Shown: in pieces, positions 1 to 64,000 of the stretch
How positions within the stretch are numbered: position 1 is the first letter of the stretch
How the letters are laid out: each line of letters opens with the position of its first letter
Source of the DNA: a virus
Taxonomy: Duplodnaviria; Heunggongvirae; Uroviricota; Caudoviricetes
DNA: 64,000 nucleotides
Reading direction: 5' to 3' (one strand)
IMG/VR virus record: IMGVR_UViG_3300045988_009865
Coordinates: 1-64,000 of that record
Notes under the pieces: generated by a model
What the model was told of the DNA's origin: nothing
Seen by the model: the letters and a program-made list of their open reading frames with translations, nothing else
Database searches by the model: none
Translations under genes and position numbers: made by a program

Positions 1-427
1 TAAGTGCTCCACCTTCATTGACTGTTTGGTTTGTCGGTTGCTGAGTGATAACTGGTGGCTTAATGGCATCCTTCAACTTAGCATTCAACATTGAGAACGG
101 CTTAACTCTTGCCAACCATTCACAATACACTGTATCAACGTCTTTACCATTGATAATTGCATATTGTAAATCCATGAAGAAGTCAGAAGTTCTCATTTGA
201 GCACCGATGCTGTAAAGCAAATCATCACTAAAAGGTACTTTGTAGTCTGGTTTGTAGTCAAACTTCTCAACTTCTGCGATATCAGCTTCAGGCCAATATG
301 AACTATAGGTAAGTGGTAAAATAGCTTCTTGATATGTTCTAAAATCATATCTCTTACCAGCCTTTACATTTGCAATGAAACCCTTTACAAATTCTTTGAA
401 GTCTGGGTAAGTCTTTGCTTTAATCAT
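1..427 (-). CDS. hypothetical protein (N-terminal part; runs off window start), paralog of 424..795
   Basis: ATG at 427..425 overlaps upstream stop (ATGA); hand translation MIKAKTYPDFKEFVKG...FMDLQYAI shares motifs with the neighbouring product. Confidence 0.5.
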   Translation of the reverse strand, partial: MIKAKTYPDFKEFVKGFIANVKAGKRYDFRTYQEAILPLTYSSYWPEADIAEVEKFDYKPDYKVPFSDDLLYSIGAQMRTSDFFMDLQYAIINGKDVDTVYCEWLARVKPFSMLNAKLKDAIKPPVITQQPTNQTVNEGGAL

Positions 428-795
428 TTCTTTTTAGCCTCTAAACGTGCGTTTAATCTAAAATAACCTTTATGTTGTGGAGACACATCACTAACAACAA
501 TACCTTCAACTTTATAACCCTTACCAATTACATACTGGATATCCATGAGAAACGTACCAAGCCCGACAATGTGGAACATTGGGTATAGTAACTTATCTGA
601 ATCTGGGAGTTTAATTTCTGGGTTATAGGTGGGTTGTTCGGCAGTTGGTGTAATATCCTCTTCAGGCCATTTACTCATTCTCCATGTTAAAGGTGATGCA
701 ATAACATCGTTAAGATTGTATCTTTCACCATTCTCCACGGAGTGGATATAGGATTGTAGGAAGCAATAAAAGTCTTTTGCACTCTTAGCCTTCAT
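424..795 (-). CDS. hypothetical protein (tandem paralog)
   Basis: 123-aa ORF; shares K.(Y/F)....YQ..I...W.E.DI...LLY...FMD(I/L)QY motifs with 1..427 product. Confidence 0.55.
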   Translation of the reverse strand: MKAKSAKDFYCFLQSYIHSVENGERYNLNDVIASPLTWRMSKWPEEDITPTAEQPTYNPEIKLPDSDKLLYPMFHIVGLGTFLMDIQYVIGKGYKVEGIVVSDVSPQHKGYFRLNARLEAKKK

Positions 796-842
796 TAAAT
801 ATCCTTATAAACAGATAAAGGGGCATCAGCCCCTGTTTATAC

Positions 843-1433
843 TTAAGCTTTGGTCTTAAGTAGGTTCTTAAGTTTTTTGAGATTCATGCTCTCGTCAAAC
901 TTAAAACCAAATCCATTGACATAATCAATGAACTCGGATTTCTTGCTGAGTGATAGCGCGTAACTCATATCGAAGTTATTACTTGTTTCTGCGTCTGGAC
1001 TAGAGTTCACATCAAATGAAATTTCTGTAGGCTCTTGCTTGCTGTTTCTCATATTATCAATCAATAGACAGGTATAGTTTGCTGGATAGAAGTTAACACT
1101 ACCATCAACATATCCATACTTGTTATTGTGAATAAGGTTGGAAAATACCTTAAGAAATGTTTCTGAGTCGTGGCATACAAGTTTAAATTGACTGCATTCC
1201 CCAAGAGCCACTAAAGAGTAAGGGCTTTCACTATCAATGTCATAGTTTGGGTTTGATGTTGTAACCGTCACACGCATCAAGTTATTAGCAATAGTCTTCT
1301 GCTTGAAAGAATTTGGGACATAGTGAAGACCTCTATCACACTGATTAACTAACTCTTTCAATAGGTCATTTGCATATGGTGAATTAATTGATACAGAGCC
1401 ATCACTATTATAATTAAAACTTACTGTTAACAT
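843..1433 (-). CDS. hypothetical protein
   Basis: 196-aa ORF; AGGAGA RBS upstream of ATG on minus strand. Confidence 0.55.
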   Translation of the reverse strand: MLTVSFNYNSDGSVSINSPYANDLLKELVNQCDRGLHYVPNSFKQKTIANNLMRVTVTTSNPNYDIDSESPYSLVALGECSQFKLVCHDSETFLKVFSNLIHNNKYGYVDGSVNFYPANYTCLLIDNMRNSKQEPTEISFDVNSSPDAETSNNFDMSYALSLSKKSEFIDYVNGFGFKFDESMNLKKLKNLLKTKA

Positions 1434-1660
1434 TTTTCAGTTCTCCTGCGATTTATGATTTTGCTGCAATAGAGAAACGAAGTAAACTCACTGGAAGAAA
1501 CCATTAAGTGTTGTTCACTAGATTGAGCCATTGCCCTGAAATACATTCCAGTCAAAGCATCATAGTGACTATTCTTTCCAATTGAGGTTATATAGCCATG
1601 ACTCTTTGCAGTTTTATATAAATCTATAATATCTGCGATTTCTAATTGGGAACTACACAT
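1427..1660 (-). CDS. hypothetical protein
   Basis: 77-aa ORF; AGAGGA RBS; 7-nt overlap with downstream gene. Confidence 0.45.
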   Translation of the reverse strand: MCSSQLEIADIIDLYKTAKSHGYITSIGKNSHYDALTGMYFRAMAQSSEQHLMVSSSEFTSFLYCSKIINRRRTEKC

Positions 1661-1803
1661 AGATAATCCTCTTGTCTTCTGTAATTTTGAAAGAACAGGT
1701 ACAGACCAATTTCAGAGGATGAATAGTAGAGTAACTCTACCCTTTTTGATTCCTTACAGTGATTGGTATTTTTACCTTTCTTCGGGTTGTTTGATTTTCT
1801 CAT
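1642..1803 (-). CDS. hypothetical small basic protein
   Basis: ORF track start is TTG; internal ATG at 1803 has AAGGAGA RBS. Confidence 0.3.
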   Translation of the reverse strand: MRKSNNPKKGKNTNHCKESKRVELLYYSSSEIGLYLFFQNYRRQEDYLCVVPN

Positions 1804-1902
1804 TAAGTCTCCTTTGTAGAACAAGGCAGACCTACAGCTTTAAGTAAGATGGTACAGTAATCCATACAACAAGTCAAGAACTATTGCAAGTTAAAAAAGT
1901 TG

Positions 1903-1926
1903 TTGACAAAGGACTTGACAAGGTGT
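1903..1926 (+). promoter_or_regulatory. double-TTGACA element TTGACAAAGGACTTGACAAGGTGT preceded by A-rich tract
   Basis: near-identical 24-mer recurs at 44181..44204; upstream of first plus-strand early gene; no clean -10 at canonical spacing. Confidence 0.4.
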
Positions 1927-2052
1927 AGGCTTATAAATACTTAGAAGATAACTTAAAAGGTTCCTCTAAAAAGGCTATTTAAACAGATATCTTTCTGGAT
2001 ATCTATCTTTTATCTTAAAAGCCTTTTAAGAGGTCTTATAAGAGGCATACCA

Positions 2053-2424
2053 ATGAAAAACAGAACAAACAAAGGCCAGTTTAAAAAAGGACAGTCTGGT
2101 AACCCATCTGGAAGACCGAAAGGCTCTCGTAACAAAAGCTCACTTGTAAAAGCTCAACTGACCATTGATAATTCTGCTGAGTTTGCTGCAAAGTTGTTTG
2201 AGGCGATTGTTACAAGGGACGCTGCTAAGCTTGCAGAGTTCGGTTTAAACACAGATGACGTAACCATCAAGAGCATGATTGAGGTCGGTAAAACTATCAT
2301 GACTCACTCAGCAGGTGAGATGAAAGCAATTGCAGCAGATACTAAGAAAACCCCTGATAATGGTGGTCAACCACAGACAGATAACAAACCAACGTTCTCT
2401 GCTGTAGCGACTCTCAAAAAATAA
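2053..2424 (+). CDS. hypothetical basic protein (N-terminal GQSGNPSGRPKG motif)
   Basis: 123-aa ORF; Lys/Arg-rich N-terminus. Confidence 0.55.
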   Translation: MKNRTNKGQFKKGQSGNPSGRPKGSRNKSSLVKAQLTIDNSAEFAAKLFEAIVTRDAAKLAEFGLNTDDVTIKSMIEVGKTIMTHSAGEMKAIAADTKKTPDNGGQPQTDNKPTFSAVATLKK

Positions 2425-2436
2425 TTTTAAAAGGTG

Positions 2437-2466
2437 TTGACAGACTCTACAAAGTTGCTCTAAAGT
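2437..2466 (+). promoter_or_regulatory. sigma70-like promoter (TTGACA, 18-nt spacer, TAAAGT) with AAAGTTTTAAAAGG-type A/T tract upstream
   Basis: -35 2437..2442, -10 2461..2466; 9-bp inverted repeat TGACAGACT/AGTCTGTCA (2438..2446 / 2464..2472) overlaps it. Confidence 0.5.
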
Positions 2467-2504
2467 CTGTCACATCAAACAACAATGAGCGAAGAGAGTA
2501 AAAT

Positions 2505-3920
2505 ATGAGCGAGTTATTCAAACATGCGCACCTTCATGCAGGTCGAACTGAAAATGGTGCTGTAAACCATACTTCATCAATGTCTGCTCTGGTAGACTTT
2601 TACAAAGCCGCTGGCTCAAGCCGTAGCAATGTAGAAATCTTACCAGACCTGTTCTACAAAGCTTTGCGTGAGGATGTTGATGTTGCAGTTCGTATTTTAC
2701 TGCATATGCGAGATGTACGAGAAGGCATGGGTGAGCGTAAAGCTTTCCGAACTGTTTTACTTCAAGCGATTGAAGATAAGGTTTTAGAGCCTACACAGGT
2801 TCTTCGTATTATGGATAAGATTGCAGAACTTGGTCGTTTTGATGACTTCAAAATCTTCGTAGGTACTCGTTTTGAGACAGATGCCTTCAAACATTTAGAA
2901 GCAGCATTACTAGACCCTGCAACAGCAGGTTTAGCAGCTAAGTGGTTACCACGAGTAAAACCACGCCACAAACAGTTTGTAAAACGTTTCTGTAAGTTTG
3001 CAAACTTAAGCGAGAAAGAGTATCGCACACTGTTATCTGCACTGTCTGATACGGTTGAGCAAAAAATCTCTGCGAATGAGTTTGGTAAGATTGACTACAG
3101 CAAGATTCCTTCACTCGCTGCTGCACGTTACCAAAAACTCTTTAACCGTAAAGATGGAGAACGTTACAAAGCTTACATCGAATCACTATCAAAGGGTGAG
3201 GCTAAGATTAACGCTGGTGCTGTTTACCCATATGATGTGATTAAATCTATTAAGTATGGTAATGCAGATGTTGCTAATGAGCAGTGGAAAGCACTTCCAA
3301 ACTGGATGGCAGAAGGTGAAAACATCTTGTGTATGACTGATGTTTCAAGCTCAATGTCTTGGGTAAATCTTGGCTCAATTACTGCCCTTGATATTGGTGT
3401 ATCACTTGCCTTGTATGTAGCAGAACGCAATACAGGTTGCTTTAAAGATGAGTTAATGGTCTATTCAACAAACCCTCATTTCATTGAACTGAGTGGTGAT
3501 TTACGAAACCGTCATCGTCAGGTAATGCGTCATGTTGAATATGGTTCAACTAACTTACAAGCAGCTTTTGACCGTATTCTTGAGATAGGTAAGAGAAACA
3601 ACTTGACTCAGAAAGATATGCCAAGTAAGCTTATTATCTTCTCTGATATGGAGTTTAATCAGGTTGATGGTGCAAATGGTCGTACAAACTTTGAAGCAAT
3701 TCAGAGTAAGTACAAAAAAGCTGGATACGAAATGCCACAACTGGTATTCTGGTACTTAGCAAACCGTAATGGTACTTGCGAAGTATCCGTTAAGGATAAC
3801 GGTGTAGCAATGGTATCAGGGTTCTCTCCAGCCACTTTAAAAGCTCTGCTTGGTGGTGAGAAGTTTGACCCAATCAGCGTAATGCTCAAAGCAGTAATGA
3901 TTGACCGTTATATCTGGTAA
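2505..3920 (+). CDS. von Willebrand factor A (MIDAS) domain protein
   Basis: 471 aa; DxSxS MIDAS motif in MTDVSSSMSW; GAGAG RBS; N-terminal domain not recognised. Confidence 0.6.
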   Translation: MSELFKHAHLHAGRTENGAVNHTSSMSALVDFYKAAGSSRSNVEILPDLFYKALREDVDVAVRILLHMRDVREGMGERKAFRTVLLQAIEDKVLEPTQVLRIMDKIAELGRFDDFKIFVGTRFETDAFKHLEAALLDPATAGLAAKWLPRVKPRHKQFVKRFCKFANLSEKEYRTLLSALSDTVEQKISANEFGKIDYSKIPSLAAARYQKLFNRKDGERYKAYIESLSKGEAKINAGAVYPYDVIKSIKYGNADVANEQWKALPNWMAEGENILCMTDVSSSMSWVNLGSITALDIGVSLALYVAERNTGCFKDELMVYSTNPHFIELSGDLRNRHRQVMRHVEYGSTNLQAAFDRILEIGKRNNLTQKDMPSKLIIFSDMEFNQVDGANGRTNFEAIQSKYKKAGYEMPQLVFWYLANRNGTCEVSVKDNGVAMVSGFSPATLKALLGGEKFDPISVMLKAVMIDRYIW

Positions 3921-3938
3921 AAAGTTTTAAAAAGGGTA

Positions 3939-3967
3939 TTGACAATGTGTTTAATACCCTTTAATAT
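3939..3967 (+). promoter_or_regulatory. sigma70-like promoter (TTGACA, 17-nt spacer, TAATAT)
   Basis: -35 3939..3944, -10 3962..3967; 7-bp inverted repeat GGGTATT/AATACCC overlaps -35; TTTTAAAAAGGG tract upstream. Confidence 0.55.
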
Positions 3968-4028
3968 GTTCTACATAGAAACGAAATGAGAGCTTTTCTA
4001 AGATACTGAAAAATATTTTAAAAAGTTC

Positions 4029-4058
4029 TTGACAACCACTAAAAAATAATGTTAAAGT
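4029..4058 (+). promoter_or_regulatory. sigma70-like promoter for the tRNA cluster (TTGACA, 18-nt spacer, TAAAGT)
   Basis: -35 4029..4034; inverted repeat AACCACT/AGTGGTT overlaps spacer and -10; first tRNA begins about 27 nt downstream. Confidence 0.5.
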
Positions 4059-4084
4059 GGTTACATAGAGTTTGAAAAGTTTAT

Positions 4085-4161
4085 CTCTGTTTAGCTCAGC
4101 TTGGTAGAGCGTTCCGTTTGGGGCGGTAAGGCCGGAGGTTCAAGTCCTCCAACAGAGACCA
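4085..4161 (+). tRNA. tRNA-Pro (anticodon TGG)
   Basis: 7-bp acceptor CTCTGTT/AACAGAG, D-arm TAGCTCAGCTTGGTAGAGC, loop TTTGGGG, T-arm GGAGGTTCAAGTCCTCC, encoded CCA. Confidence 0.75.
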
Positions 4162-4168
4162 AATTAAT

Positions 4169-4246
4169 GTTCCAGTAGACAAAACGGTAAAGTCACCACT
4201 CTTTCAAAGTGGATATTTGAGGGTTCAAATCCCTTCTGGAACGCCA
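4169..4246 (+). tRNA. tRNA-Glu (anticodon TTC)
   Basis: acceptor GTTCCAG/CTGGAAC, anticodon arm CCACT-CTTTCAA-AGTGG, T-loop TTCAAAT, CCA. Confidence 0.8.
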
Positions 4247-4251
4247 GTTTT

Positions 4252-4327
4252 GACAGAAGACCAATTACAGCAAACTTAATCTTATTCATCTGACACGAAA
4301 TCGGACAAAGAAGAGATTTGGTCTGGT
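4252..4327 (+). repeat. covarying stem element copy 1 (CAGAAGACCAA ... TTGGTCTGG)
   Basis: AGACCAA 4258..4264 pairs with TTGGTCT 4318..4324; conserved ACAGCAA after 5' arm. Confidence 0.6.
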
Positions 4328-4337
4328 CATTAAGAAT

Positions 4338-4414
4338 TGCGGGTATAGAGAAAGGGCGTCTCACATGTCTCATTAGCATGGTATCGGCAGGTTCGACTCC
4401 TGCACCCGCCTCCA
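4338..4414 (+). tRNA. tRNA with CAT anticodon (Met or Ile2); register of acceptor ambiguous
   Basis: D-stem GAGA/TCTC, anticodon arm CATGT-CTCATTA-GCATG, T-arm GCAGGTTCGACTCCTGC, CCA; 1-72 mismatch or 6-bp acceptor. Confidence 0.5.
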
Positions 4415-4420
4415 ATTTTG

Positions 4421-4480
4421 CAGAAGACCGTATGCAGCAATAAACTACTTTTTGCGGATAAAAGAAAAAACACGGTCTGG
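4421..4480 (+). repeat. covarying stem element copy 2 (CAGAAGACCGT ... ACGGTCTGG)
   Basis: AGACCGT 4425..4431 pairs with ACGGTCT 4472..4478. Confidence 0.6.
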
Positions 4481-4491
4481 CAATGTATTAA

Positions 4492-4568
4492 GGTTAGGAA
4501 GCACATAAGGTATGTGCGGTCGCCTGTTAAGCGAATGGCACAGGGTTCGAATCCCTGACTAACCGCCA
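4492..4568 (+). tRNA. tRNA-Asn (anticodon GTT)
   Basis: acceptor GGTTAGG/ACTAACC (6/7), loop CTGTTAA, T-arm CAGGGTTCGAATCCCTG, CCA. Confidence 0.75.
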
Positions 4569-4577
4569 AATTTAAAT

Positions 4578-4665
4578 GTGTCGTTATCCCGTAGATGGTA
4601 GCGGTGGGGACTGTAAATCCCTTGTCATTGAGACTCGGTAGGTTCGACTCCTACACGGCACACCA
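4578..4665 (+). tRNA. tRNA-Tyr (anticodon GTA), long variable arm
   Basis: acceptor GTGTCGT/ACGGCAC, anticodon arm GGGGA-CTGTAAA-TCCCT, 15-nt variable arm, T-arm GTAGGTTCGACTCCTAC, CCA. Confidence 0.65.
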
Positions 4666-4671
4666 AATAAA

Positions 4672-4749
4672 GGTTATGTAGTTTAATCTGGTTAAAATAC
4701 TCCCCTGTCACGGGAGATGATGAGGGTTCAAATCCCTTCGTAACCGCCA
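4672..4749 (+). tRNA. tRNA-Asp (anticodon GTC)
   Basis: acceptor GGTTATG/CGTAACC, anticodon arm CTCCC-CTGTCAC-GGGAG, T-loop TTCAAAT, CCA. Confidence 0.8.
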
Positions 4750-4835
4750 AATTATAATAAGTATTTCAAGATGATGTTTTGAGAGGGCTATTTAGCCCCT
4801 CCCTTAAAGAGTTCTTACGAGTATTCTTTAAAGGA

Positions 4836-4910
4836 GCAGAAGACCAAATACAGCAAGTTACTTAAAATTTCAAGCCAATTTAATTTTGAAAAATTTAAAA
4901 CTTGGTCTGG
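4836..4910 (+). repeat. covarying stem element copy 3 (CAGAAGACCAA ... TTGGTCTGG) enclosing palindrome TTTCAAG..TTTTGAAA
   Basis: AGACCAA 4840..4846 pairs with TTGGTCT 4902..4908. Confidence 0.6.
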
Positions 4911-4923
4911 CTCAACAAATTTA

Positions 4924-5055
4924 CAGAAGACCGTTTACAGCAAAAACTAAACAATCTATTTCTCCGGTAAAGAAAAGGCGAAGGTTCGATTCCTTCACTC
5001 GGCAGATGTCGAGTTGGTGTAATGGTAGCACTTAAGATGATAAACAACGGTCTGG
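4924..5055 (+). repeat. covarying stem element copy 4 (CAGAAGACCGTT ... AACGGTCTGG) enclosing the permuted tRNA-like locus
   Basis: AGACCGTT 4928..4935 pairs with AACGGTCT 5046..5053 (8 bp). Confidence 0.6.
4959..5032 (+). pseudogene. circularly permuted tRNA-Thr(GGT)-like locus: 3' half, GAT linker, 5' half
   Basis: 3' half 4959..5004: anticodon arm TTTCT-CCGGTAA-AGAAA, T-arm GAAGG-TTCGATT-CCTTC, acceptor 3' ACTCGGC, A73; 5' half 5008..5032: acceptor 5' GTCGAGT (7/7 with one G.U), D-arm GTGT-AATGGTA-GCAC; C at position 33. Confidence 0.45.
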
Positions 5056-5062
5056 TAATTGT

Positions 5063-5194
5063 CTTTGTAGATAAGTTATTAAGCTTACCTGTGAGTATGC
5101 GACCACAAAGGGTGAAAGGGTAAATTCTAGATTTAAACCCAACAAGGCACATCGCTACAGACCTTAAGCAAGTCTGGGTAGCTTATCTACAAAG
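5063..5194 (+). ncRNA. long imperfect hairpin element (possible small structured RNA)
   Basis: 13-bp inverted repeat CTTTGTAGATAAG 5063..5075 / CTTATCTACAAAG 5182..5194 closing about 105 nt; no tRNA fold. Confidence 0.3.
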
Positions 5195-5204
5195 ATAATT
5201 TAAT

Positions 5205-5280
5205 GGAAGTGTAGCAGAATGGTGATGCGGCAGACTTTTAATCTGACAGGCGATGGGTTCGAATCCCTCCACTTCTACCA
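5205..5280 (+). tRNA. tRNA-Lys (anticodon TTT)
   Basis: acceptor GGAAGTG/CACTTCT (G1.U72), loop CTTTTAA, T-loop TTCGAAT, CCA. Confidence 0.7.
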
Positions 5281-5284
5281 ATAT

Positions 5285-5361
5285 GGTTCAGTCGCAGATA
5301 AGGTAATGCAGGGGTCTCATAAGCTCTATGAATGTGGGTTCGATTCCCATCTGAACCTCCA
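5285..5361 (+). tRNA. tRNA with CAT anticodon (Met or Ile2)
   Basis: perfect acceptor GGTTCAG/CTGAACC, loop CTCATAA, T-arm GTGGGTTCGATTCCCAT, CCA; anticodon stem has wobble pairs. Confidence 0.6.
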
Positions 5362-5362
5362 A

Positions 5363-5438
5363 GCTGGTATAGTTAAGAAGGTTATAACACTCCCCTGATA
5401 AGGGAACATCGGTGGTTCGATTCCACCTACCAGTACCA
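5363..5438 (+). tRNA. tRNA-Ile (anticodon GAT)
   Basis: acceptor GCTGGTA/TACCAGT, loop CTGATAA, T-arm GGTGGTTCGATTCCACC, CCA. Confidence 0.75.
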
Positions 5439-5453
5439 ATTTCAATAAAGTTG

Positions 5454-5482
5454 TTGACATTGAGATGCGACTACTTTATAGT
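5454..5482 (+). promoter_or_regulatory. sigma70-like promoter (TTGACA, 17-nt spacer, TATAGT)
   Basis: -35 5454..5459, -10 5477..5482; directly downstream of tRNA-Ile; drives region holding the tag-like mini-ORF and tRNA-like element. Confidence 0.55.
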
Positions 5483-5531
5483 AACCTTAGTTTTCGTTGC
5501 GTAGCGTCTATTTTGCAAATTTAAAATAAAT

Positions 5532-5567
5532 GCAAACGACAATGTTTTTCTGGCAGTAGCTTGATAG
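5532..5567 (+). other. tmRNA-tag-like mini reading frame GCA AAC GAC AAT GTT TTT CTG GCA GTA GCT TGA TAG (ANDNVFLAVA, double stop)
   Basis: starts with GCA and encodes an AND-initial, Ala-rich decapeptide with tandem stops, resembling tmRNA resume/tag frames; no ATG or RBS in frame. Confidence 0.3.
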
Positions 5568-5715
5568 GCTAAACACCAGTGAGGTCTTCCAATCCCTCAT
5601 CAAAGAATTTGGCGTACTAGCCCACGGTATGATTAATAAGGTGGGCAACATTCTAAAGGGTATCCCTTATGGGGCTTGGCTTAAATGCAATGAGTACCCT
5701 TTAAAATGTTAATTA

Positions 5716-5797
5716 CGGGGCGTATCTCAGCGGTCTTCTAAACCGCCGTTAACCGAGTAAGTGGAGTATGCGGGTTCGAGTCCTGCCGCCTCGACCA
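5716..5797 (+). ncRNA. aberrant tRNA-like structure: Ala-type acceptor (G3.U70, A73, CCA), Arg-type loop (CTTCTAA), no canonical D-arm, 23-nt extra segment
   Basis: acceptor CGGGGCG/CGCCTCG 7/7 with G3.U70; perfect hairpin GCGGT-CTTCTAA-ACCGC; T-arm GCGGG-TTCGAGT-CCTGC; only 7 nt between acceptor and anticodon-like stem. Confidence 0.5.
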
Positions 5798-5813
5798 ATT
5801 TTGGATGAAATCA

Positions 5814-6160
5814 TGAAAACTTGTATTAGGTGCAAACTTAGCAAGGATGAAAGTGATTTCTACATGAAAGATGGTAGGAGAACTCATTCATACTGTAAAA
5901 AGTGTGTTAATGAGCAAACCATAGAAAGACAAAGAGCACTTAAACTTTCAGCTATTGAGTACAAAGGTGGGATTTGTCATGATTGTGGTAAAAGGTATCA
6001 TCCAGCAGTGTATGACTTCCATCATTTGAATCCTTCAGAGAAAGATTTTAACATTGGTCATAGAAAAAGTCTTAAGTTCTCTCAGGAGCTAAAAGATGAA
6101 CTTGACAAATGTGTTTTGCTATGTTCAAATTGCCATAGGGTAAGACATGCAAAGTATTAG
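5814..6160 (+). CDS. HNH homing endonuclease
   Basis: CxxC...CxxC zinc motifs and YDFHHLNPSEKDFNIG...LLCSNCHR HNH core; ATG at 5814 preferred over track start 5768, which lies inside the tRNA-like element. Confidence 0.7.
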
Positions 6161-6297
6161 TTAGCAGATTGCTTAGACGACCTTATCGGGTCTCCGTGTA
6201 AGGAGGTGGTCTGTATCTCATGTTTTCCAGAACATGTAAATAATCTGAGAAGGGGCTTTACAGTGTTGCGAAAATACGGTAAGCTTCGAATTATAGT

Positions 6298-6380
6298 GTG
6301 GGACGATGTTAAGACTCTAAGGCATGAGCAACGGCCTCCAAAACCGTTTCAAAGGGGTTCAACTCCTCCGTCCCATGCCA
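6298..6380 (+). tRNA. tRNA-Trp (anticodon CCA)-like with about 7 extra nt in the D region
   Basis: acceptor GTGGGAC/GTCCCAT (G1.U72), loop CTCCAAA, T-arm AGGGGTTCAACTCCTCC, CCA; D region 26 nt rather than about 19. Confidence 0.45.
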
Positions 6381-6393
6381 AAGTCTTATTAGG

Positions 6394-6481
6394 GGTAGGT
6401 AGCGGCTAATGGCAGCCAAACAGTCTTGAAAACTGTTGCCACTGTAGAGATACGGTGAGGGTTCGACTCCTTTACTTACCG
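6394..6481 (+). tRNA. tRNA-Ser (anticodon TGA), long variable arm
   Basis: acceptor GGTAGGT/ACTTACC, anticodon arm ACAGT-CTTGAAA-ACTGT, about 20-nt variable arm, T-loop TTCGACT. Confidence 0.65.
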
Positions 6482-6637
6482 CCTAATAAGATTTAAAGCC
6501 AAGCTTCATTCGGATGTTGCTTTGGTATCCCTCGTGTATTGTCGTACACGCACAGTAAAGCACCTAGTAGGTGTCACGGAGAAGAGATAATATCAAGCTC
6601 TCCAAAGGTTCTAGTCACCGGATTAAACAAGACTATG

Positions 6638-6662
6638 CAAAGACCAATTTAGGTCTTTTTAG
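6638..6662 (+). terminator. hairpin AAAGACCAATTTAGGTCTTTTT (minimal AGACCAA/GGTCT unit plus T-run)
   Basis: stem AGACC/GGTCT followed by TTTTT; same AGACCAA word as stem elements 1 and 3. Confidence 0.4.
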
Positions 6663-6739
6663 AGGGCTTCTAAGGTTATTACAGCTTGTTGTGGAACCTT
6701 GTTGCTTAGGTTCTTAGAAGTTCTCTAAAAAGATTTAAT

Positions 6740-6817
6740 GGGAGATTGACGGTAATTGGTAAACCTACCATCCTTAGAAGTTGGTGTTTGAGGGTTCGAA
6801 TCCCTTGTCTCCTACCA
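6740..6817 (+). tRNA. tRNA with anticodon TAG (Leu-type anticodon) but short variable arm
   Basis: acceptor GGGAGAT/GTCTCCT, loop CTTAGAA, T-arm GAGGGTTCGAATCCCTT, A73, CCA. Confidence 0.5.
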
Positions 6818-6824
6818 AATTAAT

Positions 6825-6900
6825 GCAGGTGTAGCAAAATGGTTATGCGGCTGACTCTTAATCAGTAAGACGATGGGTTCAATTCCCTCCACCTGTACCA
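6825..6900 (+). tRNA. tRNA-Lys (anticodon CTT)
   Basis: acceptor GCAGGTG/CACCTGT, anticodon arm GCTGA-CTCTTAA-TCAGT, T-loop TTCAATT, CCA; body resembles the Lys(TTT) gene. Confidence 0.65.
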
Positions 6901-6906
6901 AACATT

Positions 6907-6982
6907 GGGGATGTAGTTTACATGGTTAAAACATAAGTTTTGCAAACTTAAGTACAGGGTTCAATTCCCTGCTTCTCCACCA
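6907..6982 (+). tRNA. tRNA-Ala (anticodon TGC)
   Basis: acceptor GGGGATG with G3.U70, anticodon arm TAAGT-TTTGCAA-ACTTA, T-arm CAGGGTTCAATTCCCTG, A73, CCA. Confidence 0.75.
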
Positions 6983-6988
6983 ATTAGT

Positions 6989-7063
6989 GCATCCATAGTT
7001 TAAACGGGAAAATTACAGTCTTCCAAACTGAGGTTGAGGGTTCGATTCCCTCTGGATGCTCCA
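6989..7063 (+). tRNA. tRNA-Gly (anticodon TCC)
   Basis: perfect acceptor GCATCCA/TGGATGC, loop CTTCCAA, T-loop TTCGATT, CCA. Confidence 0.8.
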
Positions 7064-7070
7064 AATTAAT

Positions 7071-7147
7071 GCTGCTTTCGTATAATTGGCTATTACACAT
7101 CCCTTGTAAGGATGGAAATGCAGGTTCGAGTCCTGTGAGCAGCACCA
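7071..7147 (+). tRNA. tRNA-Thr (anticodon TGT)
   Basis: acceptor GCTGCTT/GAGCAGC, anticodon arm CATCC-CTTGTAA-GGATG, T-loop TTCGAGT, CCA. Confidence 0.8.
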
Positions 7148-7242
7148 ATTCAGAGGTCAAGTGAAAGACCGCTGGTGTCAACTGAAGACCGTAACAAATT
7201 CCACGGAGTTGAGTTAGCGGCACAACTTCAGACCTCTTTCAT

Positions 7243-7317
7243 ACTCGCTTAGTTTATATGGTAAAACACCACCCTTACAAGATGAAGAAAAAGGTTCAAG
7301 TCCTTTAGTGAGTACCA
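7243..7317 (+). tRNA. tRNA, probably Val (anticodon TAC); anticodon stem weak
   Basis: acceptor ACTCGCT/AGTGAGT, D-stem GTTT/AAAC, loop CTTACAA, T-arm AAAGGTTCAAGTCCTTT, CCA. Confidence 0.5.
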
Positions 7318-7318
7318 T

Positions 7319-7396
7319 GTTCCAGTATCCCAATTGGCAGAGGATGCAAGCTCAAACCTTGTATTAGTGACGGTTCGAATCCGTCTTGGAACACCA
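7319..7396 (+). tRNA. tRNA with anticodon CAA (Leu-type anticodon) but short variable arm
   Basis: acceptor GTTCCAG/TTGGAAC, D-loop CAATTGGCAGA, anticodon arm GCAAG-CTCAAAC-CTTGT, T-arm GACGGTTCGAATCCGTC, A73, CCA. Confidence 0.55.
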
Positions 7397-7412
7397 ATTT
7401 TAGGAGAACACT

Positions 7413-7520
7413 ATGAGTGATAAGTCAATTGCAAAAAAGTTTATAGCGTCATTCAAAAATAGGCGTAAAAACAAAGATTGTGAAAAACTGTATGGTGTTC
7501 TTGTAGGTAAGCAGGATTAG
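7413..7520 (+). CDS. small hypothetical protein (35 aa) inside the tRNA cluster
   Basis: AGGAG RBS 7 nt upstream of ATG 7413; MSDKSIAKKFIASFKNRRKNKDCEKLYGVLVGKQD; stop overlaps 5' end of tRNA-Arg. Confidence 0.25.
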   Translation: MSDKSIAKKFIASFKNRRKNKDCEKLYGVLVGKQD

Positions 7521-7586
7521 TTCAAATGGATAGAGCAACAGTCTACGAAGCTGTTAATAGGGGTTCGAATCCCTTATCCTGCGCCA
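7511..7586 (+). tRNA. tRNA-Arg (anticodon ACG)
   Basis: perfect acceptor GCAGGAT/ATCCTGC, D-arm GTTCAAATGGATAGAGC, loop CTACGAA, T-loop TTCGAAT, CCA. Confidence 0.8.
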
Positions 7587-7605
7587 ATTTAAAGAGGCTA
7601 TTTAG

Positions 7606-8163
7606 ATGAGATATTTGAAGTATGCTTCATGGATTTTCTTAGCTTTGTTAGAGCCATTTGCAGCAATCTTAGCAGTTATCTTAGCACCTTTCGTAGTTCC
7701 ATTTTACAGTGAGAAGAAAGGACACTTACCTTTTGGATTCAGATGGATGGAGACATATGATAACCCAATTGATGGTGATAAAGGTCATGTCGAACGATGG
7801 GCTAAGATTAGAAAGGTTGGTAAGCTTGGTGTCTATTTGCAGAGAGTTGGATGGCTCTGGAGAAACAAAGCTTATAACTTCTCTTACCATGTGTTAGGAA
7901 GAGATGTAAAAGATGTTACTAAGTGGAAAGGTAATATCAACGTAAGTTCTGACCCTGAAGATAATCAGACAGGTTATCTCCTGATGTGGAACAGTAACGC
8001 TTGGGGATTATTCGCCTTTATCCCATCAATTAAAATCTTCGGTAAACAATTCTACTGGAGAATTTATGTTGGATGGAAACTTAAAAGTGTTGTCCCAGAA
8101 GAAAGAGCATTCTCAAGGGAAAGAGTTATGTTGGCATTCTTTATTCATCCACTAAGAAAGTAA
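7606..8163 (+). CDS. hypothetical membrane protein embedded in the tRNA cluster
   Basis: 185 aa; hydrophobic N-terminus; AAAGAGG RBS. Confidence 0.55.
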   Translation: MRYLKYASWIFLALLEPFAAILAVILAPFVVPFYSEKKGHLPFGFRWMETYDNPIDGDKGHVERWAKIRKVGKLGVYLQRVGWLWRNKAYNFSYHVLGRDVKDVTKWKGNINVSSDPEDNQTGYLLMWNSNAWGLFAFIPSIKIFGKQFYWRIYVGWKLKSVVPEERAFSRERVMLAFFIHPLRK

Positions 8164-8171
8164 AGATTTAA

Positions 8172-8247
8172 AGGGGATTAGTTTACAAGGTTAAAACCTC
8201 GGTCTTTGAAATCGAAGAAGTTGGTTCAATTCCAACATCCCCCGCCA
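8172..8247 (+). tRNA. tRNA-Gln (anticodon TTG)
   Basis: acceptor AGGGGAT/ATCCCCC (weak 1-72 pair), anticodon arm TCGGT-CTTTGAA-ATCGA, T-arm GTTGGTTCAATTCCAAC, CCA. Confidence 0.7.
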
Positions 8248-8249
8248 AT

Positions 8250-8328
8250 GCTCCATTACTCCAATTGGCAGAGAGGCCAGACTTAAAATCTGTGTTATGT
8301 ATCGGTTCGAATCCGATATGGAGTACCA
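8250..8328 (+). tRNA. tRNA with anticodon TAA (Leu-type anticodon) but short variable arm
   Basis: acceptor GCTCCAT/ATGGAGT, D-loop CAATTGGCAGA, anticodon arm CCAGA-CTTAAAA-TCTGT, T-arm ATCGGTTCGAATCCGAT, A73, CCA. Confidence 0.55.
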
Positions 8329-8333
8329 AATTT

Positions 8334-8409
8334 AGCGGTATAGCATAACTGGCAATGCAGCAGTCTCTGAAGCTGTCTTATTAAGGTTCAAATCCTTATG
8401 CCGCTGCCA
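8334..8409 (+). tRNA. tRNA-Gln (anticodon CTG)
   Basis: acceptor AGCGGTA/TGCCGCT, D-stem GCAT/ATGC, loop CTCTGAA, T-arm TAAGGTTCAAATCCTTA, CCA. Confidence 0.65.
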
Positions 8410-8440
8410 CTTCTAAGGGTTCTTACGAGAGTCCTTAAAT

Positions 8441-8516
8441 GTGGCCTTATCATAAAAGGTAATGACCCATGCTGTGAACATGGTCTATACGGGTTCAAAT
8501 CCCGTAGGTCACCCCA
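8441..8516 (+). tRNA. tRNA-His (anticodon GTG)
   Basis: acceptor GTGGCCT/AGGTCAC, perfect anticodon arm CCATG-CTGTGAA-CATGG, T-arm ACGGGTTCAAATCCCGT, CCA. Confidence 0.8.
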
Positions 8517-8521
8517 ATTTA

Positions 8522-8598
8522 TAGTCCAAGTAGCTTATATGGTTAAAGCGCGTGTCTGAAAAACATGAGAAGAGGGTTCAAATCCCACTGGACTACCA
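8522..8598 (+). tRNA. tRNA-Phe (anticodon GAA)
   Basis: acceptor TAGTCCA/TGGACTA 7/7, anticodon arm CGTGT-CTGAAAA-ACATG, T-loop TTCAAAT. Confidence 0.7.
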
Positions 8599-8614
8599 AT
8601 TTCAAAGGTGCTTA

Positions 8615-9349
8615 ATGAAAGAGATGACAGAACAAGGTAAGGAGATTTTTAATCTCTTAAAAACCGGTAGAGGGTTTTCTAATCCCCTTATTACTGGTGC
8701 AGCAGTTCTCGGTGGAACCGTAGCTGCCTCTACATCACTTGTAAGCTCTATTAGCTCTGTAACAGACCCTACAATGAAGGATAAGCTCATTGCTGCTGGA
8801 CTTACAACAGTTCTGCTTAGCAGCTTTACAACGAGTCTGACAAGCACTACATCAACCACTAAAACACTGACAGATTACGGTCAAAAGTCTATTGATGAGT
8901 TTTCATCACGTATGCAGGTAGCAAAAGGCTACTCCAATGTTATGGGTGCAGCAGGAGAGCAAGTTGGTTGTACACCATTTAGTGGTATTATGGGTGTTGC
9001 TACAGAGTATGGTCAAAAAGCTATTGACACAATTAACAGTGCACTAGACGGTGTTAATGATGTATTAAGTGACTTACAAGATGCTATTGATAAAGGTCTT
9101 GATACTGTTTCTGATTTAGCTAACCAAGCTGTTAGTAAGATTAATGAAGGTATCTCGAAGATTACAGCTTATGCAGATGAAGTTGTGCAGATGATTGAAG
9201 AAGAAGCTGCCCTTATTGCAGAGTACCTTAAAACGAATATCAATGGGTTCTTAGCAGGTATCTTACCAGACTGGTTTGATGATGCTTGTAAAACTGGTGT
9301 GATTGACACTATTGCAACACCAGAAATGAAGAACGCATTACAGAAATAA
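8615..9349 (+). CDS. hypothetical protein (Ser/Thr-rich N-terminal half)
   Basis: ATG at 8615 preferred over track GTG start 8552, which overlaps tRNA-Phe; AAAGGTG RBS. Confidence 0.5.
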   Translation: MKEMTEQGKEIFNLLKTGRGFSNPLITGAAVLGGTVAASTSLVSSISSVTDPTMKDKLIAAGLTTVLLSSFTTSLTSTTSTTKTLTDYGQKSIDEFSSRMQVAKGYSNVMGAAGEQVGCTPFSGIMGVATEYGQKAIDTINSALDGVNDVLSDLQDAIDKGLDTVSDLANQAVSKINEGISKITAYADEVVQMIEEEAALIAEYLKTNINGFLAGILPDWFDDACKTGVIDTIATPEMKNALQK

Positions 9350-9350
9350 T

Positions 9351-9443
9351 GGAAGATTAACCCTAAAAGGTAAGGGAGCAGTTTGCTAAACTGCCAGTAG
9401 CTGAGAAATCGGTGTACCAGTTCAAGTCTGGTATCTTCCTCCA
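9351..9443 (+). tRNA. tRNA-Ser (anticodon GCT), long variable arm
   Basis: perfect acceptor GGAAGAT/ATCTTCC, anticodon arm GCAGT-TTGCTAA-ACTGC, long variable arm, T-arm ACCAGTTCAAGTCTGGT, CCA. Confidence 0.75.
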
Positions 9444-9447
9444 ATTT

Positions 9448-9523
9448 GAATCCGTGACAGAAATGGCTATGTGCCTGTCTGCAAAACAGGTTTATAAGGG
9501 TTCGAGTCCCTTCGGATTCTCCA
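9448..9523 (+). tRNA. tRNA-Cys (anticodon GCA)
   Basis: perfect acceptor GAATCCG/CGGATTC, anticodon arm CCTGT-CTGCAAA-ACAGG, T-arm AAGGGTTCGAGTCCCTT, CCA. Confidence 0.8.
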
Positions 9524-9560
9524 AGTTATTTTACTCTCTCTCAATTAAAATAATAATAAT

Positions 9561-9620
9561 GCCCTGCTATGAGTATTCTTCCTTTCGCTACCGAAGAGTA
9601 TTTTTAGACAGGGCTTTTTT
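9561..9620 (+). terminator. rho-independent terminator closing the tRNA cluster
   Basis: stem GCCCTG 9561..9566 / CAGGGC 9609..9614 with internal CTTC/GAAG sub-stem, then TTTTTT. Confidence 0.6.
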
Positions 9621-9685
9621 ACAGAGCTATACTTTATAAGAAGCCTTATACAGTATGTCTCTGACGTACATTGTGGTTTCTCCTT

Positions 9686-9709
9686 GACGGTCTCTGTACC
9701 GTCTTTTTT
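9686..9709 (+). terminator. hairpin GACGGT-CTCTGT-ACCGTC followed by TTTTTT
   Basis: 6-bp perfect stem plus T-run upstream of structural module. Confidence 0.5.
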
Positions 9710-9745
9710 AAGGAGAAACATAATTAATTATTTGGAGAAAACATA

Positions 9746-9946
9746 ATGAGTGAGACCGTTTATAAAGAACTTTATGAAGCTAACAAAAAGCTGGAATTTA
9801 TGCAGAACACTATCATGGCAATTGCAGACAGATTATCTGTAGCAACAGGTATTGATATCAAAGAGGCATCTATGGATGCACTTCTTGATGCTGTTGATGC
9901 TAAATTCGAAGTTAAGAAAGAAGAGACTGCTACAGACTCTGAATAA
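9746..9946 (+). CDS. hypothetical small acidic protein at head of packaging operon
   Basis: 66 aa; GGAGAAAAC RBS; position immediately upstream of terminase large subunit. Confidence 0.45.
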   Translation: MSETVYKELYEANKKLEFMQNTIMAIADRLSVATGIDIKEASMDALLDAVDAKFEVKKEETATDSE

Positions 9947-9967
9947 TTCTATTTGCGGAGGTGCTTA

Positions 9968-11569
9968 ATGGACTTAAATGCTGTTAAGCAGAAGCGAGTG
10001 GAAGATGTTAGGAAAGTCCTAGCTGGAGAGTTGGGGCTTTCTGATGAAGTAAAAGAAATTATTAAATCATTCGGTAAAGACCCCTCTAAATTCCTTCCAA
10101 CTCAAATTCTGACTTTATTAAGATACACACCAGACCAAGTTAGACTTATCTTCAAATTAATGACTGATAAGAACTATGTAGCCCCTCAACCGGGTTCTCA
10201 AGAGGTGTTTTTAAATACTAATGCTGACTTGGTTTTATATGGTGGTGCTGCTGGTGCTGGTAAAACTGCTGCATTGTTAATGGACTCTTTAAGGTTTATT
10301 GAAGACCCTAACTATAATGCTGTATATTTCCGTCGAAATACAACACAGTTACAAGGTGGTTTATGGCCTGCTGCAAAGAAACTATTTGGTAAGTTTGGTG
10401 GGGTTCCTCACGAGCAGAAGATGACTATCACATTCCCTTCTGGGGCAACTATCAAGTTCACCTACCTAGAACTTGAAAAGCACGCTGAAGGTCATCAGGG
10501 TATTGAATACTCAGCTATCTACTTTGACGAAGGTACACACTTCTCTGCTTCACAGATTTCATACCTACAGACTCGTCTGCGTTCTGGCGCTGAAGGTGAC
10601 TCATACATGAAGATTTCCATGAACCCAGACAGAGACCACTTTATTTATGATTGGGTAGAGCCATTCTTAGATGAAGAAGGTTACCCAGACCCTGAGAAGT
10701 GTGGTCGTATCCGTTGGTATGTTATGAATGATGGTGTGATGGTTTCTGATTGGGAGAGAGACAAGATTCTTGAAATGTTTCCTCTTGAGATTCCTCAGAC
10801 ATACACCTTCATCTCTGGTACGATTGATGATAACCCAATTCTTGACTTCTTAGAACCTAAATATCGTGGTAAGTTGGAAAACAACACACCTGTAAACGTT
10901 GCAAGACTTCGTTTCGGTAACTGGAAGGCTCGTGCAGAAGGTTCAAACTATTGGCAAAGACAATGGTGTGAAATTGTTGATTCACTCCCAGAAGATGTGT
11001 TTGATGTCAGAGCATGGGACTTAGCAGCAACTTTACCATCTGAGATTAACCCTAATCCAGACTGGACAGCGGGTGTTAAGATGGGTAAATCTAAAAAAGA
11101 CGGTTGCTATTATATCATTGATGTAGTAAGATTTAGAGATAGACCCTCTGGAGTCGAAACACAAATTAATTTGACTGCTGAAAGTGACGGTAAGCGAACT
11201 GGTATTTTTATCCCTCAAGACCCAGGCGCTGCTGGTAAATCCTATGCAACATCCCTCATCAGGAAACTTGCCGAGAAAGGTTATCGCGCAAGAGCTAAAC
11301 CAACAAATAAAGATAAAGTTACCCGCTTTGCGGGATTTTCTGCTGCTTCTGAAGCTGGACTTGTAAAAGTCTTGAGAGGTAGTTGGAATGAAGCTTACTT
11401 TCAAGAACTTGAAGGTTTTTGTGGTGATGGCAAAACTAAAGATGACCAAGTGGATGCTACCAGTGATGCTTTCAACAGTCTTAACGAAGTTAAATTATTC
11501 AAGCCACCATCAATGGGTGCTCACACAGACTTAGTGAGAGGAAACCCATATGAGGGGCTTAGACGTTGA
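9968..11569 (+). CDS. terminase large subunit
   Basis: Walker-A-like LYGGAAGAGKT; size and position before portal; ATG 9968 with GCGGAGGTG RBS preferred over track TTG start 9953. Confidence 0.7.
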   Translation: MDLNAVKQKRVEDVRKVLAGELGLSDEVKEIIKSFGKDPSKFLPTQILTLLRYTPDQVRLIFKLMTDKNYVAPQPGSQEVFLNTNADLVLYGGAAGAGKTAALLMDSLRFIEDPNYNAVYFRRNTTQLQGGLWPAAKKLFGKFGGVPHEQKMTITFPSGATIKFTYLELEKHAEGHQGIEYSAIYFDEGTHFSASQISYLQTRLRSGAEGDSYMKISMNPDRDHFIYDWVEPFLDEEGYPDPEKCGRIRWYVMNDGVMVSDWERDKILEMFPLEIPQTYTFISGTIDDNPILDFLEPKYRGKLENNTPVNVARLRFGNWKARAEGSNYWQRQWCEIVDSLPEDVFDVRAWDLAATLPSEINPNPDWTAGVKMGKSKKDGCYYIIDVVRFRDRPSGVETQINLTAESDGKRTGIFIPQDPGAAGKSYATSLIRKLAEKGYRARAKPTNKDKVTRFAGFSAASEAGLVKVLRGSWNEAYFQELEGFCGDGKTKDDQVDATSDAFNSLNEVKLFKPPSMGAHTDLVRGNPYEGLRR

Positions 11570-11584
11570 TAGCTAGGTGAAAGA

Positions 11585-13051
11585 ATGGCAGAAATTACAG
11601 AAACACAAGAAAGCTTACCACCATTTAGAATGGGTGAAGTAGGTTCTTTGGGTCTGAAGGTTAAGAATGGTAGAATCTATGAAGAACCTCGTCAGGCACT
11701 AAGGTTCCCTGAAAGTATTAAAACTTTCCAATTAATGATGCGTGACCCTGCTGTAGCAGCATCTGTAAATATTATTAAGATGTTTGTCAGAAAAGTCAAC
11801 TGGAGATTTGTACCTCCAAAGGGAAAAGAGCAAGACCCTAAAATGCTTGAAAGAGCAGACTTCTTTAATTCTTTAATGGATGACATGGAGCATGATTGGG
11901 CAGATTTTATTAACTCTGTAATGTCATTCTGCACTTATGGATTCTGTGTTAACGAAAAGGTTTATAAGAAACGTCAGGGTAAAAAAGGAAAGTACCAGTC
12001 AAAATTTGATGATGGTCTAATTGGGTGGGCTAAATTACCAATCAGAAACCAGTCAACACTTGATAAGTGGTATTTTGACGAAGACTTTAGAAAAGTTACT
12101 GGTGTCAGACAAAATCTAAGAAATGTTTCACATATTGCTGGAGCAATTAATCTTGGAGAAAGACCACTAACAAGAAAACTTCCACGAGCTAAATTTATGT
12201 TGTTTAAGTATGATGATGAGTATGGTAACCCAGAAGGTCGTTCACCATTGCTTAATGCTTATGTACCGTGGAAGTATAAAGTACAGATTGAAGAGTATGA
12301 AGCTGTTGGTGTTTCAAGAGACTTAGTAGGTATGCCAAAGATTGGTTTACCACCAGATTATCTAGATGAAAATGCAGAACCTGAAAAGAAAGCTTTCGTA
12401 CAATACTGCAAAACTGTTGTTAATGACATGATTGCTAATGACAGAGCAGGTTTAATCTGGCCTAGATATATCGACCCAGATACTAAAGAGGATATTTTTG
12501 AGTTCTCATTAGTTTCTAGACAGGGTGCTAAAGCATATGACACAGGTTCTATCATTGACAGATATTCCAAGCAGATTATGATGGCATTTATGTCAGATGT
12601 TCTTGCTATGGGTCAATCAAAATATGGTTCATTCTCTCTTGCAGATTCTAAGACAAGCTTATTAGCAATGTCAGTAGATATTCTGCTGAAGCAAATTAAG
12701 AACGTAATTAACCGTGACTTAGTTGCACAGACTTATGCTCTTAACATGTGGGATGATGAAGAACATGTGCAAATCACATATGATGATATTGAAACTCCAG
12801 ACCTTGAAGCAATTGGTTCTTATATTCAGAAGACTGTTGCAGTAGGTGCTTTGGAAGTTGACAAAGAGCTATCTAACAAACTTAGAGAGCATATTGGTCT
12901 TCCTCCTGCTGATGAGTCTCAGCCAGTATCTGAAAAGCTTTCTCCGAATAGCCAAAGCCGTTCAGGAGATGGTTATAAGACCGCTGGAGAAGGTACTGCA
13001 AAGACACCTTCAGCGAAAGACCCAAGCACAGCAAATAAGGCAAATAAATAA
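11585..13051 (+). CDS. portal protein
   Basis: 488 aa directly after terminase; acidic/Ser-rich C-terminus. Confidence 0.6.
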   Translation: MAEITETQESLPPFRMGEVGSLGLKVKNGRIYEEPRQALRFPESIKTFQLMMRDPAVAASVNIIKMFVRKVNWRFVPPKGKEQDPKMLERADFFNSLMDDMEHDWADFINSVMSFCTYGFCVNEKVYKKRQGKKGKYQSKFDDGLIGWAKLPIRNQSTLDKWYFDEDFRKVTGVRQNLRNVSHIAGAINLGERPLTRKLPRAKFMLFKYDDEYGNPEGRSPLLNAYVPWKYKVQIEEYEAVGVSRDLVGMPKIGLPPDYLDENAEPEKKAFVQYCKTVVNDMIANDRAGLIWPRYIDPDTKEDIFEFSLVSRQGAKAYDTGSIIDRYSKQIMMAFMSDVLAMGQSKYGSFSLADSKTSLLAMSVDILLKQIKNVINRDLVAQTYALNMWDDEEHVQITYDDIETPDLEAIGSYIQKTVAVGALEVDKELSNKLREHIGLPPADESQPVSEKLSPNSQSRSGDGYKTAGEGTAKTPSAKDPSTANKANK

Positions 13052-13551
13052 TGGCTGAAGTTATCTCTATTTCAAATGCTACACGAGTGCATTCGTATAG
13101 GGGTGTCCTTATCATTACTGATAAGCTATCTGTAGAGGCTGGCTCAAGGGTCAGCCTTTCAGGTTATGTTAGTGATGGTGGAATCTCTGACGTTTTCACT
13201 ATTTGTAGGTTACTTGATGCACCAATGAGTGGAAAACCGTTTATTTCAGGAAATTGTAGTGAAATTGTTAAAATTCCATTTGACAGTTCATGCCTTTTGG
13301 GTGTAAAGTTATATAACTGCGAGAATAAACGTATCAATGTTAAAAGCATTGAAGCCGCTTTCATTACCCTCGACACTGCATTTCAATCTCCAATGACAGT
13401 TAATAAAGAAACAAACAGACTTGAATACATTTTTTCACAAAATGATTACAAAGTACTTGTCAAAGGTAAAGTATATGATATGATTGTAAATGTGGTAGAT
13501 GAATCTGGTAACCATTCAACAGTCCTTAAACAAAAAGTAAGGTTTAATTAA
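13051..13551 (+). CDS. hypothetical protein
   Basis: 166-aa ORF, ATGA overlap with portal stop. Confidence 0.5.
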   Translation: MAEVISISNATRVHSYRGVLIITDKLSVEAGSRVSLSGYVSDGGISDVFTICRLLDAPMSGKPFISGNCSEIVKIPFDSSCLLGVKLYNCENKRINVKSIEAAFITLDTAFQSPMTVNKETNRLEYIFSQNDYKVLVKGKVYDMIVNVVDESGNHSTVLKQKVRFN

Positions 13552-13883
13552 TGGGAACATTAACTATTGATGGTAAGAATAAAATCCTCGCCACGCTAAC
13601 CCCAACGACTATTATTTTACACAATGTAGACCCAACGGCAGACCCTACAGCAAATAAGGTTACTCAGCCAGTGGCTATTTATTTTTCTGAACCGGATAAT
13701 GGCTTAATTGCCTCAGAAGACACAGTTAATATTACTGTCCCAGCTTCTGCAACGGTCTCACACTATAGCTTGTGGGATGCTAACGATAAATGCGTGGCAA
13801 CTGGTGCTCTTAGCAAACCTCAATTCTTTGCTGAAGAAGGTATCTATGTTATCTCTTCAGTCTCTGTAGATTTAAACAAATAG
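13551..13883 (+). CDS. hypothetical protein
   Basis: 110-aa ORF, translationally coupled. Confidence 0.5.
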   Translation: MGTLTIDGKNKILATLTPTTIILHNVDPTADPTANKVTQPVAIYFSEPDNGLIASEDTVNITVPASATVSHYSLWDANDKCVATGALSKPQFFAEEGIYVISSVSVDLNK

Positions 13884-13894
13884 GGTGAGTAAAA

Positions 13895-15241
13895 ATGAGT
13901 TCGAATATCTTCAGACTTGCTGATAGATTATTCAACCAACCTTTACTAGCCACTGAATCATTAGCTCACTCAGCAGCAACTTATGTGAATAACAGATTGC
14001 TGGGTGATGTCCAAGCAGCAGTAAACTTTGATAAACCCAAAGGTGAAGCAAGAAGTCTTTTAAAAGTAAAAGATGACATTGCTATTATCCCTATTATGGG
14101 TGGTTTAACTCATCGTATGACATTCATTGATGCAATGTGTACAGGTGGTCTAAGCTCTTATGAAGGTTTACGTAGAGGCTTTGACGAAGCTTTAGCAGAT
14201 GAGTCAATTAAGACTATTGTTCTGCATATTGATTCTGGTGGTGGTGAAGCTTCAGGTTGCTTTGAATTAGCACGTCACATCATGGCTTCAAGAGGCCAAA
14301 AGAAAATTATTGCTTATGTAGATGAGTTCGCTTGTTCCGCTGCATATGCTCTTGCATCTTCTGCTGAAGAAATTATTGCATCACCAGATGCAGATGTTGG
14401 TTCTATTGGTGTAATCATGGTTCATCAGGAATTAACTAAGGCATTTGAAAAGAATGGCGTAACAATTAACGTCATCAAAGCTGGTGAGTTTAAAGGTATG
14501 GGTTCACCATTCCAAGCACTTTCAGAAGAAAGCAAAGAAAGACTTCAAAAGAGAATTAATGATACCTACGCAACCTTTACAGGTTTTGTAGCCGAATCTC
14601 GTAATCTCTCTGAAGAAGCTGTAAAGAATACTGAGGCGAATGTTTATTCTGCTCAGGAAGCTCTTGAACTTGGTTTAATTAACTCAATCATGTCTCAAGA
14701 TGATTTCTTAAATTACTTACAAGGTTCTGAAGAGGCTCCTGTAAGTTTAAACGTTAACAATTCAGGTGAAGAAATGACTGAACAAGAAAAGCAAGAACTA
14801 GAAGCTTTGCGTCTTCAGGTTGCTCAAATGAAAGCTAAAGAACAGGAAGCTGCTTTGTCAGATTTGACTAATAAGATTTCTGCTTCTGCTGAAGCTTTTG
14901 GATTTGATGCAAAAGAAGCTGCAACGACTATTTTAGGTGCTGGTCTTGATAACCCTCTGAGTGTTCTGTTTATGAATGCTATGGAAGGTGCTAACCAGAA
15001 ACTTAATGAAACTATCGCATCCCATGCTTCTGCAATGGAAGAAAAAGAATCAGAAATTACCAAGCTGAAAGAAACTGCTGGTGCTGTTCTTGAACATTCC
15101 AACGCTATGGAAGAAATGGGTAATGACGGCGAAGCTGATTTGGTTGAAGAAGAAAAAGAACCAGCTAAGAATGCTTCCGAAGACACCGCTGAACAACGCA
15201 AACTGGCTCTCCAGAATGCTCTAAAATCTCTTATCAAATAA
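13895..15241 (+). CDS. prohead protease (S49/ClpP-like) fused to coiled-coil scaffold-like C-terminal domain
   Basis: N-terminal IDSGGGEASG...SIGV motifs typical of S49 head-maturation proteases; C-terminal Glu/Lys/Ala-rich heptad region; position between portal and capsid. Confidence 0.65.
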   Translation: MSSNIFRLADRLFNQPLLATESLAHSAATYVNNRLLGDVQAAVNFDKPKGEARSLLKVKDDIAIIPIMGGLTHRMTFIDAMCTGGLSSYEGLRRGFDEALADESIKTIVLHIDSGGGEASGCFELARHIMASRGQKKIIAYVDEFACSAAYALASSAEEIIASPDADVGSIGVIMVHQELTKAFEKNGVTINVIKAGEFKGMGSPFQALSEESKERLQKRINDTYATFTGFVAESRNLSEEAVKNTEANVYSAQEALELGLINSIMSQDDFLNYLQGSEEAPVSLNVNNSGEEMTEQEKQELEALRLQVAQMKAKEQEAALSDLTNKISASAEAFGFDAKEAATTILGAGLDNPLSVLFMNAMEGANQKLNETIASHASAMEEKESEITKLKETAGAVLEHSNAMEEMGNDGEADLVEEEKEPAKNASEDTAEQRKLALQNALKSLIK

Positions 15242-15252
15242 GGAACACAATA

Positions 15253-15630
15253 ATGGCATATCAAGGTTTTACTAAGTTAGGTAAAAGAGAACCTCTGAAT
15301 GATATCATTCTTTGGGAACAGGTTACCCCAACAGGCCACTCTCGTAAAGAGTACACTCCAGTTGCTTCAACAGAATACCGTGTAGGTGAAGTTCTGAAAG
15401 CAGATGGTACTAAGGTACAAGCTGGAGAAGAAACTCAGGCTGATTCTGTATGTATCGTTAACTTTTATGCAGACCTACAACTGTCTTACCACGGTCAGTT
15501 GAAAGTTGTTGGTATTTACCGTGATGCAGAATTAAAAGACATGCTGACTCTTGAATCAAGCGTTGATGCTGCCGCAGTCAAGAAAGCTCTGGCTGCTAAA
15601 GGTATTGATTTCGTACCAACTGGCCTGTAA
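15253..15630 (+). CDS. hypothetical head protein
   Basis: 125-aa ORF between protease/scaffold and capsid; AAGGAA RBS. Confidence 0.5.
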   Translation: MAYQGFTKLGKREPLNDIILWEQVTPTGHSRKEYTPVASTEYRVGEVLKADGTKVQAGEETQADSVCIVNFYADLQLSYHGQLKVVGIYRDAELKDMLTLESSVDAAAVKKALAAKGIDFVPTGL

Positions 15631-15663
15631 TAACAATAATAAGACATTCTGGAGAATTTTACA

Positions 15664-16770
15664 ATGTTGACTAATTCTGAAAAAAGCAGATTTTTCCTTG
15701 CTGACCTGACTGGTGAAGTCCAGTCTATCCCAAATACTTATGGGTATATTTCCAACTTAGGTCTGTTCCGTTCAGCACCAATCACCCAAACTACTTTCCT
15801 TATGGACTTGACTGATTGGGATGTTAGCTTGCTTGATGCGGTAGACCGTGATAGCCGTAAAGCAGAGACTAGCGCACCTGAGCGTGTTCGTCAAATCAGC
15901 TTCCCAATGATGTACTTCAAAGAAGTTGAAAGCATCACTCCTGATGAAATTCAGGGTGTACGTCAGCCAGGCACTGCAAACGAACTGACTACTGAAGCTG
16001 TAGTACGTGCTAAGAAGCTGATGAAGATTCGTACCAAGTTCGATATTACTCGTGAGTTCCTGTTTATGCAAGCCCTGAAGGGTAAAGTTGTTGATGCTCG
16101 TGGTACGCTGTATGCTGACCTGTACAAGCAGTTCGATGTTGAGAAGAAGACTATTTACTTCGACCTTGATAACCCTAATGCGGATATCGACGCTTCTATC
16201 GAAGAACTGCGTATGCACATGGAAGATGAAGCTAAGACTGGCACTGTAATCAACGGTGAAGAAATTCACGTAGTTGTTGACCGTGTGTTCTTCAGCAAGC
16301 TGACTAAACACCCTAAGATTCGTGATGCTTATCTTGCACAGCAGACTCCACTGGCTTGGCAACAGATTACTGGTTCTCTGAGAACTGGTGGTACTGACGG
16401 CGTTCAGGCTCATATGAACACTTTCTACTACGGTGGTGTTAAGTTTGTCCAGTACAACGGTAAGTTCAAAGACAAGCGTGGTAAGGTTCACACTCTGGTG
16501 AGCATTGATAGCGTAGCAGACACTGTTGGTGTTGGTCATGCTTTCCCTAACGTTTCTATGCTGGGTGAAGCAAACAACATCTTCGAAGTTGCATATGGTC
16601 CATGTCCTAAGATGGGTTATGCAAATACACTTGGTCAGGAACTGTACGTATTCGAATACGAAAAAGACCGTGACGAAGGTATTGACTTCGAAGCTCACTC
16701 TTACATGCTGCCATACTGTACTCGTCCTCAGTTGCTGGTAGATGTTCGCGCTGACGCTCAAGGTGGCTGA
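15664..16770 (+). CDS. major capsid protein
   Basis: 368 aa; position after protease/scaffold; GGAG RBS. Confidence 0.6.
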   Translation: MLTNSEKSRFFLADLTGEVQSIPNTYGYISNLGLFRSAPITQTTFLMDLTDWDVSLLDAVDRDSRKAETSAPERVRQISFPMMYFKEVESITPDEIQGVRQPGTANELTTEAVVRAKKLMKIRTKFDITREFLFMQALKGKVVDARGTLYADLYKQFDVEKKTIYFDLDNPNADIDASIEELRMHMEDEAKTGTVINGEEIHVVVDRVFFSKLTKHPKIRDAYLAQQTPLAWQQITGSLRTGGTDGVQAHMNTFYYGGVKFVQYNGKFKDKRGKVHTLVSIDSVADTVGVGHAFPNVSMLGEANNIFEVAYGPCPKMGYANTLGQELYVFEYEKDRDEGIDFEAHSYMLPYCTRPQLLVDVRADAQGG

Positions 16771-16790
16771 TAAACTTAGGAGGGTTATGA

Positions 16791-17240
16791 ATGTGTTATA
16801 CAGGCGACCCAGCCAATAACCCTCTTGATAGAGTAAGAATCCTCTGCACAGACACCAATAATGATGAAATTCTTATTGAACAGTCTGTGCTAGAGTGGTT
16901 CTATCTAGAATCTGGAAAGGATGAAAAGAAAGCAGCCATCAAAGCTCTTAAATATTTACTCTTTCAAGTAGCCAAGATGGGAGATGAGAAGGTTGGTGGT
17001 GTTTATTTACGTAACTCTTCCAGATTCAAGTCTCTGAAAGCTGTTTATGACGACCTTGTTAAAAGCTCTGTTTCAGGACTACCCTATGCAGGTGGTATTA
17101 ACCAGTGCGACATTGACATGCGTCGTCAGAATCCTTGCTCTGTCAAGAAATACACAGAATATGGTGATGCTGCCAGATACGAAGGCAGAGATTACTGCAA
17201 CCGTGTTAATGGCGTATTTATTATCGAGCGAGATGAATAA
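16791..17240 (+). CDS. hypothetical head-completion protein
   Basis: 149-aa ORF, GGAGGG RBS. Confidence 0.5.
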   Translation: MCYTGDPANNPLDRVRILCTDTNNDEILIEQSVLEWFYLESGKDEKKAAIKALKYLLFQVAKMGDEKVGGVYLRNSSRFKSLKAVYDDLVKSSVSGLPYAGGINQCDIDMRRQNPCSVKKYTEYGDAARYEGRDYCNRVNGVFIIERDE

Positions 17241-17722
17241 TGGTTAAAAGGGTTATTCACCCCGCTAGAGCAAAATTAGTCGGGGCTATGAAGAACTTGC
17301 AAACGGCTAATGCTCAAGTTGGGTATTTTCAAGAACAAGGTCAACATAGCTCTGGTTTTTCTTATCCTGCTTTAATGTATTTGCAAGAAGTTATTGGGGT
17401 TCCTTCAGCTTCTGGTAAAGTATATCGTAGGTTGTTTGAAATCACTATGATGCTAAACAAACAGACCTTGTTAGAGCAGACTAAGAAGAATCTATATAAG
17501 CAACTTAGCAGTCTCAACACAGACCCTTCAAATACCTTAGAAGCATTTGCAAAGAATGCTCAGAAGGCAATTAAAAGAGGTTTTGGTAATTCTGCTATCC
17601 TCCCTCCTAACGCACCTTCCACAGTCAAGAAAAAAGGCTTTAATGCACCTCTTGTTGAGACAGGTGACTTAAGGGAGAACCTTGCTTATAAAATTTCTAC
17701 TAAGAAGGGTATTAAAAAATGA
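17240..17722 (+). CDS. hypothetical head-tail joining protein
   Basis: 160-aa ORF, start/stop overlap. Confidence 0.5.
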   Translation: MVKRVIHPARAKLVGAMKNLQTANAQVGYFQEQGQHSSGFSYPALMYLQEVIGVPSASGKVYRRLFEITMMLNKQTLLEQTKKNLYKQLSSLNTDPSNTLEAFAKNAQKAIKRGFGNSAILPPNAPSTVKKKGFNAPLVETGDLRENLAYKISTKKGIKK

Positions 17723-18120
17723 GACTCTTAAATAGACACAGCTTTGTAGTAAAGCGTAAAGTCTCTGAAGATGGTTATTATAATGATGATGGTGATTGGG
17801 TAGCTTCACAAAATATTGTAGAGGTTAATTGTAAAGGTAATATCCAGCCATATATCAAAGGTTCTGTAAAGAACGGTACACAGATTGCTTTACCGGAAGG
17901 TATTAGACTTACTGATACAAGAATCCTGTATACCACATATAAACTTAGAACTTCAGATGATGTAGAGTGGAATGAGTCTGACATTGTTATGATTGATGGT
18001 CATGAGTATGAAGTATTTATGACTATGGATTGGTCACAGCAATTAGCCCATACGTCCCATTATGAATATATCATTATTAGAAGGGATAAAATGAATGCAG
18101 TTAGAAACAGCAGAACTTGA
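17719..18120 (+). CDS. hypothetical protein
   Basis: 133-aa ORF, overlapping start. Confidence 0.5.
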   Translation: MRLLNRHSFVVKRKVSEDGYYNDDGDWVASQNIVEVNCKGNIQPYIKGSVKNGTQIALPEGIRLTDTRILYTTYKLRTSDDVEWNESDIVMIDGHEYEVFMTMDWSQQLAHTSHYEYIIIRRDKMNAVRNSRT

Positions 18121-18694
18121 AAAAGGTCTAGTTAGAACCTTAGTGGATGTTATTGGTCACAGACTAGCTCGTGATAAGAATAATAGACCAAACGTAATTA
18201 GAGCTTACCCTTCTGATAACTCAAATGACAAAGGTTTAAAACCTGACCAGCCATTTATTACCGTATATTGTCAAGATGCTGCAACACCTTATGGTTGGGT
18301 TCTTGATAAATTTGTTGAGGATGATGTAGTTTGCTACAGAATTGCTTTTCAGATTCCAGTATTGATTACGGTGAATGGTAAAGGTGCTCACAGTATTATG
18401 CTTGAGCTTAAACAACGATTAGAGATGAGTTCAGTCAGAGATTTAATCCTTGAAGAAACAGGAGCTACAGTACTAGACACTGGAGCAATCCCGAATGATT
18501 ACACTTATCTCAATACAGATTTCGAAAATTCTGCACCTCTTGTTGTAACTCTTGTAAAAAACTCAGTCCTGAAAGATGAACGTGGAAGTATTATTGAGCG
18601 TGTCATTGTTGATGGTGAGTTGGTTTATGAAGAAGGACAAGAGCCACCAGAATATACTATCCATCTAGATGTAGACTCCAAAGGGGTAAAATAA
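18095..18694 (+). CDS. hypothetical tail-completion protein
   Basis: 199-aa ORF. Confidence 0.5.
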   Translation: MQLETAELEKGLVRTLVDVIGHRLARDKNNRPNVIRAYPSDNSNDKGLKPDQPFITVYCQDAATPYGWVLDKFVEDDVVCYRIAFQIPVLITVNGKGAHSIMLELKQRLEMSSVRDLILEETGATVLDTGAIPNDYTYLNTDFENSAPLVVTLVKNSVLKDERGSIIERVIVDGELVYEEGQEPPEYTIHLDVDSKGVK

Positions 18695-20047
18695 ATGTGG
18701 AATCCAATTGTTAATGTAGATATTACATTGAACACCGCAGGAACTACAAGAGAAGGTTTTGGTTTACCACTATTCTTAGCTTCAACAGATAACTTTGAAG
18801 AAAGAGTGCGTGGCTACACTTCCTTAACTGAAGTTGCTGAAGATTTCGATGAGAAGACTGCTGCATATAAGGCTGCTAAACAACTTTGGAGTCAGACTCC
18901 TAAAGTAACTCAGCTTTATATTGGTAGACGTGCTATGCAGTACACTGTATCAATTCCTGATGCCGTTACCGAAAGTACAGACTACTCGATTGCTGTAGCT
19001 GCTGGTGGTGGAATTTCTCAACCATACCAGTATACAGCGCAAGACTCAGACACTGCTGAAGTGGTGTTGCAACAGTTTAAAACACAGATTGAAGCTGACC
19101 CAACAATCAAAGATAAGGTTTCTGTGAACGTAACTGGTAGCAATGGTTCTGCCACAATGATTATCACTAAAGCTGGTGACAATGATTTTGTGAAGGTAAC
19201 CACTACAGCACAAACTGTATCTATTGCAAGCACAACTGCTGATACAGCATCAACTGCTCTGGCAGCTATTGAAGCTTATTCTACCGACTGGTATTTCATT
19301 GCAGCAGAAGACAGAACTCAACAGTTTGTCTTAGCAATGGCTTCTGAGATTCAGGCTCGTAAGAAGATTTTCTTTACAGCTAACTCTGATGTAACAGCAC
19401 TACAAGGCACAGAATTAGCTAGTGCAAATGATGTTCCAGCACAGCTTGCTAAGAGTCAGTACACTCGTACCGTTTGCTTGTGGCATCACACAGCATCAGA
19501 AGACTACCCAGAAATGGCATACATTGCTTATGGTGCTCCATATGATGCAGGTTCGATTGCTTGGGGTAATGCACAGTTAACTGGTGTAGCTGCTTCTCTA
19601 CAGCCAGCTAATAAGAGACCTCTGACAAGTATTCAGAAGTCAGCTTTAGATGTACGCCACTGTAACTTTATTGACCTTGATGGTGGTGTTCCAGTGGTTC
19701 GTAGAGGTATTACTTCTGGTGGGGAATGGATTGATATCGTCCGTGGTGTTGACTGGTTAGAATCAGACCTGAAAACTTCTCTGAGAGACTTGCTAATTAA
19801 CCAGAAGGGTGGTAAGATTACTTATGATGATACTGGTATTACCCGTATTCGTCAAGTCATTGAAACCTCTCTACAAAGAGCAGTCAACAGAAACTTCCTG
19901 TCATCTTACACAGTTAATGTTCCTAAAGCCTCTCAAGTTGCTTTGGCAGACAAGAAAGCTCGTATCCTGAAAGATGTTACCTTCGCAGGTATCTTAGCAG
20001 GGGCTATCTTGGATGTTGACTTGAAAGGTACAGTGGCTTACGAATAA
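18695..20047 (+). CDS. tail sheath protein (by position and size)
   Basis: 450 aa immediately upstream of a 148-aa tube-sized protein; gpV/W/J-like baseplate genes downstream. Confidence 0.5.
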   Translation: MWNPIVNVDITLNTAGTTREGFGLPLFLASTDNFEERVRGYTSLTEVAEDFDEKTAAYKAAKQLWSQTPKVTQLYIGRRAMQYTVSIPDAVTESTDYSIAVAAGGGISQPYQYTAQDSDTAEVVLQQFKTQIEADPTIKDKVSVNVTGSNGSATMIITKAGDNDFVKVTTTAQTVSIASTTADTASTALAAIEAYSTDWYFIAAEDRTQQFVLAMASEIQARKKIFFTANSDVTALQGTELASANDVPAQLAKSQYTRTVCLWHHTASEDYPEMAYIAYGAPYDAGSIAWGNAQLTGVAASLQPANKRPLTSIQKSALDVRHCNFIDLDGGVPVVRRGITSGGEWIDIVRGVDWLESDLKTSLRDLLINQKGGKITYDDTGITRIRQVIETSLQRAVNRNFLSSYTVNVPKASQVALADKKARILKDVTFAGILAGAILDVDLKGTVAYE

Positions 20048-20062
20048 TAGAGGTAAATTGGA

Positions 20063-20509
20063 ATGGCTATGTATCAGCAATATTCCCCTAAAGACGTTGT
20101 ATGTAGCTGGAACGGCATTGCTATTGAAGGCTTTGCTCCAGATTCATTCTTACGTCTACAGAGAACATCACCACTTATTACACCAGTTGTAGGTGCAGGT
20201 GGTCAGGTTGCTCTGACAAGAAATGCAGACAAGACAGGTACTATTGAGATTGAGCTAATGCAGACTTCTCTCTCTAATCAGATGCTTTCTGCAATTCAAG
20301 CTAAACAAGACAATATGGAACTTGAAGAAGATATCTCTTCTAACTTCGTAATCTACGACCCATCAGGCTCTGTTCTGGCAACTGGTATTAATGCTTGGTT
20401 GCAGGAATTACCACAGATTGAACTTGGTCGTGACCAGAACTCTAAAACTTGGATTTTTGGTTGTGAGAAGCTAGACTACACTTCAACAATTCCAGCGTCA
20501 AGTGTTTAA
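20063..20509 (+). CDS. tail tube protein (by position and size)
   Basis: 148 aa; GAGG RBS; followed by strong terminator. Confidence 0.5.
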   Translation: MAMYQQYSPKDVVCSWNGIAIEGFAPDSFLRLQRTSPLITPVVGAGGQVALTRNADKTGTIEIELMQTSLSNQMLSAIQAKQDNMELEEDISSNFVIYDPSGSVLATGINAWLQELPQIELGRDQNSKTWIFGCEKLDYTSTIPASSV

Positions 20510-20521
20510 TAAATCCTATAA

Positions 20522-20556
20522 GGGGGAGACTTTAAAAGGTCTTCCCCTTTTTTGTT
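20522..20556 (+). terminator. rho-independent terminator after sheath/tube genes
   Basis: GGGGGAGAC-TTTAAAA-GGTCTTCCCC then TTTTTT. Confidence 0.7.
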
Positions 20557-20582
20557 TCTTTTAAAAGTATTAAGGAATCACA

Positions 20583-20981
20583 ATGAAAACAGAATCTAGA
20601 GTAATTAATGGTAAGAAAGTAAATATCGTTCTGCTTGGGGCAAGAGATGGTATTAAGATGTCTATGAAGTTGGGTAAAATTGTTGTTCCAACTTTTGCAC
20701 AGATGCTATCAAGTCTGACTGATAAAGATAAGAAAGAAGCTCCAATGGTTCCATTTAAAGAACTTGTTGAAGCTTGTTTTGACAGAATTGAAGAAATTAA
20801 CCTTGAAGAAATGGCTACCCTATTATTTCAAGGGGCAACTGTTGATGACTTCCCACTTAATATTGATACATACTTCCAAGCAAACTATGGTGAATTTATT
20901 GATTACTTAGCATTTGCGCTGGAGGCAAATTTCGGAAGTTTTTTCGAAGCAAGCATTTTCAAAAGCCTAACTTCTCAGTAA
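20583..20981 (+). CDS. tail assembly chaperone (gpG-like)
   Basis: 132 aa between tube and tape measure; contains slippery site. Confidence 0.55.
   Translation: MKTESRVINGKKVNIVLLGARDGIKMSMKLGKIVVPTFAQMLSSLTDKDKKEAPMVPFKELVEACFDRIEEINLEEMATLLFQGATVDDFPLNIDTYFQANYGEFIDYLAFALEANFGSFFEASIFKSLTSQ
20939..20945 (+). other. -1 programmed ribosomal frameshift slippery heptamer T TTT TTC
   Basis: in zero frame of 20583..20981 as X XXY YYZ; -1 frame is open from here through ORF 20984..21223. Confidence 0.55.
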
Positions 20982-20983
20982 AC

Positions 20984-21222
20984 ATGGGTAACACTCTACA
21001 GACACCACTAACTGATGCTGCTGTAGAGGCAACCTATGAAGAAGCAGACGAGATGAAATTTGTGCTTGCTATTTATGGTATGGAAGGGTGTAAAGAAACA
21101 CTTGACCAACTCTTTGCTATGACATTCTCTGATTTATTATCATTGAGACAATTTCTTGAGATTCAGAGGTCGTATAAAGAGGAAATTGCTTACAACGAAC
21201 TTAGAAGAGCAGGAAAAATGTA

Positions 21223-21223
<1 letters not shown>
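20984..21223 (+). CDS. tail assembly chaperone C-terminal extension (gpGT-like), probably made by -1 frameshift from 20583..20981
   Basis: 79-aa ORF in -1 frame relative to upstream chaperone, ends where tape measure starts. Confidence 0.5.
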
Positions 21224-29239
<8,016 letters not shown>

Positions 29240-29241
29240 TA

Positions 29242-30429
29242 ATGGCAGTAGGTGAAATTCAAATTAGTGCCTTGCCTCAAGCAGCCTTACCAATTGACCT
29301 TAGTGATATCTTCCATCTTAAGCAGGGTATTGAGGATAAGAGATGTACTCTTGAGCAATTACTTGCTCCACACTCAAGCCTAAAAAATAACCCTCATGGT
29401 GTTACTAAAACACAAATTGGTTTAGATAATGTTATTAATGCTCTTCAGTTAGTTGCTGCAAATAACTTATCAGATATTGTTAATGTAGCTGAGGCAAGAG
29501 CAAATCTACAGATTATGTCTTCAGAAGAGGTTAATAACCTTGTCCAGCAACATATCAAGGACAAGAGTAACCCACACAATACAACTAAGGCACAGGTTGG
29601 TTTAAGTAATGTTCAGAACTGGACAACATCTAACCTGTATAATGAAGATGCAGATAAGTATGCTACAGCAAGAGCAGTAAATAACTTGTACAAGGCTGTT
29701 CAGGCTTCTTATCCAGTAGGTACTATCCATCTTTCTATGAACTCTGCAAACCCTTCTACATACTTAATTTGTGGAGGTACTTGGGAGTTAGTTTCAAAAG
29801 GTAGGGCATTGGTTGGTTATGACTCTGATACAAGGCCAGCAGGTTCTGTATTTGGTGCTTCAACTGTCACTTTGTCAGTTAATAATATGCCTCAACACTC
29901 ACACTCTGTGTCTCTCAGTGGTGGTGGTCACACTCATAATGCAACTGTTTCAATCTCAGCTTTTGACTATGGAACAAAGACTACCAACTCTTTTGACTAT
30001 GGAACAAAGACCACTAACACAACTGGTAACCACAATCACGTTGGTAGTGGGTCAACAAGTGCTGCTGGTGCTCACAACCACAGATTGACTTATGAAGCAG
30101 GTGGTGGTCTGTCGGAAAGACCTGCAATGGTTTGGTCTACAAGGAATGACCAATCGTGGTACTCAGCAGATGCTGTCTGCGAAGTCGCTGGTTCGCACAC
30201 CCACTCTTTTAGCGTTACCACTAACACAACTGGTAACCACAATCACACAGTGGGTATTGGTGCTCATAGCCATACAGTTGGTATTGGTTCACATACACAC
30301 AACGGTACTGTGACAGTTTCTTCTTCTGAGCATACACATAGTGGAAACACGAATAGTGTTGGTGGTGGACAAGCTTTCAACATTGAGCAGCCATCATTCG
30401 TACTGTATGTATGGCAGAGAACAGCTTAA
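29242..30429 (+). CDS. tail fiber protein with His-rich (HxH) C-terminal repeats
   Basis: 395 aa; tandem SFDYGTKTTN repeats; HSHSVSLSGGGHTHN, GNHNHVGSGSTSAAGAHNH, GAHSHTVGIGSHTHNG motifs; shares C-terminal module with 30476..32854. Confidence 0.6.
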   Translation: MAVGEIQISALPQAALPIDLSDIFHLKQGIEDKRCTLEQLLAPHSSLKNNPHGVTKTQIGLDNVINALQLVAANNLSDIVNVAEARANLQIMSSEEVNNLVQQHIKDKSNPHNTTKAQVGLSNVQNWTTSNLYNEDADKYATARAVNNLYKAVQASYPVGTIHLSMNSANPSTYLICGGTWELVSKGRALVGYDSDTRPAGSVFGASTVTLSVNNMPQHSHSVSLSGGGHTHNATVSISAFDYGTKTTNSFDYGTKTTNTTGNHNHVGSGSTSAAGAHNHRLTYEAGGGLSERPAMVWSTRNDQSWYSADAVCEVAGSHTHSFSVTTNTTGNHNHTVGIGAHSHTVGIGSHTHNGTVTVSSSEHTHSGNTNSVGGGQAFNIEQPSFVLYVWQRTA

Positions 30430-30438
30430 TTTCTTTAC

Positions 30439-30460
30439 AGGGGCTTTATAGCCCCTTTTA
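30439..30460 (+). terminator. hairpin AGGGGCT-TTAT-AGCCCCT then TTT
   Basis: between the two fiber genes; short T-run. Confidence 0.5.
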
Positions 30461-30475
30461 AGAGGATAATATATA

Positions 30476-32854
30476 ATGGCAGATTACAAATTGAGTGAAT
30501 TAAACTCAATCGATACAATCCGTTCAGATGACCTTCTTCATGTCAGAGTTAAAAAGAGACCTGAAATGCTGGGTGATGAAGACCGTCGAATGACCTATCA
30601 AGACTTCTTAGCATCTTTTAAGCTTGAGAGATTTGTTCAGATTATTGGTAGTACCATGACGGGTGATTTAGGGATTGTTAAGTTACTTTATGGTGGTAAG
30701 GTAGTATTTAACCCGACAGGCTCTTCTGAGATTAATATCGGGGATGTTTTAAAGACTTTTAAAATTAACGCAAACGGTCTTAAACTAACTGTTGCAGATG
30801 CTTCAAGGTCAGCAACTGTTTACCATACTCTGAATAAACCAAGTCCTAATGAGCTTGGGATGAGAACTAATGAAGAGAATGATGCGAGATACTCAAGATT
30901 AGCTGCAAATAACATCTTTACCTTCCAACAGGTTATTCAAGCAAATGGCGAAGCTATTAGACTAAAAAACTCTTCTGAGAACTCACCGTTGTATATTAGA
31001 GGTCAGGACAGCACTGGTGCTAATAGGTGGTATGTAGGTAATGGTTCAGGGAATGATGATGTTATTATCCACAACTACAAGACAGGTTGTGAAGTTAATC
31101 TGTCTAGTGTTGCTGCTATTAGCAAAACACTAAGAATCACTGGTCAAGTTCAACCATCTGACTTCTCTAACTTAGATGCTAGATATTTTACTCAGACAGT
31201 AGCTAATCAGAGATTTGCACAGTTAGCTGGTAATAATACATTTAGTGGCTCTAATATTTTCACTAACTTTGTTGTTAAGAAGAATGCTAATGCTATTACT
31301 CTTCAAAATGTAGATACCACTGCGGCTTTGTATATCCAAGCAAGAAAATCAGATGGAACTAATAAGTGGTACATTGGTAATGACGGTGATGAGAACATTG
31401 TAAACATCTATAACTATTTAGCAAAAACACAAATCTCATTAGGCAACACCATTACCATGAGCAGAACAGTCCAAATTGGTGGTCAAGTTCAACCTTCTGA
31501 TTGGTCTAACATTGACTCTAGATACATTCCAGCAGCTACTTTGAGTAATCTTGCTAAACTTAATGTGGCAAACACTTTTACAAATGTGCAGACTATTGTA
31601 TCGAACAATGAAGGCGTAGTATTAAGAAACTTAACACAGGGGCAGCCACAATATATCCGTGGTGTTGATACTGCGAACGTATCTAGGTGGTGGGTAGGTG
31701 TAGGTGGTACAAATTCTACTGATGTAGCCTTAAACAACAGCTTTTCTGGGACTCAAATTACTCTTATGACTTCAGCGATTAAGGCCAATAAGAGTCTAAC
31801 CATCACTGGTCAAGTTCAACCTTCTGATTGGTCTAACTTGGATGCTAGATATTTTGTTAAAACTCAGTTATTAAATCAATCCTTAATGACTGTCTCTGTA
31901 GATAACCTTGAAAACCCTTCAGCATTTAATCTTGGATATTCAGGTTTTGTCAGAAACAACAGTGTGACTAGTGGTCTGAAAGAGTTGGCAATTCATGTTG
32001 CTCACTCTAGTAAGTCTGCTGCACATGCAAGGGGTATCTCTTTTGTATACGGTTCAAACGGTTTGGCAACATTCACCTATGCCTATGACAAAAATGGTGA
32101 CTATGCCGGAGAAGCACAACTTTATACAACTGATTTTAAACCAACCCCTTCAGATATCGGTGCATACACTAAAGCTGAAACTGACCAGAAGATTGCACAG
32201 GCAGTAAGTGACTCTACAGACCTTAACAAAATCTATCCAGTTGGCATTGTAACGTGGTTTAACAGTAATGTTGACCCTAACACAGTGTTGCCTGGGTTAA
32301 CTTGGACGTACCTGAACAATGGTGTTGGTAGGACTATCAGAATCGCAGCAGCAAATGGTTCAGATGTTGCTACAACTGGTGGTTCAGATTCTGTAACGTT
32401 AGCTGTTGGTAACTTACCATCACACACTCACAGTTTCTCTGCTACCACTTCATCTTTTGATTATGGTACAAAGGGAACTAATAGTACTGGTGGTCATACT
32501 CACTCTGTAAGTGGTACAACAAGTGCTGCTGGTAACCACGCGCACCACTTAGGTCTGCTATTAGTTAACGGTGGTGACGCTTTGTACGGGTATACAACCG
32601 TTGGTAACAAGAAGACAAGGACTCTTGACTGGCTTGACAGAACTGATAACAAGTTTCCTAACACTAACACAACTGGTAACCATACACATACATGGTCTGG
32701 TACTACAAGCGGTGCTGGCGACCATTCCCACTCTGTAGGTATTGGTGCTCATAGCCATACAGTTAGTGGTAACACCGGTAGCACAGGTTCTGGTTCAGCA
32801 TTTAGTGTTACTAACCAGTTCTACAAGTTAATGGCTTGGGTAAGAACTGCTTAA
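30476..32854 (+). CDS. long tail fiber protein with internal repeats and His-rich C-terminal module
   Basis: 792 aa; three ITGQVQPSD(F/W)SNLDARYF repeats; C-terminal [21 protein letters not shown]...GNHTHTWSG...[18 protein letters not shown]. Confidence 0.6.
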
Positions 32855-32861
32855 TCCCTTA

Positions 32862-32890
32862 TTGACTGATTGTTAAGATGGTGTTAATAT
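32862..32890 (+). promoter_or_regulatory. sigma70-like promoter (TTGACT, 17-nt spacer, TAATAT)
   Basis: -35 32862..32867, -10 32885..32890; 7-bp inverted repeat GATGGTG/CACCATC (32877..32883 / 32906..32912) overlaps it. Confidence 0.5.
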
Positions 32891-32932
32891 TCTTTAGGGT
32901 ATTCTCACCATCTTGGCTGATGAGGTGATTAA

Positions 32933-33130
32933 ATGCCTACAATCCTAGCAATTCTTCTAAAAAATCTAGGTAGCTTCTTCTGGAAACTCATTTTATCCCT
33001 TCTAAGTGAATACATGATTGAGAAAGTGTTCTTTAGGCTTGCAAGATACCTTGCGAGTAAAACAGACACACCTATTGATGATGAGTTCGTAGATAACTTA
33101 GAAAAAGCTTTTAAGGGGGAGAATAAATGA
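32933..33130 (+). CDS. small membrane protein
   Basis: 65 aa, hydrophobic N-terminal half. Confidence 0.45.
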   Translation: MPTILAILLKNLGSFFWKLILSLLSEYMIEKVFFRLARYLASKTDTPIDDEFVDNLEKAFKGENK

Positions 33131-33498
33131 AGTGGCTAGAGGAAGCTTTTAAAAATAATATTGGTGCAATTGTAGTTGGTATTTTTAGTGTTATTGGGAT
33201 GTATACCACCATGCAAGTTTCGGATGGTAAACAAGAAGTGTCTATCACAACAAAGTTACAGCAGTTGGATAATTATTCCAAAAGTAATTATTCAGCTATC
33301 CGTGATTTACAGTCTGATATGAGGTTGCTTCAGCTAGGGATGGAGAACCAGAAAGTCCAGTTAGAGAATGTTAAGGGTGAGAACGCAAAACTTACTAAGA
33401 CTCTTGATAAATTCTCTGATAGTGTGAATAATCTGGCTCAATCAGTATCAGCCCTCCAAGCTATTACTGAAAAGAACACAAAGAATACTGAAAAGTGA
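33127..33498 (+). CDS. membrane-anchored coiled-coil protein
   Basis: 123 aa; N-terminal TM segment then heptad-rich region. Confidence 0.45.
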   Translation: MKWLEEAFKNNIGAIVVGIFSVIGMYTTMQVSDGKQEVSITTKLQQLDNYSKSNYSAIRDLQSDMRLLQLGMENQKVQLENVKGENAKLTKTLDKFSDSVNNLAQSVSALQAITEKNTKNTEK

Positions 33499-33503
33499 AG
33501 TTT

Positions 33504-33534
33504 AAGGCTCCCGTAAAAAGGAGCCTTTTTTGTT
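33504..33534. terminator. bidirectional terminator between convergent modules
   Basis: AGGCTCC-CGTAAAAA-GGAGCCT then TTTTTT on plus strand; lies between plus gene end 33498 and minus gene end 33535. Confidence 0.6.
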
Positions 33535-34434
33535 TTATTTACCTACTGACAAAGGTGCTTCAATCTTTCCTGCATGTTGGTAATTATCAATACCACCAAT
33601 AAAGTCACTTGCAGTGAGATGTTTTAAGTCACTTAAAGTGTTAAGTGGGATACCAATCTCAAAAGTTGGTGCATGGAACTCTTCATTGTTCATCAGTTCA
33701 TAAACCTGCTTCATATGGTTCTGATAAATCTGGGTATCTCCAAAAACACCTATCAAGTACCGTGGAGTGTATCCAGTCATCTTACAAAGAACTTCCAGAA
33801 TAAAGCCATAAGATGCAATGTTAAAGGGAAGTCCTAAAAAGGTGTCTACAGAACGCTGATACCATTGTAAGTCAACTTCACCCTCGTTAGTGATATAAAT
33901 CTGAAACAGAACATGACAAGGTGCTAAAGCCATTGAGTTAGCTGCAATATCTGCTGCATTCCAAGCATTAACAAGCATGTAACGGTCTGTGATATCACCC
34001 TTCATCTTCGTTACTAAGGTATCTAACTGGTCTACAACACAACCATTATGACCTTCAAAGTTTCTCCACTGAACCCCATAAATCCTTCCACCTGCATCTT
34101 CTAACCAATCTTGTTCAGAAGAATAATTAGAGCTTAACCAGCGTTTGAAATCATCTGACCAGATTGTCCAACGTTCTCCGTCATTTTCACCCCAAGTACG
34201 GTAACGGAGTTCACCCAGTTTATTCTCACCGTTCAGGAACCATAAAGCTTCCCCAATAACTTGCCGTGTAAACACCTGTTTAGATGTTAAAAGTGGGAAA
34301 CCAGTTCTCATATCAAAACGAAATTGTGGTGGAGCAAATGCAGAGATAACATCTCCAGTTCGTGTAGTACGCAGTTCACCGACTGATAAAACATGGTTCA
34401 GGATATTTTTGTAACTTGTATCTGCTTGTGACAT
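33535..34434 (-). CDS. thyA: thymidylate synthase
   Basis: 299 aa with active-site PCH motif (ALAPCHVLFQ) and overall ThyA-like sequence. Confidence 0.85.
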   Translation of the reverse strand: MSQADTSYKNILNHVLSVGELRTTRTGDVISAFAPPQFRFDMRTGFPLLTSKQVFTRQVIGEALWFLNGENKLGELRYRTWGENDGERWTIWSDDFKRWLSSNYSSEQDWLEDAGGRIYGVQWRNFEGHNGCVVDQLDTLVTKMKGDITDRYMLVNAWNAADIAANSMALAPCHVLFQIYITNEGEVDLQWYQRSVDTFLGLPFNIASYGFILEVLCKMTGYTPRYLIGVFGDTQIYQNHMKQVYELMNNEEFHAPTFEIGIPLNTLSDLKHLTASDFIGGIDNYQHAGKIEAPLSVGK

Positions 34435-34435
34435 A

Positions 34436-34981
34436 TCAAAAGTGTCCTTTTACTTGTGGAACATAAATTTCAAAGGTTGCTTTACCATCCTCTGATGGTT
34501 TTGACTGTACCTTTGTAAATACACGGTTATCATACAGCTTCTCAAAGAAGTTTTCAAAAGGTAAATGCACAGTGGCCTCTTCAGTAACTTTATGGAAAAC
34601 TGTATGGAAAACTACACCAGCATACGGTAAAGCATTGACAAGGACACCTGCACCACCAATTACAAATACATCTTCATCAATAGAGCTATCAAGATAGTTC
34701 AAAAATGCTCCAAAGGATTCTTTGCTGGCCTTAGCATACATTACATCATCTTTGCCAAAATCTATGCCTAAATATGGTACAGAGTTTGTTAAGATGAGGT
34801 TTGCACGTTCTGGTAAAGGTTTACTTCCCAGAGTCTTGAAAGTTTCATTACCCATCACTACTAAGTTGTTTTTAGTGAGTCTCTTAAACTCTTGCATATC
34901 TTGCTTATGTCGAGGCCACGGCATACCAGTTGGAGTACCAAACTCACCATTTTCACCACTTGCAAAGATTAATTTAATCAT
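34436..34981 (-). CDS. dihydrofolate reductase
   Basis: 181 aa; N-terminal MIKLIFA...MPW DHFR signature. Confidence 0.8.
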   Translation of the reverse strand: MIKLIFASGENGEFGTPTGMPWPRHKQDMQEFKRLTKNNLVVMGNETFKTLGSKPLPERANLILTNSVPYLGIDFGKDDVMYAKASKESFGAFLNYLDSSIDEDVFVIGGAGVLVNALPYAGVVFHTVFHKVTEEATVHLPFENFFEKLYDNRVFTKVQSKPSEDGKATFEIYVPQVKGHF

Positions 34982-35238
34982 TTTGTAAAACCTTTCTTAA
35001 TGAACCAGTTGATAACAGTCTTCACAGCTTTATTGCTATGGTAGATTAAGTGTGGTACAGGTTGGTATGAACCATAAGCCCAGAAAGCAATAATTTCACT
35101 ACACTCTGTACACCTTGTACTCTCTTCAGCAATATGACCATTGACTATTTCACTTACCTCGCCTTGTAAGTCTGTGCATCCACAATGCGGACAACGGATA
35201 GGTGCTCCGTCAGACTCATAGCAGTGTTCAATTTTCAT
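34978..35238 (-). CDS. zinc-ribbon protein
   Basis: 86 aa; CPHCGC ... CTEC motifs. Confidence 0.5.
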   Translation of the reverse strand: MKIEHCYESDGAPIRCPHCGCTDLQGEVSEIVNGHIAEESTRCTECSEIIAFWAYGSYQPVPHLIYHSNKAVKTVINWFIKKGFTK

Positions 35239-35754
35239 TTATTTAACCTCAAAAACTGGTTCAAGAACCAATATAAAATCTACACAGTCATCTTCTTCAT
35301 CCAGAATACCATCAAAGTTCTTAGGAACGAAGTCGAAGAGGCTCATAACAAAGCAGTCAAAAGTAACCCTGATAGTTCCTCCCATATTCTCTACAGTCAA
35401 CACTGTACGACTTTCTTTTACCTCTCTCAGAAGATTACTCACAAAGTCATCTAAGAAGTACTTCATCAGTGACTTAAAGCCTTTAGGGTAATCTGTACCA
35501 GAGTATGTTTCAATCTGAGGTACAAGCTTAACATTTATGCTAGTCTTTGTTAAGAATGTGCTAGAGAACATACTATCAGGTAACTTACAAACAGTCTTTC
35601 CAGTACCTTCATGCTCAATCTCAACAAAACCAGCTTCGTCGCCACATGTAACTATTTTAAAAGATGCTTCATTCTCATACTGTGAAGCCATAAACTTTTT
35701 AAGCATTTCTTTAAGGAAGTCTGCATGAGCATCTTGTAAGTAGATATCAATCAT
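35239..35754 (-). CDS. hypothetical protein
   Basis: 171-aa ORF, coupled. Confidence 0.5.
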   Translation of the reverse strand: MIDIYLQDAHADFLKEMLKKFMASQYENEASFKIVTCGDEAGFVEIEHEGTGKTVCKLPDSMFSSTFLTKTSINVKLVPQIETYSGTDYPKGFKSLMKYFLDDFVSNLLREVKESRTVLTVENMGGTIRVTFDCFVMSLFDFVPKNFDGILDEEDDCVDFILVLEPVFEVK

Positions 35755-35767
35755 AGTTAATCACCTA

Positions 35768-36127
35768 TTATGGGAACAAGCACTTAATGTCATCGTTTTT
35801 GAAAACAAAACTTGTGTAGTTGTGACCGTCAACATCCAGCCAAACAGCCTGAACATCCACACCATCAAGATTGTGGTAAAGTTCTTTGATGAAGTGGTCT
35901 TTCACAATCTGGCTGCTAGTTGTTTCCAGCTTAATGTTCGAGATTGCTGAACCTACAGCCATATAGCCCATGACCCGTTTCTTCTCAGTATGCTTAATCT
36001 TACCATCTTTGTAAGCCATAATGAGATTGGAAAGAATTTTTACACCATAATACTTTTCAAGGTGAGTAGGTACACCATAAAAGCCTAATGCGAAGTTTTC
36101 AGAGTGGATAATGTTTTCACGTTTCAT
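35768..36127 (-). CDS. hypothetical protein
   Basis: 119-aa ORF. Confidence 0.5.
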   Translation of the reverse strand: MKRENIIHSENFALGFYGVPTHLEKYYGVKILSNLIMAYKDGKIKHTEKKRVMGYMAVGSAISNIKLETTSSQIVKDHFIKELYHNLDGVDVQAVWLDVDGHNYTSFVFKNDDIKCLFP

Positions 36128-36128
36128 A

Positions 36129-36458
36129 TTAATCTGCCAACCTTAAATTGAAATTAACACCAAATTTTTCGCATACTTCCAACATAAACTCAAGAGAGAC
36201 ATTACCAGTGAGATTAATTATGTTGGATACACGAGCCTGAGAGATACCACAAATTTTAGCAACTTGCTCTTGAGAAAGACCTCTGGATTTAATCTCTCTC
36301 TTAAAACGATGTGCAACGAAGTCTCTCATTTCGTCTACATCCATTGGACAAACATAACTCTCCATTTCAGCCTCTCTGTCAGCCTCCCAATCATCTTGTG
36401 GAGCATAAGGGTCAAAAACCTCATTCATCTTTCTTCTTCCGTTTACGTGAAGTGTCAA
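36129..36458 (-). CDS. HTH (XRE-like) transcriptional regulator
   Basis: C-terminal helix-turn-helix LSQEQVAKICGISQARVSNI. Confidence 0.6.
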   Translation of the reverse strand: MTLHVNGRRKMNEVFDPYAPQDDWEADREAEMESYVCPMDVDEMRDFVAHRFKREIKSRGLSQEQVAKICGISQARVSNIINLTGNVSLEFMLEVCEKFGVNFNLRLAD

Positions 36459-36633
36459 TCAATGAATCTATGTTTGTAGCCCTAACCTTTTCACGTTCAT
36501 CGTTGAGATAATCGTCAAGAGCCTTCTCAATCTGTGAATCATCTTGACAGATAACTGTAAAGACTGTAAAGCCGTCTGTATCGTCAATTATCTTACCATA
36601 ACCGCTTCTGGGATGTAACTTTTTAAGAGCCAT
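36421..36633 (-). CDS. hypothetical protein
   Basis: 70-aa ORF; overlaps downstream gene by 38 nt so start uncertain. Confidence 0.4.
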   Translation of the reverse strand: MALKKLHPRSGYGKIIDDTDGFTVFTVICQDDSQIEKALDDYLNDEREKVRATNIDSLIDTSRKRKKKDE

Positions 36634-36634
36634 A

Positions 36635-37018
36635 TCAAATACCTGTGCAGCTTCTGTTTTCTAAGAAATACTCAACACCATACATAGCTTTTTGCATCAA
36701 ATCTTCTTTAAACTGGATACGATGGTTGAGCATAGCCTGTACATCAATATCATCACGGTGTTTCTCTTTAATGTTTGCAGATTGAAGGAAATACTCTGCA
36801 AGAACACGATACTGATAGTCAGTTACCTTATCCGTCATCTCTGTCAAAGACTCTTCAGAGATTGGTTTAAGCAACTCACCATTAGATAGAGCAACACCTT
36901 TAACAATCTGACAAGTGTCTTCTGGAACACCTGATAAGTCCACATTTGGAAGTTCTGTTGCATTGACTGGTAAATTTATTGCCATAACCATTGCAGCAGC
37001 TAATAAAATCTTTTTCAT
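36635..37018 (-). CDS. secreted protein (N-terminal signal peptide)
   Basis: MKKILLAAAMVMAINLPVNA signal-like N-terminus; GAGGT RBS. Confidence 0.55.
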   Translation of the reverse strand: MKKILLAAAMVMAINLPVNATELPNVDLSGVPEDTCQIVKGVALSNGELLKPISEESLTEMTDKVTDYQYRVLAEYFLQSANIKEKHRDDIDVQAMLNHRIQFKEDLMQKAMYGVEYFLENRSCTGI

Positions 37019-37062
37019 AATGACCTCAAAGTTATATTAAATTTTGTATTACGTTGAGTATA

Positions 37063-37091
37063 AAAATAAGCTATAACACCTGACTTGTCAA
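37063..37091 (-). promoter_or_regulatory. candidate minus-strand promoter (TTGACA, 17-nt spacer, TATTTT) inside 8-bp palindrome
   Basis: plus-strand TGTCAA 37086..37091 and AAAATA 37063..37068; inverted repeat AAGCTATA/TATAGCTT (37070..37077 / 37100..37107). Confidence 0.4.
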
Positions 37092-37126
37092 CAGATTTTA
37101 TAGCTTATTTGGCAGATTTTTTATAA

Positions 37127-37213
37127 GGCTACTGCCATCCTTCCATACATTACCTTACCTTACCTCACCTGACCTGACCTGACCCTACCTAACATTACCG
37201 TGCCACACCTCAC
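37127..37213. repeat. pentanucleotide tandem-repeat block A1 (ACC every 5 nt on plus strand)
   Basis: TTACC TTACC TTACC TCACC TGACC TGACC TGACC CTACC TAACA TTACC GTGCC ACACC; plus strand nearly G-free. Confidence 0.8.
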
Positions 37214-37243
37214 TTAAGAACCCTCTTAAAAGACTCTTAAGTG
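37207..37243. repeat. conserved hairpin CACTTAAG-AACCCTCTTAAAAGACT-CTTAAGTG
   Basis: 8-bp inverted repeat; near-identical copy at 38749..38787. Confidence 0.6.
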
Positions 37244-37270
37244 ATGTAATCGAATTTTTATGTAGCTCCG

Positions 37271-37336
37271 ATTAACTACCCATACCTCACCTCATCCAAC
37301 CATACCATGCCTTACCAGACCGCACCTTACCTTACT
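37271..37336. repeat. pentanucleotide tandem-repeat block A2
   Basis: period-5 CNNAC pentamers (CATAC CTCAC ... CTTAC CTTAC) preceded by ATGTAGCTCCGATTAACTACCCATACC, which has a counterpart before block B2. Confidence 0.75.
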
Positions 37337-37354
37337 AAAAGACCCTGTTTAAAG

Positions 37355-37386
37355 ACCTTTTAAAAAGGAGCCTCCGAAGAGGCTAC
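37355..37386 (-). terminator. rho-independent terminator for minus gene 37396..37836
   Basis: AGCCTC-CGAA-GAGGCT followed on minus strand by CTTTTT; preceded by 31-nt conserved AAAAGACCCTGTTTAAAGACCTTTTAAAAAGG. Confidence 0.5.
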
Positions 37387-37395
37387 CTAGTCAAC

Positions 37396-37836
37396 TTAGA
37401 AAGGTTTTCTACGTTGCTTGTTAATGTTAGCTTTCATAGCAGCTAAATGGTTTTGCTGTTCAATCAGTCGTGAACGTTCTTGATGACTAAGTGCCATAGT
37501 GTTCACATTCTCAATCGCTTGAGTGGCTTGCTTTAAAGCTCGACCAATCTTGCCAGACATTTTACGTTTTGCAATAGTTGCTTGATGCTTAGGTTCAACC
37601 ACACGATAACCAACACCCATTGAAGCAACCAGATAAATCTTCTCTTCTTTAAGAAGCTTCTCAATAAACTTCTCAAGTCGGTTTAGACGTGTAAGCGCAT
37701 AAGCCTTCATTTCATCTTCGTACTTAACAATGTCACCTTGATAAGTTGGCTTCACAATACCTAAGAAGGTATCCATCTCAGAATGTGATACAGTGTCACC
37801 GTAACTAAACTTTGCTGCTAATGCTTTTGTATTCAT
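37396..37836 (-). CDS. hypothetical protein
   Basis: 146-aa ORF. Confidence 0.5.
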   Translation of the reverse strand: MNTKALAAKFSYGDTVSHSEMDTFLGIVKPTYQGDIVKYEDEMKAYALTRLNRLEKFIEKLLKEEKIYLVASMGVGYRVVEPKHQATIAKRKMSGKIGRALKQATQAIENVNTMALSHQERSRLIEQQNHLAAMKANINKQRRKPF

Positions 37837-37838
37837 AA

Positions 37839-38444
<606 letters not shown>

Positions 38445-38517
38445 TTAGTTTATTGTTAAGTTGTTTGTAAAGAACCCTCAACAGAAGACTCTTTAGAAAC
38501 TTGGTAGATTTTTAATG

Positions 38518-38600
38518 TGGCTACTACCATCCACCCATACCTCACAACACCATGCCATACCCGACCGGACAAGACCAGACCCTACCGCGCCAGACCTCAT
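38518..38600. repeat. pentanucleotide tandem-repeat block B1
   Basis: ACCNN pentamers (ACCTC ACAAC ACCAT ... ACCAG ACCCT ACCGC); preceded by GGCTACTACCATCC (A1 has GGCTACTGCCATCC). Confidence 0.75.
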
Positions 38601-38620
38601 TAAAAGACCCTATTTAAAGA

Positions 38621-38662
38621 CCTTTTAAAAAGGTAAGTCTCATTTTAATGTAGCTGAGACTA
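38621..38662 (-). terminator. hairpin AGTCTCA...TGAGACT with T-run on minus strand, between blocks B2 and B1
   Basis: 7-bp stem 38636..38642 / 38655..38661, then TACCTTTTT on minus strand; adjacent 31-nt conserved sequence shared with region A. Confidence 0.45.
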
Positions 38663-38752
38663 ACTACCCATACCCTACTTTACCTTACCGTACCGTACTT
38701 TACCCGACCGTACCGGACAATACTTAACCCTACCTCACCCGACCGGACATCA
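38657..38752. repeat. pentanucleotide tandem-repeat block B2
   Basis: about 19 tandem NNACC/NNGAC pentamers (TTTAC CTTAC CGTAC CGTAC TTTAC CCGAC CGTAC CGGAC ...). Confidence 0.8.
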
Positions 38753-38787
38753 CTTAAAAACCCTCTTAAAAGACTCTTAAGTGATGC
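38749..38787. repeat. conserved hairpin ATCACTTAA-AAACCCTCTTAAAAGACTC-TTAAGTGAT
   Basis: 9-bp inverted repeat; copy of 37207..37243. Confidence 0.6.
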
Positions 38788-38816
38788 TGGTGAGTACCCG
38801 TTGGTTTATGCTGCTC

Positions 38817-38844
38817 AGTATACTCACCAAATTTTCTATGTCAA
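38817..38844 (-). promoter_or_regulatory. minus-strand sigma70-like promoter (TTGACA, 16-nt spacer, TATACT) pointing into block B2
   Basis: plus-strand TGTCAA 38839..38844 and AGTATA 38817..38822; 8-bp inverted repeat GGTGAGTA/TACTCACC overlaps -10; immediately after ligase stop. Confidence 0.5.
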
Positions 38845-38850
38845 CAACTT

Positions 38851-39987
38851 TTATTCATAATCTCGTATAACCAGCCCAACAGGGAACTGTAAAGACCCCT
38901 TACGAGTCATCTTCTGGAACTGAACCGTTAAAGGCTTCCCGATAAACTCTTCAGGATGCTCAGCAAGATACTGTTTCTTCTCATGAGTAGTCTTCCATGA
39001 GACATCTACAAAGACATTAGGAAGAGTCTCTACAACGAACTTGCCATGACCACGTTTATCTGTCTTTACACCAGTCACTTTAAACTCTTCAGTGTGCATC
39101 TTCTTGTGCTTAATCAAGAAGTATGAACGGTGACAACACTCATAGAAGGAGTCTTCAGAGATTGAACGGTACATTGCACCTTCAAACTTAGCTTCAACCC
39201 ACTTATCATGAGCTTCATCAAACTCTTCCCAAGAATTTACACGACGAGACTTAACAGGAACAACTTTACAGCCGTCTCTGAAGTCATTCAATGGTGAAGT
39301 CTCAATAATATCTCTACGCTCAGGCCACGTCATAGTACTGTCACAGATATCGTACCAGTAGAACTGGAGTAGATGTCGGTCTGGATTGTCAGCATTCTTA
39401 ATCATAGACACAATATCTTCTAAGTCCCAACCATGAGCATAAATCTCACCATCAAAGTCTTCGACTTGTGGATGCAATTTAAGCAACAAAAGCAAATCTG
39501 GGGTTAGTTCTTCTGGGACGTTGTAAATAGTATTCTCACGAGAATAAGCCGTGAAGTTAACTAAATCAGCATCTCTTGAAATCCTACAACGGACACCATC
39601 AAGTTTCGGTTGAGCATCAGCAGGGAACTTCAGATACTTTGCGTGACTAACCTTTGCAGCATCATGAGCAAGCTGTACACCTACCTTTTCAGTATTCTGT
39701 GCAGACTCTTTTGTGTAAGCATAACCTTTACGGTCAACTTGCTTTTTATACTTAGCAGCAACTTCAAAGAGAGCTTGCTGTTCAGCGTTACGCTCATTCT
39801 TTTTACCGATGTTTTTAGGTTCTGCTGTATACTCTTCAAACATCATCTTGCCATTTTCTTTGCCATACGTGGTAACAACTTTGTCACCTACAGCGACACA
39901 TGACCAGACGTTAAAAGAGCCATCTTTATTTTGTTTATACAGTATTGTCATTTTATTCCTCTGAGTGATACCAAGTATTGCAAGCAT
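38851..39987 (-). CDS. ATP-dependent DNA ligase
   Basis: adenylation motif I KLDGVR (PKLDGVRCRI); 378 aa. Confidence 0.7.
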   Translation of the reverse strand: MLAILGITQRNKMTILYKQNKDGSFNVWSCVAVGDKVVTTYGKENGKMMFEEYTAEPKNIGKKNERNAEQQALFEVAAKYKKQVDRKGYAYTKESAQNTEKVGVQLAHDAAKVSHAKYLKFPADAQPKLDGVRCRISRDADLVNFTAYSRENTIYNVPEELTPDLLLLLKLHPQVEDFDGEIYAHGWDLEDIVSMIKNADNPDRHLLQFYWYDICDSTMTWPERRDIIETSPLNDFRDGCKVVPVKSRRVNSWEEFDEAHDKWVEAKFEGAMYRSISEDSFYECCHRSYFLIKHKKMHTEEFKVTGVKTDKRGHGKFVVETLPNVFVDVSWKTTHEKKQYLAEHPEEFIGKPLTVQFQKMTRKGSLQFPVGLVIRDYE

Positions 39988-40144
39988 TACATGCGTAAAG
40001 CTCTAAGTCATTTTTGTCTGGTTTATGAAAACAGTTTGCTCTGCAGTGGCAACGAAACGGCTTTCCACCAACTGTCAGGATGAAGGATTGAACCTTTCCA
40101 TCAGGAGTCCGTACAGCATTTTTATGCTTGTCTTCTTTATTCAT
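39953..40144 (-). CDS. small Cys/His-rich protein
   Basis: 63 aa; CHC...CFH...CNACNTWYH; overlaps ligase start. Confidence 0.4.
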   Translation of the reverse strand: MNKEDKHKNAVRTPDGKVQSFILTVGGKPFRCHCRANCFHKPDKNDLELYACNACNTWYHSEE

Positions 40145-40300
40145 TTGTGCTATTGCCTTTGTCAGATTTCATATAGGACATGTTACTATGCCTTTTAATA
40201 AAATGTACAACGCATTTTGGTGTATCTTTTGGGTCTTTGATGTGCAATCTATCGAAACTGTGTACTGTGAAGGTTGCATCTGTCATTGTCTGCTTAGGTT

Positions 40301-40507
40301 TCATTTTCTCTTACCACCAATCTCTACGTCAATGACTTGAACATCACCAGCAACATCAAACTTATGAATGATGCTTTCCACAGTGTAAGTCCAACCCTCG
40401 ATTCGAACCAACTCACCTTCTCGTGGGACGATTGGGTTACGTTGAGCTACGGTTGTAGTGGAGTGCACAACATCATAACAGTAGATATAGTTTACTAGGA
40501 CTTCCAT
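40301..40507 (-). CDS. hypothetical protein
   Basis: track ORF 40301..40606 overlaps neighbour; internal ATG (MEVLVNYIY...) preferred. Confidence 0.35.
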   Translation of the reverse strand: MEVLVNYIYCYDVVHSTTTVAQRNPIVPREGELVRIEGWTYTVESIIHKFDVAGDVQVIDVEIGGKRK

Positions 40508-40517
40508 CTTGAACACC

Positions 40518-40778
40518 TCACTCAATAACAGTAGTGTGTGATTGACCATTTTTACCATAGCTATAAGATGTTGTTGTTTGAGAGTTTGGACATCTGACAA
40601 CAACAATGTCTCTGCTTATGGCATCACCATGTAACTTATAGACTTTGCAATCTTGCATCTCTGGTGGGAAGCTATAAGAAGCGTTTTTGTCCTCGTAAGA
40701 GGGATTACAGCCAGATAGAAAGATAACACTAAGCACAATTACTGCTTTCCACATAATACTTCTCCTATTACTGTTCAC
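40518..40778 (-). CDS. putative lipoprotein
   Basis: signal peptide plus lipobox (VIFLSGC); AGGAGA RBS. Confidence 0.5.
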   Translation of the reverse strand: MNSNRRSIMWKAVIVLSVIFLSGCNPSYEDKNASYSFPPEMQDCKVYKLHGDAISRDIVVVRCPNSQTTTSYSYGKNGQSHTTVIE

Positions 40779-40923
40779 GATGTTCTACTTCTCTGTACGT
40801 TCGTCGATAGTTTATAATAAGCTGTGCTAACTCGTTGCTTTTAACATCTGAACGTAGGAGTTGCCAATCAAAACCTTTACCGACTCTTCCATATAAACTA
40901 AAGAATTTTACTTTGCGTTTCAT
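40768..40923 (-). CDS. small hypothetical protein (50 aa)
   Basis: hand-translated MKRKVKFFSLYGRVGKGFDWQ...; GGAGATA RBS within repeated junction motif. Confidence 0.4.
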   Translation of the reverse strand: MKRKVKFFSLYGRVGKGFDWQLLRSDVKSNELAQLIINYRRTYREVEHREQ

Positions 40924-40930
40924 TTTGGTA

Positions 40931-40953
40931 TCTCCAATACTCAGATGTCAATG
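40931..40953 (-). repeat. repeated gene-junction motif copy 1 (minus-strand ATTGACATCTGAGTATTGGAGATA)
   Basis: near-identical to 41163..41183; spans stop of upstream gene, RBS and start of next gene. Confidence 0.5.
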
Positions 40954-41153
40954 CTAATACGTTCACCCTTAAGGACTCCTGTACGGTCCCTTGCAATCTT
41001 ACCGTCAACAATAAGGATATGTGCAGACCTTAAAGATTCGCCATTAAAAGCTTTTACGAACTTACAAGGCATTACCACAATAGACATCTCCTGAATCAAC
41101 TCTGGAGTATAGCAATTGTCGTGAAGTTGCTGAATAACGTCTGCAAGTGTCAT
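40941..41153 (-). CDS. hypothetical protein
   Basis: track start is TTG at 41168; ATG at 41153 with GGAGA RBS preferred; ATGA overlap with upstream stop. Confidence 0.45.
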   Translation of the reverse strand: MTLADVIQQLHDNCYTPELIQEMSIVVMPCKFVKAFNGESLRSAHILIVDGKIARDRTGVLKGERISIDI

Positions 41154-41359
41154 TTTTGATGTCTCCAATACTCAATGTCAATAAGTTCTTGTGCAATGCT
41201 TTTCAGATTGCCTTTCAAGAAAACCTTCTCAGAACCTGAAAGAGATGAATTGTCAATTAGCCTGTTCATTCTCTCAAACAACTTCTGCTTACGATTCTTG
41301 ATAGTCTCCTTTGAAGCACCTTTCATCATCGCTGCATGGGTTCTTCCACGGTGGCTCAT
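41150..41359 (-). CDS. hypothetical protein
   Basis: 69-aa ORF. Confidence 0.45.
   Translation of the reverse strand: MSHRGRTHAAMMKGASKETIKNRKQKLFERMNRLIDNSSLSGSEKVFLKGNLKSIAQELIDIEYWRHQK
41163..41183 (-). repeat. repeated gene-junction motif copy 2 (minus-strand ATTGACATTGAGTATTGGAGACA)
   Basis: differs from copy 1 by a 1-nt indel that changes where the upstream frame terminates. Confidence 0.5.
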
Positions 41360-41420
41360 AAGCCCTCCTATATAAGATATTGTATAAGGTACTCTTCCAT
41401 GAGCACCTTGTCAATACTAA

Positions 41421-44120
41421 TTAGTGTACTTCAAGCCAGCTTTTACCAACCTTACCAGTACCTGTAACAAGTGTTTCTTTCTTAAGACCTAAGTTTTTAG
41501 AAGCTTGTCCATAATACCAGTCAGTAACTGCTTTCACATCTGCCGTCATACTTTCTGGACATTCCCAACTCGTCTCATCGTGATATGCGCAGAGCAAACG
41601 AGCACCAATAGCTGGTTGACGACCATTCAACTTCATCAAACCTTCGTCAATCATACGACGGCAAGCAAGGTTAATTGCCTCATTCTGAATTTGAGCCTCT
41701 GAACCCATCAAAAGATAGTTCAACAGTTTGTGTGGAGATTTACACCACAACCAAGCTCCAGCAACCTTTACAAAACCCCCTTTAGAGATTGCAGCAGTCT
41801 TACCAAACACCTCTTCAAGTGCTTTTTTAGTTGCTTTGTAGTCAGCTTCCAAGTCATCAAGTAGCTTCTTAATCTTAGGCAAACGAATAAAGTAAGTCTG
41901 TTTAGTTAGTGCACCTTCCTGAGTAGTTGCAGCTTTAATCGTCTTAGCAAACTTCTCATCACCTGCACCGAACAGTAGTGCATAGATACCATTCTTAGCT
42001 TTCTTACGACCCTTGCTAATCTCATGAAGAAGGTTCTCATCCTGAGTAGCTCGACAAGTCAAGATATCCTGCTCATCATTCAAGCTAAAGTAAATACTGT
42101 TCAGTGTGTGTGCATCAGTCCCTGAATAGACAACGTAAAGGTCATTCTCAGAGTCATAGCGTAGGTACTTATCAACCTCTGGATTGAGGTACTCATCAAA
42201 GTGTTTGCAGTAATAGCGTCCATCTTCTTGACGAATAAACTCAATCTCTTCTTTACCTTGCGTTACCGCTTTGGTGAAGTCTTTGTCACCCATAAAGTTA
42301 CAAAGAAGGACTAGCTGGGCTGAGTTCATGTCTACAGAGACAACGTTAGTACCTTCTTCACAAATCCACACTGCCCTCATTGGTTCCCCATAGACAGCAG
42401 CACCAGACGGTACGTTTACAATACCATACTGTGTCATACGTCCAGTTGAAGTACCAAATACCATTGCACCAGCACTAAGGCGACCATCAGGACGAATCTG
42501 GTTCAGCCAACCTTTTTCATCATCCTTTGAGTTCTCAATAGTTCTGCGTCGGTGCATCAAAGTATAGTACTTAGCAATCTTCTGTCCAAGCTCACCTTCA
42601 ATCGTATCATAAGATGATTCAGTAAGTTTTGGTGAAGTACGGATTAAGCAAGGCTCAAGCAAATCTGTGTACTTCTTCACAGACCAGTTATGTTCAATGT
42701 ACTGGACACCTTCATGTTCAACATAACTCAAACCACACCGTTCCACCATCTCATCCCACTTAGGATGTTTTGTAATCATCTTTTTGTTGTCTTTGAAGCG
42801 ACAAACCTTAACAGGACGACCATCAGAGTCTTTCTTATAGTTCCAGTCATCTGGAATCCAACCAACTGATTTCAAGTAGTCTTTAACAACTGCTACCTGA
42901 GTCATACGAGAAACTTCGAACTCAATTGGTGTATATGGTGCATCAATCAAACCTGTGTAGCGACTTGACTCAAGCTCAAAGTGGTTAACAACATGGCTGT
43001 TATAGTACTTCACAGTCTTAACTGTTTTTACTGGCTTCCAGTCTTTGCACTTCTTACCAATCTTTGCATTCAACTCATTGCAAATTGCACGAGCATCCTT
43101 CATTGCTACAAAGCCTTCCTTGTACTCTTCGCCAGTTACAGAGTTGGTTGGTGTATAGCAATTCCGCTTTTCAATGTTAAAAATCTTGGTAGTTGGTTTA
43201 CCAAATGGCTTGATTTCATATGTCTGCATCTCACCGTTACGTACCTGTTGACGATACTTTGTCTTAGGGTACTTGGTAATTCTCTTCAGTCCATCTGCAT
43301 GACCGAATGCTTCAACATACTCATTCCAAGCTTTTGCAAACTCTTCTCCAGTGACTTTACCTTTGGTCTTAATAGTTGGAGGAAGATGTGGTTCAACTTC
43401 TGAAGCAAGCTCATTAGTCAATTTGTCAAGTTCCTTTACATGAAACTCCATAAGCTCTTTATCAGCTTTCCAACCATTGATAGCCTGTTGACTCATCCAG
43501 AAAGATGTTTCTTTAGCTCGCATGTAGGTTTCATAAGTGTCTATGCCACACTTCTTTAGCTTGAGATATTCATTATCCAGTGCACGTTTAGTTTTGGCGT
43601 TAATACGGATGTCTTCTACAACACGAGTGAAGATTTCTGCATTCCACACACCCCAATGTTCAATCTCTGGTTTACGTACACCAACACGAGCACCCCATGC
43701 AGCCAATCCATGAGCACCTTTATAGCCCTTTGGAGTTGGTCTATCCATCCACTGAACACGAGACTGGATAAGAGAATCCTGAAAGAAATTACTCCACGGC
43801 TTACACTTTGGATTATCAAAGTTCCACAAATCAGGTGCAATGTGATTGAAAACCCACCAGTCATACCCTAAACCATTATGGATGCAAAGTCGTTTTGCCT
43901 TTAACGCAAACTCAATACCTTCACGCAAACCACCCTTAATGTACTTGGTATACTTGTGACCGAGGATAGGTTCATCTGTAAAGACCCATACAGGTGGCTC
44001 TTCATCGTCAGATTTATAGTCTGCGAAAGCCATTACGTGCACCTTAGTGAACTCAAGGAGTAAACCATCAGTTTCTGTATCACCAACTAAATGTAAGTTT
44101 TTAAAATCTACGTTTTCCAT
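41421..44120 (-). CDS. DNA polymerase, family A, with 3'-5' exonuclease domain
   Basis: exo motif VGDTETDGL; Pol A motif A-like VVSVDMNSAQL, motif B-like K..GIYALLFGAG, motif C LLCAYHDE; ATG 44120 with AGAGGGAG RBS preferred over 44150. Confidence 0.85.
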   Translation of the reverse strand: MENVDFKNLHLVGDTETDGLLLEFTKVHVMAFADYKSDDEEPPVWVFTDEPILGHKYTKYIKGGLREGIEFALKAKRLCIHNGLGYDWWVFNHIAPDLWNFDNPKCKPWSNFFQDSLIQSRVQWMDRPTPKGYKGAHGLAAWGARVGVRKPEIEHWGVWNAEIFTRVVEDIRINAKTKRALDNEYLKLKKCGIDTYETYMRAKETSFWMSQQAINGWKADKELMEFHVKELDKLTNELASEVEPHLPPTIKTKGKVTGEEFAKAWNEYVEAFGHADGLKRITKYPKTKYRQQVRNGEMQTYEIKPFGKPTTKIFNIEKRNCYTPTNSVTGEEYKEGFVAMKDARAICNELNAKIGKKCKDWKPVKTVKTVKYYNSHVVNHFELESSRYTGLIDAPYTPIEFEVSRMTQVAVVKDYLKSVGWIPDDWNYKKDSDGRPVKVCRFKDNKKMITKHPKWDEMVERCGLSYVEHEGVQYIEHNWSVKKYTDLLEPCLIRTSPKLTESSYDTIEGELGQKIAKYYTLMHRRRTIENSKDDEKGWLNQIRPDGRLSAGAMVFGTSTGRMTQYGIVNVPSGAAVYGEPMRAVWICEEGTNVVSVDMNSAQLVLLCNFMGDKDFTKAVTQGKEEIEFIRQEDGRYYCKHFDEYLNPEVDKYLRYDSENDLYVVYSGTDAHTLNSIYFSLNDEQDILTCRATQDENLLHEISKGRKKAKNGIYALLFGAGDEKFAKTIKAATTQEGALTKQTYFIRLPKIKKLLDDLEADYKATKKALEEVFGKTAAISKGGFVKVAGAWLWCKSPHKLLNYLLMGSEAQIQNEAINLACRRMIDEGLMKLNGRQPAIGARLLCAYHDETSWECPESMTADVKAVTDWYYGQASKNLGLKKETLVTGTGKVGKSWLEVH

Positions 44121-44180
44121 TTTTACTCCCTCTAAAATCATTAACCTCATACATTACTGCAAAAAATTATAAAAAGCAAG

Positions 44181-44204
44181 TTGACAATGTACTTGACAAG
44201 GTGT
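44181..44204 (+). promoter_or_regulatory. double-TTGACA element TTGACAATGTACTTGACAAGGTGT in divergent region
   Basis: matches 1903..1926 at 22 of 24 positions; followed by repeated ACTTAAAAG words up to gene start 44378. Confidence 0.4.
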
Positions 44205-44377
44205 TAATCTTTGCGAAGTGGGTTTTTACTTAAAAGGTTACTTAACAGTTTAACTATACAGATACTTTAAAACTCTTAAAAGATTATTTAATAGCTTTTA
44301 AAAAGCTTTAAAGTATAACGTATAGAATACGTTAAGATAAAAGATTAAAACTTAATAGTTACTTAAAAGAGGCTTAC

Positions 44378-44800
44378 ATGCAGAAAATGTTTGTTCACCC
44401 AGACATAGCTGACTTTGTTAGAGCTTTGCAGAAGTTGGAAGAACTTGACATTGCTGCTCAACGGGAATATGCTCACCATCACAGGAGAATGGTTGATATA
44501 CAACATGAAATAGAGTTGTCTGAAAACTATGAAGATGACTTAAAATGCTCTGTATTTGAGCATATGAAAGATGTTGCTACAGCGAGGCGTAAAGCTAAAG
44601 ACACAGTTGCTTTACTAGATTCTCTTAAAAAGAGGTTGCAAAGTGGTACAGACCTGTGTAATCTAGCGTCACTGATTAACGATGTTGAAACTTCTTGGGA
44701 TAGACATTACTATCCACGTTCTGAAAAGACACTTGACTTTTCTTCATCAGAAAACTTAAAATGTTCTAGAAAGAAACTTAACCAACTGAGAGAGAAATAA
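44378..44800 (+). CDS. hypothetical protein
   Basis: 140-aa ORF, first gene of plus module. Confidence 0.5.
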   Translation: MQKMFVHPDIADFVRALQKLEELDIAAQREYAHHHRRMVDIQHEIELSENYEDDLKCSVFEHMKDVATARRKAKDTVALLDSLKKRLQSGTDLCNLASLINDVETSWDRHYYPRSEKTLDFSSSENLKCSRKKLNQLREK

Positions 44801-44801
44801 T

Positions 44802-45602
44802 ATGAATATCGATGTAGAAAAGATGCTTGAAGAAAAAGGTGTTGACGAAGCGTTCTTAATCAATGCCGTAGAAAGCATGGCTATGATTCTTCGTGGCAAC
44901 AACTACACAGAACAGTTTATGCCTGCAAGCTATAACTTGTCTGAAGACAAGTCTGATAACGGTGCTTTTGCAGAACAGGTTAACATGATGTTGACAGACA
45001 CTACACTTGCTCTGGCATCTATTGCGGTTGGTGTTGATGCACTTGCTGAGTTCATTTTTTATGAAATGCAAAAGAATGACTATATCAGAATGTCAGACGA
45101 AGATAAGGAACTGTTGCTGACTAAGGACACTGATTTCATTATTGATACGCTTATCTCATCAACGAGTGCTGTTATGGCTGTTCTTGAGAAGCGTATGGAA
45201 GAGAAACTTTCACGATATGAAAAACTTGATTGGGGCGTAGAAGAATTAAACCCACGAATCAAAGAGATTATCCAGCAAACTAAAGAGTCTTTGGAAGAAG
45301 CTGTTGAAAATGACTCTGTAGCTGATATTGAACCACTTCAGGTGAAAGTTGCACTGATGATTCCAGCTATCTCTACGATGATGAATATCGTTGCACTAAT
45401 CCAACTGTCACAGATGATGGGTGTGAGTATTGAGTTCATTGAGGAAATGACTGGTGGCGTTAGTATGCAAGCAATCAATGATGTTTTGGTGAACATTGGT
45501 GCTTCAATCATTGAAGAGAAACTACGCATTAACTTCGGTGATGATTTTGTGAAGCAAATCTCAGCTATGGCTGAAAAAGAGTCTGCTGAGCAACTGCACT
45601 AA
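44802..45602 (+). CDS. hypothetical acidic protein
   Basis: 266-aa ORF. Confidence 0.5.
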   Translation: MNIDVEKMLEEKGVDEAFLINAVESMAMILRGNNYTEQFMPASYNLSEDKSDNGAFAEQVNMMLTDTTLALASIAVGVDALAEFIFYEMQKNDYIRMSDEDKELLLTKDTDFIIDTLISSTSAVMAVLEKRMEEKLSRYEKLDWGVEELNPRIKEIIQQTKESLEEAVENDSVADIEPLQVKVALMIPAISTMMNIVALIQLSQMMGVSIEFIEEMTGGVSMQAINDVLVNIGASIIEEKLRINFGDDFVKQISAMAEKESAEQLH

Positions 45603-45619
45603 GTCTTTATAAATCTTAC

Positions 45620-45646
45620 AAGCCTCCTTAGTTGGGGGCTTTTTAG
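45620..45646 (+). terminator. hairpin AAGCCTCC-TTAGTT-GGGGGCTT then TTTTT
   Basis: imperfect GC stem plus T-run. Confidence 0.45.
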
Positions 45647-45663
45647 TAATTAAGGGAGATAAA

Positions 45664-46407
45664 ATGAGTAATATTATCGCATTTACTGGAAAGGCACGTT
45701 CTGGAAAAGACACCTCATGTTCTATTGTGAAGAACATCTTAGAGGATGAGTATGGCTACAATGTTGCTGTAATGGCCTTTGCAGACAACCTTAAACTATC
45801 TGCATCAAAGATATTTGACTTGACTTGGAATGACCTGTACGGTGAAACTAAAGAGACTCCACAGGTATTTGACTTATCATATCATGAACTGATGTTTAAA
45901 GTTACGGAAGCTATGGAGTTCACCTTCAGAGATGAACGTTATCATATGGACTTCAAGCTTATGTCAGAGTTAACCGGACGATTAATCATGGAGCTTAAGA
46001 AGGTTGCTAAACCTACCATACTAACACGTCTGGGATTTAGTAAAAAGTATAAATTCTCATCAAGACAAATTCAACAAATTTGGGGTACTGAAGTTGTCCG
46101 TAAGGTAATGGGCGACAAGTTCTGGTCTAAAGACCTTGAAAAAAGAATGGTTAGATTCCATGAAATGTGCTCACTTAGAAATCAGTATGGTTTTGTCTTA
46201 ATCAGTGATTTAAGATTTGACTCTGAAGCTGAATGGCTGAGTAGATTTGCACACCAAACTATTGAAGTAAAAAGAGACAATGTGGACAAAGTTTCATCAC
46301 ATGTTTCAGAAAATGGGATTTCTACAAAATATGAGCGTGACATTATTCATAATAATGGTACTCTTGCAGACCTTGAGAACAAGCTAAGAGCCATCATTAA
46401 AGTTTAA
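45664..46407 (+). CDS. P-loop nucleotide kinase (dNMP kinase-like)
   Basis: N-terminal Walker A FTGKARSGKDT; GGGAGA RBS. Confidence 0.5.
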   Translation: MSNIIAFTGKARSGKDTSCSIVKNILEDEYGYNVAVMAFADNLKLSASKIFDLTWNDLYGETKETPQVFDLSYHELMFKVTEAMEFTFRDERYHMDFKLMSELTGRLIMELKKVAKPTILTRLGFSKKYKFSSRQIQQIWGTEVVRKVMGDKFWSKDLEKRMVRFHEMCSLRNQYGFVLISDLRFDSEAEWLSRFAHQTIEVKRDNVDKVSSHVSENGISTKYERDIIHNNGTLADLENKLRAIIKV

Positions 46408-46415
46408 AAGAGAGA

Positions 46416-46616
46416 ATGAAGATGAGAGTAAAAGACAATTTTAAAGTTATTGACCACCGTTTAGTGGAACTCTCATCTCTTTCCAATGAGGTAATGATTG
46501 AACGTCTTAAGAGAGTTGAATCACGAAGGAAAGAGATTGCAGATGAAATTCATGAACTGGACAAGATTGAAAATGGATTGAAGGCAGAACTACAACGAAG
46601 AGGTGCTAATGTCTAA
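46416..46616 (+). CDS. hypothetical small protein
   Basis: 66-aa ORF, coiled-coil-like. Confidence 0.4.
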   Translation: MKMRVKDNFKVIDHRLVELSSLSNEVMIERLKRVESRRKEIADEIHELDKIENGLKAELQRRGANV

Positions 46617-48594
46617 AGGTCGTAAATTGAAAGAGGCTGGTCAGTTTGTTGGTCATTGCGCATGTCCACGTTGTGGTTCATCAGATGCTGGTTCAATCTA
46701 TCATCATGACGATGATTCTTATTCAATGACTTGCTTTAGTTGTAACAAAGGTTTCCCAGAGTGGGATTTTGATAAAGGACAAATCGTGAGCACTTATTCT
46801 ACTGGTTCAGACAATAAAAACCGTACTTTCCGTGGAATGGATTTAGACGATGTGAAAGAAAACCTTGAAGCAATGGACTTGAAAGACAGGAAGATTCCTG
46901 CAAAAGTTCTTGAGCGTTTGGGTATTAAGGTTGACATTGACAGTGATGGTGAAATTGATGCGCATTTCTATCCAACTTACAAACGTAATGAAGATGGTAA
47001 GCTAGAGCACGTTGGCTACCGTGTTCGTCACCGTTACCCAGAAGACCATCCAAAAGAACACCTACGAGGTAAGCTAAAAGACTTCTCAGGCGGTGTTGGA
47101 GACATTAAAGGTGAACTGGCGATGTTCGGTTCATGGATTGCTCCAGAAGGTGGTAACCGTCTATTCATCTGGGAAGGTGAGATGGAATGTGCGACAGCAA
47201 TCTACATGACTTCTTTGGCGATTAAAGATAAATCTCGTCGTAAGAATTACTGTCACGTATCTGTTCCATCAGGCGCAAACATTAAATCTATCAAAGACAA
47301 CTATCAGTACATCACATCATTTGATGAGATTTACTTGTGCTTTGATAACGATGAAGCTGGTGCTAAAGCTACCAAAGAGGCTGCTGGTATCCTACCTATT
47401 GAGAAGGTTCGTTTATTCCAGTATCCAGAAGGTGTAAAAGACCTTAATGAATGGTGGACAAAGTTCTATAAAGAGAAAGACACAGTTCTGGAAGGATTTA
47501 AGCAGCGTATCTACAATGCACCTCGTTACTGCCCTGCTGGTATCAAGAACTTTGCAGACGGTTTTGAGGCAATGAAGAATCGTGGTCAGATTCCATTGAT
47601 TCCTTTCCCAGAGTCTTTCGGGGATTTGAACAGGCTGACTTATGGTGGTTATGGTTTAGGTGAGATTACAACTATTGCAGCACCATCTTCAGTAGGTAAG
47701 TCAGCTTACACTCGTGAGATGATTTATTCAGCTTGGAAAGAAACTGATTACAATATCGGTGTAATTCCTGTAGAAGATACCTATGAAGAGTTGATGGAGA
47801 TGCTCTGTGCAATTCACCTAAGCAAGCAGATTTCTGAGATTCCTTATGATGAACGGGATTGGGATGAACTAAAAGGAGCACACGCAGAACTATCTAAAGG
47901 TCGTCGTATCCATATCGTTGACCATCAAGGGGCAATTGACCAAGATAACCTGCTAGAGTTTGTTGACTATCTTGTTAATAGTTTAGACTGTAAGATTATC
48001 ATCCTTGACCCTATTACGTTGGCTCTGTCACGTTCAGATACGGATGAAGAGGAAGTTTTGTCTGAGCTATTGCGTCGTTGCAAACGCTACCAGTATGCGC
48101 AGGTAAACGTGTGTCACGTTCGTAAGAGTGCAGGTGGTCAGAAAGCCAACTCTGAAGGTGGAGATATCTCTGAAGAGGATATTAAGGGTTCTGGTGCATA
48201 CTTCCAGATTTCCATGAATAATATTTTGTTAATGCGTAACAAGGTTGACCCAGACCCTGTTAAGAAAAACTTGACAAAAATCAAGTTAACTAAATGTCGT
48301 CGTCATGGTAAGTCAACAGGTATTGCTGGTCATACTTGGTACAATCCAGATACAGGACGTCTTATCAAAGCTTCTGGATGTGGTGTTGATATTGATGGTG
48401 CAGCAGAAAATATTCGTCAACAGTTTGGTATTGGTGAAGCTGAAGACCATTACGATGACTCTTTACCTCATTATGAGGATGAAGTGTTTGACCGTGAGAC
48501 TGGTGAAGTCTATACTGAAGAACAACGTCAAAGCTCAACAATTCCACCTGTATTAAGTGAGGATGCAGATGACTGCCCGTTTGAAACTGAGTGA
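46603..48594 (+). CDS. bifunctional DNA primase-helicase (T7 gp4-like architecture)
   Basis: N-terminal zinc ribbon CPRCGS...CFSCNKG, central TOPRIM-like region, C-terminal Walker A APSSVGKSAYT. Confidence 0.8.
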   Translation: MLMSKGRKLKEAGQFVGHCACPRCGSSDAGSIYHHDDDSYSMTCFSCNKGFPEWDFDKGQIVSTYSTGSDNKNRTFRGMDLDDVKENLEAMDLKDRKIPAKVLERLGIKVDIDSDGEIDAHFYPTYKRNEDGKLEHVGYRVRHRYPEDHPKEHLRGKLKDFSGGVGDIKGELAMFGSWIAPEGGNRLFIWEGEMECATAIYMTSLAIKDKSRRKNYCHVSVPSGANIKSIKDNYQYITSFDEIYLCFDNDEAGAKATKEAAGILPIEKVRLFQYPEGVKDLNEWWTKFYKEKDTVLEGFKQRIYNAPRYCPAGIKNFADGFEAMKNRGQIPLIPFPESFGDLNRLTYGGYGLGEITTIAAPSSVGKSAYTREMIYSAWKETDYNIGVIPVEDTYEELMEMLCAIHLSKQISEIPYDERDWDELKGAHAELSKGRRIHIVDHQGAIDQDNLLEFVDYLVNSLDCKIIILDPITLALSRSDTDEEEVLSELLRRCKRYQYAQVNVCHVRKSAGGQKANSEGGDISEEDIKGSGAYFQISMNNILLMRNKVDPDPVKKNLTKIKLTKCRRHGKSTGIAGHTWYNPDTGRLIKASGCGVDIDGAAENIRQQFGIGEAEDHYDDSLPHYEDEVFDRETGEVYTEEQRQSSTIPPVLSEDADDCPFETE

Positions 48595-48850
48595 TAGTTA
48601 TAAAAGAGAGGGGTTCATACCCTTCTTTGAAGAAAAAAGTTTAAATGAATTTCAGGAAGAGTGTTTGACAAAGGTTGATAGGTTCTATAGAATGCTCTAC
48701 ATGAAATGTGATGGAGGCGTTGAGGTAGAAGAAAAGTTCCATCACAGTATGATAACAGTCACTATTACTATACCTCGACATAATATTGGTTGGTTGTTTA
48801 TAATTAAAGAAAATGTGTTTGAATATCAAGTATATCGGAGAATATCATGA
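48557..48850 (+). CDS. hypothetical protein (uncertain)
   Basis: 97-aa ORF overlapping primase-helicase 3' end. Confidence 0.3.
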   Translation: MRMQMTARLKLSDSYKREGFIPFFEEKSLNEFQEECLTKVDRFYRMLYMKCDGGVEVEEKFHHSMITVTITIPRHNIGWLFIIKENVFEYQVYRRIS

Positions 48851-48996
48851 AACACTCTAAAGCATTTGAAAAAGTTTTTGGGGATTCCTTAAAAGCCACT
48901 GCTGGTAAACCAGCAAAATACTATGAAGAGAAGCGTGTAAGAACTGGAAAAACTGCACGTAAAGCAGCTTCTAAAGATAAGCACAACTTCCAGTAA
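48847..48996 (+). CDS. small basic protein (49 aa)
   Basis: GGAGA RBS; MKHSKAFEKVFGDSLKATAGKPAKYYEEKRVRTGKTARKAASKDKHNFQ. Confidence 0.3.
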   Translation: MKHSKAFEKVFGDSLKATAGKPAKYYEEKRVRTGKTARKAASKDKHNFQ

Positions 48997-49002
48997 TTAA
49001 TG

Positions 49003-49031
49003 TTTGACAATAGAGTATCAACAAATTAGAA
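49003..49031 (+). promoter_or_regulatory. sigma70-like promoter (TTGACA, 17-nt spacer, TAGAAT)
   Basis: -35 49003..49008, -10 49026..49031; 6-bp inverted repeat AGAGTA/TACTCT (49011..49016 / 49035..49040) overlaps it. Confidence 0.5.
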
Positions 49032-49068
49032 TTGGTACTCTTCATAAATTGAGATAGAGGTTTAAATA

Positions 49069-49926
49069 ATGTCTAAAGTTGTTAAAATGAAAGCTCCGGT
49101 AGAGAAGTACAACGGTACTGAACGTCAAACTCTGCGTTACCTGCTGAAAGATGTCTGGTTTTATTACCTGAATACTTCACCACGTCCGGGAAAAGGTAAA
49201 TCTATCGATAAGAAATTCCCAGGCAAAGACTGTAACTACAGTGTTTCAATTCTGGCAGAAGATGGTAACAAACTGTTTAAAGAGTTTACTAAGTCTAAGA
49301 AAAACCCAGAAGGTTGGGATAAAGTTACTACTGAAGCAGTTGATGCAGATGACTTCGAAGAGAAGTTTGGTTGCAAACCACCATTTGAAGCAGACACTTA
49401 CTACATCTTGAAAGTAAGTCGTGCAGCAGCTTATAAGGATGGTGCTGTGTGGACAGCTAAACAGTCATTCCCTGTAATGCTGATTGAAGAAGTAAACGGT
49501 AAGCGTGTAGCTGTTAAACAGCCGATGAAGAAAATCAAAGCTCAAGCATCTGACAAACATGAAGATGACAAGAACTATGATGTAATTCATCCAGATATTG
49601 CAGTTGGTAACGGTTCTTTTGGTAGTGTGATTCTTTCTACTCACTTCTACACTTTTGAGAACAATGTTCTGACAAAACCTATTCAGGAACAGTTTATCAT
49701 TGATACCCTTGTACCTTACACTGGTGGTAACGGTGCTAACGGCGAACCTGAACTGGATGAAGATGAACTGGCTATGCTTGGTCTTGATGGTGTTGAAGAT
49801 AATGGTGAAATCACTGAAGAAGACGCAACAGACCACAAACCTTCGAATAATTCTGATGATGGTGACGATGAAGACTTGCCAGACCCAGATGACGAAGAAG
49901 ATGAAGACTTCGATACAGAAGACTAA
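49069..49926 (+). CDS. putative single-stranded DNA-binding protein (acidic C-terminal tail)
   Basis: 285 aa; C-terminus DDGDDEDLPDPDDEEDEDFDTED; replication-module context. Confidence 0.5.
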   Translation: MSKVVKMKAPVEKYNGTERQTLRYLLKDVWFYYLNTSPRPGKGKSIDKKFPGKDCNYSVSILAEDGNKLFKEFTKSKKNPEGWDKVTTEAVDADDFEEKFGCKPPFEADTYYILKVSRAAAYKDGAVWTAKQSFPVMLIEEVNGKRVAVKQPMKKIKAQASDKHEDDKNYDVIHPDIAVGNGSFGSVILSTHFYTFENNVLTKPIQEQFIIDTLVPYTGGNGANGEPELDEDELAMLGLDGVEDNGEITEEDATDHKPSNNSDDGDDEDLPDPDDEEDEDFDTED

Positions 49927-49944
49927 TCTCTAAAAGTTACTTTA

Positions 49945-49973
49945 AAGCCCTGTACTTAGTATGGGGCTTTTTC
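49945..49973 (+). terminator. hairpin AAGCCC...GGGGCTT then TTTTT
   Basis: after SSB-like gene. Confidence 0.5.
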
Positions 49974-49988
49974 ATATGGAGAGTCACA

Positions 49989-51035
49989 ATGGAGAAGTAC
50001 ACATTAAAAAAACTTCCCGATTCAGTTACACATGTCTTTATTGACTCTGATAGTATTGCCTATAAAGGTGCTTGTGTAGTTGAGAAAGCAAAATATAAAT
50101 ATGTCAATAAACTCACAGCAGAAGAATCTGAACCATTTGATAATGCAAAAGATGCTGCAAGATGGTTAGCAGACCAGAGAATCCTTGTAGAAGAGCTTGG
50201 CCTAGCATTTGATGAAGATGAATGGGACAGACAGACTTGGAAAGAAGCTAAGAGTGAAAAAGAAGCTATCATGGCTACTCAGCAGGTTCTTCAGGAATGG
50301 CTTAAGGTTGTTGGTAAAGAAAGAACTTGGGTAGGTTACTTAACAGAGAAGGGTGTACATAAACATAAAGACGTTAAAGGTCTTGAGCACCAATATCAAG
50401 GTAACCGTAAAGATGCTGTCACACCAACACACTTAGTTGCTTGTCGTGAATATCTTTTATCCAGACCAGAGTTCAAACTCTTAAGGGGCGGCTTCGAAGC
50501 CGATTCAATTGTAATTGCTAAAGCTGAAAAGATGGGTAAGAAAGCTGCTCTTATGAGTATTGACAAAGACCTTCGACAAGCTGAAGGGACTTATTGTATT
50601 GATATGACTTATGAAAAGTCACCACTAATTTTTATTGCTGATAATAACGTTGGTAATATCTGGGATTGTCCTATTAAATCAAAACCAAAAGCTGCAAAAA
50701 CAGTTGGCGTAGGTTTTAAATTTTTGTGTTATCAGGCTGTTGCTGGAGATAATGCAGACAACTACTTCGGCCTTAAAGGTGCTGGAAAAGTAGCTGTGAT
50801 GAATGCTTTAGATGGTAAAGAGACTTATAAAGAATGTCTTGATGCTATCTATGAACTCTATGCTAAAAAAGACTCTTATACCTATGTGTCATGGGATGGA
50901 CAGACTGTCACAAAGACACCATTAGAGTTAATGGAACAACATTTCTTCCTAGCTTATCAAGAGCGAAATAAATCAGATATTTTTTCATTTGAAAAGTATG
51001 GTTGGACTCCAAATGTTGACTCAGCAGACACTTAA
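49989..51035 (+). CDS. 5'-3' exonuclease / flap endonuclease
   Basis: N-terminal acidic cluster VFIDSDSIAY and H3TH-like AVAGDNADNYFGLKGAGKVAV. Confidence 0.65.
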   Translation: MEKYTLKKLPDSVTHVFIDSDSIAYKGACVVEKAKYKYVNKLTAEESEPFDNAKDAARWLADQRILVEELGLAFDEDEWDRQTWKEAKSEKEAIMATQQVLQEWLKVVGKERTWVGYLTEKGVHKHKDVKGLEHQYQGNRKDAVTPTHLVACREYLLSRPEFKLLRGGFEADSIVIAKAEKMGKKAALMSIDKDLRQAEGTYCIDMTYEKSPLIFIADNNVGNIWDCPIKSKPKAAKTVGVGFKFLCYQAVAGDNADNYFGLKGAGKVAVMNALDGKETYKECLDAIYELYAKKDSYTYVSWDGQTVTKTPLELMEQHFFLAYQERNKSDIFSFEKYGWTPNVDSADT

Positions 51036-51513
51036 AGAATATCTACACTATGACCCCGAAACAGGGGTCTTTACGTGGATAAAGAAATCAGCTAACAGAA
51101 CAGTTATAGGCTCCATTGCAGGTACACCACATAAGCGAGGTTATATTAGGATAAAAATTAAAAGAAAATTCTATATGGCTCATGATTTAGCAATCCTGTA
51201 CACAGACGGTTTCCTACCTAACAGAGTAGACCATCGCAACGGTATTACGAATGATAATCGTAGATTAAATCTAAGGGTTTGCACACAAGCTGAAAACTCT
51301 TGGAATAGAAGAACACACTCCAACAACACATCTGGAGTTAAGGGTGTATCTTTCTATAAGGCTAACCAAAAATGGAAGGCCAGAGTTATGGCACACGGGG
51401 TATCTCACTTTCTGGGGTATTTTGACAGTATTGAAGATGCCAAAGATGCAGTTACAAAGAAAAGAGAAGAACTACATAAAGAGTTTTCAAATCACGGAGA
51501 AGCTTATGAATGA
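50989..51513 (+). CDS. HNH homing endonuclease with AP2-like DNA-binding domain
   Basis: YDPETGVFTW, HNH core NRVDHRNGITNDNRRLNLRVCTQAENSWN, C-terminal VKGVSFYKANQKWKARV; start may be the later in-frame ATG. Confidence 0.65.
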   Translation: MKSMVGLQMLTQQTLKEYLHYDPETGVFTWIKKSANRTVIGSIAGTPHKRGYIRIKIKRKFYMAHDLAILYTDGFLPNRVDHRNGITNDNRRLNLRVCTQAENSWNRRTHSNNTSGVKGVSFYKANQKWKARVMAHGVSHFLGYFDSIEDAKDAVTKKREELHKEFSNHGEAYE

Positions 51514-52007
51514 AGATTAAAGGATTTGGCAATTGTCCTACCTATGGTCATTGGGTATCTTTATGTGGGGAAGTTGACCCCACTAAACATTTTGGTTTTG
51601 TCTATTTAGTATACTGTAAGAAAACCGGACAATATTATATTGGAAAGAAACAGCTTAATAGCGTGACCAAAAGAAAAGTTGCTGGCAAGACTCGGAAGAA
51701 GGTAGTCACTAAGGAGAGTGATTGGATGACTTATGAGACTTCTTCTGAGTATATTAAAAAAGATATTGAGAGCTTTGGAAAAGAATTTTTTGACTTTTAC
51801 ATTATCCAAACCTACTACACAAAAGGTGGTCTAGTTTATGGTGAAGCAAACCTCCAACATAAATTCGATGTAATGACAAAAAGGATTGACTCTAAGCTCA
51901 GACTCTTCTACAATGCCAACATTGCAGCAATTAAGTTTATCACTAAAGAAACTTATGAAGATGCTGAAAAAAGAATCCATAAGGTAATGAAAGCAAACTG
52001 TGCTTGA
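51510..52007 (+). CDS. putative GIY-YIG-like endonuclease (weak)
   Basis: FVYLVYCKKTGQYYIGKK resembles GIY...YIG but is not at the extreme N-terminus. Confidence 0.35.
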   Translation: MKIKGFGNCPTYGHWVSLCGEVDPTKHFGFVYLVYCKKTGQYYIGKKQLNSVTKRKVAGKTRKKVVTKESDWMTYETSSEYIKKDIESFGKEFFDFYIIQTYYTKGGLVYGEANLQHKFDVMTKRIDSKLRLFYNANIAAIKFITKETYEDAEKRIHKVMKANCA

Positions 52008-52028
52008 TAACTATTGAGAGAGAATAAA

Positions 52029-52277
52029 ATGTTTAACAAAAGTAAAGCTGTGAGTCATGTAGCAAAGGTTGACAGCAAGATTGAAGAACTTGAGCGCATT
52101 CTTGCAAATGCCAGAGAGTCAATAATTAAAGAAGTTGAAGCTGTTGAATCTCAAATGCAGCACCTAATGCTCAAACGTCAAGAGTTACGTGAGCATCTGG
52201 AATATATTGAAACACGAGAGCTAAAGGTTAACAGATATTTTAAGGAGTCCGAATGTTTAACTCAAGAGAATCAGTAA
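52029..52277 (+). CDS. hypothetical coiled-coil protein
   Basis: track start is TTG at 52014; ATG 52029 with GAGAGA RBS preferred. Confidence 0.45.
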   Translation: MFNKSKAVSHVAKVDSKIEELERILANARESIIKEVEAVESQMQHLMLKRQELREHLEYIETRELKVNRYFKESECLTQENQ

Positions 52278-53008
52278 AAAACTGGAATCTTCGTTGCGGA
52301 AACACCCAAAAGCAACCTTACAGTGATGAGTATTGGGAATCTTTGAAATCCCAGTCTCTGTGTATGCTTGAAGAAGCAAAAGAGCTTGTAAAAGCAATTG
52401 AAGAGAAAGACCCCATTGAGACACTGGATGCTCAGGCAGATTTGCAATATGTTCTTGACGGTCTAATTTATCTGTCACAACATGACCACAATGGCGCTAT
52501 GGAAGCTGTTTGCCATAATAATGACCTGAAGTATACAGACGACTATGAAGAAGCTTTAAAACGTCTTGCAGATGTTGAGAAGCGTACTGGTCAAGAGTGT
52601 GTTATCAGAATGTCAGTAGTTGATGGTAAAGAGTGGTATGCAATTGTTCGTGCAGCCGATGGGAAGATTATGAAGCAATCAAATCTCCCTAAAGTACAGC
52701 TTGGTGAATACATTGTAGAGCTTGAAAGCCAAGAACTTTTTGTGGTAGTATCTGAGACATGCGTTATCTGCAAAGGTATTGTAGGTAGCTTAAAGGATTT
52801 GGGTGTAGATGGTTTTGTAGAAGTTAATCCAATTACCTCTAAAGCAGATAAAGATTTCTGTAAAGAGAATGGACTATGGATTGCAGATATTGTCTACTAC
52901 GATGGTGAGCAGTTCCATGTAACCTCATACCCGAAACTGAATTATGATGCTAATAACCTGAAGTGCTGGTTAAAAGGGGTTGGTTATAATGGATTCACAG
53001 AACATTAA
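52253..53008 (+). CDS. hypothetical protein
   Basis: 251-aa ORF. Confidence 0.5.
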   Translation: MFNSRESVKNWNLRCGNTQKQPYSDEYWESLKSQSLCMLEEAKELVKAIEEKDPIETLDAQADLQYVLDGLIYLSQHDHNGAMEAVCHNNDLKYTDDYEEALKRLADVEKRTGQECVIRMSVVDGKEWYAIVRAADGKIMKQSNLPKVQLGEYIVELESQELFVVVSETCVICKGIVGSLKDLGVDGFVEVNPITSKADKDFCKENGLWIADIVYYDGEQFHVTSYPKLNYDANNLKCWLKGVGYNGFTEH

Positions 53009-53312
53009 TAAAGAAGGTGTGGCTCAGAAGAGCCACTTCTCAAACTACAATATCTCTATGACGGTGTTTATGTATGACCCGTTACTTGAGAAGTATGGTG
53101 AGACTCCAGATACACTTCTGGATAATGAACAAGTTTTAAAAGCAGTTCTGTACAAATACGGGATTGATATTGAGAAAGAGTATTCTTTTGAAATCTGTCA
53201 ACACAGGAATACTTTTGGTAAAGTTGTAATGGCTCCACTCTTCATGGGTGTAGAAAGAACTGACTATGGTTGGTTATATCTAAAAAGAAACTTGGAGAAA
53301 TACCGTGTCTAA
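52980..53312 (+). CDS. hypothetical protein
   Basis: 110-aa ORF, overlapping start. Confidence 0.45.
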   Translation: MVIMDSQNINKEGVAQKSHFSNYNISMTVFMYDPLLEKYGETPDTLLDNEQVLKAVLYKYGIDIEKEYSFEICQHRNTFGKVVMAPLFMGVERTDYGWLYLKRNLEKYRV

Positions 53313-53643
53313 AGCAAAAAAGCTATCTTATGATGACATTATCTCAGGTGCTAAATTAGGTGTTGATAGTATCGGACAAGATGTTAAGCACGGAGACACA
53401 GTTATGTACTGTGATGACCGAAGAGGGAGAAGTGCAATCTTGTTTGGAAGAATTGTTTGCAAGATGCGAGGTAATTACGTTGTTGCAGACATGGATGTGA
53501 ACGTTACACAAAAACTTGAAACACTTATGGATGATAATACATCATCATGGTTCTTCCTGAATTGTATGCACACTTCTTCAGTCACAAAAGTAAGTGATAA
53601 GTTTTACGATATGTGGCAGAATGAGCAAATTTTCAAGATTTAA
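53305..53643 (+). CDS. hypothetical protein
   Basis: 112-aa ORF. Confidence 0.45.
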   Translation: MSKAKKLSYDDIISGAKLGVDSIGQDVKHGDTVMYCDDRRGRSAILFGRIVCKMRGNYVVADMDVNVTQKLETLMDDNTSSWFFLNCMHTSSVTKVSDKFYDMWQNEQIFKI

Positions 53644-53649
53644 ACTAGG

Positions 53650-53671
53650 GAGCCTCTTCGGAGGCTCTTTT
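53650..53671 (+). terminator. rho-independent terminator GAGCCTC-TTCG-GAGGCTC then TTTT
   Basis: perfect 7-bp GC-rich stem, tetraloop, T-run. Confidence 0.7.
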
Positions 53672-53689
53672 CACCTGTAGGATTTAAAA

Positions 53690-55924
53690 ATGATTAAGAC
53701 AATTAAAAAATCAAACGGTACAGTAGTAAGCTTTGACCCAGAAAGACTGAATAAGTGGGCATCATGGGCAGATAAGCGTGGTATTATTTGGTCAGAAGTC
53801 ACTATGGAAGCCATGAAACGTGTCTATGAAGGTTGCACTACAAAAGAGATGCACCAAGCTATGATTGATGTTTGTGTTGATAAACAAACTCAAGAGTACT
53901 CAGACATGGCTGGACGGCTACTTCTAGGGATTATCTACAAAGAAGCCTTTGGAGGCTTTACTAAGGTTCCTACGCTGGTTACCTTCGTTAAAAATATGGA
54001 GAGAGCAGGACTTTGGGAGAAGATGGACTATTCTCAGGAAGAGCTTGAATACCTGCAAGGATACATTGTGCACTCAAAAGATATCTCTTATGGTTATGCA
54101 GTCCTGAAACAGTTCAGAGACAAGTATGGTATCCGTGATATTAAAACGGGAAGACTTTTTGAGTCACCACAGTTTATGTTTATGGGTATGGCTATGAAAG
54201 CCTTTGAGAAGCAACCAAAGCACCGTAGACTGCAAGATGTTATCAAGCTATACACTTACCTATCTGACCTTAAGATTAATGCTCCTACGCCTTATCTGAA
54301 TGGTTTAAGAGCTACTAAATCAGGTTATGCGTCATGCTGTTTGATTAAAGCAAACGACACTGCTGAGTCACTTGGTATTGCTGCAAAGGTTGCTTATGAT
54401 ATGACCACAAAGCAAGCTGGTATTGGTATGCTGATGGAGACTCGCACTATTGGTGATGGTATCCGTCAAAACACTATCGAACACATGGGTAAACTACCTT
54501 ATTACAAGCTTGTACGTTCATCTGTAGAGGCAAACAAACAGAAGAGCCGTGGTGGTTCAGCTAACAACTTCTACACCGCTCTAGACCCGCAGATTGAAGA
54601 TTTACTGCGTTTGAAGCACCCTACAACGGTTCCTTCGAAACGTATTAACGAGATGGACTACTCATTTGGTACAAATGATTATTTCTGGCAGTGTGTTCAA
54701 TATGATACAGACTGGTTGCTATTCTCTTACAAGGATGCACCAAAGCTCTATGACATGTTCTACACAGCATCTGCTGATGAGTTTGCTATGGCAGTTGGTC
54801 ATGCAGTACATTCAGGTGTTAAGCACAGACGGGTGAAGGCTCGTGAAATTGCTAAACTGTTTATCCAGCAGCGTTATGCAACAGGCCGTGTGTATCCATT
54901 CTTCACAAATAATGCAAACACACATACACCATTTAAAGAGCCTTTGAAGATGTCAAACCTTTGTATGGAAATTGTGTTGCCAGTGTACGGCTTTGAGAAA
55001 GAGACAGACCTTTACAGAGATGATGCTGTGAAAGAGGATGGTGAGGTAGCTCTTTGCTTCCTAGCTAGTTTGGTTGCAGGGAGAATTTCAGAAGATGAAT
55101 ACGCTGACGTTGCTTATTATGCTCTTGCAATGGTTGACTCCGTTATTGACCTTATGGATTATCCGTATCCGTCAATGCGTAACCATGTTCAGAAGCGTCG
55201 TTCTGTTGGTATTGGCCTTACAAATGTGGCTCATTACCTTGCAAAAAACTACGTGAACTACTCTTCAAGAGCAGGTAAGACGAAGCTTCATGAGCTTGCT
55301 GAAATGCACTCTTACTACTTACACGAAGCTTCTTTAAGACTTGCTAAAGAACGTGGTGTACCTGAGTATATGAAGTTCACTAAGTATCCTGAAGGTTGGG
55401 TTCCTCCGAAGACAGCTAACAGGAAGATTGATGAGAAGCATGATGCAAAACTTCGTTATGATTGGGATGACTTAGCACAACGTATTAAAGAAAATGGTGG
55501 AATCCGTAACTCTGTATTAGAAGCTTACATGCCTAATGAGAGTTCTTCACTGGCAACTAATACGACAAATGGCTTGTATCCAATTCGTGACTTTATTTTA
55601 ACTAAAAAGTCTGCAACTGGTAACGTGCTGTTTATTGTTCCAGATTATGAAGAGTTGAAGTATGTCTATGAAATTGCTTGGGATATTGACACCTTTGACC
55701 TGATTGATTGTTATGCAATTGTTCAAAAGTTCACTGGTCAAGCTATCTCTTCAGATTTCTATGTTGACTACGCAAAAGCTAAGAAGGTATCATTGGCTCA
55801 AGCTTTGAAGTACATGATTTATGCCAACTCAGTAGGTATGAAAACCATGTACTACCTTAACAGTCGCATTGGTGTAGGTAAATCTGCACTACAAGATGCT
55901 TATTGCGAGGGTTGTGGTGTTTAG
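53690..55924 (+). CDS. nrdA: ribonucleotide reductase class Ia large subunit
   Basis: 744 aa; N-terminal ATP-cone-like region; C-terminal Cys pair (YCEGCGV); followed by nrdB. Confidence 0.85.
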   Translation: MIKTIKKSNGTVVSFDPERLNKWASWADKRGIIWSEVTMEAMKRVYEGCTTKEMHQAMIDVCVDKQTQEYSDMAGRLLLGIIYKEAFGGFTKVPTLVTFVKNMERAGLWEKMDYSQEELEYLQGYIVHSKDISYGYAVLKQFRDKYGIRDIKTGRLFESPQFMFMGMAMKAFEKQPKHRRLQDVIKLYTYLSDLKINAPTPYLNGLRATKSGYASCCLIKANDTAESLGIAAKVAYDMTTKQAGIGMLMETRTIGDGIRQNTIEHMGKLPYYKLVRSSVEANKQKSRGGSANNFYTALDPQIEDLLRLKHPTTVPSKRINEMDYSFGTNDYFWQCVQYDTDWLLFSYKDAPKLYDMFYTASADEFAMAVGHAVHSGVKHRRVKAREIAKLFIQQRYATGRVYPFFTNNANTHTPFKEPLKMSNLCMEIVLPVYGFEKETDLYRDDAVKEDGEVALCFLASLVAGRISEDEYADVAYYALAMVDSVIDLMDYPYPSMRNHVQKRRSVGIGLTNVAHYLAKNYVNYSSRAGKTKLHELAEMHSYYLHEASLRLAKERGVPEYMKFTKYPEGWVPPKTANRKIDEKHDAKLRYDWDDLAQRIKENGGIRNSVLEAYMPNESSSLATNTTNGLYPIRDFILTKKSATGNVLFIVPDYEELKYVYEIAWDIDTFDLIDCYAIVQKFTGQAISSDFYVDYAKAKKVSLAQALKYMIYANSVGMKTMYYLNSRIGVGKSALQDAYCEGCGV

Positions 55925-55979
55925 TTTTAATAACTATGAGGGTCGTAAAAGACCCTCTAAAATTAACTTTGGAGAAACT

Positions 55980-56237
55980 ATGAAAGACCTAATAGAAAAA
56001 CATGAGAGGCCAATATACTTATTCTACAAACCCCGCAAAACATTATACTACGTGAGCAGCACAGGCATCATGATAAAGCAGAATGATGACTTATGGGTCA
56101 CTGGAGCCTCTTACATCTCTACAGCAGATGGTAAAATCTACGCAAGACCTTATGAGATGTTCAATGAAGAAAATTGGGAAGTTTTAGACAGAAAACAAGC
56201 CTTAGAGATGATAAAGAAAGGAGAAATCACGCTATGA
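55980..56237 (+). CDS. hypothetical protein between nrdA and nrdB
   Basis: ATG 55980 with GGAGA RBS preferred over track start 55896 inside nrdA. Confidence 0.4.
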   Translation: MKDLIEKHERPIYLFYKPRKTLYYVSSTGIMIKQNDDLWVTGASYISTADGKIYARPYEMFNEENWEVLDRKQALEMIKKGEITL

Positions 56238-57307
56238 TTAACCAACACCCAATCTTTTTAGGTGGTGAGAGAAAAACATTCGACTCACTTAATAAGCACT
56301 ACCCAAAAATCTTTGAGCTATATAAACAACAAAAAGCACAAGACTGGTCAGAAGATGAGTTCCCTTTTGAACAATCACGCCTTGATTTTGAGAGTGTACC
56401 AGCATCAATGTCAGGTGTAATGCTTGAGATTCTTAAGTGGCAGTGGGAAGCAGATACCCAAGTTGCTAAGAGTCTAGCGTTTGCCTTTGCGCCATTCATC
56501 TCTGATGACATTTATGCAACTGCAATTATGAAGCAGTCTGAGATTGAAAACCTACATGCTCTTACTTACTCGGAGATTGTCAGACAATGTATTAAAAATC
56601 CTGAAACAATCTTAGATGAGATTAACCAGAACATTGCTGTACAAGACCGATTAAAAACTGTGAATCGTGTTCTTGAAGAATTACTAGATGAAGGCATAAA
56701 CTATCGTCTGAGTTATGTCCGTGACTCGCTTCTGGACAAAGACCCTTTACACTTCCATAAAGTGATTCTAAAAGGTCTATTTGCAGTGACTGCACTTGAA
56801 GGCATTTCTTTTATGGCATCCTTTGCATGTACTTTTGCACTTGATGCTCAAGATAAATTTCAAGGTATTGCTCAAGCTGTCCAGAAAATTATGCTTGACG
56901 AAATCCTTCACACTAAAATTGATATTGAAGTTTTAAAAGAAACTTTAAGAGATGATGAGTGGCAAAAAGCTTTCCAACAAATTCTTCCAGAGATTAAAGT
57001 AATCTTAGATGAAGTAGTTGAAAGTGAAGAGAAATGGTCGTATTATATCTTCTCCGAAGGACGTGCTGTAGTTGGGTTAAATACAAAGCTTCTTCATGAG
57101 TGGGTTTACTATAATGCTGCCCCACTGTATGATATGTTTGGCATTCCCAGAGATTTTGTAGCTCCTAAAGAACCACCTTTGAAGTATATGATTAAGAAGA
57201 TGGAAATTGATAAAGAGCAGAATGCTAATCAGGAGCAACAGAACGGTGCGTATTTATTGAATACTGTTGTAGATGATTTGAATAGTGGATTTTTAGAGGT
57301 TCCTTAA
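56234..57307 (+). CDS. nrdB: ribonucleotide reductase class Ia small subunit
   Basis: about 357 aa from ATG 56234 (AAAGGAG RBS); di-iron ligand-like E/H pattern; ATGA coupling with upstream gene. Confidence 0.8.
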   Translation: MINQHPIFLGGERKTFDSLNKHYPKIFELYKQQKAQDWSEDEFPFEQSRLDFESVPASMSGVMLEILKWQWEADTQVAKSLAFAFAPFISDDIYATAIMKQSEIENLHALTYSEIVRQCIKNPETILDEINQNIAVQDRLKTVNRVLEELLDEGINYRLSYVRDSLLDKDPLHFHKVILKGLFAVTALEGISFMASFACTFALDAQDKFQGIAQAVQKIMLDEILHTKIDIEVLKETLRDDEWQKAFQQILPEIKVILDEVVESEEKWSYYIFSEGRAVVGLNTKLLHEWVYYNAAPLYDMFGIPRDFVAPKEPPLKYMIKKMEIDKEQNANQEQQNGAYLLNTVVDDLNSGFLEVP

Positions 57308-57549
57308 TGACTTATGTAATTTACTCCAAAACTGGATGCCCTCAGTGTGAGACTGCAAAGAATTTTGCGAAAGCTCGTGGTATTGACCATGTTGTGAGAA
57401 TGTTAGGGCAGGATTATGAACTGTCAGACCTGATGGATATTGCACAGATGCCAGTTCGTCAGATGCCATTCATCATGAAAACTGATGGTCAAAATCTAAA
57501 ACCTGTTGGAACGCTACAGAATTTTATGGCAGAGGTGAACAATGCTTAA
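57307..57549 (+). CDS. glutaredoxin-like protein
   Basis: 80 aa with CPQC active site near N-terminus. Confidence 0.7.
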   Translation: MTYVIYSKTGCPQCETAKNFAKARGIDHVVRMLGQDYELSDLMDIAQMPVRQMPFIMKTDGQNLKPVGTLQNFMAEVNNA

Positions 57550-57748
57550 ACGCCTTTGGGAAGGTTTGGTTGTTGATGCACCAGCCATTGTGATTGGTAT
57601 GCTTGTTGTTAACCTATTTACTGATTTTGAACAAGGTTCATTGTTTGGAGCCATGTTACTATGGGTTATCTTTGAAATATTAGAGATACAGCTAGGCATT
57701 ACTGAAAAACTAAGAAAACTTGTTTCGAAGTTTTCTAAAAAGATTTAA
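57542..57748 (+). CDS. small membrane protein
   Basis: 68 aa, hydrophobic. Confidence 0.4.
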   Translation: MLKRLWEGLVVDAPAIVIGMLVVNLFTDFEQGSLFGAMLLWVIFEILEIQLGITEKLRKLVSKFSKKI

Positions 57749-57755
57749 AATGAAA

Positions 57756-57777
57756 GGGTCTCTTCGGAGACCTTTTT
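57756..57777 (+). terminator. rho-independent terminator GGGTCTC-TTCG-GAGACC then TTTTT
   Basis: GC-rich stem, tetraloop, T-run. Confidence 0.7.
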
Positions 57778-57796
57778 AGCATGTAAAGGGGCAATA

Positions 57797-59941
57797 ATGA
57801 ACAAAGTACAGATTATTAAAAAGAACGGCTCACTTGAAGAACCTGATATCAAAAAAGTTTTAGCAGCAGTAACTAAGTCAGCTAACAGGGTTGGGTATAA
57901 AGAACTCCCACCAGATGTTACCCAAGCTCTTGAGTCAGCATTTATGAGGATTCTGGTAAAGTCCACTAAGCAGAATAATTTACTCATCTCGGTAAATGAT
58001 ATTCACAGCATCGTTGAAGGTGCTTTGGCAGAAGTCAATCACGAGATTTATGAGTCTTACTCAACATACAGAAATTACCGTAAAGAGGTTGCTCAAAATT
58101 GGGATGAGCTTTACCAAAAGACTAAAGACACACTCTTCTTAGGTGACCGTGAAAACGCTAACTTTGACAGTAGTTTAATTTCTACAAAAGGCTCAATTAT
58201 TCGTGGTTACCTGACTAAAGAAATCTTTAAACAGTACCATTTAACACCAGAGGAACTTGAAGCCATTGAAAAAGGGTTTATCTATATCCATGACTTAAGA
58301 GACCTAATTTTTGGTGGTATCAACTGTTGCCTGTTTGACATTGGTAAAGTACTGAAAGGTGGCTTTGAAATGTCTGGCATCGAATACTGTGAACCGAAAT
58401 CTGTACTGTCAGCCTTACAGGTTATCGGTGATGTAGTTCTTTCAGCAACTGCACAGCAATTTGGTGGTTTTACTTTAGCAGAGATTGATAAGGTGCTTGT
58501 ACCGTATGCTAAGAAGTCTCTACGATATCATGCTGAGAAAGCAGCATCTTACGGTATTCCTAAAGAACATTACCACAATTATGTCATGGAGCAGCTACAG
58601 CTTGAATTAACTCAGGGTTTCCAGTCACTCGAAATGAAACTAAATACTGTACCTTGTAGCCGTGGTGATTTCGCATTTACAACTTTGACATTCGGATTAC
58701 TTGACTCAGATATGTCTAATGAAGACAACCGACTGCAATATATGATTGCAAACACCATTCTTGATGTTCGCATGAATGGACAAGGTAAGAGTAAGAAGCC
58801 TGTTGTATTCCCTAAACTGGTTTATATTCATGACCAGAAGAGACACGATGAGAATATCTGTCAAGGCCAACTGTACAGCAAAGCTATTGAGTGTTGCTCT
58901 AAAGCTATGTATCCAGATTTCTTAAGTGTATCTGGTCATGGTGCTGTAGCAGAGGCTTTTGAGCGTTCTGGCAAGGTAATTTCACCGATGGGTTGCAGAG
59001 CTTTCTTGTCTCCATATCTTAATGAGGATGGGGAAGAGTTCTACGTTGGTCGTGCTAACATTGGTGCTGTATCTTTGAACTTACCAATGATTTACCAGTA
59101 TTCTAAAGAGAATGGTTTAGATTTCTGGAAAGAGCTTGATAAGTACCTAGAAATGATTCGCAGCTTCCATAAGAAACGTTATGAAATGATTGCCAATATG
59201 CCAGCAAGTTCTAACCCTCTTGCATTCACACAAGGCGGTCTGTATAAAGGGACTAAGAAGCCTACTGACAAGGTTGGTTGGGATATTGTGAAGTCCTTCA
59301 CAGCTTCTTTTGGGGTTACTGCTCTTGATGAGTTATCTGTTCTTGCTGAAGGTAAACGACTTCATGAAGTTGGAAGTTCTAGTTTTGCATACGATGTTCT
59401 AGCATACATTAACATGAAAACTGAAGAGTTTAAGAATGAAGATGGCTTCCTGTATGCAGTATATGGCACTCCAGCAGAGTCATTGTGTGGAACTCAGCTA
59501 AAACAGTTCAGAGATATGTTTGGTGTTATTAAAGGCGTTTCTGACAAGGAATACTTTACAAACAGTTTCCATATGAATGTTGCAGCAAACATCTCACCAT
59601 TTGAGAAGCAGGACTTAGAAGAGCCATTCTTCCATATCTGTAGAGGTGGCAGAATCCAGTATGTAAGGGTAGCTAACCCAGAAAACTTACCAGCACTTAA
59701 AAGTTGTATTACCAGAGGTATGTTGAAAGGTTTTTATCAGGGACTTAACTTTGACTTAGCAATCTGCGAACATTGTGGCAACAGACCAAAGGCTGATGTT
59801 GAAGAATGTGAGGTTTGCCATTCACATGACATCTCTGTGATTAACAGAGTGTGTGGGTATCTTGGGTGGACTAAGATTAAAGGTGAATCCCGAATGAATG
59901 ATGCAAAAATTGCTGAGATTCGTGACAGGGTTTCTATGTAA
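57797..59941 (+). CDS. nrdD: anaerobic ribonucleoside-triphosphate reductase (class III)
   Basis: 714 aa; C-terminal Cys cluster CEHCGN...CEVCHS and glycyl-radical motif RVCGYLG. Confidence 0.8.
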   Translation: MNKVQIIKKNGSLEEPDIKKVLAAVTKSANRVGYKELPPDVTQALESAFMRILVKSTKQNNLLISVNDIHSIVEGALAEVNHEIYESYSTYRNYRKEVAQNWDELYQKTKDTLFLGDRENANFDSSLISTKGSIIRGYLTKEIFKQYHLTPEELEAIEKGFIYIHDLRDLIFGGINCCLFDIGKVLKGGFEMSGIEYCEPKSVLSALQVIGDVVLSATAQQFGGFTLAEIDKVLVPYAKKSLRYHAEKAASYGIPKEHYHNYVMEQLQLELTQGFQSLEMKLNTVPCSRGDFAFTTLTFGLLDSDMSNEDNRLQYMIANTILDVRMNGQGKSKKPVVFPKLVYIHDQKRHDENICQGQLYSKAIECCSKAMYPDFLSVSGHGAVAEAFERSGKVISPMGCRAFLSPYLNEDGEEFYVGRANIGAVSLNLPMIYQYSKENGLDFWKELDKYLEMIRSFHKKRYEMIANMPASSNPLAFTQGGLYKGTKKPTDKVGWDIVKSFTASFGVTALDELSVLAEGKRLHEVGSSSFAYDVLAYINMKTEEFKNEDGFLYAVYGTPAESLCGTQLKQFRDMFGVIKGVSDKEYFTNSFHMNVAANISPFEKQDLEEPFFHICRGGRIQYVRVANPENLPALKSCITRGMLKGFYQGLNFDLAICEHCGNRPKADVEECEVCHSHDISVINRVCGYLGWTKIKGESRMNDAKIAEIRDRVSM

Positions 59942-59943
59942 AA

Positions 59944-59955
59944 CTTGACAAGGTG
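59944..59955 (+). promoter_or_regulatory. third copy of 12-mer CTTGACAAGGTG
   Basis: identical to 1914..1925 and 44192..44203; immediately after nrdD stop and forming 5' arm of a hairpin. Confidence 0.35.
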
Positions 59956-59989
59956 GTGTGAGTCTTGATAGGCTTACATCACCTTTTTT
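59951..59989 (+). terminator. hairpin AGGTG...CACCT with large loop then TTTTTT
   Basis: after nrdD; stem overlaps the CTTGACAAGGTG motif. Confidence 0.45.
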
Positions 59990-60095
59990 ATTGGATGTTA
60001 GATATGGCAGAGAGCATCATTGGCCTGTTCATAGGTTCTGTCTTACTGGGGTTCTTTTTAGGACTCTCTTATTGTGAGTTGAGAGATAAGTTAAA

Positions 60096-60296
60096 ATGTT
60101 TAAAATATCAAAAACGTTGATATACATACTTCACATTCTAATCTTCTTTTTTGGAGTTAGTGTTATGGTATGGGGTTTTTCAGACCCACAATGGAGTTTC
60201 GCATATCATGGTCAGATGGATTTATGGTCATGCTTCAAACCATTTTTAGGGTTAGCTATAGCATTCAGTGCATTACCAACTAAGGTGAAATTATGA
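60096..60296 (+). CDS. small membrane protein
   Basis: 66 aa, two hydrophobic segments. Confidence 0.4.
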   Translation: MFKISKTLIYILHILIFFFGVSVMVWGFSDPQWSFAYHGQMDLWSCFKPFLGLAIAFSALPTKVKL

Positions 60297-60688
60297 TTAA
60301 GTTGAGCAAAAAACAGTTAGAGTGGATTAAAGATTACGCCTCAGAGTGTGGCTCTTGCGAAAAGAATCACGTAAGATACTCAACATTCCATACAACCTTC
60401 ACATTGTACATCAGTGACAACGTTCTAAGTGATTCCATAGAAGATGGTGTAGCGTTGCCTAATGAATTGCTTGACAAATTAGCTGTAGTCACTGGAACTT
60501 GGTCTGAAGAAGACGGTCATGAATTATCTGACGATGTTGTCTTCTACAGTCTTGAAAATATTATGAATCCAGAGTACATCATGCTAATGACTTGTGCACA
60601 AGACTGTGTTCCATTACAAAACTTCATTAAAGAGCACTGTGAGGAGTTTATTACTAAACAGGTTCCTTGTCAGGTAGTGTTTGAATGA
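60293..60688 (+). CDS. hypothetical protein
   Basis: 131-aa ORF, ATGA overlap. Confidence 0.45.
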   Translation: MIKLSKKQLEWIKDYASECGSCEKNHVRYSTFHTTFTLYISDNVLSDSIEDGVALPNELLDKLAVVTGTWSEEDGHELSDDVVFYSLENIMNPEYIMLMTCAQDCVPLQNFIKEHCEEFITKQVPCQVVFE

Positions 60689-60723
60689 GTAAAACAATTA
60701 AATAATATTGGTGAGGTAACTAG

Positions 60724-61209
60724 ATGAATTACATGGAGATTCGACCATTTGACACAGCTAATGGTGAAGGGGTTCGTGTAAGCCTCTTCGTAGCTGGTTG
60801 TAAACATCACTGTGAAGGCTGCTTTAACAGGGAGTCTTGGAAGTTTAATGCTGGTAAAGAGTTTACTTATGCAAACCTCTACGGCATCATTAAGTTAATG
60901 GATGATAAGGCCATTAGTGGGTTGTCAATACTTGGTGGAGAGCCTCTTGATGATAGAAACATTCAAGAGGTCACCAACATATGTAAACGTATTAAAACTG
61001 TTTACCCAGAAAAATCTATCTGGCTCTGGACAGGTTTTCAGTTACACGAAAAAATCCACCTAGATGTGATGAAATATGTTGACGTGGTGATTGATGGTAA
61101 GTATGATTCATCTAAACCAACAGTTAAACCATATCGTGGTTCTGATAACCAAAACCTCTGGAGAAAAGAGTATGGGTGGCAAGGTGATTGTCAATGGCGA
61201 GCAGAGTGA
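60724..61209 (+). CDS. nrdG: anaerobic ribonucleotide reductase activating protein (radical SAM)
   Basis: CKHHCEGC (CxxxCxxC) cluster near N-terminus; 161 aa. Confidence 0.75.
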   Translation: MNYMEIRPFDTANGEGVRVSLFVAGCKHHCEGCFNRESWKFNAGKEFTYANLYGIIKLMDDKAISGLSILGGEPLDDRNIQEVTNICKRIKTVYPEKSIWLWTGFQLHEKIHLDVMKYVDVVIDGKYDSSKPTVKPYRGSDNQNLWRKEYGWQGDCQWRAE

Positions 61210-61246
61210 ATCTCGTCGTAAAATTGGCTACGGGAAAGGTGAGATA

Positions 61247-61549
61247 ATGATTATCTCTTTTAATAGTGCTTTATTAGGCACTTATAAGGTTAAGACCGAA
61301 CTCCTTGATGAGTGGAAAAAGTATACAAACTCACTTTTCGGTAATGTTGGGATGGAAGCCTTAGCAGAGATTGAGAAGGCTGGAACATTCGAAGTTGTTG
61401 GTAAAGGCCACTTTACAATGTTCTACAAAACAAATTTAAACGTTGGTGACAGTGTTGTTGGTGTCACTGAAGAAGAACTCAAAACATTTTGTGAAAAGAT
61501 TGAGAGAGATACTAAATGGGAATCTGGAATAGTTTTAAATCAAAAGTAA
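61247..61549 (+). CDS. hypothetical protein
   Basis: ATG 61247 preferred over track start 61091 inside nrdG. Confidence 0.4.
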   Translation: MIISFNSALLGTYKVKTELLDEWKKYTNSLFGNVGMEALAEIEKAGTFEVVGKGHFTMFYKTNLNVGDSVVGVTEEELKTFCEKIERDTKWESGIVLNQK

Positions 61550-61773
61550 AAGCAGCACTGGCATCACTAGGTATGCTTACTGGTGTTGACGTGACTCATC
61601 TCATGCAGAACTTCAAGATGGATGAGAAACTAGCTAATGAGATTATGAAAAGCATCTATGTAGGTCGTGGCAAAGGTGGTAAAAAACAAGCACATCGACC
61701 AACTGGTGCAGCAGCAATTAAACGTGCAGCTAAGAAAGCTCGTAACCGTAAACGTAACAAGAAGGCTAAATAA
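61516..61773 (+). CDS. hypothetical protein with basic C-terminus
   Basis: 85 aa; KRAAKKARNRKRNKKAK tail. Confidence 0.4.
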   Translation: MGIWNSFKSKVKAALASLGMLTGVDVTHLMQNFKMDEKLANEIMKSIYVGRGKGGKKQAHRPTGAAAIKRAAKKARNRKRNKKAK

Positions 61774-61775
61774 TC

Positions 61776-62096
61776 ATGAACAAAGTTTATAATACTCGTA
61801 AATTACAGATTTTCGTACTGTGCCAGTTTATGGCTAAAGAGTATAACTACTACTATTGTGGTACAGGGTTCATTAGTGACAATGACGGCTCATATCTACC
61901 ATTTAAAGAGGCTGTAAAACTCTTCAATGAAGAGAAAAGCTCTAAGAAAGATATTGAAAAGGTTAAGCTAACCTACAGCAAGAAAGATAAGAAGATTATC
62001 TGCCTAGATAACTTTGTAAAAGTTACTGGAGAAGCAAAAGAGTTTATGGATGAGAGTGAAATCTCATTTACAAGCATCTTGAAAGTAGCTCAGTAA
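61776..62096 (+). CDS. hypothetical protein
   Basis: 106-aa ORF. Confidence 0.45.
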   Translation: MNKVYNTRKLQIFVLCQFMAKEYNYYYCGTGFISDNDGSYLPFKEAVKLFNEEKSSKKDIEKVKLTYSKKDKKIICLDNFVKVTGEAKEFMDESEISFTSILKVAQ

Positions 62097-62109
62097 ACAG
62101 ATACTATAA

Positions 62110-62134
62110 GGGGACTGTAAAGGTTCCCTTTTTA
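62110..62134 (+). terminator. hairpin AGGGGAC-TGTAAA-GGTTCCC then TTTTT
   Basis: imperfect stem plus T-run. Confidence 0.45.
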
Positions 62135-62147
62135 TTTTGGAGATAAT

Positions 62148-62663
62148 ATGTATCTGTCAAATCTGAAACGTTCTGCTGCAATGTCTGTCCTAAGACTGAG
62201 CTTTGATGAACGTCAAGAGTTCATTGACTCCCACCAATACGACCCTTCTAACTCTAATCACATGATTCTCTGGAATCGTGACAGTACTCGTGAAAGAGCA
62301 CTATTCCGCTATTACCCATATTACACCATAGATAATCTGTATGAATGTTTTGTTGTGAAGAACACCATTGTAGTGCTCAATAAGCTTTGTAGATACACAG
62401 GTAACCAGTCCTTCACATTAGGTCACCACAAGCCTGTTACAAAAGGTGGTGAACATCACTGTGCAAACTGGTTTATCCAGACTAAAGCTGATAATCAGAA
62501 GCAAGGAGATAACCTTCTAAGTACTCCTAAGATGACCTATGAAGAGCAAGAGAAATATATCAAAAATAATATGCCAGATGTGCTTGACAACAACTATACA
62601 GATTTGGCAATATCTCTCCTGTTGAAGTTTGAGACAGTTTATAGGGCAACTTACAATGGCTAA
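62148..62663 (+). CDS. HNH endonuclease-like protein
   Basis: GHHKPVTKGGEHHCANWFIQTKADNQKQG resembles HNH core (HH..P...GG......N). Confidence 0.5.
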   Translation: MYLSNLKRSAAMSVLRLSFDERQEFIDSHQYDPSNSNHMILWNRDSTRERALFRYYPYYTIDNLYECFVVKNTIVVLNKLCRYTGNQSFTLGHHKPVTKGGEHHCANWFIQTKADNQKQGDNLLSTPKMTYEEQEKYIKNNMPDVLDNNYTDLAISLLLKFETVYRATYNG

Positions 62664-62934
62664 AGCAGATTGGGAAATAAAAGACCTAATAAGTGATGCT
62701 GGAAATGGTTGTGAGATGTATATGATTCGTGGTCATGTACCAGACCCATTAGCTCTTGAGATGATTGACCATCACACAAATGGATTCTACAAAGAACTAG
62801 GTGAACCAAATGTTGAACGCACTTGGACAAAACCAGTACCAGATAGCACAGGCAACTGTTCAGTCCTCTATCACATTGTGAATCCACAAAAATGCAAAAC
62901 AGCTATGGCTGTGACATTCGTAACTTTTGATTGA
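62656..62934 (+). CDS. hypothetical protein
   Basis: ATG 62656 (MAKADWEIK...) overlapping upstream stop; track start 62629 is non-ATG. Confidence 0.4.
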   Translation: MAKADWEIKDLISDAGNGCEMYMIRGHVPDPLALEMIDHHTNGFYKELGEPNVERTWTKPVPDSTGNCSVLYHIVNPQKCKTAMAVTFVTFD

Positions 62935-62946
62935 GAGAGAAAAACT

Positions 62947-63828
62947 ATGAAAACATCTATCCGTGTTATAATTCATTCACCGACAAAAGGGTCTCATGAA
63001 GAAGAGTTTAACATCATCCAGTTCCCTTCTGGTGAGATTGGTGGACACTTTTCACAAGAGCTTGTTGACTTTACTGCTCACGCAGCATCATCCATCAACA
63101 ATGTGATTATGATTGTAAAAGGCTATGATAAAGACACATTGTTTGCTGTGGCACTTGCTAAAGAAGCAATTGATGATTTAGTTCCTCATGAATATGCCTT
63201 AAAGACTGTCATCTTTTACTACTTACCAAATGCACGATATGACCGTCACATGTTTAAAGGTGATGCAGCAGCTTTGAAGGTTTTTGCTAAACAGGTTAAT
63301 GCAATGGGGTTTGGTGCGGTCTGTGCAGTTGACCCTCACAGTTATGTGCCAGATAACCTGTTTAACTGCTTCCAAAGTATTCCTCAAAATGAAATTGCAG
63401 TCCACTATGCAAATGACCCACTGGTTGATTACTTAGTAGCCCCAGATGCAGGTGCTTCTAAGAAGATTGCAGAGTCTGCTAAAGAGGTGGATAAACCATA
63501 TATCACAATGTCTAAAGTACGTAACCTTAAGACTGGTGAAATTACTGGTATGCGAATCCTTGATGATGTTGATTTGACAGATAAAACTGTTATGATTCTG
63601 GATGATATCTGTGATGGTGGTCGAACCTTCATAGAAGCAGCTAAACATCTTCGTGAAGCAGGTGCAAAACGTGTAGAACTCTATGTAACACATGGTATCT
63701 TTTCTAAAGGTGTTGAAAACCTTCTTGACAATGGTATTGACCACATCTACACTACAAACTCTTTAGGAGAAGCTAAAGACCGTGGCTTAACACATTATGG
63801 TCAAGTTACTGTAGCAAACCTTGATTAA
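62947..63828 (+). CDS. ribose-phosphate pyrophosphokinase (PRPP synthetase)-like protein
   Basis: 293 aa; PRPP-binding-like loop MILDDICDGGRT; directly upstream of NAMPT-like gene. Confidence 0.7.
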   Translation: MKTSIRVIIHSPTKGSHEEEFNIIQFPSGEIGGHFSQELVDFTAHAASSINNVIMIVKGYDKDTLFAVALAKEAIDDLVPHEYALKTVIFYYLPNARYDRHMFKGDAAALKVFAKQVNAMGFGAVCAVDPHSYVPDNLFNCFQSIPQNEIAVHYANDPLVDYLVAPDAGASKKIAESAKEVDKPYITMSKVRNLKTGEITGMRILDDVDLTDKTVMILDDICDGGRTFIEAAKHLREAGAKRVELYVTHGIFSKGVENLLDNGIDHIYTTNSLGEAKDRGLTHYGQVTVANLD

Positions 63829-63836
63829 AACTTTAT

Positions 63837-63859
63837 AGGGGCTTAAAAGCCCCATTTTG
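63837..63859 (+). terminator. hairpin GGGGCT-TAAA-AGCCCC then ATTTT (weak T-run)
   Basis: between PRPP-synthetase-like and NAMPT-like genes. Confidence 0.45.
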
Positions 63860-63873
63860 AGAGAGATTAAAAG

Positions 63874-64000
63874 ATGACTAAATCACTTTATGCAGTCCCA
63901 GCAGGTTTAAAAGCAGATGCTTACAAATCTGGTCACATTTACCAGTACCCTAGTGCAACAGAATACTTGATGTTCAACCTGACACCACGTAGTGATAAGT
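63874..64000 (+). CDS. nicotinamide phosphoribosyltransferase-like protein (N-terminal fragment; runs off window)
   Basis: GAGAGAG RBS; N-terminus MTKSLYAVPAGLKADAYKSGHIYQYP resembles NAMPT N-terminal D.YK..H..QYP motif. Confidence 0.6.
   Translation, partial: MTKSLYAVPAGLKADAYKSGHIYQYPSATEYLMFNLTPRSDK

Follow-up and report, generated by a model that had tools for sequence, protein, structure and literature searches.

Enterobacterial phages carry an RNA family with a tmRNA-like message domain and an antisense match to the host tmRNA

Enterobacterial phages and prophages of at least seven groups share an RNA family in which a tmRNA-like message domain, made up of a resume context, a stop-holding helix and two covariation-supported pseudoknots, is preceded by a segment complementary to the host tmRNA. 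The member described here lies in a window of 64,000 nt (positions 1 to 64,000 of IMG/VR record IMGVR_UViG_3300045988_009865) from a Felix O1-like phage, in which positions 5488-5715 would encode an unannotated transcript of ~230 nt. Judged by its sequence, this tag RNA is the message half of a tmRNA whose tRNA half is absent, and it is bigger than the mini reading frame of the original prediction. The RNA is conserved and structured, its frame is under coding-type constraint, no tRNA-like domain is present in cis, and the antisense match to host tmRNA extends across the family. We tentatively posit, at a little short of an even chance, that the phage RNA docks on the host tmRNA and puts its own tag template in place of the host's. 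The features of the locus are as follows.

5454-5482, + strand: sigma70-like promoter, TTGACA-17 nt-TATAGT, matching 11 of 12 consensus positions
5488-5516, + strand: antisense domain UAGUUUUCGUUGCGUAGCGUCUAUUUUGC, complementary to host tmRNA nt 77-106
5517-5531, + strand: single-stranded A/U-rich linker, with AUAAAU (5526-5531) directly 5' of the resume codon
5532-5567, + strand: tag frame GCA...GCT (ANDNVFLAVA, 5532-5561), then stops TGA and TAG (5562-5567)
5550-5579, + strand: helix-5-like stem-loop, outer stem CUGG/CCAG, inner stem UAGC/GCUA, stop codons in the loop
5580-5612, + strand: pseudoknot a, stem 1 UGAGG/CCUCA (5580-5584 with 5595-5599), stem 2 formed by loop CCAA (5589-5592) with UUGG (5609-5612)
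5613-5646, + strand: pseudoknot b, stem 1 CGUAC/GUAUG, stem 2 GCCCAC/GUGGGC, conserved loop GAUUAAUAA
5647-5710, + strand: 3' stem-loop module with conserved 26-nt loop CCCUUAUGGGGCUUGGCUUAAAUGCA
5716-5797, + strand: odd tRNA-like gene with G3:U70, A73, CCA and a UCU anticodon loop

A widespread, unannotated RNA

A blastn search with 5440-5715 returns 630 phage records, with members in the Ounavirinae (Felixouna-, Moogle- and Kolesnikvirus), Ackermannviridae and Schitoviridae, in SSU5-like phages, KpV2811-like siphoviruses and phiEcoM-GJ1, and in lambdoid prophages. Of 5426 complete E. coli genomes, 137 also have a copy, and prophages of pathogenic strains are among the carriers; the copy in E. 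coli 55989 sits between the antiterminator Q and holin genes. The searched records hold nothing, or only hypothetical-protein calls, under the tag RNA, and no feature is annotated beneath it among the E. coli matches listed. We found no description of the RNA in a full-text search of the published literature that included the tag peptides, and the text supplements of the tmRNA database paper mention no phage, Salmonella, Escherichia, Klebsiella or Erwinia. Felix O1-like and Kuttervirus phages, in which the tag RNA occurs, are used for therapy and typing.

The promoter predicted upstream of the frame is present, and its -10 box ends 5 nt upstream of the conserved 5' motif of the RNA. A promoter likewise lies ~7 nt before (U)AGUUUUCG in Sf16, Erwinia phage Ea_Tu10, Klebsiella KpV2811 and SSU5, and across five lineages promoters abut this motif. 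Transcription would start from this promoter, and the tag RNA would be a stable species of ~130-230 nt with its 5' end at, or processed near, UAGUUUUCG. The 3' stem-loop module is probably within the primary transcript. Its exact 26-mer recurs in at least 119 viral contigs with differing closing stems, and at 36 of 122 loci it adjoins the tag RNA; neither this module nor the helix-5 and pseudoknot part has significant similarity to ssrA.

A tag template under coding constraint

The mini-frame first noted at this locus, GCA AAC GAC AAT GTT TTT CTG GCA GTA GCT TGA TAG, encoding ANDNVFLAVA and two stops, stands as described, and its first nine nucleotides (GCAAACGAC) are indeed identical to the opening of the tag frame in E. 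coli ssrA (from nt 90 on in the L011 ssrA). On inspection of the sequence, neither an in-frame start codon nor a Shine-Dalgarno element accompanies the frame. In E. coli ssrA the AUAAAU hexamer has its counterpart, AUAGUC, at the same position. Constraint on the frame was assessed in family members retrieved via pseudoknot b alone, that is, in a set assembled independently of the tag. There ATAAAT precedes 81 of 95 tags, with A at -4 and -3 kept in all variants. Every one of the 31 distinct tag DNAs has ten sense codons and a stop (TAA in 28, TAG in two, TGA in one), and tag length never changes despite highly variable codons 4-6. The resume codon is GCA, replaced by GCT in 2 of the 31 sequences. 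Entropy is highest at the third codon position (0.64, 0.54 and 1.10 at positions 1, 2 and 3), and synonymous codon differences amount to 29% in the tag frame versus 2-6% in the other two frames; three Ackermannviridae members even carry a synonymous GCA AAC to GCT AAT change across codons 1 and 2. At its C-terminus the tag reads LAVA or LMAA, and the remark that the peptide does not end in canonical LAA holds, with LAVA here against ALAA in E. coli.

Downstream, the stem that encloses the stop codons is 100% paired in the family, with a GC-to-AU double change in 17 sequences, and the switch between LAVA and LMAA covaries with CCAG/UCAG. The two helices of pseudoknot a are 87% and 91% paired, with both-side changes in three of five and four of four pairs; Sf16 alone contributes three compensatory pairs. 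The pseudoknot b helix numbered 5 in the covariation analysis is 98% paired, with double changes in three pairs. Stem 2 of pseudoknot b swaps as a block by lineage (GGCCC/GGGC, GGCCCUGA/UCAGGGC, GGCGGGAG/CUCCCGCC); it was counted as 52% paired in an alignment in which MAFFT had misaligned it. The overall covariation score of 0.269 compares with 0.136 in shuffles, none of 500 of which reach it, and with 0.03-0.11 in slid-partner controls.

These data bear out the view of the mini-frame as a tmRNA-type tag template: a GCA resume codon preceded by AUAAAU opens a start-less frame of fixed length whose changes are largely synonymous, whose stop lies in a helix-5-like loop and which is followed by pseudoknots. 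Because ten codons and a stop are kept in every member examined and substitutions follow a coding-type pattern, the nine-nucleotide identity with ssrA is not a chance match.

No tRNA half in cis

The searches that had been proposed as a check of the locus call no tmRNA: ARAGORN finds none in the window and none in 130 loci, and no Rfam tmRNA model reaches its gathering threshold. The one-piece model RF00023 scores 11.9 bits (gathering score 47), and the aligned part covers only model positions 84-140, the tag region. The rule that the lack of a model hit would reduce the tag to a chance match nonetheless goes too far; what defeats the models is the absence of the tRNA-like half and not a spurious tag. 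As had been recognized, a standard one-piece topology is not realized, since no 5' acceptor strand precedes the tag, and indeed no strand upstream of the tag is complementary to any downstream acceptor 3' strand. What the RNA shares with one-piece tmRNA is the start-less tag frame with its Ala resume codon and upstream context, the stop codon in helix 5 and the pseudoknots after it; no T-loop motif occurs between 5488 and 5715, and the T arm and helix 2 are lacking.

The tag region fits two-piece models best (AUAAAUGCAAACGAUAA...), at 27.5 bits in the window, 28.9 in Salmonella N4-like phage UTK0002 and 26.3 in L193. In the window this score, for RF04321 (gathering score 47), is reached only by use of the T arm of the genuine tRNA-Ile at 5363-5438; the alignment flags its helix columns as non-pairing, and UACCAGU has no complementary 5' strand after it, and we discard the permuted topology with tRNA-Ile as a cmscan alignment artifact. 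Three other routes to a complete tmRNA were considered and rejected. The motif GUUUUCGU might have been a homolog of the tmRNA D-loop GGAUUCGAC, and the E. coli 55989 prophage element might have fitted a 391-nt one-piece model (GUUGUGG...CCACAAC CCA). Both fail since the upstream GUUGUGG is absent from most lambdoid members (it is missing in L039, L044 and L061) and since promoters abut the motif in five lineages. A permuted acceptor within the 26-nt motif (CUCCC-UUAU-GGGGCU) is inconsistent in register between Felix-type and lambdoid members and comes with no T arm.

By tblastn, records of the tag-RNA phage family contain no SmpB; matches fall only outside the family, and many are temperate-phage or prophage records whose smpB is identical to that of the host. 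Members of the family would thus have to rely on SmpB from the host.

Complementarity to the host tmRNA

The 5' domain of the tag RNA has an extended complementarity to one host RNA, above chance and above self-complementarity, as expected from sequence of a trans-encoded antisense RNA. Its target in the host tmRNA, nt 77-106, extends from the end of PK1 through the A-rich linker into the resume codon and codons 1-6. For the window, the predicted duplex has 24 bp (-27.1 kcal/mol), and the local alignment to the ssrA reverse complement scores 28 against a shuffle mean of 14.5, with none of 500 shuffles reaching 28. Across the family, alignments to the ssrA reverse complement always fall within nt 68-106 and score 26.3 on average versus 14.4 for the sense strand (median z of 5.7; z above 3 in 53 of 67 members). 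The best ssrA window for duplex formation always lies in nt 45-143. Predicted duplexes are 20-43 bp long, and the long forms span host nt ~55-106, that is, the PK1 3' strand, linker, resume codon and codons 1-6. The rest of the tag RNA has no comparable match to ssrA.

Conservation within the domain follows the same logic. Four blocks that pair with host-specific sequence, GUUUUCG, GCGAC, UUUGCGG and UUUUUAG, are conserved and the spacers between them vary; 172 of 174 family members have the first, block A. The constancy of the phage blocks is explained by that of the host target, which is nearly invariant among the sampled Enterobacterales, Erwinia and Pectobacterium included, and does not vary among the known hosts of the family. 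A tmRNA that differs in nt 68-106 is seen in the Yersinia/Sodalis type (...AAUAAUU GCA AAC GAC UCG CAA). Between the duplex and the phage resume codon, 39 of 67 members have a predicted unpaired linker of 10 nt, compared with the 11 nt that separate PK1 from the resume codon in native E. coli tmRNA. Short forms, the window's among them, beat mononucleotide shuffles in duplex energy by just 2-3 SD, since a U-rich stretch readily pairs with the A-rich linker of the host. Processing would be needed in D4-type Felixounaviruses, Ackermannviridae and lambdoid prophages, where the primary transcript starts upstream of the antisense domain.

In the minimum free energy fold of the window RNA, the 5' domain can pair with its own linker and resume region. 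As a family trait this cis hairpin was rejected: the predicted duplex with host nt 49-125 averages -37.5 kcal/mol versus -13.6 for pairing with the message region of the RNA itself, 67 of 67 members favor the host duplex, and block A is nearly invariant while the RNA's own codons 3-6 vary. Cis pairing of block A with the Ackermannviridae leader AACGAAAAG was likewise dropped, as the leader is not conserved (phage 38 has AACGGCAAG). Nor does GUAGUUUUCUGAGUC in L148 and L153 signal a host with a 'DSENY'-type tag, since L148 is the E. coli phage phiEcoM-GJ1, in which blocks A and B are merely split by an insertion.

A proposed hybrid tmRNA and its rivals

The proposal that the phage RNA docks on the host tmRNA can be extended into a mechanism. 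On its own, the phage RNA would be unable to enter the ribosome. Its 5' domain would pair with the host PK1 3' strand, linker, resume codon and first six tag codons, tethering the RNA to an Ala-charged, SmpB-bound host tmRNA and masking the host tag frame. The phage strand would exit the duplex at the point at which the linker of an unbound host tmRNA departs from PK1, and the phage linker, AUAAAU signal and GCA resume codon would thereby be presented in place of the host's. Rescue by such a hybrid would append (A)ANDNVFLAVA, not (A)ANDENYALAA, retaining the N-terminal half of the tag while replacing the C-terminal ALAA with LAVA or LMAA; with AAND..Y/F kept, these termini could redirect or blunt ClpXP/SspB-dependent proteolysis late in infection. 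In its full form, in which a parasitic "coding piece" hybridizes to the complete host tmRNA, replaces its message domain and lets the virus set the tag on every rescued polypeptide, the proposal is conceivable but on balance somewhat doubtful. Duplex formation in vivo, trans-translation of the phage frame and any consequence for proteolysis are inferred. A duplex of 20-40 bp could also be an RNase III substrate, and cleavage would destroy the hybrid.

In a rival scheme, the phage RNA is antisense only: it would mask the message domain of host tmRNA or trigger its cleavage by RNase III, shutting down or blunting trans-translation in late infection, with the frame unused. This scheme draws on the same antisense evidence, a duplex of 20-43 bp is long enough for RNase III, and the tRNA-like-domain-only tmRNA of phage DS6A (see below) is a precedent of sorts. 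We nevertheless consider it unlikely, because a pure inhibitor needs only the 5' domain; the fixed ten codons, the synonymous pattern, the three stop codons, the AUAAAU context, helix 5 and the two pseudoknots would all go unexplained.

A phage-borne partner for the tag RNA is harder still to sustain. The original prediction placed an alanine-identity tRNA-like element ~150 nt downstream of the frame, and one is found at 5716-5797 on the same strand. Its acceptor stem, CGGGGCG/CGCCUCG, generates G3:U70 flanked by G2:C71 and G4:C69 and is followed by A73 and CCA. The element scores 31.7 bits on the Rfam tRNA model RF00005 (gathering score 29), is not called by ARAGORN, and has acceptor, anticodon (UCU) and T arms, with 7 nt in place of the D arm and a 23-nt variable region. 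Viewed as a tmRNA tRNA-like domain, it has the expected G3:U70, A73 and CCA, but it also carries an anticodon stem-loop. Tag RNA and element could thus make up a two-part phage tmRNA, either uncleaved or as two pieces, and in other phages, too, ARAGORN-uncalled tRNA-like elements often lie within a few hundred nucleotides of the tag RNA; such an element in the E. coli 55989 prophage matches the tRNA-like-domain part of RF00023 (20.2 bits, E = 4.5e-6).

We judge this two-part arrangement highly improbable. In relatives with this tag RNA (Sf16, L055, L036, some Felixounaviruses) the slot is taken by a canonical tRNA-Arg(UCU), in Erwinia phages tRNA-Leu comes next, and in UTK0002 the tag RNA ends in a clean intrinsic terminator with no T arm; other neighboring tRNA-like RNAs lack G3:U70 (acceptor UGUGGUG/CGCCACA). 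In the window's element the anticodon stem-loop is retained, with a compensatory G-C to U-A change in L074/L042. Predicted pairing between tag RNA and element (-45.3 kcal/mol) is no better than in shuffles (mean -49.7), and the element shows no specific pairing with ssrA. RNase P would cut the two RNAs apart, and the tag RNA would then end where the enzyme generates the 5' end of the element. Finally, a two-part tmRNA gives the conserved antisense domain no role. We accordingly rejected the element as partner, and the earlier notion that frame and element form one tmRNA is not supported, given the ordinary tRNA-Arg in the same slot of relatives and the lack of a tmRNA call; the element is a neighbor of the tag RNA, not a demonstrated part of the system.

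Least probable of all, and scarcely credible, is a structured leader, processing or spacer RNA of a tRNA cluster, or a normally initiated mini-ORF, whose likeness to tmRNA is superficial or the relic of a captured ssrA: the tag RNA does lie inside tRNA arrays or late-operon leaders with other structured modules, and an out-of-frame AUG overlaps the resume codon, but the tag frame has no start or ribosome-binding signal, the AUG frame shows no conservation (27 of 31 sequences reach a stop within 30 nt, and synonymous differences are at 2%), and in a relic neither the blocks complementary to the host nor a ten-codon frame would persist across at least seven phage lineages.

Relation to known systems

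tmRNA is regarded as a self-contained molecule. If the phage RNA does dock on host tmRNA, the result would be an inter-organism, trans-assembled tmRNA, a new route for phage takeover of a core quality-control pathway and a new target class for phage small RNAs; the family, common yet unannotated, would also offer a natural experiment on what tmRNA requires between PK1 and the resume codon. The two known exceptions, permuted two-piece and CDS-less tmRNAs, to our knowledge either originate from one gene or have no template.

The likeness to one-piece tmRNA (SsrA, RF00023) is closest around the tag. Both have a start-less frame opening GCA AAC GA(C/U/A) behind an A/U-rich stretch with A at -4, a ten-residue tag of the form AN(D/E)xx(Y/F), close to ANDENYALAA, a stop in the loop of the next helix with pseudoknots after it, and a distance of ~10-11 nt from helical domain to resume codon. 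Unlike one-piece tmRNA, the phage RNA has no closing acceptor stem, T arm or helix 2, two pseudoknots after helix 5 where tmRNA has three, and, in place of a recognizable PK1, a domain antisense to host tmRNA. With the two-piece tmRNAs of Alpha- and Betaproteobacteria and cyanobacteria (RF04321, RF01849-51) it would share a function split over two base-paired RNAs. In two-piece tmRNA, however, a single gene gives rise to both pieces, they pair via helix 2 and the acceptor stem, and the 5' acceptor strand belongs to the coding piece; the phage coding RNA has no acceptor strand, and its proposed partner is the host's complete tmRNA, contacted through the message domain.

Two comparisons with phage RNAs complete the picture. 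AgvB and AsxR, anti-sRNAs from EHEC prophages, act as sponges or mimics for Hfq-dependent sRNAs; like them, the tag RNA is a phage or prophage RNA with a short conserved region complementary to an abundant, specific host RNA, but we know of no phage anti-sRNA that targets tmRNA or carries a translatable tmRNA-type template. Mycobacteriophage DS6A encodes a CDS-less tmRNA consisting only of the tRNA-like domain, which is reported to act as an inhibitor of host tmRNA in E. coli (PMC11915505). The tag RNA, as proposed, would resemble it as a piece of the tmRNA system that a phage encodes and directs at host trans-translation, and is its mirror image in composition: DS6A carries the tRNA-like half without a tag, the tag RNA family the opposite.

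Genomic Context of the Tag RNA

The window is from a Felix O1-like phage (Felixounavirus, Ounavirinae); over 5300-6300 it shares 99% identity with Escherichia phages vB_EcoM_D4 and I14.1, and Felix O1 aligns to 94% of that region at 96.5% identity. The tag RNA (5488-5715) lies within an array of 25 tRNAs (4085-9523, ARAGORN), flanked by tRNA-Ile (5363-5438) and an HNH endonuclease gene. The elements named in the original prediction, a sigma70-like promoter, an ANDNVFLAVA mini-frame with two stops and a downstream tRNA-like element of alanine identity, are all present:

5454-5482, promoter TTGACA-17-TATAGT, 11/12 consensus match
5532-5567, tag frame GCA AAC GAC AAT GTT TTT CTG GCA GTA GCT TGA TAG, ANDNVFLAVA and two stops
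5716-5797 (+), odd tRNA-like element, acceptor CGGGGCG/CGCCUCG (G3:U70), A73, CCA; Rfam tRNA 31.7 bits

The 9-nt identity to the start of the tag frame of ssrA, the host tmRNA gene, is also confirmed (in E. coli this frame begins at nt 90).

Several neighbors deserve mention. Immediately 5′ of the tRNA array, a 471-aa protein (2505-3920, +) has DUF2828, DUF7788 and a weak VWA domain; phage D4 annotation names it an RNA-binding protein, and a connection with the region's many tRNA-like RNAs is possible. A second tRNA-like sequence (~6305-6390, +; GGGACG...CGUCCC, CCA in the loop, a T-arm-like GGGGUUCAACUCCUC), called by neither ARAGORN nor Rfam, is overlapped by a 67-aa ORF (6206-6409), and the matching slot is annotated tRNA-Trp in phage VpaE1_ev78. 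A stem-loop module at 5647-5710 has a 26-nt loop, CCCTTATGGGGCTTGGCTTAAATGCA, kept exactly in at least 119 IMG/VR contigs and enclosed by differing, compensating closing stems; 36 of 122 loci have it beside the tag RNA, and elsewhere it occurs independently; it has neither an Rfam match nor likeness to ssrA.

Family Distribution

Sensitive blastn with 5440-5715 matched 630 phage records, and a conserved core (~5523-5647) is common to phage groups that otherwise share little:

Felixounavirus, Mooglevirus and Kolesnikvirus
Ackermannviridae (Kuttervirus, Klebsiella phages)
N4-like Schitoviridae
SSU5-like phages
Klebsiella/E. coli siphoviruses of roughly 46 kb
phiEcoM-GJ1
lambdoid prophages

Escherichia phage phiEcoM-GJ1 adds one more group through a divergent member (L148:1786-1900) with the tag ANDSEMRVAA, whose host-complementary blocks GUAGUUUUC and UUGCGACUGUUUU are split by a ~40-nt insertion. 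In lambdoid prophages, the tag RNA lies between Q and the holin gene, 3′ of the late terminator, and would thus be a late, Q-dependent product. A Felixounavirus subset (D4, GEC_vB_B1, PMBT20 and others) has ~89 nt inserted after the -10 box and before the RNA's first base (L003:1687-1775 in D4, corresponding to window 5486/5487), which places the antisense domain away from the 5′ end of the primary transcript; release of the tag RNA would require processing in several lineages. In Klebsiella phage Bullseye, an STnc100 sRNA match (L004:2598-2812; 53.4 bits, Rfam gathering score 47) lies ~1 kb 3′ of the tag RNA, where a long stretch carries annotations for tiny hypothetical ORFs only.

A Translation-Type Frame within a Conserved Structure

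By its substitution pattern, the tag frame is a conserved element of the translated type. Ten codons and a stop were present throughout a first eight-way alignment (ANDNVFLAVA, ANDNTFLAVA, ANDDVVLMAA, ANEEMYLAVA, ANEDTYLAVA, ANDAQFLAVA) and, in a set fetched by the second-pseudoknot pattern alone to avoid circularity, GCA plus ten codons plus stop recurs in 90 of 100 unique upstream regions. Three Ackermannviridae members instead have GCT AAT GAT AAC ACG TTC CTG GCA GTA GCT TAA, in which codons 1 and 2 are synonymous and the peptide is unchanged; four regions are chance matches to the pattern rather than members, and a 4-codon frame (ANNC*) in the last three was rejected, as closer location of the frame gives ten codons. 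All 31 distinct tag DNAs of this set comprise ten codons and a stop (TAA 28, TAG 2, TGA 1). Their entropy at codon positions 1, 2 and 3 is 0.64, 0.54 and 1.10; the synonymous share of pairwise codon differences is 29% in the tag frame versus 2% and 6% in the other two, which hold stops in 27/31 and 25/31 sequences. The tag frame has neither an in-frame start codon nor a Shine-Dalgarno sequence. Of 95 tags, 81 have AUAAAU as the hexamer 5′ of the resume codon, with A at -4 and -3 in all variants, whereas E. coli ssrA has AUAGUC; in E. coli tmRNA, A86 (position -4) is a frame-selection determinant acting via SmpB.

A structure read from the sequences was tested on an alignment of 67 nonredundant members:

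Helix enclosing the stop codon, CUGG/CCAG with a further inner stem
Pseudoknot a, stem 1 UGAGG/CCUCA, with loop CCAA pairing with downstream UUGG
Pseudoknot b, stems CGUAC/GUAUG and GCCCAC/GUGGGC

Pairs form in 83.6% of cells, with changes on both sides in 18 of 28 pairs; the covariation score, 0.269 (0.136 in shuffles), was reached by 0/500 shuffles and drops to 0.03-0.11 for partners displaced by 1-3 columns. Whether a tag ends in LAVA or LMAA covaries with CCAG/UCAG on the opposite side of the helix, so the last tag codons are doubly constrained, as codons and as a stem.

A 5′ Domain Antisense to Host tmRNA

Codons 3-6 of the host tag (ACGAAAACUA) find an exact complement in the conserved 5′ motif, and the match extends further, as in Klebsiella siphovirus KpV2811, where UAGUUUUCGUAAGCGACUUUGCGGGUUUUUAGAAAC may be compared with E. 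coli ssrA nt 66-107 in reverse complement, GUAGUUUUCGUCGUUUGCGACUAUUUUUUGCGGCUUUUUAC. Local alignments of 5′ domains to the ssrA reverse complement score 24-28 versus 14-15 (SD 2) for shuffles, 0/500 of which reach the observed value for most members; across the 67 members, the mean is 26.3 antisense versus 14.4 sense (median z 5.7), and the aligned target always falls inside nt 68-106. No such ssrA similarity was found in the remaining parts of the phage RNA. The predicted duplex spans 20-43 bp (host nt 55-106 in long forms, 77-106 in the window), and its best ssrA window is always the first pseudoknot (PK1)/message region. Predicted energies average -37.5 kcal/mol with the host region versus -13.6 with the phage's own message region, the host duplex being the stronger in 67/67 members; the statistics are modest for short forms of the domain, and the window RNA may also fold on itself.

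Conservation is confined to blocks pairing with host-specific sequence (GUUUUCG, GCGAC, UUUGCGG, UUUUUAG), the spacers between them differing in sequence and length. The segment common to host and phage tags, GCAAACGA, is mostly unmatched, which would limit self-pairing. The host target is almost invariant across 118 gammaproteobacterial tmRNA genes sampled (mostly Enterobacterales, Erwinia and Pectobacterium among them), accounting for phage blocks that are themselves invariant. If the RNA acted solely as an antisense inhibitor of host tmRNA, this domain would be explained, but not the strict constraints on coding and structure elsewhere in the molecule.

No tRNA-Like Half

The original prediction joined the tag frame and the downstream element into a phage tmRNA, a proposal that fails on conservation and on pairing. 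Judging by gene content, the "Ala-identity" element is not a conserved partner: its slot holds a canonical tRNA-Arg(UCU) in Mooglevirus Sf16 and some Felixounaviruses (L055, L036), the tag RNA being unchanged, and tRNA-Leu follows the tag RNA in Erwinia phages. Specific complementarity of the element to the tag RNA or host tmRNA was not found, and nothing in these data ties it to the tag. ARAGORN called no tmRNA in the window or, in tmRNA mode, in 130 tag loci; Rfam/Infernal tmRNA models gave none at threshold in the window, and Rfam at gathering thresholds gave nothing in eight loci (lambdoid-type, other prophage and phage contigs). Permissive thresholds yielded 27.5 bits for RF04321 (permuted tmRNA) and 11.9 for RF00023 (gathering scores 47), the tag region supplying the score in both; what the RF04321 match takes as an "acceptor piece" is the T arm of the ordinary tRNA-Ile and was rejected. 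A sigma70-type promoter ends ~7 nt 5′ of the motif (U)AGUUUUCG in the window, Sf16, Erwinia phage Ea_Tu10, KpV2811 and SSU5, leaving no room for a 5′ acceptor strand, and a clean intrinsic terminator, GCCCAUC...GAUGGGCUUUUUUU, closes the RNA of the N4-like Salmonella phage UTK0002.

The odd element, which ARAGORN does not call as a tRNA, combines an alanine identity set (G2:C71, G3:U70, G4:C69, A73, plus CCA) with an anticodon loop reading UCU (Arg) and a variable region of 23 nt; it lacks a D arm. In L074 and L042, both relatives, a G-C pair of the anticodon stem has become U-A by compensatory change, so the gene is probably functional, with an Ala-accepting AGA/AGG decoder or another tRNA mimic as candidate roles.

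In many phages, other tRNA-like RNAs lie close to the tag RNA and could be of importance, which would count against the model preferred below. Late-operon leaders of lambdoid and related phages (L193:3920-4373 of the E. coli 55989 prophage; also L044, L116, L120, L022, L087) hold RNA-module arrays closed by long stems, ACAGGUAAGAGCAUU ... AGUGCUCUUAUCGUUGUG. The leaders also contain ~125-nt tRNA-like RNAs (acceptor UGUGGUG/CGCCACA, discriminator A, CCA or CCC) with strongly covarying T stems; ARAGORN calls none, and one matches the tRNA-like-domain part of RF00023 (20.2 bits, E = 4.5e-6).

Two observations contradict a conventional mini-ORF or neutral relic: start signals are missing, and the RNA is conserved in at least seven phage lineages.

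A Proposed Message Domain Supplied in trans

Most plausibly, on evidence that is wholly computational, the tag RNA acts as a tmRNA message domain supplied in trans. In the model we posit, host tmRNA offers its single-stranded message region to the phage RNA, which anneals there, invades the 3′ strand of PK1 and hides the host resume codon inside the duplex. Since the strands are antiparallel, the phage RNA would exit on the PK1 side, where a free linker (predicted at 10 nt in 39/67 members; 11 nt in native E. coli tmRNA) would present its own AUAAAU-GCA resume site. The hybrid, which may be an RNase III substrate, would retain the host alanyl-tRNA-like domain and host SmpB, and would thus rescue stalled ribosomes but tag peptides with AAN(D/E)xx(F/Y)LAVA or ...LMAA; tblastn found no SmpB in records of the family. 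The possible RNase III sensitivity, the modest duplex statistics of short forms, the self-fold open to the window RNA and the processing needed in several lineages all weaken this model. Flynn et al. are said to have found in 2001 that AAND..Y is read by SspB and a C-terminal LAA by ClpX, in which case the phage tags retain the adaptor part and alter the ClpX part.

Relation to Known tmRNAs

Rfam 15 has no family for the tag RNA, the records examined carry no feature or only hypothetical-protein calls under it, and the full-text literature, searched with tag peptides included, returned nothing on it within a limited coverage that makes absence no proof. We file the tag RNA as a new variant of the tmRNA kind, outside tmRNA proper because the tRNA-like domain is absent. 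Its layout is that of a tmRNA message half, running from resume signal and tag through a stop-codon-bearing helix 5 to the pseudoknots. In the 2025 tmRNA database paper, 79 phage tmRNA sequences are catalogued, and standard, intron and permuted gene forms are recognized besides CDS-less forms (PMC11915505). Among the last, the phage DS6A RNA consists of a tRNA-like domain only and inhibits host tmRNA (PMC11915505), making it the mirror image of the tag RNA family.

Follow-up and report, generated by a model that had tools for sequence, protein, structure and literature searches.

A putative phage tRNA-Arg(UCU) without a D hairpin, in which the anticodon arm is nested within a short D-stem-like helix

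Introduction

Variation in arm size has been described as the whole known structural diversity of cytosolic tRNAs (PMC11551756). The allo-tRNAs and other bacterial tRNAs with 8/4 or 9/3 acceptor/T arms, natural non-standard tRNAs obtained by genome and metagenome mining, some of them in phages (PMC5389517; PMC7609411), keep the four arms and change arm lengths only. The D hairpin is absent from mitochondrial tRNA-Ser(AGY) and from the synthetic mini HisT, in which a three-helix junction and a short connector are found (PMC11551756; PMC9427863), and which lose both the D-arm and the T-loop contact and take a Y shape. A tRNA that lacks the D-arm is acceptable to the E. coli translation apparatus (PMC11551756; PMC9427863), and the use of such a tRNA in E. 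coli required laboratory evolution (PMC11551756). The tRNA-like domain of tmRNA also has no D hairpin, and a long helix replaces the D/anticodon region.

Canonical tRNA-Arg(UCU) is known from phages such as Sf16, a Shigella phage of Mooglevirus, the sister genus of Felixounavirus. In the Sf16 tRNA, the D hairpin GUCU-AAAGGAU-AGGC precedes the anticodon arm and the variable loop is 4-5 nt long. In the genome paper of Felix O1, AGA was reported to be over-used and the expected tRNA to be missing (PMC3185647). Here, we describe a tRNA-like element in the first 64,000 nucleotides of a Caudoviricetes record (IMG/VR IMGVR_UViG_3300045988_009865), hereafter the window, which is a tRNA cluster of a Felixounavirus with 99% identity to E. 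coli phage vB_EcoM_D4 and 97% to Felix O1.

Parts of the tRNA-like element

The element is flanked by a tRNA-Ile and an HNH gene. Its parts are given below, where helix s denotes a helix of only 3 bp between nucleotides 11-13 and the 3 nt of its partner strand past the anticodon arm.

5716..5797, + strand: tRNA-like gene with the D hairpin absent, 79 nt plus CCA
5716..5722, + strand: acceptor stem 5′ strand CGGGGCG, 7 bp with 5787-5793, G3.U70 included
5723..5725, + strand: U8, A9, U10, connector from the acceptor stem to helix s
5723-5729, + strand: 7-nt linker TATCTCA from the acceptor stem to the anticodon arm, read from the sequence
5726..5728, + strand: helix s 5′ strand CUC, pairing with GAG at 5755-5757
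5729, + strand: lone unpaired A at the boundary of helix s and the anticodon stem, similar to position 26, read from the sequence
5730..5746, + strand: anticodon arm GCGGU-CUUCUAA-ACCGC, perfect 5-bp stem and 7-nt loop
5737-5739, + strand: anticodon UCU (TCT)
5747-5769, + strand: 23 extra nt CGTTAACCGAGTAAGTGGAGTAT before the T-arm
5747..5754, + strand: 8-nt bulge or linker CGUUAACC from the anticodon stem to the helix s 3′ strand
5755..5757, + strand: helix s 3′ strand GAG, partner of 5726-5728
5758..5765, + strand: D-loop-like motif UAAGUGGA, by analogy A14 A15 n U17 G18 G19 A20
5766..5769, + strand: connector GUAU into the T stem, with AU at 5768-5769
5770..5786, + strand: T arm GCGGG-UUCGAGU-CCUGC (DNA GCGGG-TTCGAGT-CCTGC)
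5787-5797, + strand: acceptor 3′ strand CGCCUCG (CGCCTCG) at 5787-5793, A73 at 5794 and encoded CCA at 5795-5797
5454..5482, + strand: promoter-like TTGACA-17 nt-TATAGT, a consensus match only, at 11 of the 12 hexamer positions

The acceptor pairs are C1-G72, G2-C71, G3.U70, G4-C69, G5-C68, C6-G67 and G7-C66. The primary features given in a preliminary description of this locus were all read in the sequence, namely the perfect 7-bp acceptor stem with G3.U70, A73 and CCA, the perfect stem-loop GCGGT-CTTCTAA-ACCGC with an Arg(UCU) anticodon loop, and the canonical T-arm; the gap of 7 nt before the anticodon hairpin and the 23 extra nt before the T-arm are exact. Overlooked at that time was that the 7-nt linker pairs with the 23-nt insert, and that the insert bears a D-loop-like motif. 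The element has several parts of the ordinary cloverleaf, that is, the 7-bp acceptor, the 5-bp anticodon stem with a 7-nt loop (U33, R37) and the 5-bp T stem with a UUCRA loop. As for the arginine set, judged by the sequence only, C35, U36 and A73 are present, and an A follows GG as A20 does.

Comparison with related sequences, described below, showed a predicted core of three helices around one junction, not four, in which the chain runs from U8 and A9 through helix s (3 bp), with the anticodon arm nested in it, to the D-loop-like UAAGUGGA, GUAU and the T arm. A structured 230-nt leader is located upstream, and the promoter-like site, approximately 235 nt upstream of the element, is a possible candidate for its transcription start.

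Detection by tRNA finders and covariance models

The Rfam tRNA model RF00005, whose gathering score is 29, gave the element 31.7 bits (with the whole window searched, E = 0.011). In this alignment, the 15 D-arm positions were reduced to 4 nt, a 20-nt insertion was placed ahead of the T-arm, and no D-arm hairpin was present between position 9 and the anticodon arm. Thus, the covariance model did not fold the element as an ordinary tRNA-Arg with a standard D-arm, and its deletion of the D-arm agrees with the three-helix hand fold of the preliminary description. ARAGORN made no call at 5716-5797 in either tRNA or tmRNA mode, and a single-sequence fold was no more stable than those of shuffled sequences (z = 0.04).

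A pattern specific to the family described below matched once in the window and never in 100 shuffles. A covariance model of the family scored the window element, itself in the training set, at 59.7 bits; five copies outside the training set scored 56-69 bits and ordinary tRNAs 29 bits or less. Among the matches listed, ARAGORN detects 3 of 105 family members, and the family may have been overlooked because tRNA finders miss its members or cannot type them.

A family with the same layout

Two motif scans of viral contigs yielded at least 104 unique sequences of 73-84 nt with the same layout, which is common to many cultured phages as well, and the divergent sequences that hold it come from phages of Proteobacteria, Actinobacteria and others. 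Because UAAnUGGA and the T-loop sequence were the search criteria of these scans, their invariance is partly circular. For this motif, a motif-free descriptor scan recovered the D-loop-like sequence in 54 of 65 hits, with no hits in reversed-sequence controls. Two further features arose independently of the search pattern: 104/104 of the listed members have UA at positions 8-9, and 102/104 have AU immediately 5′ of the T stem. CCA is encoded in 69/104 of them. The column corresponding to the unpaired A at 5729 (alignment column 15) is variable in the family, and the bulge or linker between the anticodon stem and the helix s 3′ strand varies from 2 to 10 nt.

Among the matches listed, all four helices together were 96% paired, compared with 59.8% in shuffles, and none of 500 shuffles reached 96%. 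The acceptor helix was 98.9% paired, with two-sided changes in all 7 pairs, and the T helix 99.4%. For helix s, 86.4% of cells were paired versus 56.5% in shuffles (0/500 reached it), and pairing in slid registers was 23-36%. Its outer column pair (12-45) is nearly constant (CG 101, UA 2), and the middle pair (13-44) covaries, using all four Watson-Crick types (GC 49, CG 27, UA 20, AU 6, other 1); the third (14-43) is paired in just 60% of members. The energy of helix s by the nearest-neighbour model is +1.2 kcal/mol, and RNAalifold predicted only the three classical helices from the family alignment, without helix s. The support for helix s is therefore covariation, not predicted energy.

The element in the window carries U8 and A9, helix s enclosing the anticodon arm, UAAnUGGA, an Arg anticodon and, ahead of the T stem, AU; its D-loop-like motif agrees with the sequence AAyUGGA in the D-loop of a canonical phage tRNA-Arg. 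These features place the element in a large family, borne mainly by phages, that comprises an Arg class and an Ile class. We found no published description of a helix-s tRNA family in the open-access literature, where absence is no proof; the review of PMC7609411 mentions neither phages and viruses nor the helix-s layout.

Identity elements and place in tRNA arrays

The anticodons of the family, among the matches listed, are TCT (62), ACG (30), TCG (8), CCT (6), CCG (1) and GAT (1), and an Arg anticodon occurs together with the A20-like base in 103 of the 104 unique members. A sister class with the same layout has U in place of this A, with TAT, GAT or CAT anticodons and A73 in nearly all members; thus, the base after GG is A with Arg anticodons and U with Ile anticodons. 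The bacterial Arg identity set consists of A20 in the D loop, C35, U/G36 and A/G/U73 (PMC9976931). The features conserved in the family, the A20-like A after GG, C35 and U/G36, correspond in sequence to these arginine determinants, and the two classes match the bacterial Arg and Ile identity sets of the same report (PMC9976931).

In tRNA arrays, a canonical tRNA gene of identical anticodon accompanies only 3 of 75 family genes, compared with 14.2% for the ordinary tRNAs there, and 10 of 41 large arrays are without any other Arg tRNA. This indicates that the family genes fill the missing Arg anticodon of the arrays.

Genomic setting and codon demand

AGA is the commonest Arg codon of the window, accounting for 39.9% of Arg codons and 16.6 per 1000 codons. 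According to ARAGORN, the window encodes a canonical tRNA-Arg(ACG), and no UCU tRNA is present besides the element. In the corresponding slot of Sf16, there is a canonical 76-nt tRNA-Arg(TCT), preceded by the same upstream leader, whose anticodon loop and T loop are identical to those of the element.

The element is 100% identical across many Felixounaviruses. Where its anticodon stem does change within the genus, the changes are compensatory, from GCGGT/ACCGC to GCTGT/ACAGC and then to TCTGT/ACAGA, and these two double changes point to selection within the genus. A travelling cassette of the tRNA and the downstream HNH gene was also considered and rejected, as the HNH-annotated neighbours in Felixounavirus and Sugarland are unrelated by BLASTP; the protein of the HNH gene in the window gave no Pfam match at 1e-3.

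Proposed function and comparison with known tRNAs

We consider that 5716-5797 is probably (at roughly 80%) a working phage tRNA-Arg(UCU) whose core is wired unlike the cloverleaf and which decodes AGA and probably AGG. Helix s would stack on the anticodon stem in the manner of a D stem, and, by structural analogy, the GG of the D-loop-like motif would dock on the T loop to form the elbow, and the following A would take the role of A20, which in E. coli is the main ArgRS determinant. With C35 and U36, this base would allow charging of the tRNA by the host ArgRS. To RNase P, EF-Tu and the ribosome, the acceptor/T-arm and the anticodon arm would look normal. Such a tRNA would supply the most-used Arg codon of the phage, a rare codon in the host. 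The segment order is as would be expected from duplication of the D-plus-anticodon region followed by two deletions. A search of the open-access literature found no tRNA-seq, Northern or expression data for Felixounavirus tRNAs.

The canonical phage tRNA-Arg(UCU) of Sf16 and the element share the slot, the CUUCUAA anticodon loop, the UUCGAGU T loop, the AAnUGGA D-loop sequence with A20, the 7-bp acceptor and the encoded CCA, and presumably the same job, decoding the over-used AGA. Unlike the Sf16 tRNA, the element has no D hairpin; helix s surrounds its anticodon arm, and the D-loop-like motif is located 3′ of the arm. All the stem sequences differ between the two, indicating replacement rather than a mutated copy.

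The absence of the D hairpin, the three-helix junction and the short connector are shared with tRNA-Ser(AGY) and mini HisT. Unlike them, the helix-s family retains the D-loop-like GG(A) motif and a helix resembling the D stem, in a changed order; moreover, in contrast to tRNA-Ser(AGY), its members are not shortened and occur in phages of bacteria, not in organelles. The element itself, with 79 nt plus CCA and a 23-nt segment carrying a GGA motif and a covarying strand, is not of the D-arm-less mitochondrial type. Compared with the allo-tRNAs, the family has 7/5 acceptor/T arms and an altered D/anticodon topology.

Alternative explanations

The alternative that survives best, although we regard it as unlikely, is an alanine-accepting or dual-identity tRNA, charged by the host AlaRS via G3.U70 and A73, so that AGA would be translated as Ala, entirely or in part. 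For AlaRS, the main determinant is G3.U70, which is functional when transplanted into other tRNAs (PMC9976931), and the element shares with tRNA-Ala and the engineered G3.U70 transplants G2-C71, G3.U70, G4-C69 and A73, which are AlaRS determinants in E. coli. In addition, G3.U70 is kept in Felixounavirus, Sugarland, PHA46, BF17 and KPP-1 although pairs 1:72 and 2:71 change. In the same loci, 53 of 55 tRNA-Ala have this pair, compared with only 17 of 1692 (1.0%) among the ordinary non-Ala tRNAs. Some charging with alanine may occur. Nevertheless, the five lineages with G3.U70 are approximately 90% identical, so that the shared G.U may be due to common descent, and the Sugarland, BF17 and KPP-1 copies have G73. 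The phi92 copy, the nearest E. coli phage copy beyond this enterobacterial clade, has G3-C70 and G73.

In the family as a whole, pair 3:70 is CG in 45, GC in 32, AU in 13, UA in 10 and GU in 4 of the 104 unique sequences among the matches listed, and the discriminator is G in 44, U in 33 and A in 27. Thus, the data do not support the view that the alanine features noted in the preliminary description define the element: G3.U70 is present in just 4/104 listed members, whereas the family conserves the Arg determinants. The element differs from E. coli tRNA-Ala, which has G1-C72, in having C1-G72, as well as in the anticodon UCU and the A20-like base. That position 1:72 matters is indicated by the G1.U72 pair, which blocks E. 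coli AlaRS (PMC9976931). The window also holds its own tRNA-Ala(UGC) at 6907-6982, reported in the preliminary description as a genuine tRNA-Ala(TGC) and found by ARAGORN. As AGA is the commonest Arg codon, much insertion of Ala would be expected to harm most phage proteins and to be very costly.

Rather more doubtful is a functional RNA whose main role is not decoding, for example a decoy or sponge for a host tRNA-cleaving defence nuclease or a tRNA shaped mainly to escape one. A role of phage tRNAs against tRNA-targeting defences has been proposed and, for some of them, demonstrated (PMC10264068; PMC11555353; PMC13056530); one such defence, colicin D, acts on tRNA-Arg (PMC10264068). The restriction of the odd core to a few identities (Arg, Ile) could reflect a specific threat. 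On the other hand, the present data link the family to no defence system, the anticodon loop of the element is the ordinary CUUCUAA and not a mutated escape version, and the filling of missing anticodons in arrays and the match to codon demand are as expected of decoders; furthermore, escape and decoding are compatible with each other.

A tRNA-Arg decaying as a pseudogene, with its D-arm lost and an insertion gained, could account for the lack of an ARAGORN call, the Rfam score barely above threshold and a fold no better than shuffles. This explanation is strongly disfavoured and very improbable, since more than 100 divergent sequences from phages of different phyla retain the layout, all four helices covary, the changes within the genus are compensatory, and the element is invariant in many Felixounaviruses and is the sole UCU decoder of the cluster.

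Finally, the tmRNA-like domain, or piece of a two-piece tmRNA, raised in the preliminary description is effectively refuted for 5440-5800: the G3.U70 acceptor, A73 with CCA, the T arm, the missing D hairpin and the structured leader are reminiscent of tmRNA, but the ARAGORN tmRNA search was empty, the Rfam matches (RF00023/RF04321; tmRNA 11.9 bits, permuted tmRNA 15.4 bits) lie upstream of the element at 5440-5584 and far below the gathering score of 47, the two acceptor strands lie no more than 79 nt from end to end with an ordinary anticodon arm between them, the canonical tRNA-Arg of Sf16 has the same leader, and the wider family is without G3.U70. tmRNA, in which G3.U70 is universal, has no anticodon loop and contains a tag reading frame and pseudoknots, whereas the element has an Arg anticodon arm and no tag. 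Of the preliminary interpretation, then, the tRNA-like nature, the Arg(UCU) loop, the lack of a D hairpin and the presence of G3.U70 and A73 were supported, and an alanine-defined or tmRNA-like identity was not.

Implications

Returning to a decoding tRNA-Arg(UCU), we lean, with some reserve, toward a broader interpretation of the combined data. The family may constitute an undescribed class of elongator tRNAs with a three-helix junction, the anticodon arm nested in a D-stem equivalent and the D-loop sequence after it, distributed widely among phages of many bacterial phyla, with Felix O1 and phi92 as classical examples, and present in some bacterial tRNA arrays, and serving Arg and Ile codons. 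In the enterobacterial clade with G3.U70, AGA could then be ambiguous between Arg and Ala, and the core may be selected for escape from tRNA-targeting host enzymes.

If the members of the family function as tRNAs, a tRNA with different wiring is already in natural use on the standard translation apparatus of E. coli and Salmonella, that is, RNase P, modification enzymes, ArgRS, IleRS, EF-Tu and the ribosome. It would then be a natural test case for the required parts of the tRNA core and a scaffold for orthogonal tRNA engineering. An annotation gap, such as the missing AGA tRNA of Felix O1, would be filled, and the tRNA counts and codon-adaptation analyses of many phages would be affected. The G3.U70 oddity would also make charging by ArgRS versus AlaRS a question that is cheap and specific to ask.

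Other pairings in the core

Several other structures were considered for the insert and its surroundings. An intron of 23 nt is too short for self-splicing and would contain one strand of a covarying helix. The hairpin CCG-AGUAAG-UGG, predicted by RNAfold inside the insert, competes with helix s and is without covariation support. A second long-range helix, between nucleotides 8-10/11 and those right after UGGA, was paired in 42% or 61% of cells depending on the register and was rejected as a general feature. Its covariation is confined to the 25 members whose linker is 8 nt long; in these, pair 10-55 is GC in 12 and AU in 11, and pair 11-54 is CG in 15, UA in 6, UG in 2 and AU in 1. In the sub-family of the window, UAU and GUA are invariant, and GUA could pair with U8 A9 U10.

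Fold and genomic position of the element

The tRNA-like gene at 5716-5797 (+), with the anticodon UCU at 5737-5739, is, as judged by sequence comparison, a member of a widespread and overlooked family of rewired tRNAs, and we consider it to be a functional tRNA-Arg(UCU) with a probability of about 0.8. Its parts are as follows, where helix s denotes a 3-bp helix enclosing the anticodon arm.

5716-5797, both ends, +: acceptor stem, CGGGGCG with CGCCUCG, 7 bp including G3.U70
3′ end of the element, +: A73, then encoded CCA (read from the sequence)
Between acceptor 5′ strand and anticodon hairpin, +: 7-nt linker UAUCUCA (read from the sequence)
After the 7-nt linker, +: anticodon hairpin GCGGU-CUUCUAA-ACCGC, perfect stem
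Between anticodon hairpin and T arm, +: 23-nt insert CGUUAACCGAGUAAGUGGAGUAU (read from the sequence)
After the 23-nt insert, +: T arm GCGGG-UUCGAGU-CCUGC, normal
5726-5728 with 5755-5757, +: helix s, CUC with GAG (pairing and family covariation)

The preliminary description had listed the G3.U70 pair, A73, CCA, hairpin, 23 extra nts and T arm, all of which match the sequence, and its hand fold was right: the Rfam tRNA model scored 31.7 bits, where the gathering score is 29, and did so only through an alignment with the D-arm deleted (4 nts for 15 model positions) and 20 nts inserted before the T arm. The refuting outcome named in that description, a standard D-arm in a covariance-model fold, did not occur. 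ARAGORN called 25 tRNAs in the window, and the element was not among them.

E. coli phage vB_EcoM_D4 shares 99% identity with the region and Salmonella phage Felix O1 shares 97%; the 264 phage records that match the region are nearly all Felixounavirus and relatives. The element lies inside the phage tRNA cluster, with tRNA-Ile(GAT) on one side and a small HNH-labelled gene on the other. The flanks of the element can be aligned to Shigella phage Sf16, a Mooglevirus of the same subfamily, where the slot between them holds a canonical 76-nt tRNA-Arg(TCT), whose anticodon and T loops are identical to those of the element but whose stems are all entirely different. The Felix O1 RefSeq record has nothing annotated at the site; one record labels the element 'tRNA' without identity and another 'tRNA-OTHER'. 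According to the Felix O1 genome paper, which counted 22 tRNAs with tRNAscan-SE, AGA is over-represented and a tRNA for it 'might have been expected' (PMC3185647).

Extent and layout of the family

Scanning IMG/VR with the Arg(UCU) loop and the T loop, leaving the gap between them free, returned ~100 ordinary tRNA-Arg genes and divergent contigs with the long gap of the element. A second scan used GTAANTGGA and the T loop with the anticodon unconstrained, and the matches listed are a lower bound; when parsed, they gave at least 104 unique genes of 73-84 nts with one layout. This layout consists of a 7-bp acceptor, U8 and A9, a 3-4 nt strand, 0-1 nt and the anticodon arm, followed by 2-10 nts, a complementary strand ending in G, UAAnUGGA, 3-10 nts ending in AU, and the T arm. 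Neither U8 A9 nor the AU preceding the T stem was required by the search, and they were present in 104/104 and 102/104 members, respectively, among the matches listed.

BLAST found members in the cultured phages phi92 and other Justusliebigvirus phages, Klebsiella phages Sugarland and KPP-1, and jumbo phages PHA46 and BF17, as well as in phages of Rhizobium, Mesorhizobium, Xanthomonas, Stenotrophomonas, Vibrio, Serratia, Streptomyces and Microbacterium. At the matched sites in cultured phages, records nearly always gave 'none' and sometimes 'tRNA-OTHER' as annotation, and ARAGORN called 3 of 105 isolated members, only one of the three as Arg. The T5-like Escherichia phage KookSpook carries a 72-nt 'tRNA-OTHER' (locus L234, 1470-1541) with a good acceptor stem and T arm and the segment GUAACUGGUGGAAGAU, but neither a D hairpin nor a clean anticodon arm; it scored 33 bits with the family covariance model described below, and its 3′ part is common to ~80 T5-like records.

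Covariation and the proposed fold

The alignment of 103 unique members followed a set rule, anchored on the anticodon hairpin and UAA and not fitted to the new pairing. The four helices jointly were 96.0% paired; column shuffles gave 59.8%, with 0/500 as high as observed, and slid registers gave 37-46%. Helix s alone, in which the three nts preceding the final linker nt pair with the three nts before UAA, was 86.4% paired, compared with 56.5% in shuffles (0/500) and 23-36% in slid registers. Its middle pair was GC in 49, CG in 27, UA in 20, AU in 6 and other in 1 of the 103 aligned members, the pair adjoining UAA was CG in 101 and UA in 2, and the third pair was formed in 60%. Helix s was not predicted by RNAalifold on the family alignment, and its nearest-neighbour energy is +1.2 kcal/mol; it probably needs tertiary support, as many D stems do. 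A further helix between nts 8-11 and the nts after UGGA was rejected as a general feature, covarying only in a sub-family with an 8-nt linker. Within the Felixounaviruses, the acceptor stem is invariant, and compensatory double substitutions have occurred twice in the anticodon stem.

A covariance model built from this alignment gave 56-69 bits for members, including five bacterial-array copies outside the training set, and at most 29 bits for ordinary tRNAs, the canonical Sf16 tRNA-Arg(UCU) scoring 28.8 bits. A looser, motif-free descriptor gave 65 unique matches and none in reversed-sequence controls.

Because the anticodon arm is nested inside helix s, the RNA would form a three-helix junction. 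The (U)AAnUGGA after helix s matches the 5′ half of the tRNA-Arg D loop (A14 R15 n U17 G18 G19 A20). In the simplest model, helix s would stack on the anticodon stem in the manner of a D stem, with the bulged GG reaching the T loop, the A after GG acting as A20 and the final AU possibly supplying a partner for A15. The segments would run in the order 22-25-like strand, anticodon arm, 10-13-like strand, D loop, an order that could have arisen if the D-plus-anticodon region was duplicated in tandem and two deletions followed.

Compared with a cloverleaf tRNA, the element lacks the D hairpin, one defining feature, but is syntenic with, and presumably functions like, a phage tRNA-Arg(UCU). Unlike mitochondrial D-arm-less tRNAs and the synthetic mini HisT, the family has retained counterparts of the D stem and D loop, though rearranged, and it also departs from allo-tRNAs, which change only arm lengths. 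Full-text searches of open-access papers gave no description of the layout, and a 2024 paper presents variation of arm size as the whole known structural diversity of cytosolic tRNAs (PMC11551756). The element is more interesting than first proposed, for a reason other than mischarging or tmRNA mimicry.

Predicted arginine and isoleucine identity

Among the matches listed, 107 of 111 parsed sequences had Arg anticodons, those of the set with GGA being TCT 62, ACG 30, TCG 8, CCT 6 and CCG 1; the other four were one GAT and three ordinary class-II tRNAs or junk. When the scan was repeated with a non-A base after GG, a GGU set of the same layout carried the anticodons TAT (13), GAT (5) and CAT (4), nearly always with A73. 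The bacterial Arg identity set is A20, C35, U/G36 and A/G/U73, and that of Ile includes A73, U20, A35, U36, A37 and A38 among other positions (PMC9976931); in the family, the base in the place of '20' varies with the anticodon class in the way expected from these rules. This match, the best evidence available from sequence, suggests that ArgRS and IleRS recognise the family RNAs. Loci of the GGU (Ile) class with UAU, GAU or CAU anticodons include L279, L294, L255, L323 and L328 of IMG/VR, and one case with UGU (Thr) was seen in L276.

Alternative readings

The proposal of a mischarging tRNA arose from G3.U70, which in ordinary tRNAs of the sampled loci occurs in 53/55 tRNA-Ala and only 17/1692 others (1%). 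The pair is kept in five enterobacterial-phage lineages (Felixounavirus, Sugarland, PHA46, BF17 and KPP-1), among which 1:72 and 2:71 change in a compensatory way while G3.U70 stays (homologues in L420-L423). Because these lineages are ~90% identical, the retention may reflect shared descent. G3.U70 is not a family feature, being found in 4/104 members among the matches listed, with CG, GC, AU or UA at 3:70 otherwise; a close homologue in phi92 has G3-C70 and G73, and heavy AGA use argues against alanine as the intended reading. Appreciable alanylation seems improbable.

A pseudogene is very unlikely in view of the covariation across phyla and of the compensatory substitutions among Felixounaviruses. 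No support was found for a role without decoding, for example as a decoy against tRNA-cleaving defences; the fold may help escape from tRNA-cleaving enzymes, an idea in keeping with current thinking on phage tRNAs (PMC10264068, PMC11555353). The suggested tmRNA-like domain was rejected, as ARAGORN called no tmRNA in the window and the Rfam tmRNA and permuted-tmRNA matches, upstream of the element, reached 11.9 and 15.4 bits where the gathering score is 47.

Codon demand and possible use in decoding

Among the Arg codons of the window, AGA ranks first (246/616, 39.9%; 16.6 per 1000 codons), and AGG makes up a further 8.8%. AGA is a rare codon in E. coli. In Sf14, a Moogle-like relative of Sf16, AGA is over-used relative to the host (PMC12482277).

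In 75 cases a family gene had at least eight other tRNAs in its stretch, and an ordinary tRNA with the same anticodon was nearby in 3 of them; for ordinary tRNAs of those arrays such duplication was 14.2%. In 10 of 41 large arrays the family gene was the only Arg tRNA found. Across 185,579 species genomes the pattern matched only 61 places, ~31 with the family layout, mostly in metagenome-assembled genomes. At every cellular locus examined (Bradyrhizobium, Acidobacteriaceae KBS 96 and two metagenome-assembled genomes), the family gene lay in a dense tRNA array and gave an Arg anticodon absent from the rest. Cellular arrays with a family gene (L416, L362, L367, L357, L408) hold 18-25 tRNAs in 8 kb, a density which suggests mobile tRNA-array units shared with phages. 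Adjoining the non-canonical tRNA-Arg in bacterial arrays are long tRNA-Ile(tat) genes of 92-95 nts by ARAGORN (L416 5520-5612, L357 4827-4918, L408 3951-4045), which may be another non-standard structure.

Neighbouring features

Between the element and a promoter-like site close to consensus (5454-5482) is a non-coding leader of ~230 nts (5485-5715, especially 5641-5714), at whose 3′ end stands a long hairpin with almost perfect pairing, AACAUUCUAAAGGGUAUCCC...GAGUACCCUUUAAAAUGUU. The stretch directly 5′ of the element also aligns in Sf16, before the canonical tRNA-Arg, and the leader is therefore independent of the odd tRNA fold.

Starting 16 nts past the CCA, a 115-aa ORF (5813-6160) contains CxxC...HHLNP...CSNCHRVRH; it had no Pfam match at 1e-3, related GenBank records name it an HNH endonuclease, and several records annotate a longer version overlapping the element. 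Klebsiella phage Sugarland also has an HNH gene directly after its family tRNA copy, but by BLASTP its product is not related to the 115-aa protein.

Another unusual tRNA-like sequence, at 6300-6374, is bounded by GGGACG...CGUCCC and contains a T-arm-like GGGGUUCAACUCCUC. Its anticodon-type hairpin places CCA in a loop of 9 nts, or of 7 nts if a C.A mismatch closes it. It was not called by ARAGORN and reached only 23 bits in Rfam, with the tRNA-Sec model. Trp is otherwise absent from the tRNA set of the window, and at the homologous place in phage VpaE1_ev78 (L003, 2335-2405) ARAGORN calls a 71-nt tRNA-Trp(cca).

Follow-up and report, generated by a model that had tools for sequence, protein, structure and literature searches.

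The locus between the DNA ligase and vipr genes

The 64-kb stretch of viral DNA analyzed here (64,000 nucleotides; in the following, the window) comes from a Felix O1-like myovirus of the genus Felixounavirus. On its minus strand, the gene of an ATP-dependent DNA ligase (39987..38851) is separated by 424 nt from a gene of 195 codons, vipr (37839..38426), which is followed by vap1 (37396..37836, 146 amino acids); a family A DNA polymerase and small ORFs are encoded on the minus strand in the same region. The 424-nt gap contains a GGU-repeat unit. The 500 bases around this unit were 99.6% identical to Escherichia phage vB_EcoM_E9, and 259 phage records matched. In public records, Vipr is a 'hypothetical' protein, and 'DR_4' or 'terminator' stands for the RNA. 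The GenBank record of wV8 carries 'DR_4' at the same places, and a record other than that of wV8 marks both a terminator and a promoter at these places; in phage ASO1B, a terminator is annotated at the place of the T5 run described below. The Felix O1 genome paper leaves the GGY repeats unmentioned, and a literature search for a Felixounavirus transcriptome returned nothing relevant. The repeat search also surfaced conserved T-arm repeats of a big tRNA-like gene cluster on the plus strand (4100–9550); large clusters of this kind are typical for Felix O1-like phages.

Right behind the ligase gene, an earlier note on this DNA had described a near-consensus minus-strand promoter, and we found it as TTGACA-16-TATACT at 38817..38844 (minus strand). 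It matches the sigma-70 consensus at 11 of 12 positions and was the top-scoring sigma-70 site in a scan of 36000–42000; we assign it, as a predicted activity, to the upstream vrRNA/vipr transcription unit. In 18 of 19 related loci, among them that of phage SUSP1, the 28-nt promoter was the same; locus L006 carried it with one spacer-base change and L018 had none. In SUSP1 (locus L016), promoter, leader and head hairpin ahead of the first guide RNA gene, vrRNA1, are identical to those of the window. The distance from the promoter to vipr varies among relatives with the length of the repeat tract and the number of units.

From promoter to T-run, the unit comprises about 184 nt, in agreement with the roughly 180 nt of the earlier note, and within 38630..38780 the minus strand has no ORF of at least 20 amino acids. 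The predicted primary transcript folded better than shuffled sequences (z = −2.7), mostly via its 5′ and 3′ hairpins in the minimum free energy (MFE) fold. A perfect 9-bp inverted repeat, TGGTGAGTA...TACTCACCA (38788..38829, minus strand), takes in the −10 region along with the initial ~20 nt of the predicted transcript, its arms bracketing the −10 hexamer and the predicted start. It may serve as an operator or, in RNA that reads through from the ligase gene, fold into a hairpin. The TGGTGAGTA/TACTCACCA repeat is invariant in all relatives.

Four units of head hairpin, repeat tract and pseudoknot tail

A repeat search retrieved four copies of a 100–150-nt unit, of which one pair lies in the ligase–vipr gap and the other in the gap that follows (37395..37019), i.e., two on either side of vipr-vap1. 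Likewise, at least 8 GGT per 60 nt occurred in only four stretches of the 64 kb, all of them on the minus (coding) strand and in the two intergenic regions flanking vipr (38426..37839) and vap1 (37836..37396). Each unit consists of a 5′ hairpin, 11–17 GGY-NN pentamers and a tail of ~35 nt. We refer to the units as vrRNA-A to vrRNA-D and to their variable parts as guides A to D.

The repeat tract of vrRNA-A (38670..38754, minus strand) holds 17 GGY-NN units in one register, of which 11 are strict GGY and five are degenerate, with AGT or TGT in place of GGY. The first unit (AGT-GA) belongs to the conserved head; the tract counts 16–17 units. The NN code of guide A reads CC CG GA AG TA AT CC AC CG AA AC AC AA AA AG AT. 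The conserved hairpin and pentamer block, called B2 in the earlier note, were thus both present (38786..38748 and 38754..38670, respectively). Block B1 corresponds to vrRNA-B (38503..38628, minus strand), with head H2 at 38628..38599, tract at 38601..38537 and pseudoknot tail at 38536..38503. Beyond vap1, vrRNA-C (37246..37363, minus strand) is composed of head H2 (37363..37334), tract (37336..37282) and tail (37281..37246), and vrRNA-D (37111..37243, minus strand) of head H1 (37243..37211), tract (37214..37145) and tail (37144..37111). The tract of vrRNA-D has an identical copy in phage VpaE1.

Tracts were compared across 20 loci with Vipr proteins of 97–100% identity. In the 57 distinct tracts, the pentamer consensus was G (86%), G (98%), Y (100%), followed by two positions that use all four bases. 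Tracts among relatives have 8–18 units and are hypervariable between phages; their flanks are nearly invariant. None of the 19 other loci in the comparison contained guide A; the closest guide, that of VpaE1, deviates in five NN units. Rfam gave nothing significant for 37500–39500 (best match, DUF2815 RNA, E = 9), nor were there gathering-level matches in SUSP1 or in two distant loci.

The head hairpin H1 of vrRNA-A, CAUCACUUAAG...UUAAGUGAUG (38748..38786, minus strand), was defined by comparison and MFE folding. It has 15 consensus pairs, including four conserved G·U, and with its 3′ arm it extends into the first degenerate units of the tract. One-sided changes keep the pairing, and one closing pair covaries. 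Hairpins precede all four vrRNAs with 12–15 pairs and three or four conserved G·U pairs, and one of the same kind lies before the ribosome-binding site of vipr. The latter, H3, was read from the pairing of the sequence between vrRNA-B and this site (38467..38496, minus strand). The pairing GAGUCUU/GAGGGUU was seen on the minus strand at 38748–38786, 38599–38628, 38467–38496, 37334–37363 and 37211–37243. The few changes in the heads among relatives preserve pairs (GU to GC, UG to UA, CG to UG, and the one covarying closing pair). Since the heads contain G·U pairs, the structure exists only in minus-strand RNA. Two other readings of the head were dropped. As a general phage promoter or regulatory motif, it gave only unrelated partial matches outside the two intergenic regions, and the direct repeat GUCUU...GGGUU, at first taken for a boxA-like antitermination signal, is really the two arms of the G·U hairpin.

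The 3′ tail of vrRNA-A (38632..38669, minus strand) was identified by covariation as an H-type pseudoknot with an A-rich loop 3. Its stem S1 pairs 38667–38664 with 38653–38650 and its stem S2 38661–38655 with 38642–38636. Nineteen distinct tails aligned without gaps, with S1 in columns 3–6 and 17–20 and S2 in columns 9–15 and 28–34. Under this model 94.7% of all cells were paired (S1 100%, S2 91.7%), and in 9 of the 11 pairs both partners had changed in a compensatory manner. The observed values were not reached by any of 500 shuffles, and slid registers were all below 39% paired. G·U pairs in the tail likewise assign its structure to the minus-strand RNA.

The tail is followed by a T5 run (38627..38631, minus strand). 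The earlier note had placed a hairpin (38661..38636) and a T-run here and had read them as the terminator that closes the unit. Hairpin (AGUCUCA/UGAGACU) and T5 run exist, but the hairpin is primarily S2 of the conserved pseudoknot that caps the guide. It had been missed in a simple terminator scan because its loop measures 12 nt. Judged by sequence, the T5 run, S2 and a GGUA/UACC extension together look like an intrinsic terminator with a stem of 7 + 4 bp; the outer stem, however, was 61.8% paired among relatives and did not covary. A T-run is found only after tail type T1a, and the other three of the four tail types have no U-run; after the T-run of T1a, another head or unit always comes next. 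The T-run behind the first guide may terminate or attenuate transcription ahead of vrRNA-B and vipr, and an extra terminator role of S2 is possible, though not general.

Vipr and the assignment to the VIPR systems

The product of vipr is identical in 192 of 195 residues (98.5%) to chain 36pp_D of PDB entry 36pp, 'SUSP1 Vipr protein' (E = 8.5e-129), and was thereby annotated as a RAMP-like guide-binding protein. All residues listed as RNA or DNA contacts, i.e., H17, K33, R39, E71, M72, K82, K88, R138, D177, W178 and R179, are as in SUSP1. Vap1 is identical in 145 of 146 residues (99.3%) to the SUSP1 ORF following vipr; it belongs to phrog_5926, function not known. Pfam assigned no family to either protein, and PHROGs returned families of unknown function only. 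A Vipr gene 100% identical to that of the window occurs in GU169904.1 (Staphylococcus phage SA1), a record that probably is a chimera or includes contaminating sequence of a Felix O1-like phage.

VIPR (Viral Interference Programmable Repeat) was described in two bioRxiv preprints of April–June 2026 (10.64898/2026.04.26.720920, 10.64898/2026.04.26.720927). Its parts are Vipr, a minimal RAMP related to CRISPR Cas5/6/7, the accessory Vap and the vrRNAs, which consist of 9–16 YNNGG repeats and an invariable 3′ tail of ~40 nt that is a pseudoknot in the SUSP1 clade (10.64898/2026.04.26.720920, 10.64898/2026.04.26.720927). SUSP1-infected cells contained four discrete vrRNAs of ~100 nt by sRNA-seq that co-purified with Vipr (10.64898/2026.04.26.720920); in this preprint, such discrete Vipr-bound ~100-nt RNA is demonstrated for SUSP1 and P. 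fulva only. Cryo-EM of the SUSP1 complex resolved one Vipr protomer per repeat and the 3′ pseudoknot (10.64898/2026.04.26.720927). Protein pockets take up the flipped-out GGY, and the NN bases pair with DNA, leaving out every third base of it; the 'R-loop triplex' formed in this way silences transcription (10.64898/2026.04.26.720920, 10.64898/2026.04.26.720927). Binding and silencing of gapped dsDNA targets by the SUSP1 ribonucleoprotein are documented in the preprints by in vitro binding, GFP repression, defence against lambda and cryo-EM. In the reporter assay of the preprint, a GGY to AGY exchange, presumably of every GGY, abolished silencing.

The Vipr of the window exceeds the 90% identity to SUSP1 Vipr by which membership in the SUSP1 clade was defined. 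We conclude, with a probability of about 0.93, that the GGU-repeat unit is a vrRNA gene, i.e., encodes a guide RNA, of a type II VIPR system of the SUSP1 clade in a Felix O1-like phage, and that it works by the mechanism outlined below. Several points count against this reading: the two upstream vrRNAs and the T1a tail of vrRNA-A depart from SUSP1, five units of its tract are degenerate in view of the AGY exchange in the reporter, the best natural match of guide A is 88%, and guides B and D score 77–79% in the eight satellites sampled. The system is already described, and the locus of the window belongs to a characterised clade.

Window and SUSP1 (vrRNA1–4, Vipr and Vap1) share the gene order of vrRNA(s), vipr, vap1 and vrRNA array, the GGY-NN tracts and the same four pseudoknot tail variants. 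Our covariation analysis of the tails is independent of that in the preprint and larger (19 distinct tails versus five). The layout differs, with two vrRNAs upstream and two downstream in the window compared with one and three, respectively, in SUSP1, and in the window an extra unit intervenes between the shared leader and the T2a-tailed unit. Moreover, vrRNA-A combines the upstream promoter and leader with a T1a tail and U-run, whereas SUSP1 uses T1a only downstream. The sequence of guide A differs from the SUSP1 guides and its unit count lies at or slightly over the published range. The two phages also differ in genus, SUSP1 being a Suspvirus.

We propose the following course by analogy with SUSP1, from which transcript ends, processing and repression in the window phage are all extrapolated. 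Host RNA polymerase would start at the sigma-70 promoter and produce a transcript of 5′ hairpin, about 16 GGY-NN pentamers and 3′ pseudoknot, followed by the U-run. Vipr, encoded just downstream, would polymerise on the tract with one protomer per pentamer, burying GGY and exposing NN, as shown for the 98.5% identical SUSP1 protein. The exposed NN would then pair with dsDNA bearing the same dinucleotides with one skipped base between them, and the R-loop triplex, shown for SUSP1, would block transcription. For guide A, the candidate target belongs to an E. coli satellite phage of ~11–15 kb, whose leftward operon it opens as first gene; the match is read from sequence and the repression presumed.

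The earlier note had left the choice between a stand-alone small RNA and a long structured leader. The first fits, as SUSP1, with promoter and leader the same as here, yielded discrete RNAs in sRNA-seq (10.64898/2026.04.26.720920); the second does not hold in its usual sense, the RNA being a trans-acting guide for the protein encoded downstream. The functional RNA is probably repeat tract plus 3′ tail, about 115–125 nt, and not the whole ~184-nt unit; 5′ leader and hairpin lie outside the repeat-plus-tail RNA described in the preprint. A head hairpin sits just 5′ of each guide and mature SUSP1 guides have about the size of tract plus tail, so that the hairpin may, judged by where it lies, mark a boundary or serve in maturation. 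More tentatively, and well short of even odds, H1, H2 and H3 could be a dedicated maturation signal similar to CRISPR repeat hairpins, cut by a host RNase (e.g. RNase III) or a phage factor to free each guide, with pseudoknot and U-run of the first guide doubling as an attenuator that responds to Vipr and thereby links the loading of guides to the expression of vipr. Both ideas are absent from the accessible part of the preprint text, and the supplement, as far as it was available, has no list of the 41 guides and nothing on processing or terminators. Relative to that part of the text, only the 5′ hairpin and the promoter and terminator details go further.

Distant Vipr homologues (37–40% identity, on metagenomic viral contigs) have GGY/GGC pentamer arrays directly beside the gene. 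On one of these contigs (L025, IMG/VR contig 3300020049_003234), GGY arrays at 2856–2974, 3524–3799 and 4225–4343 fill three consecutive intergenic gaps, and the arrays that end a gap run out as GG(T/A)TTTTTAAC right before the next ribosome-binding site. They adjoin portal and head-protease genes, i.e., a head-morphogenesis module. L025 may be a different VIPR type with guides cut from polycistronic mRNA. The arrays beside distant homologues fit the reported diversity of VIPR types and argue against a link to replication genes.

Predicted targets in satellite phages and alternative readings

Natural guides of the SUSP1 clade mostly target an E. coli satellite phage (10.64898/2026.04.26.720920, 10.64898/2026.04.26.720927). 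With the two gaps as BLAST queries, 125 of 5426 complete E. coli genomes showed a 93-bp match to unit B in unannotated chromosomal DNA. The matched element is integrated, measures ~11–15 kb and carries serine recombinases, a tape-measure gene, a baseplate gene and small unknown genes; relatives of its central 3.6 kb, whole or in part, occur in 522 of the 5426 genomes. It is the satellite described in the preprint. Compared with the phage proteins, its baseplate protein is 80% identical (window 23472–24245) and its tape-measure protein 37–43% (21223–22854). One copy, in the chromosome of E. coli 503025 (L026, NZ_CP025892), has a vrRNA of its own at 14995–15093, with 13 repeats and a T2a-type pseudoknot tail; it is to this RNA that the 93-bp match in 125 genomes belongs. 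Homologues of vipr or vap1 were not found in the eight satellite copies examined; a satellite without vipr must borrow the Vipr of its helper phage.

We scanned eight satellites with the four guides of the window under the published 1-nt-skip rule, taking as criterion an NN match of at least 80% and no self-target. Guide A matched 28 of 32 NN bases (88%) in satellites L031–L033; the site in L031 reads CCACGAGACAGATTTATGCCAACCAGAAAGAGCACGAAGAACACTATT. Hosts of the satellite with the 88% match are E. coli YD786 and D10. At the orthologous site, 23–28 of 32 bases matched in all eight satellites examined, and one satellite allele has a perfect run of 10 units (20/20). By comparison, other positions among the 388,000 scanned gave at most 21, skip rules of 0, 2 or 3 at most 21, and 200 shuffles of the unit order at most 23; within the window, no self-match of guide A rose above background (at most 21/34). 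The site lies in the first gene of the satellite's leftward operon with the skipped base at the codon wobble position, and by sequence this gene is the predicted target of guide A, with repression presumed. Its protein has no recognisable family. For SUSP1, too, targets are predicted in E. coli satellite phages of this kind, again with the skipped base at the wobble position. The exact pattern of the first 10 NN units of guide A had no match in IMG/VR or in GTDB representative genomes. The satellites are absent from these collections, and the null result also shows that a 20/20 match does not arise by chance.

The other guides matched less well or less extensively. Guide C reached 18/20 NN bases in an intergenic hairpin of the satellite, guide D 20/26 in another small satellite gene and guide B 19/24 in the baseplate gene (77–79% for the latter two, eight satellites). 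To act at this weak best match, guide B would need to distinguish the baseplate gene of the satellite from that of the phage itself. The homologous first guide of VpaE1 (L015, 2547–2621), set against guide A (38754–38670), matched 29/32 at a different allele of the same satellite site (L029). This suggests that guides and satellite targets diversify together, in what looks like an arms race.

Might the unit instead, or in addition, be a cis-acting leader? Vipr would then bind the tract in its own leader, and pseudoknot and U-run would set read-through into vrRNA-B and vipr, an autoregulation with a parallel in T4 gp32, which acts on its pseudoknot leader. The unit does sit between the only strong promoter and vipr, its T-run occurs only after the T1a tail and always ahead of another head or unit, and others have predicted a terminator at the same place; a weaker promoter-like site lies immediately before vipr. 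Still, we regard a mainly cis-acting role as unlikely, with an outside chance at best. A pure leader gives no reason for the hypervariability of the NN positions or for their match to a satellite gene, which is far above background, and identical units downstream of vap1 cannot lead vipr. Furthermore, the extended terminator stem does not covary and the SUSP1 RNAs are discrete and trans-acting (10.64898/2026.04.26.720920).

That the G-rich pentamers act as DNA, in a replication origin, an R-loop initiation zone, a cluster of primase sites or a recombination hot spot, appears highly improbable. The location in the replication module beside the ligase and polymerase genes would suit such an element, as would a promoter followed by a G-rich non-template strand and the many GGTC/GGGTC strings in the unit, which we take to resemble T7 primase sites. 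However, G·U occurs among the conserved pairs only when they are read on the minus strand, a pseudoknot is the single-strand structure that the compensatory changes outline, and the partner protein is a solved RNA-binding RAMP. The arrays track the vipr homologue, not replication genes, L025 having its arrays in a head-morphogenesis module. With structure in a strand-specific RNA and arrays that follow vipr, T7-type primase clusters or origins, R-loop origins, Chi-like or RecA-preferred GT-rich DNA and an opposite-strand rut site were all dropped. Finally, a decoy RNA with no DNA target of its own, titrating e.g. a competing element's Vipr or a host RNA-binding protein, has next to no probability: its tract is repetitive as in CsrB-type sponge RNAs and satellites with orphan vrRNAs but no vipr evidently share Vipr pools with other elements, yet a 28/32 match at one orthologous site and the tracking of alleles between guide and target would be unexpected, and variable positions would need no maintenance.

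A TRAP-like or CsrA-like protein-binding leader or sponge had been an early idea and was kept only among these low-probability alternatives. The (G/U)AG repeats of the Bacillus trp leader bound by TRAP have short conserved triplets with two or three variable bases between them and bind one subunit per repeat. Their spacers, however, carry no information and the leader acts in cis, whereas in vrRNA the spacers are the information and act in trans on DNA; the early lead of a TRAP-type repeat was hence given up, and vrRNA is not a member of that kind.

Read as a VIPR guide, the unit invites comparison with Class 1 CRISPR systems, i.e., crRNA and Cas7. According to the preprints, in both a RAMP polymerises along the guide with a thumb domain that flips out bases periodically, a conserved structured handle caps a variable guide, and the system is used against mobile elements. 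Unlike Class 1 CRISPR, VIPR lacks a CRISPR repeat-spacer array, the acquisition genes cas1/cas2 and a PAM. Its guide is non-contiguous, with two bases read per five in RNA and per three in DNA, and it is encoded by a lytic phage and silences its target without cutting.

To the principle of VIPR the locus of the window adds nothing new. It is a natural, so far unannotated instance of the system in a common Felix O1-like coliphage, for which we provide the exact coordinates of four guides and their control elements, together with a predicted target in satellites related to an element present in 522 of 5426 E. coli genomes. VIPR itself is a newly described form of RNA-based DNA recognition that operates with a non-contiguous guide and a single protein of ~20 kDa and requires no PAM, and it has been put forward as an ancestor of the CRISPR RAMPs.

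Follow-up and report, generated by a model that had tools for sequence, protein, structure and literature searches.

At the end of the viral DNA analysed here, a stretch of 64,000 nucleotides (IMGVR_UViG_3300045988_009865:1-64000, hereafter the window), a gene for a protein resembling PRPP synthetase (Prs) is followed directly by the beginning of a gene for a protein resembling nicotinamide phosphoribosyltransferase (NAMPT). The question that this arrangement raises is which reactions the two proteins serve in an infecting phage: whether they make PRPP and NMN, as their family names would have it, or rebuild NAD+ after host defences have destroyed it. A reading made from the sequence alone (the sequence-only reading) had proposed that they form a phage NAD+ salvage or reconstitution pair directed against NAD+-depleting defences, and we followed this up by asking where each protein falls among its relatives, which of its functional residues are kept, and in what genomic setting the pair lies.

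A published system offers a direct comparison. Working on genes 79-80 of the BASEL phage Bas63 (Escherichia phage JohannRWettstein), a Felixounavirus, Osterman et al. (bioRxiv 10.1101/2024.02.11.579819) reported that the phage lacking them was about 20-fold more sensitive to SIR2-HerA, an effect independent of host pncC or nadR, and that, by metabolomics, ADPR-pyrophosphate (ADPR-PP) accumulates in Bas63-infected cells. They assayed a purified homolog of the first enzyme, from SPbetaL1, with ribose-5-phosphate and with ADP-ribose (ADPR), concluding that proteins of this kind evolved toward the use of ADPR in place of ribose-5-phosphate; a homolog of the gene 80 product, given nicotinamide together with both ADPR-PP and PRPP, yielded NAD+ only. 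For the enzymes they chose the names Adps and Namat, for the pathway NARP1, and 859 phage genomes, or 4.3% of the set analysed, carried it, with Namat encoded within ten genes of 97% of Adps-clade genes but almost never so near bacterial prs (Osterman et al.). [quoted passage not shown]

Applied to the window, the mechanism would run as follows. NAD+-depleting systems of the host (SIR2-HerA, DSR2, type I Thoeris, and SEFIR are examples) split NAD+ into ADPR and nicotinamide; Adps would pyrophosphorylate the distal ribose of ADPR at its 1'' position, using the beta,gamma-pyrophosphate of ATP, with ADPR-PP and AMP as products; and Namat would let nicotinamide displace the pyrophosphate of ADPR-PP to give NAD+ directly, a regeneration that would bypass host NMN adenylyltransferases. 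Both the catalysis by the window pair and its protective effect against defences would follow by analogy with the published Bas63, SPbetaL1, and ICP1 experiments.

The window is Felixounavirus DNA. The region of the pair matches 258 records of phages, every one of the Felix O1 type, with Escherichia phage HMD-P10 closest (96.7%), and 24 kb of the window match the same Felix O1-type group at 95-96%. As in the matched phage records, where it adjoins the nrdD/nrdG cluster on one side and rIIA/rIIB on the other, the pair follows nrdD and nrdG and precedes rIIA/rIIB, and the region is an early/middle metabolic one. For the second gene, which runs past the window end, we turned to a Logan assembly contig, ERR1398254_579 (locus L005), which encodes exactly the same 293-aa first protein as the window and, being identical over the entire overlap (7,054/7,054 nt), was taken as the continuation.

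The first gene, adps, occupies positions 62947..63828 on the + strand and encodes a 293-aa Prs-like protein, as the sequence-only reading had it. Its product matches the Pfam families Pribosyltran (E = 6.4e-11) and Pribosyl_synth (E = 2.7e-9) in its C-terminal half, in both cases past the curated cut-offs, so this is no chance open reading frame. It aligns with Bas63 Adps over 293/293 residues and free of gaps at 77% identity, and with the structurally characterised Adps of ICP1 at 41%. Closer still are two of the entries that Osterman et al. tabulate as Adps, from phages allfine (289/293 identical) and SWJM-02 (287/293), both of which are flagged there as Namat-associated; the Felixounavirus Namats, including the allfine and SWJM-02 counterparts, are in turn listed as Adps-associated in the Namat table of that work.

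To place the protein relative to the housekeeping enzyme, it was scored against a profile built from nine Adps of unrelated phages, with Felixounavirus left out, and against one built from seven bacterial Prs. It scored 225 bits on the Adps profile vs 72 bits on the Prs profile, and E. coli Prs gave the opposite pattern (117 vs 508 bits). Among the NCBIfam models listed, it reached no Prs equivalog cut-off (for PRK01259, a score of 89.5 against a cut-off of 297, with E. coli Prs at 532.6) and passed just one model narrowly, the broad subfamily TIGR01251 (118.3 vs a cut-off of 113). A search of solved structures returned ordinary Prs as the best matches (8e-18), the library holding no Adps chain.

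Functional residues, defined for ICP1 Adps by its structure paper (PMC13586617), were transferred through the ICP1 sequence, taken from the paper's supplement, in one alignment with other Adps and Prs. The catalytic lysine (ICP1 K185, SPbetaL1 K162), whose replacement in K185A and K162A abolished activity in the published enzymes, corresponds in an invariant column to Lys190, encoded at 63514..63516 on the + strand. The motif DDICDGGRT, picked out by the sequence-only reading as a PRPP-binding type of loop, spans residues 219-227 (63601..63627, + strand) and consists of D219/D220 and an Adps-type PP loop, C222-T227; in ICP1 Adps the equivalents of D219/D220 contact the ribose and the PP loop binds the ATP donor (PMC13586617). 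The remaining correspondences run from ICP1 F18, R87, H121, and D161 to F26, R97, H131, and D167, and from D212/D213, D216, and F221 to D219/D220, D223, and F228, so that the acceptor-groove residues F26, R97, H131, D167, D219, D220, and D223 are all kept. A single non-match concerns ICP1 F92, an adenine contact, which aligns with Met102 (Phe103 being adjacent) in a column that varies among other Adps too. The catalytic lysine and the acceptor arginine, histidine, and aspartate are thus common to the window protein, SPbetaL1 Adps (whose partner Namat is solved as 9W5W/9W5X), and ICP1 Adps (PMC12774641; PMC13586617), even at only 30-41% identity between the window Adps and these characterised enzymes.

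The PP loop itself differs between the characterised enzymes and the window protein, being CDGGRT in the window, CDGAAS in ICP1, and SSFGGT in SPbetaL1. Of the seven other Adps in the alignment, all non-Felixounavirus, five share DDICDGGRTF, vs DDICDGAASF in ICP1 and DDMIDTGGT(L) or DDIIDTAGT in canonical Prs; the ribose-5-phosphate loop of Prs, DxxDTGGT, is accordingly replaced in the window protein by DDICDGGRT. At 21-22% identity to Prs, the protein also lacks the Prs N-terminal helix and the C-terminal alpha11-alpha12 (filament/regulatory) module, ending about 19 columns before the C-termini of three Prs, and loss of alpha11-alpha12 is a family signature of Adps (PMC13586617). Judged by these features of its sequence, the first protein belongs with the Adps subfamily and not with housekeeping Prs, and the alternative that would have undone the sequence-only reading at this point, an ordinary Prs, does not agree with its profile scores or its equivalog results.

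The second gene, namat, starts with an ATG at 63874, 45 nt past the adps stop codon and hence well inside the ten-gene distance used for Adps and Namat, and its first 42 codons (63874..64000, + strand) are all that the window holds of this NAMPT-like nicotinamide ADP-ribose transferase gene, whose truncation by the window end had been seen correctly. The fragment by itself matches Pfam NAMPT_N weakly (E = 1.3e-3; 19.4 bits, under the 25-bit cut-off), and because this is sub-threshold the orthologs and the identical contig were used instead. The fragment is identical at 40/42 positions to the N-terminus of Bas63 Namat. On the contig the gene (L005:6928-8709) encodes a 593-aa protein of the NAPRTase family, whose first 42 residues are the same as those in the window, and in window numbering it would end at about 65655. 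Full-length Namat agrees with that of Bas63 at 582/593 positions (98%); among solved structures the nearest is SPbetaL1 Namat (9W5W/9W5X, E = 5.5e-128), vs 4e-50 for Xanthomonas (Xcc) Nampt and about 1e-41 for human NAMPT.

Absence of the NAMPT catalytic residues would have told against the sequence-only reading, and every one checked on the contig is kept. Using the functional residues listed in PMC12774641, SPbetaL1 D13, Y15, F189, R192, D215, H245, R306, and D308 map to D15, Y17, F195, R198, D221, H251 (the catalytic histidine), R327, and D329, and A248, G458-D459, G488-S489, and T496-R497-D498 were mapped as well. Key residues that fall inside the window itself are D15 and Y17, of the nicotinamide site, and K42, of the clamp loop, which match SPbetaL1 D13, Y15, and R40. 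What separates Namat from Nampt is an adenine clamp, present in the former and absent from the latter, whose helix follows the motif GSX-phi-X-phi-X-phi-TRD with an aromatic X (PMC12774641). Beyond the window, residues 488-498 of the contig protein read GSYTYQYMTRD, which fits this motif. The clamp loop provides a stacking residue, either an arginine in third place or a lysine or tyrosine there with a stacking residue after it. The window breaks off after S40-D41-K42 of this loop, and W43 is read from the contig; a lysine followed by a stacking residue is the arrangement described for Bas63 Namat (PMC12774641), whereas SPbetaL1 has an arginine here in place of Lys-Trp. As read from the identical contig, the downstream protein is by its sequence closer to Namat than to Nampt. 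Both proteins also have matches in one PHROG family, phrog_12872 (547 positions, annotated as nicotinamide phosphoribosyl transferase), Adps to positions 53-224 and Namat (as read at L001:7875-9653) to positions 236-534, a pattern suggestive of Adps-Namat fusions in some phages.

Set beside the Bas63 genome (MZ501086, the accession given in the paper's supplement), the window pair comes from the same genus, is set in an unchanged order of genes between nrdD and rIIB, and encodes proteins of the same lengths (293 and 593 aa); in Bas63, nrdD is followed by three small ORFs and then by genes 79 and 80, an order that the window matches. Adps is 77% and Namat 98% identical between the two, and an intergenic hairpin is common to both. 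By sequence and position the pair is the ortholog of bas63_0079/0080, the operon in which NARP1 was discovered. The likeness extends to the other characterised NARP1 enzymes, which, like the window pair, have an Adps-type PP loop, no Prs C-terminal module, and a Namat core with a clamp helix. Orthology, synteny, subfamily placement, and conservation of catalytic and specificity residues are established here, and we infer activity and phenotype from Bas63, SPbetaL1, and ICP1: the pair is almost certainly the core two-gene NARP1 operon of a Felix O1-like phage (Felixounavirus). The proposal of a phage pair that counters NAD+-depleting defences is thereby supported, and of its two versions, the Bas63 work and the Adps and Namat sequence signatures favour reconstitution, from ADPR to NAD+, over salvage. 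NARP1 has already been described in this same genus, with near-identical proteins in the tables of the discovery paper, and there is no new biology in this identification.

The window pair does differ from that of Bas63 in one segment. Over about 750 nt (~62650-63400), spanning the gene for a 92-aa protein upstream of adps and the first ~150 codons of adps, DNA identity falls to 59-79% vs a background of ~93%. In protein terms, the N-terminal 180 aa of Adps are 66% identical to those of Bas63 and the C-terminal 113 aa 96%, and the 92-aa protein is 71% identical to its counterpart. Given this mosaic segment, the Adps N-terminal domain and the 92-aa protein constitute a diverged allele relative to Bas63; the combinations of alleles differ between phages (SP116, for example, has 91% identity over a 2-kb region yet 72% in the 92-aa protein), a pattern in the sequences that indicates repeated recombination. 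The 92-aa protein was also considered as a third component co-evolving with the Adps N-terminus. This idea is unsupported, as the protein occurs solely in Felix O1-like phages, and it is countered as well by the allele combinations differing between phages.

A second peculiarity lies in Namat, where Felix O1-like phages have about 85 aa more than SPbetaL1 Namat. The insertion covers residues ~343-427 (L005:7954-8208, or ~64900-65154 in window numbering, beyond the window), is absent from both the solved SPbetaL1 Namat and NAMPT, and gave tblastn matches in 254 records, all from Felix O1-like phages. Its sequence diverges fast, to 40-45% identity in Moogle-like phages of Citrobacter, and Pfam recognised no domain within it. 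In Adps, the pocket for the adenine of ADP-ribose and the core of the hexamer are both formed by the N-terminal domain. Because of this lineage-only insertion of ~85 residues and the two recombining Adps N-terminal alleles, ~66% identical, one may ask whether Felix O1-type NARP1 is functionally unlike the characterised enzymes, through altered regulation, a different substrate range (e.g., modified ADPR), or escape from a host factor directed against NARP1; we consider such a departure unlikely.

Less probable again, and indeed very improbable, is classical salvage, with a true PRPP synthetase and a true NAMPT making NMN that host NadR or PncC would then turn into NAD+. The family names speak for it, since Pfam, PHROG, and NCBIfam all call these proteins Prs and NAMPT/NAPRTase and the GenBank annotation of close relatives reads likewise. 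The chemistry is also shared: canonical class I Prs (E. coli) and NAMPT (human, Xanthomonas) have the same folds and catalytic chemistry as the window pair, namely pyrophosphoryl transfer from ATP and the joining of nicotinamide to an activated ribose. Against these resemblances stand the SPbetaL1 assays comparing ribose-5-phosphate with ADPR, from which the authors argued for evolution toward ADPR; the exclusive formation of NAD+ by Namat when offered ADPR-PP and PRPP together; and the Bas63 genetics and metabolomics, which contradict it (Osterman et al.). The window proteins themselves point the same way, the first by its place in the Adps subfamily, under all Prs equivalog cut-offs, and the second by its adenine clamp motif. 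Scarcely credible is a role in nucleotide supply, in which the Prs-like enzyme raises PRPP within the nrdAB/nrdDG cluster and its NAMPT-like neighbour is incidental: the position directly downstream of nrdD/nrdG and upstream of rIIA/rIIB would suit it, but the near-obligate pairing with Namat (the 97% figure), the missing regulatory/filament module of Prs, and the fused forms suggested by phrog_12872 all argue against it.

Returning to the NARP1 identification, the form of the operon can be specified further. NARP2 (Nampt and Nmnat, as in KVP40), NARP1-AP, and NARP1-RyDEP serve the same purpose, the restoration of NAD+ during NAD+-directed immunity. NARP2 is recognised by Nmnat and by having no Adps, whereas here an adps gene lies directly upstream of namat; no Nmnat is annotated in the 30-80 kb region of Bas63. 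The extended versions NARP1-AP (Adps-Adpp-Namat, in Vibrio phage Gary) and the RyDEP locus (phage DyoEdafos) have the Adps/Namat core in common with the window, in which, unlike in these, just the 45-nt spacer separates adps from namat. No Macro or RyR Pfam domain was found in the four small proteins flanking the pair, two on either side, and the operon is the plain two-gene form, without a Macro phosphatase (Adpp) or a RyR glycosidase (RyDEP). Since neither Adpp nor RyDEP is encoded in the operon, the phage should stay sensitive to aRES-type defence; we infer that it would not overcome aRES, which makes ADPR-1''-phosphate.

The short hairpin that the sequence-only reading placed between the two genes is indeed there. 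At 63838..63853 (+ strand), within the 45-nt spacer, a perfect 7-bp inverted repeat, GGGGCTT/AAGCCCC, would form a stem-loop GGGGCUU-AA-AAGCCCC, followed by AUUUUG, and the surrounding 55 nt (63826-63880) fold with -12.6 kcal/mol (z = -2.6). The stem is kept in Bas63 and HMD-P10, differences lying mostly in the loop, and the HMD-P10 hairpin has one additional G at the 5' edge of its stem. A terminator scan did not call the hairpin at 63838-63853, because its T-run is too short, and an Rfam search gave no match to it at E <= 1. A weak terminator and an RNA-stabilising element are both possible functions for such a structure.

Upstream of adps, two tightly packed genes on the + strand (62148..62934 in all) are syntenic with bas63_0077/0078. 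The first (62148-62663) encodes 171 aa and matches phrog_3500, the second (62656-62934) encodes 92 aa and matches phrog_4726, both PHROG families being of unknown function, and the stop of the former overlaps the start of the latter by 8 nt. The 171-aa protein, GHHKPVTKGGEHHCANW, has a weak match to an HNH-endonuclease-like family (phrog_2214, E = 2.5e-4). On the 5' side of its gene, the terminator scan called a terminator-like hairpin with a T-run at 62108-62130, which a promoter-like site (62079-62107) overlaps. The 171-aa and 92-aa genes are probably co-transcribed with adps, and their membership in the pathway is only putative; the Bas63 deletion covered genes 79-80 only (Osterman et al.). 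Farther upstream, nrdD also distinguishes the two phages, as that of Bas63 carries an intron with a homing endonuclease and that of the window does not. The window nrdD (57797-59941) is an uninterrupted ORF of 714 aa, and the Bas63 gene (L003:16631-19517) is annotated as two joined pieces with the homing endonuclease gene within, DNA alignment placing 742 extra nt at that interruption relative to the window.

About 4% of sequenced phages owe to NARP1 their survival of NAD+-depleting defences (SIR2-HerA, DSR2, type I Thoeris, and SEFIR, for example). Where the pathway is recognised in a genome, one can predict the host defences that this phage is able to overcome, which helps in choosing therapeutic phages. 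The practical value of the window is one of annotation correction. Records up to 2025, that of HMD-P10 among them, still describe the pair as a ribose-phosphate pyrophosphokinase and a nicotinamide (or nicotinate) phosphoribosyltransferase, and under the NCBIfam model NF006629 Namat is called a nicotinate phosphoribosyltransferase equivalog. Felixounavirus DNA that is nearly identical also turns up in a few records bearing the names of Campylobacter or Staphylococcus phages, a sign of likely mislabelling or contamination.
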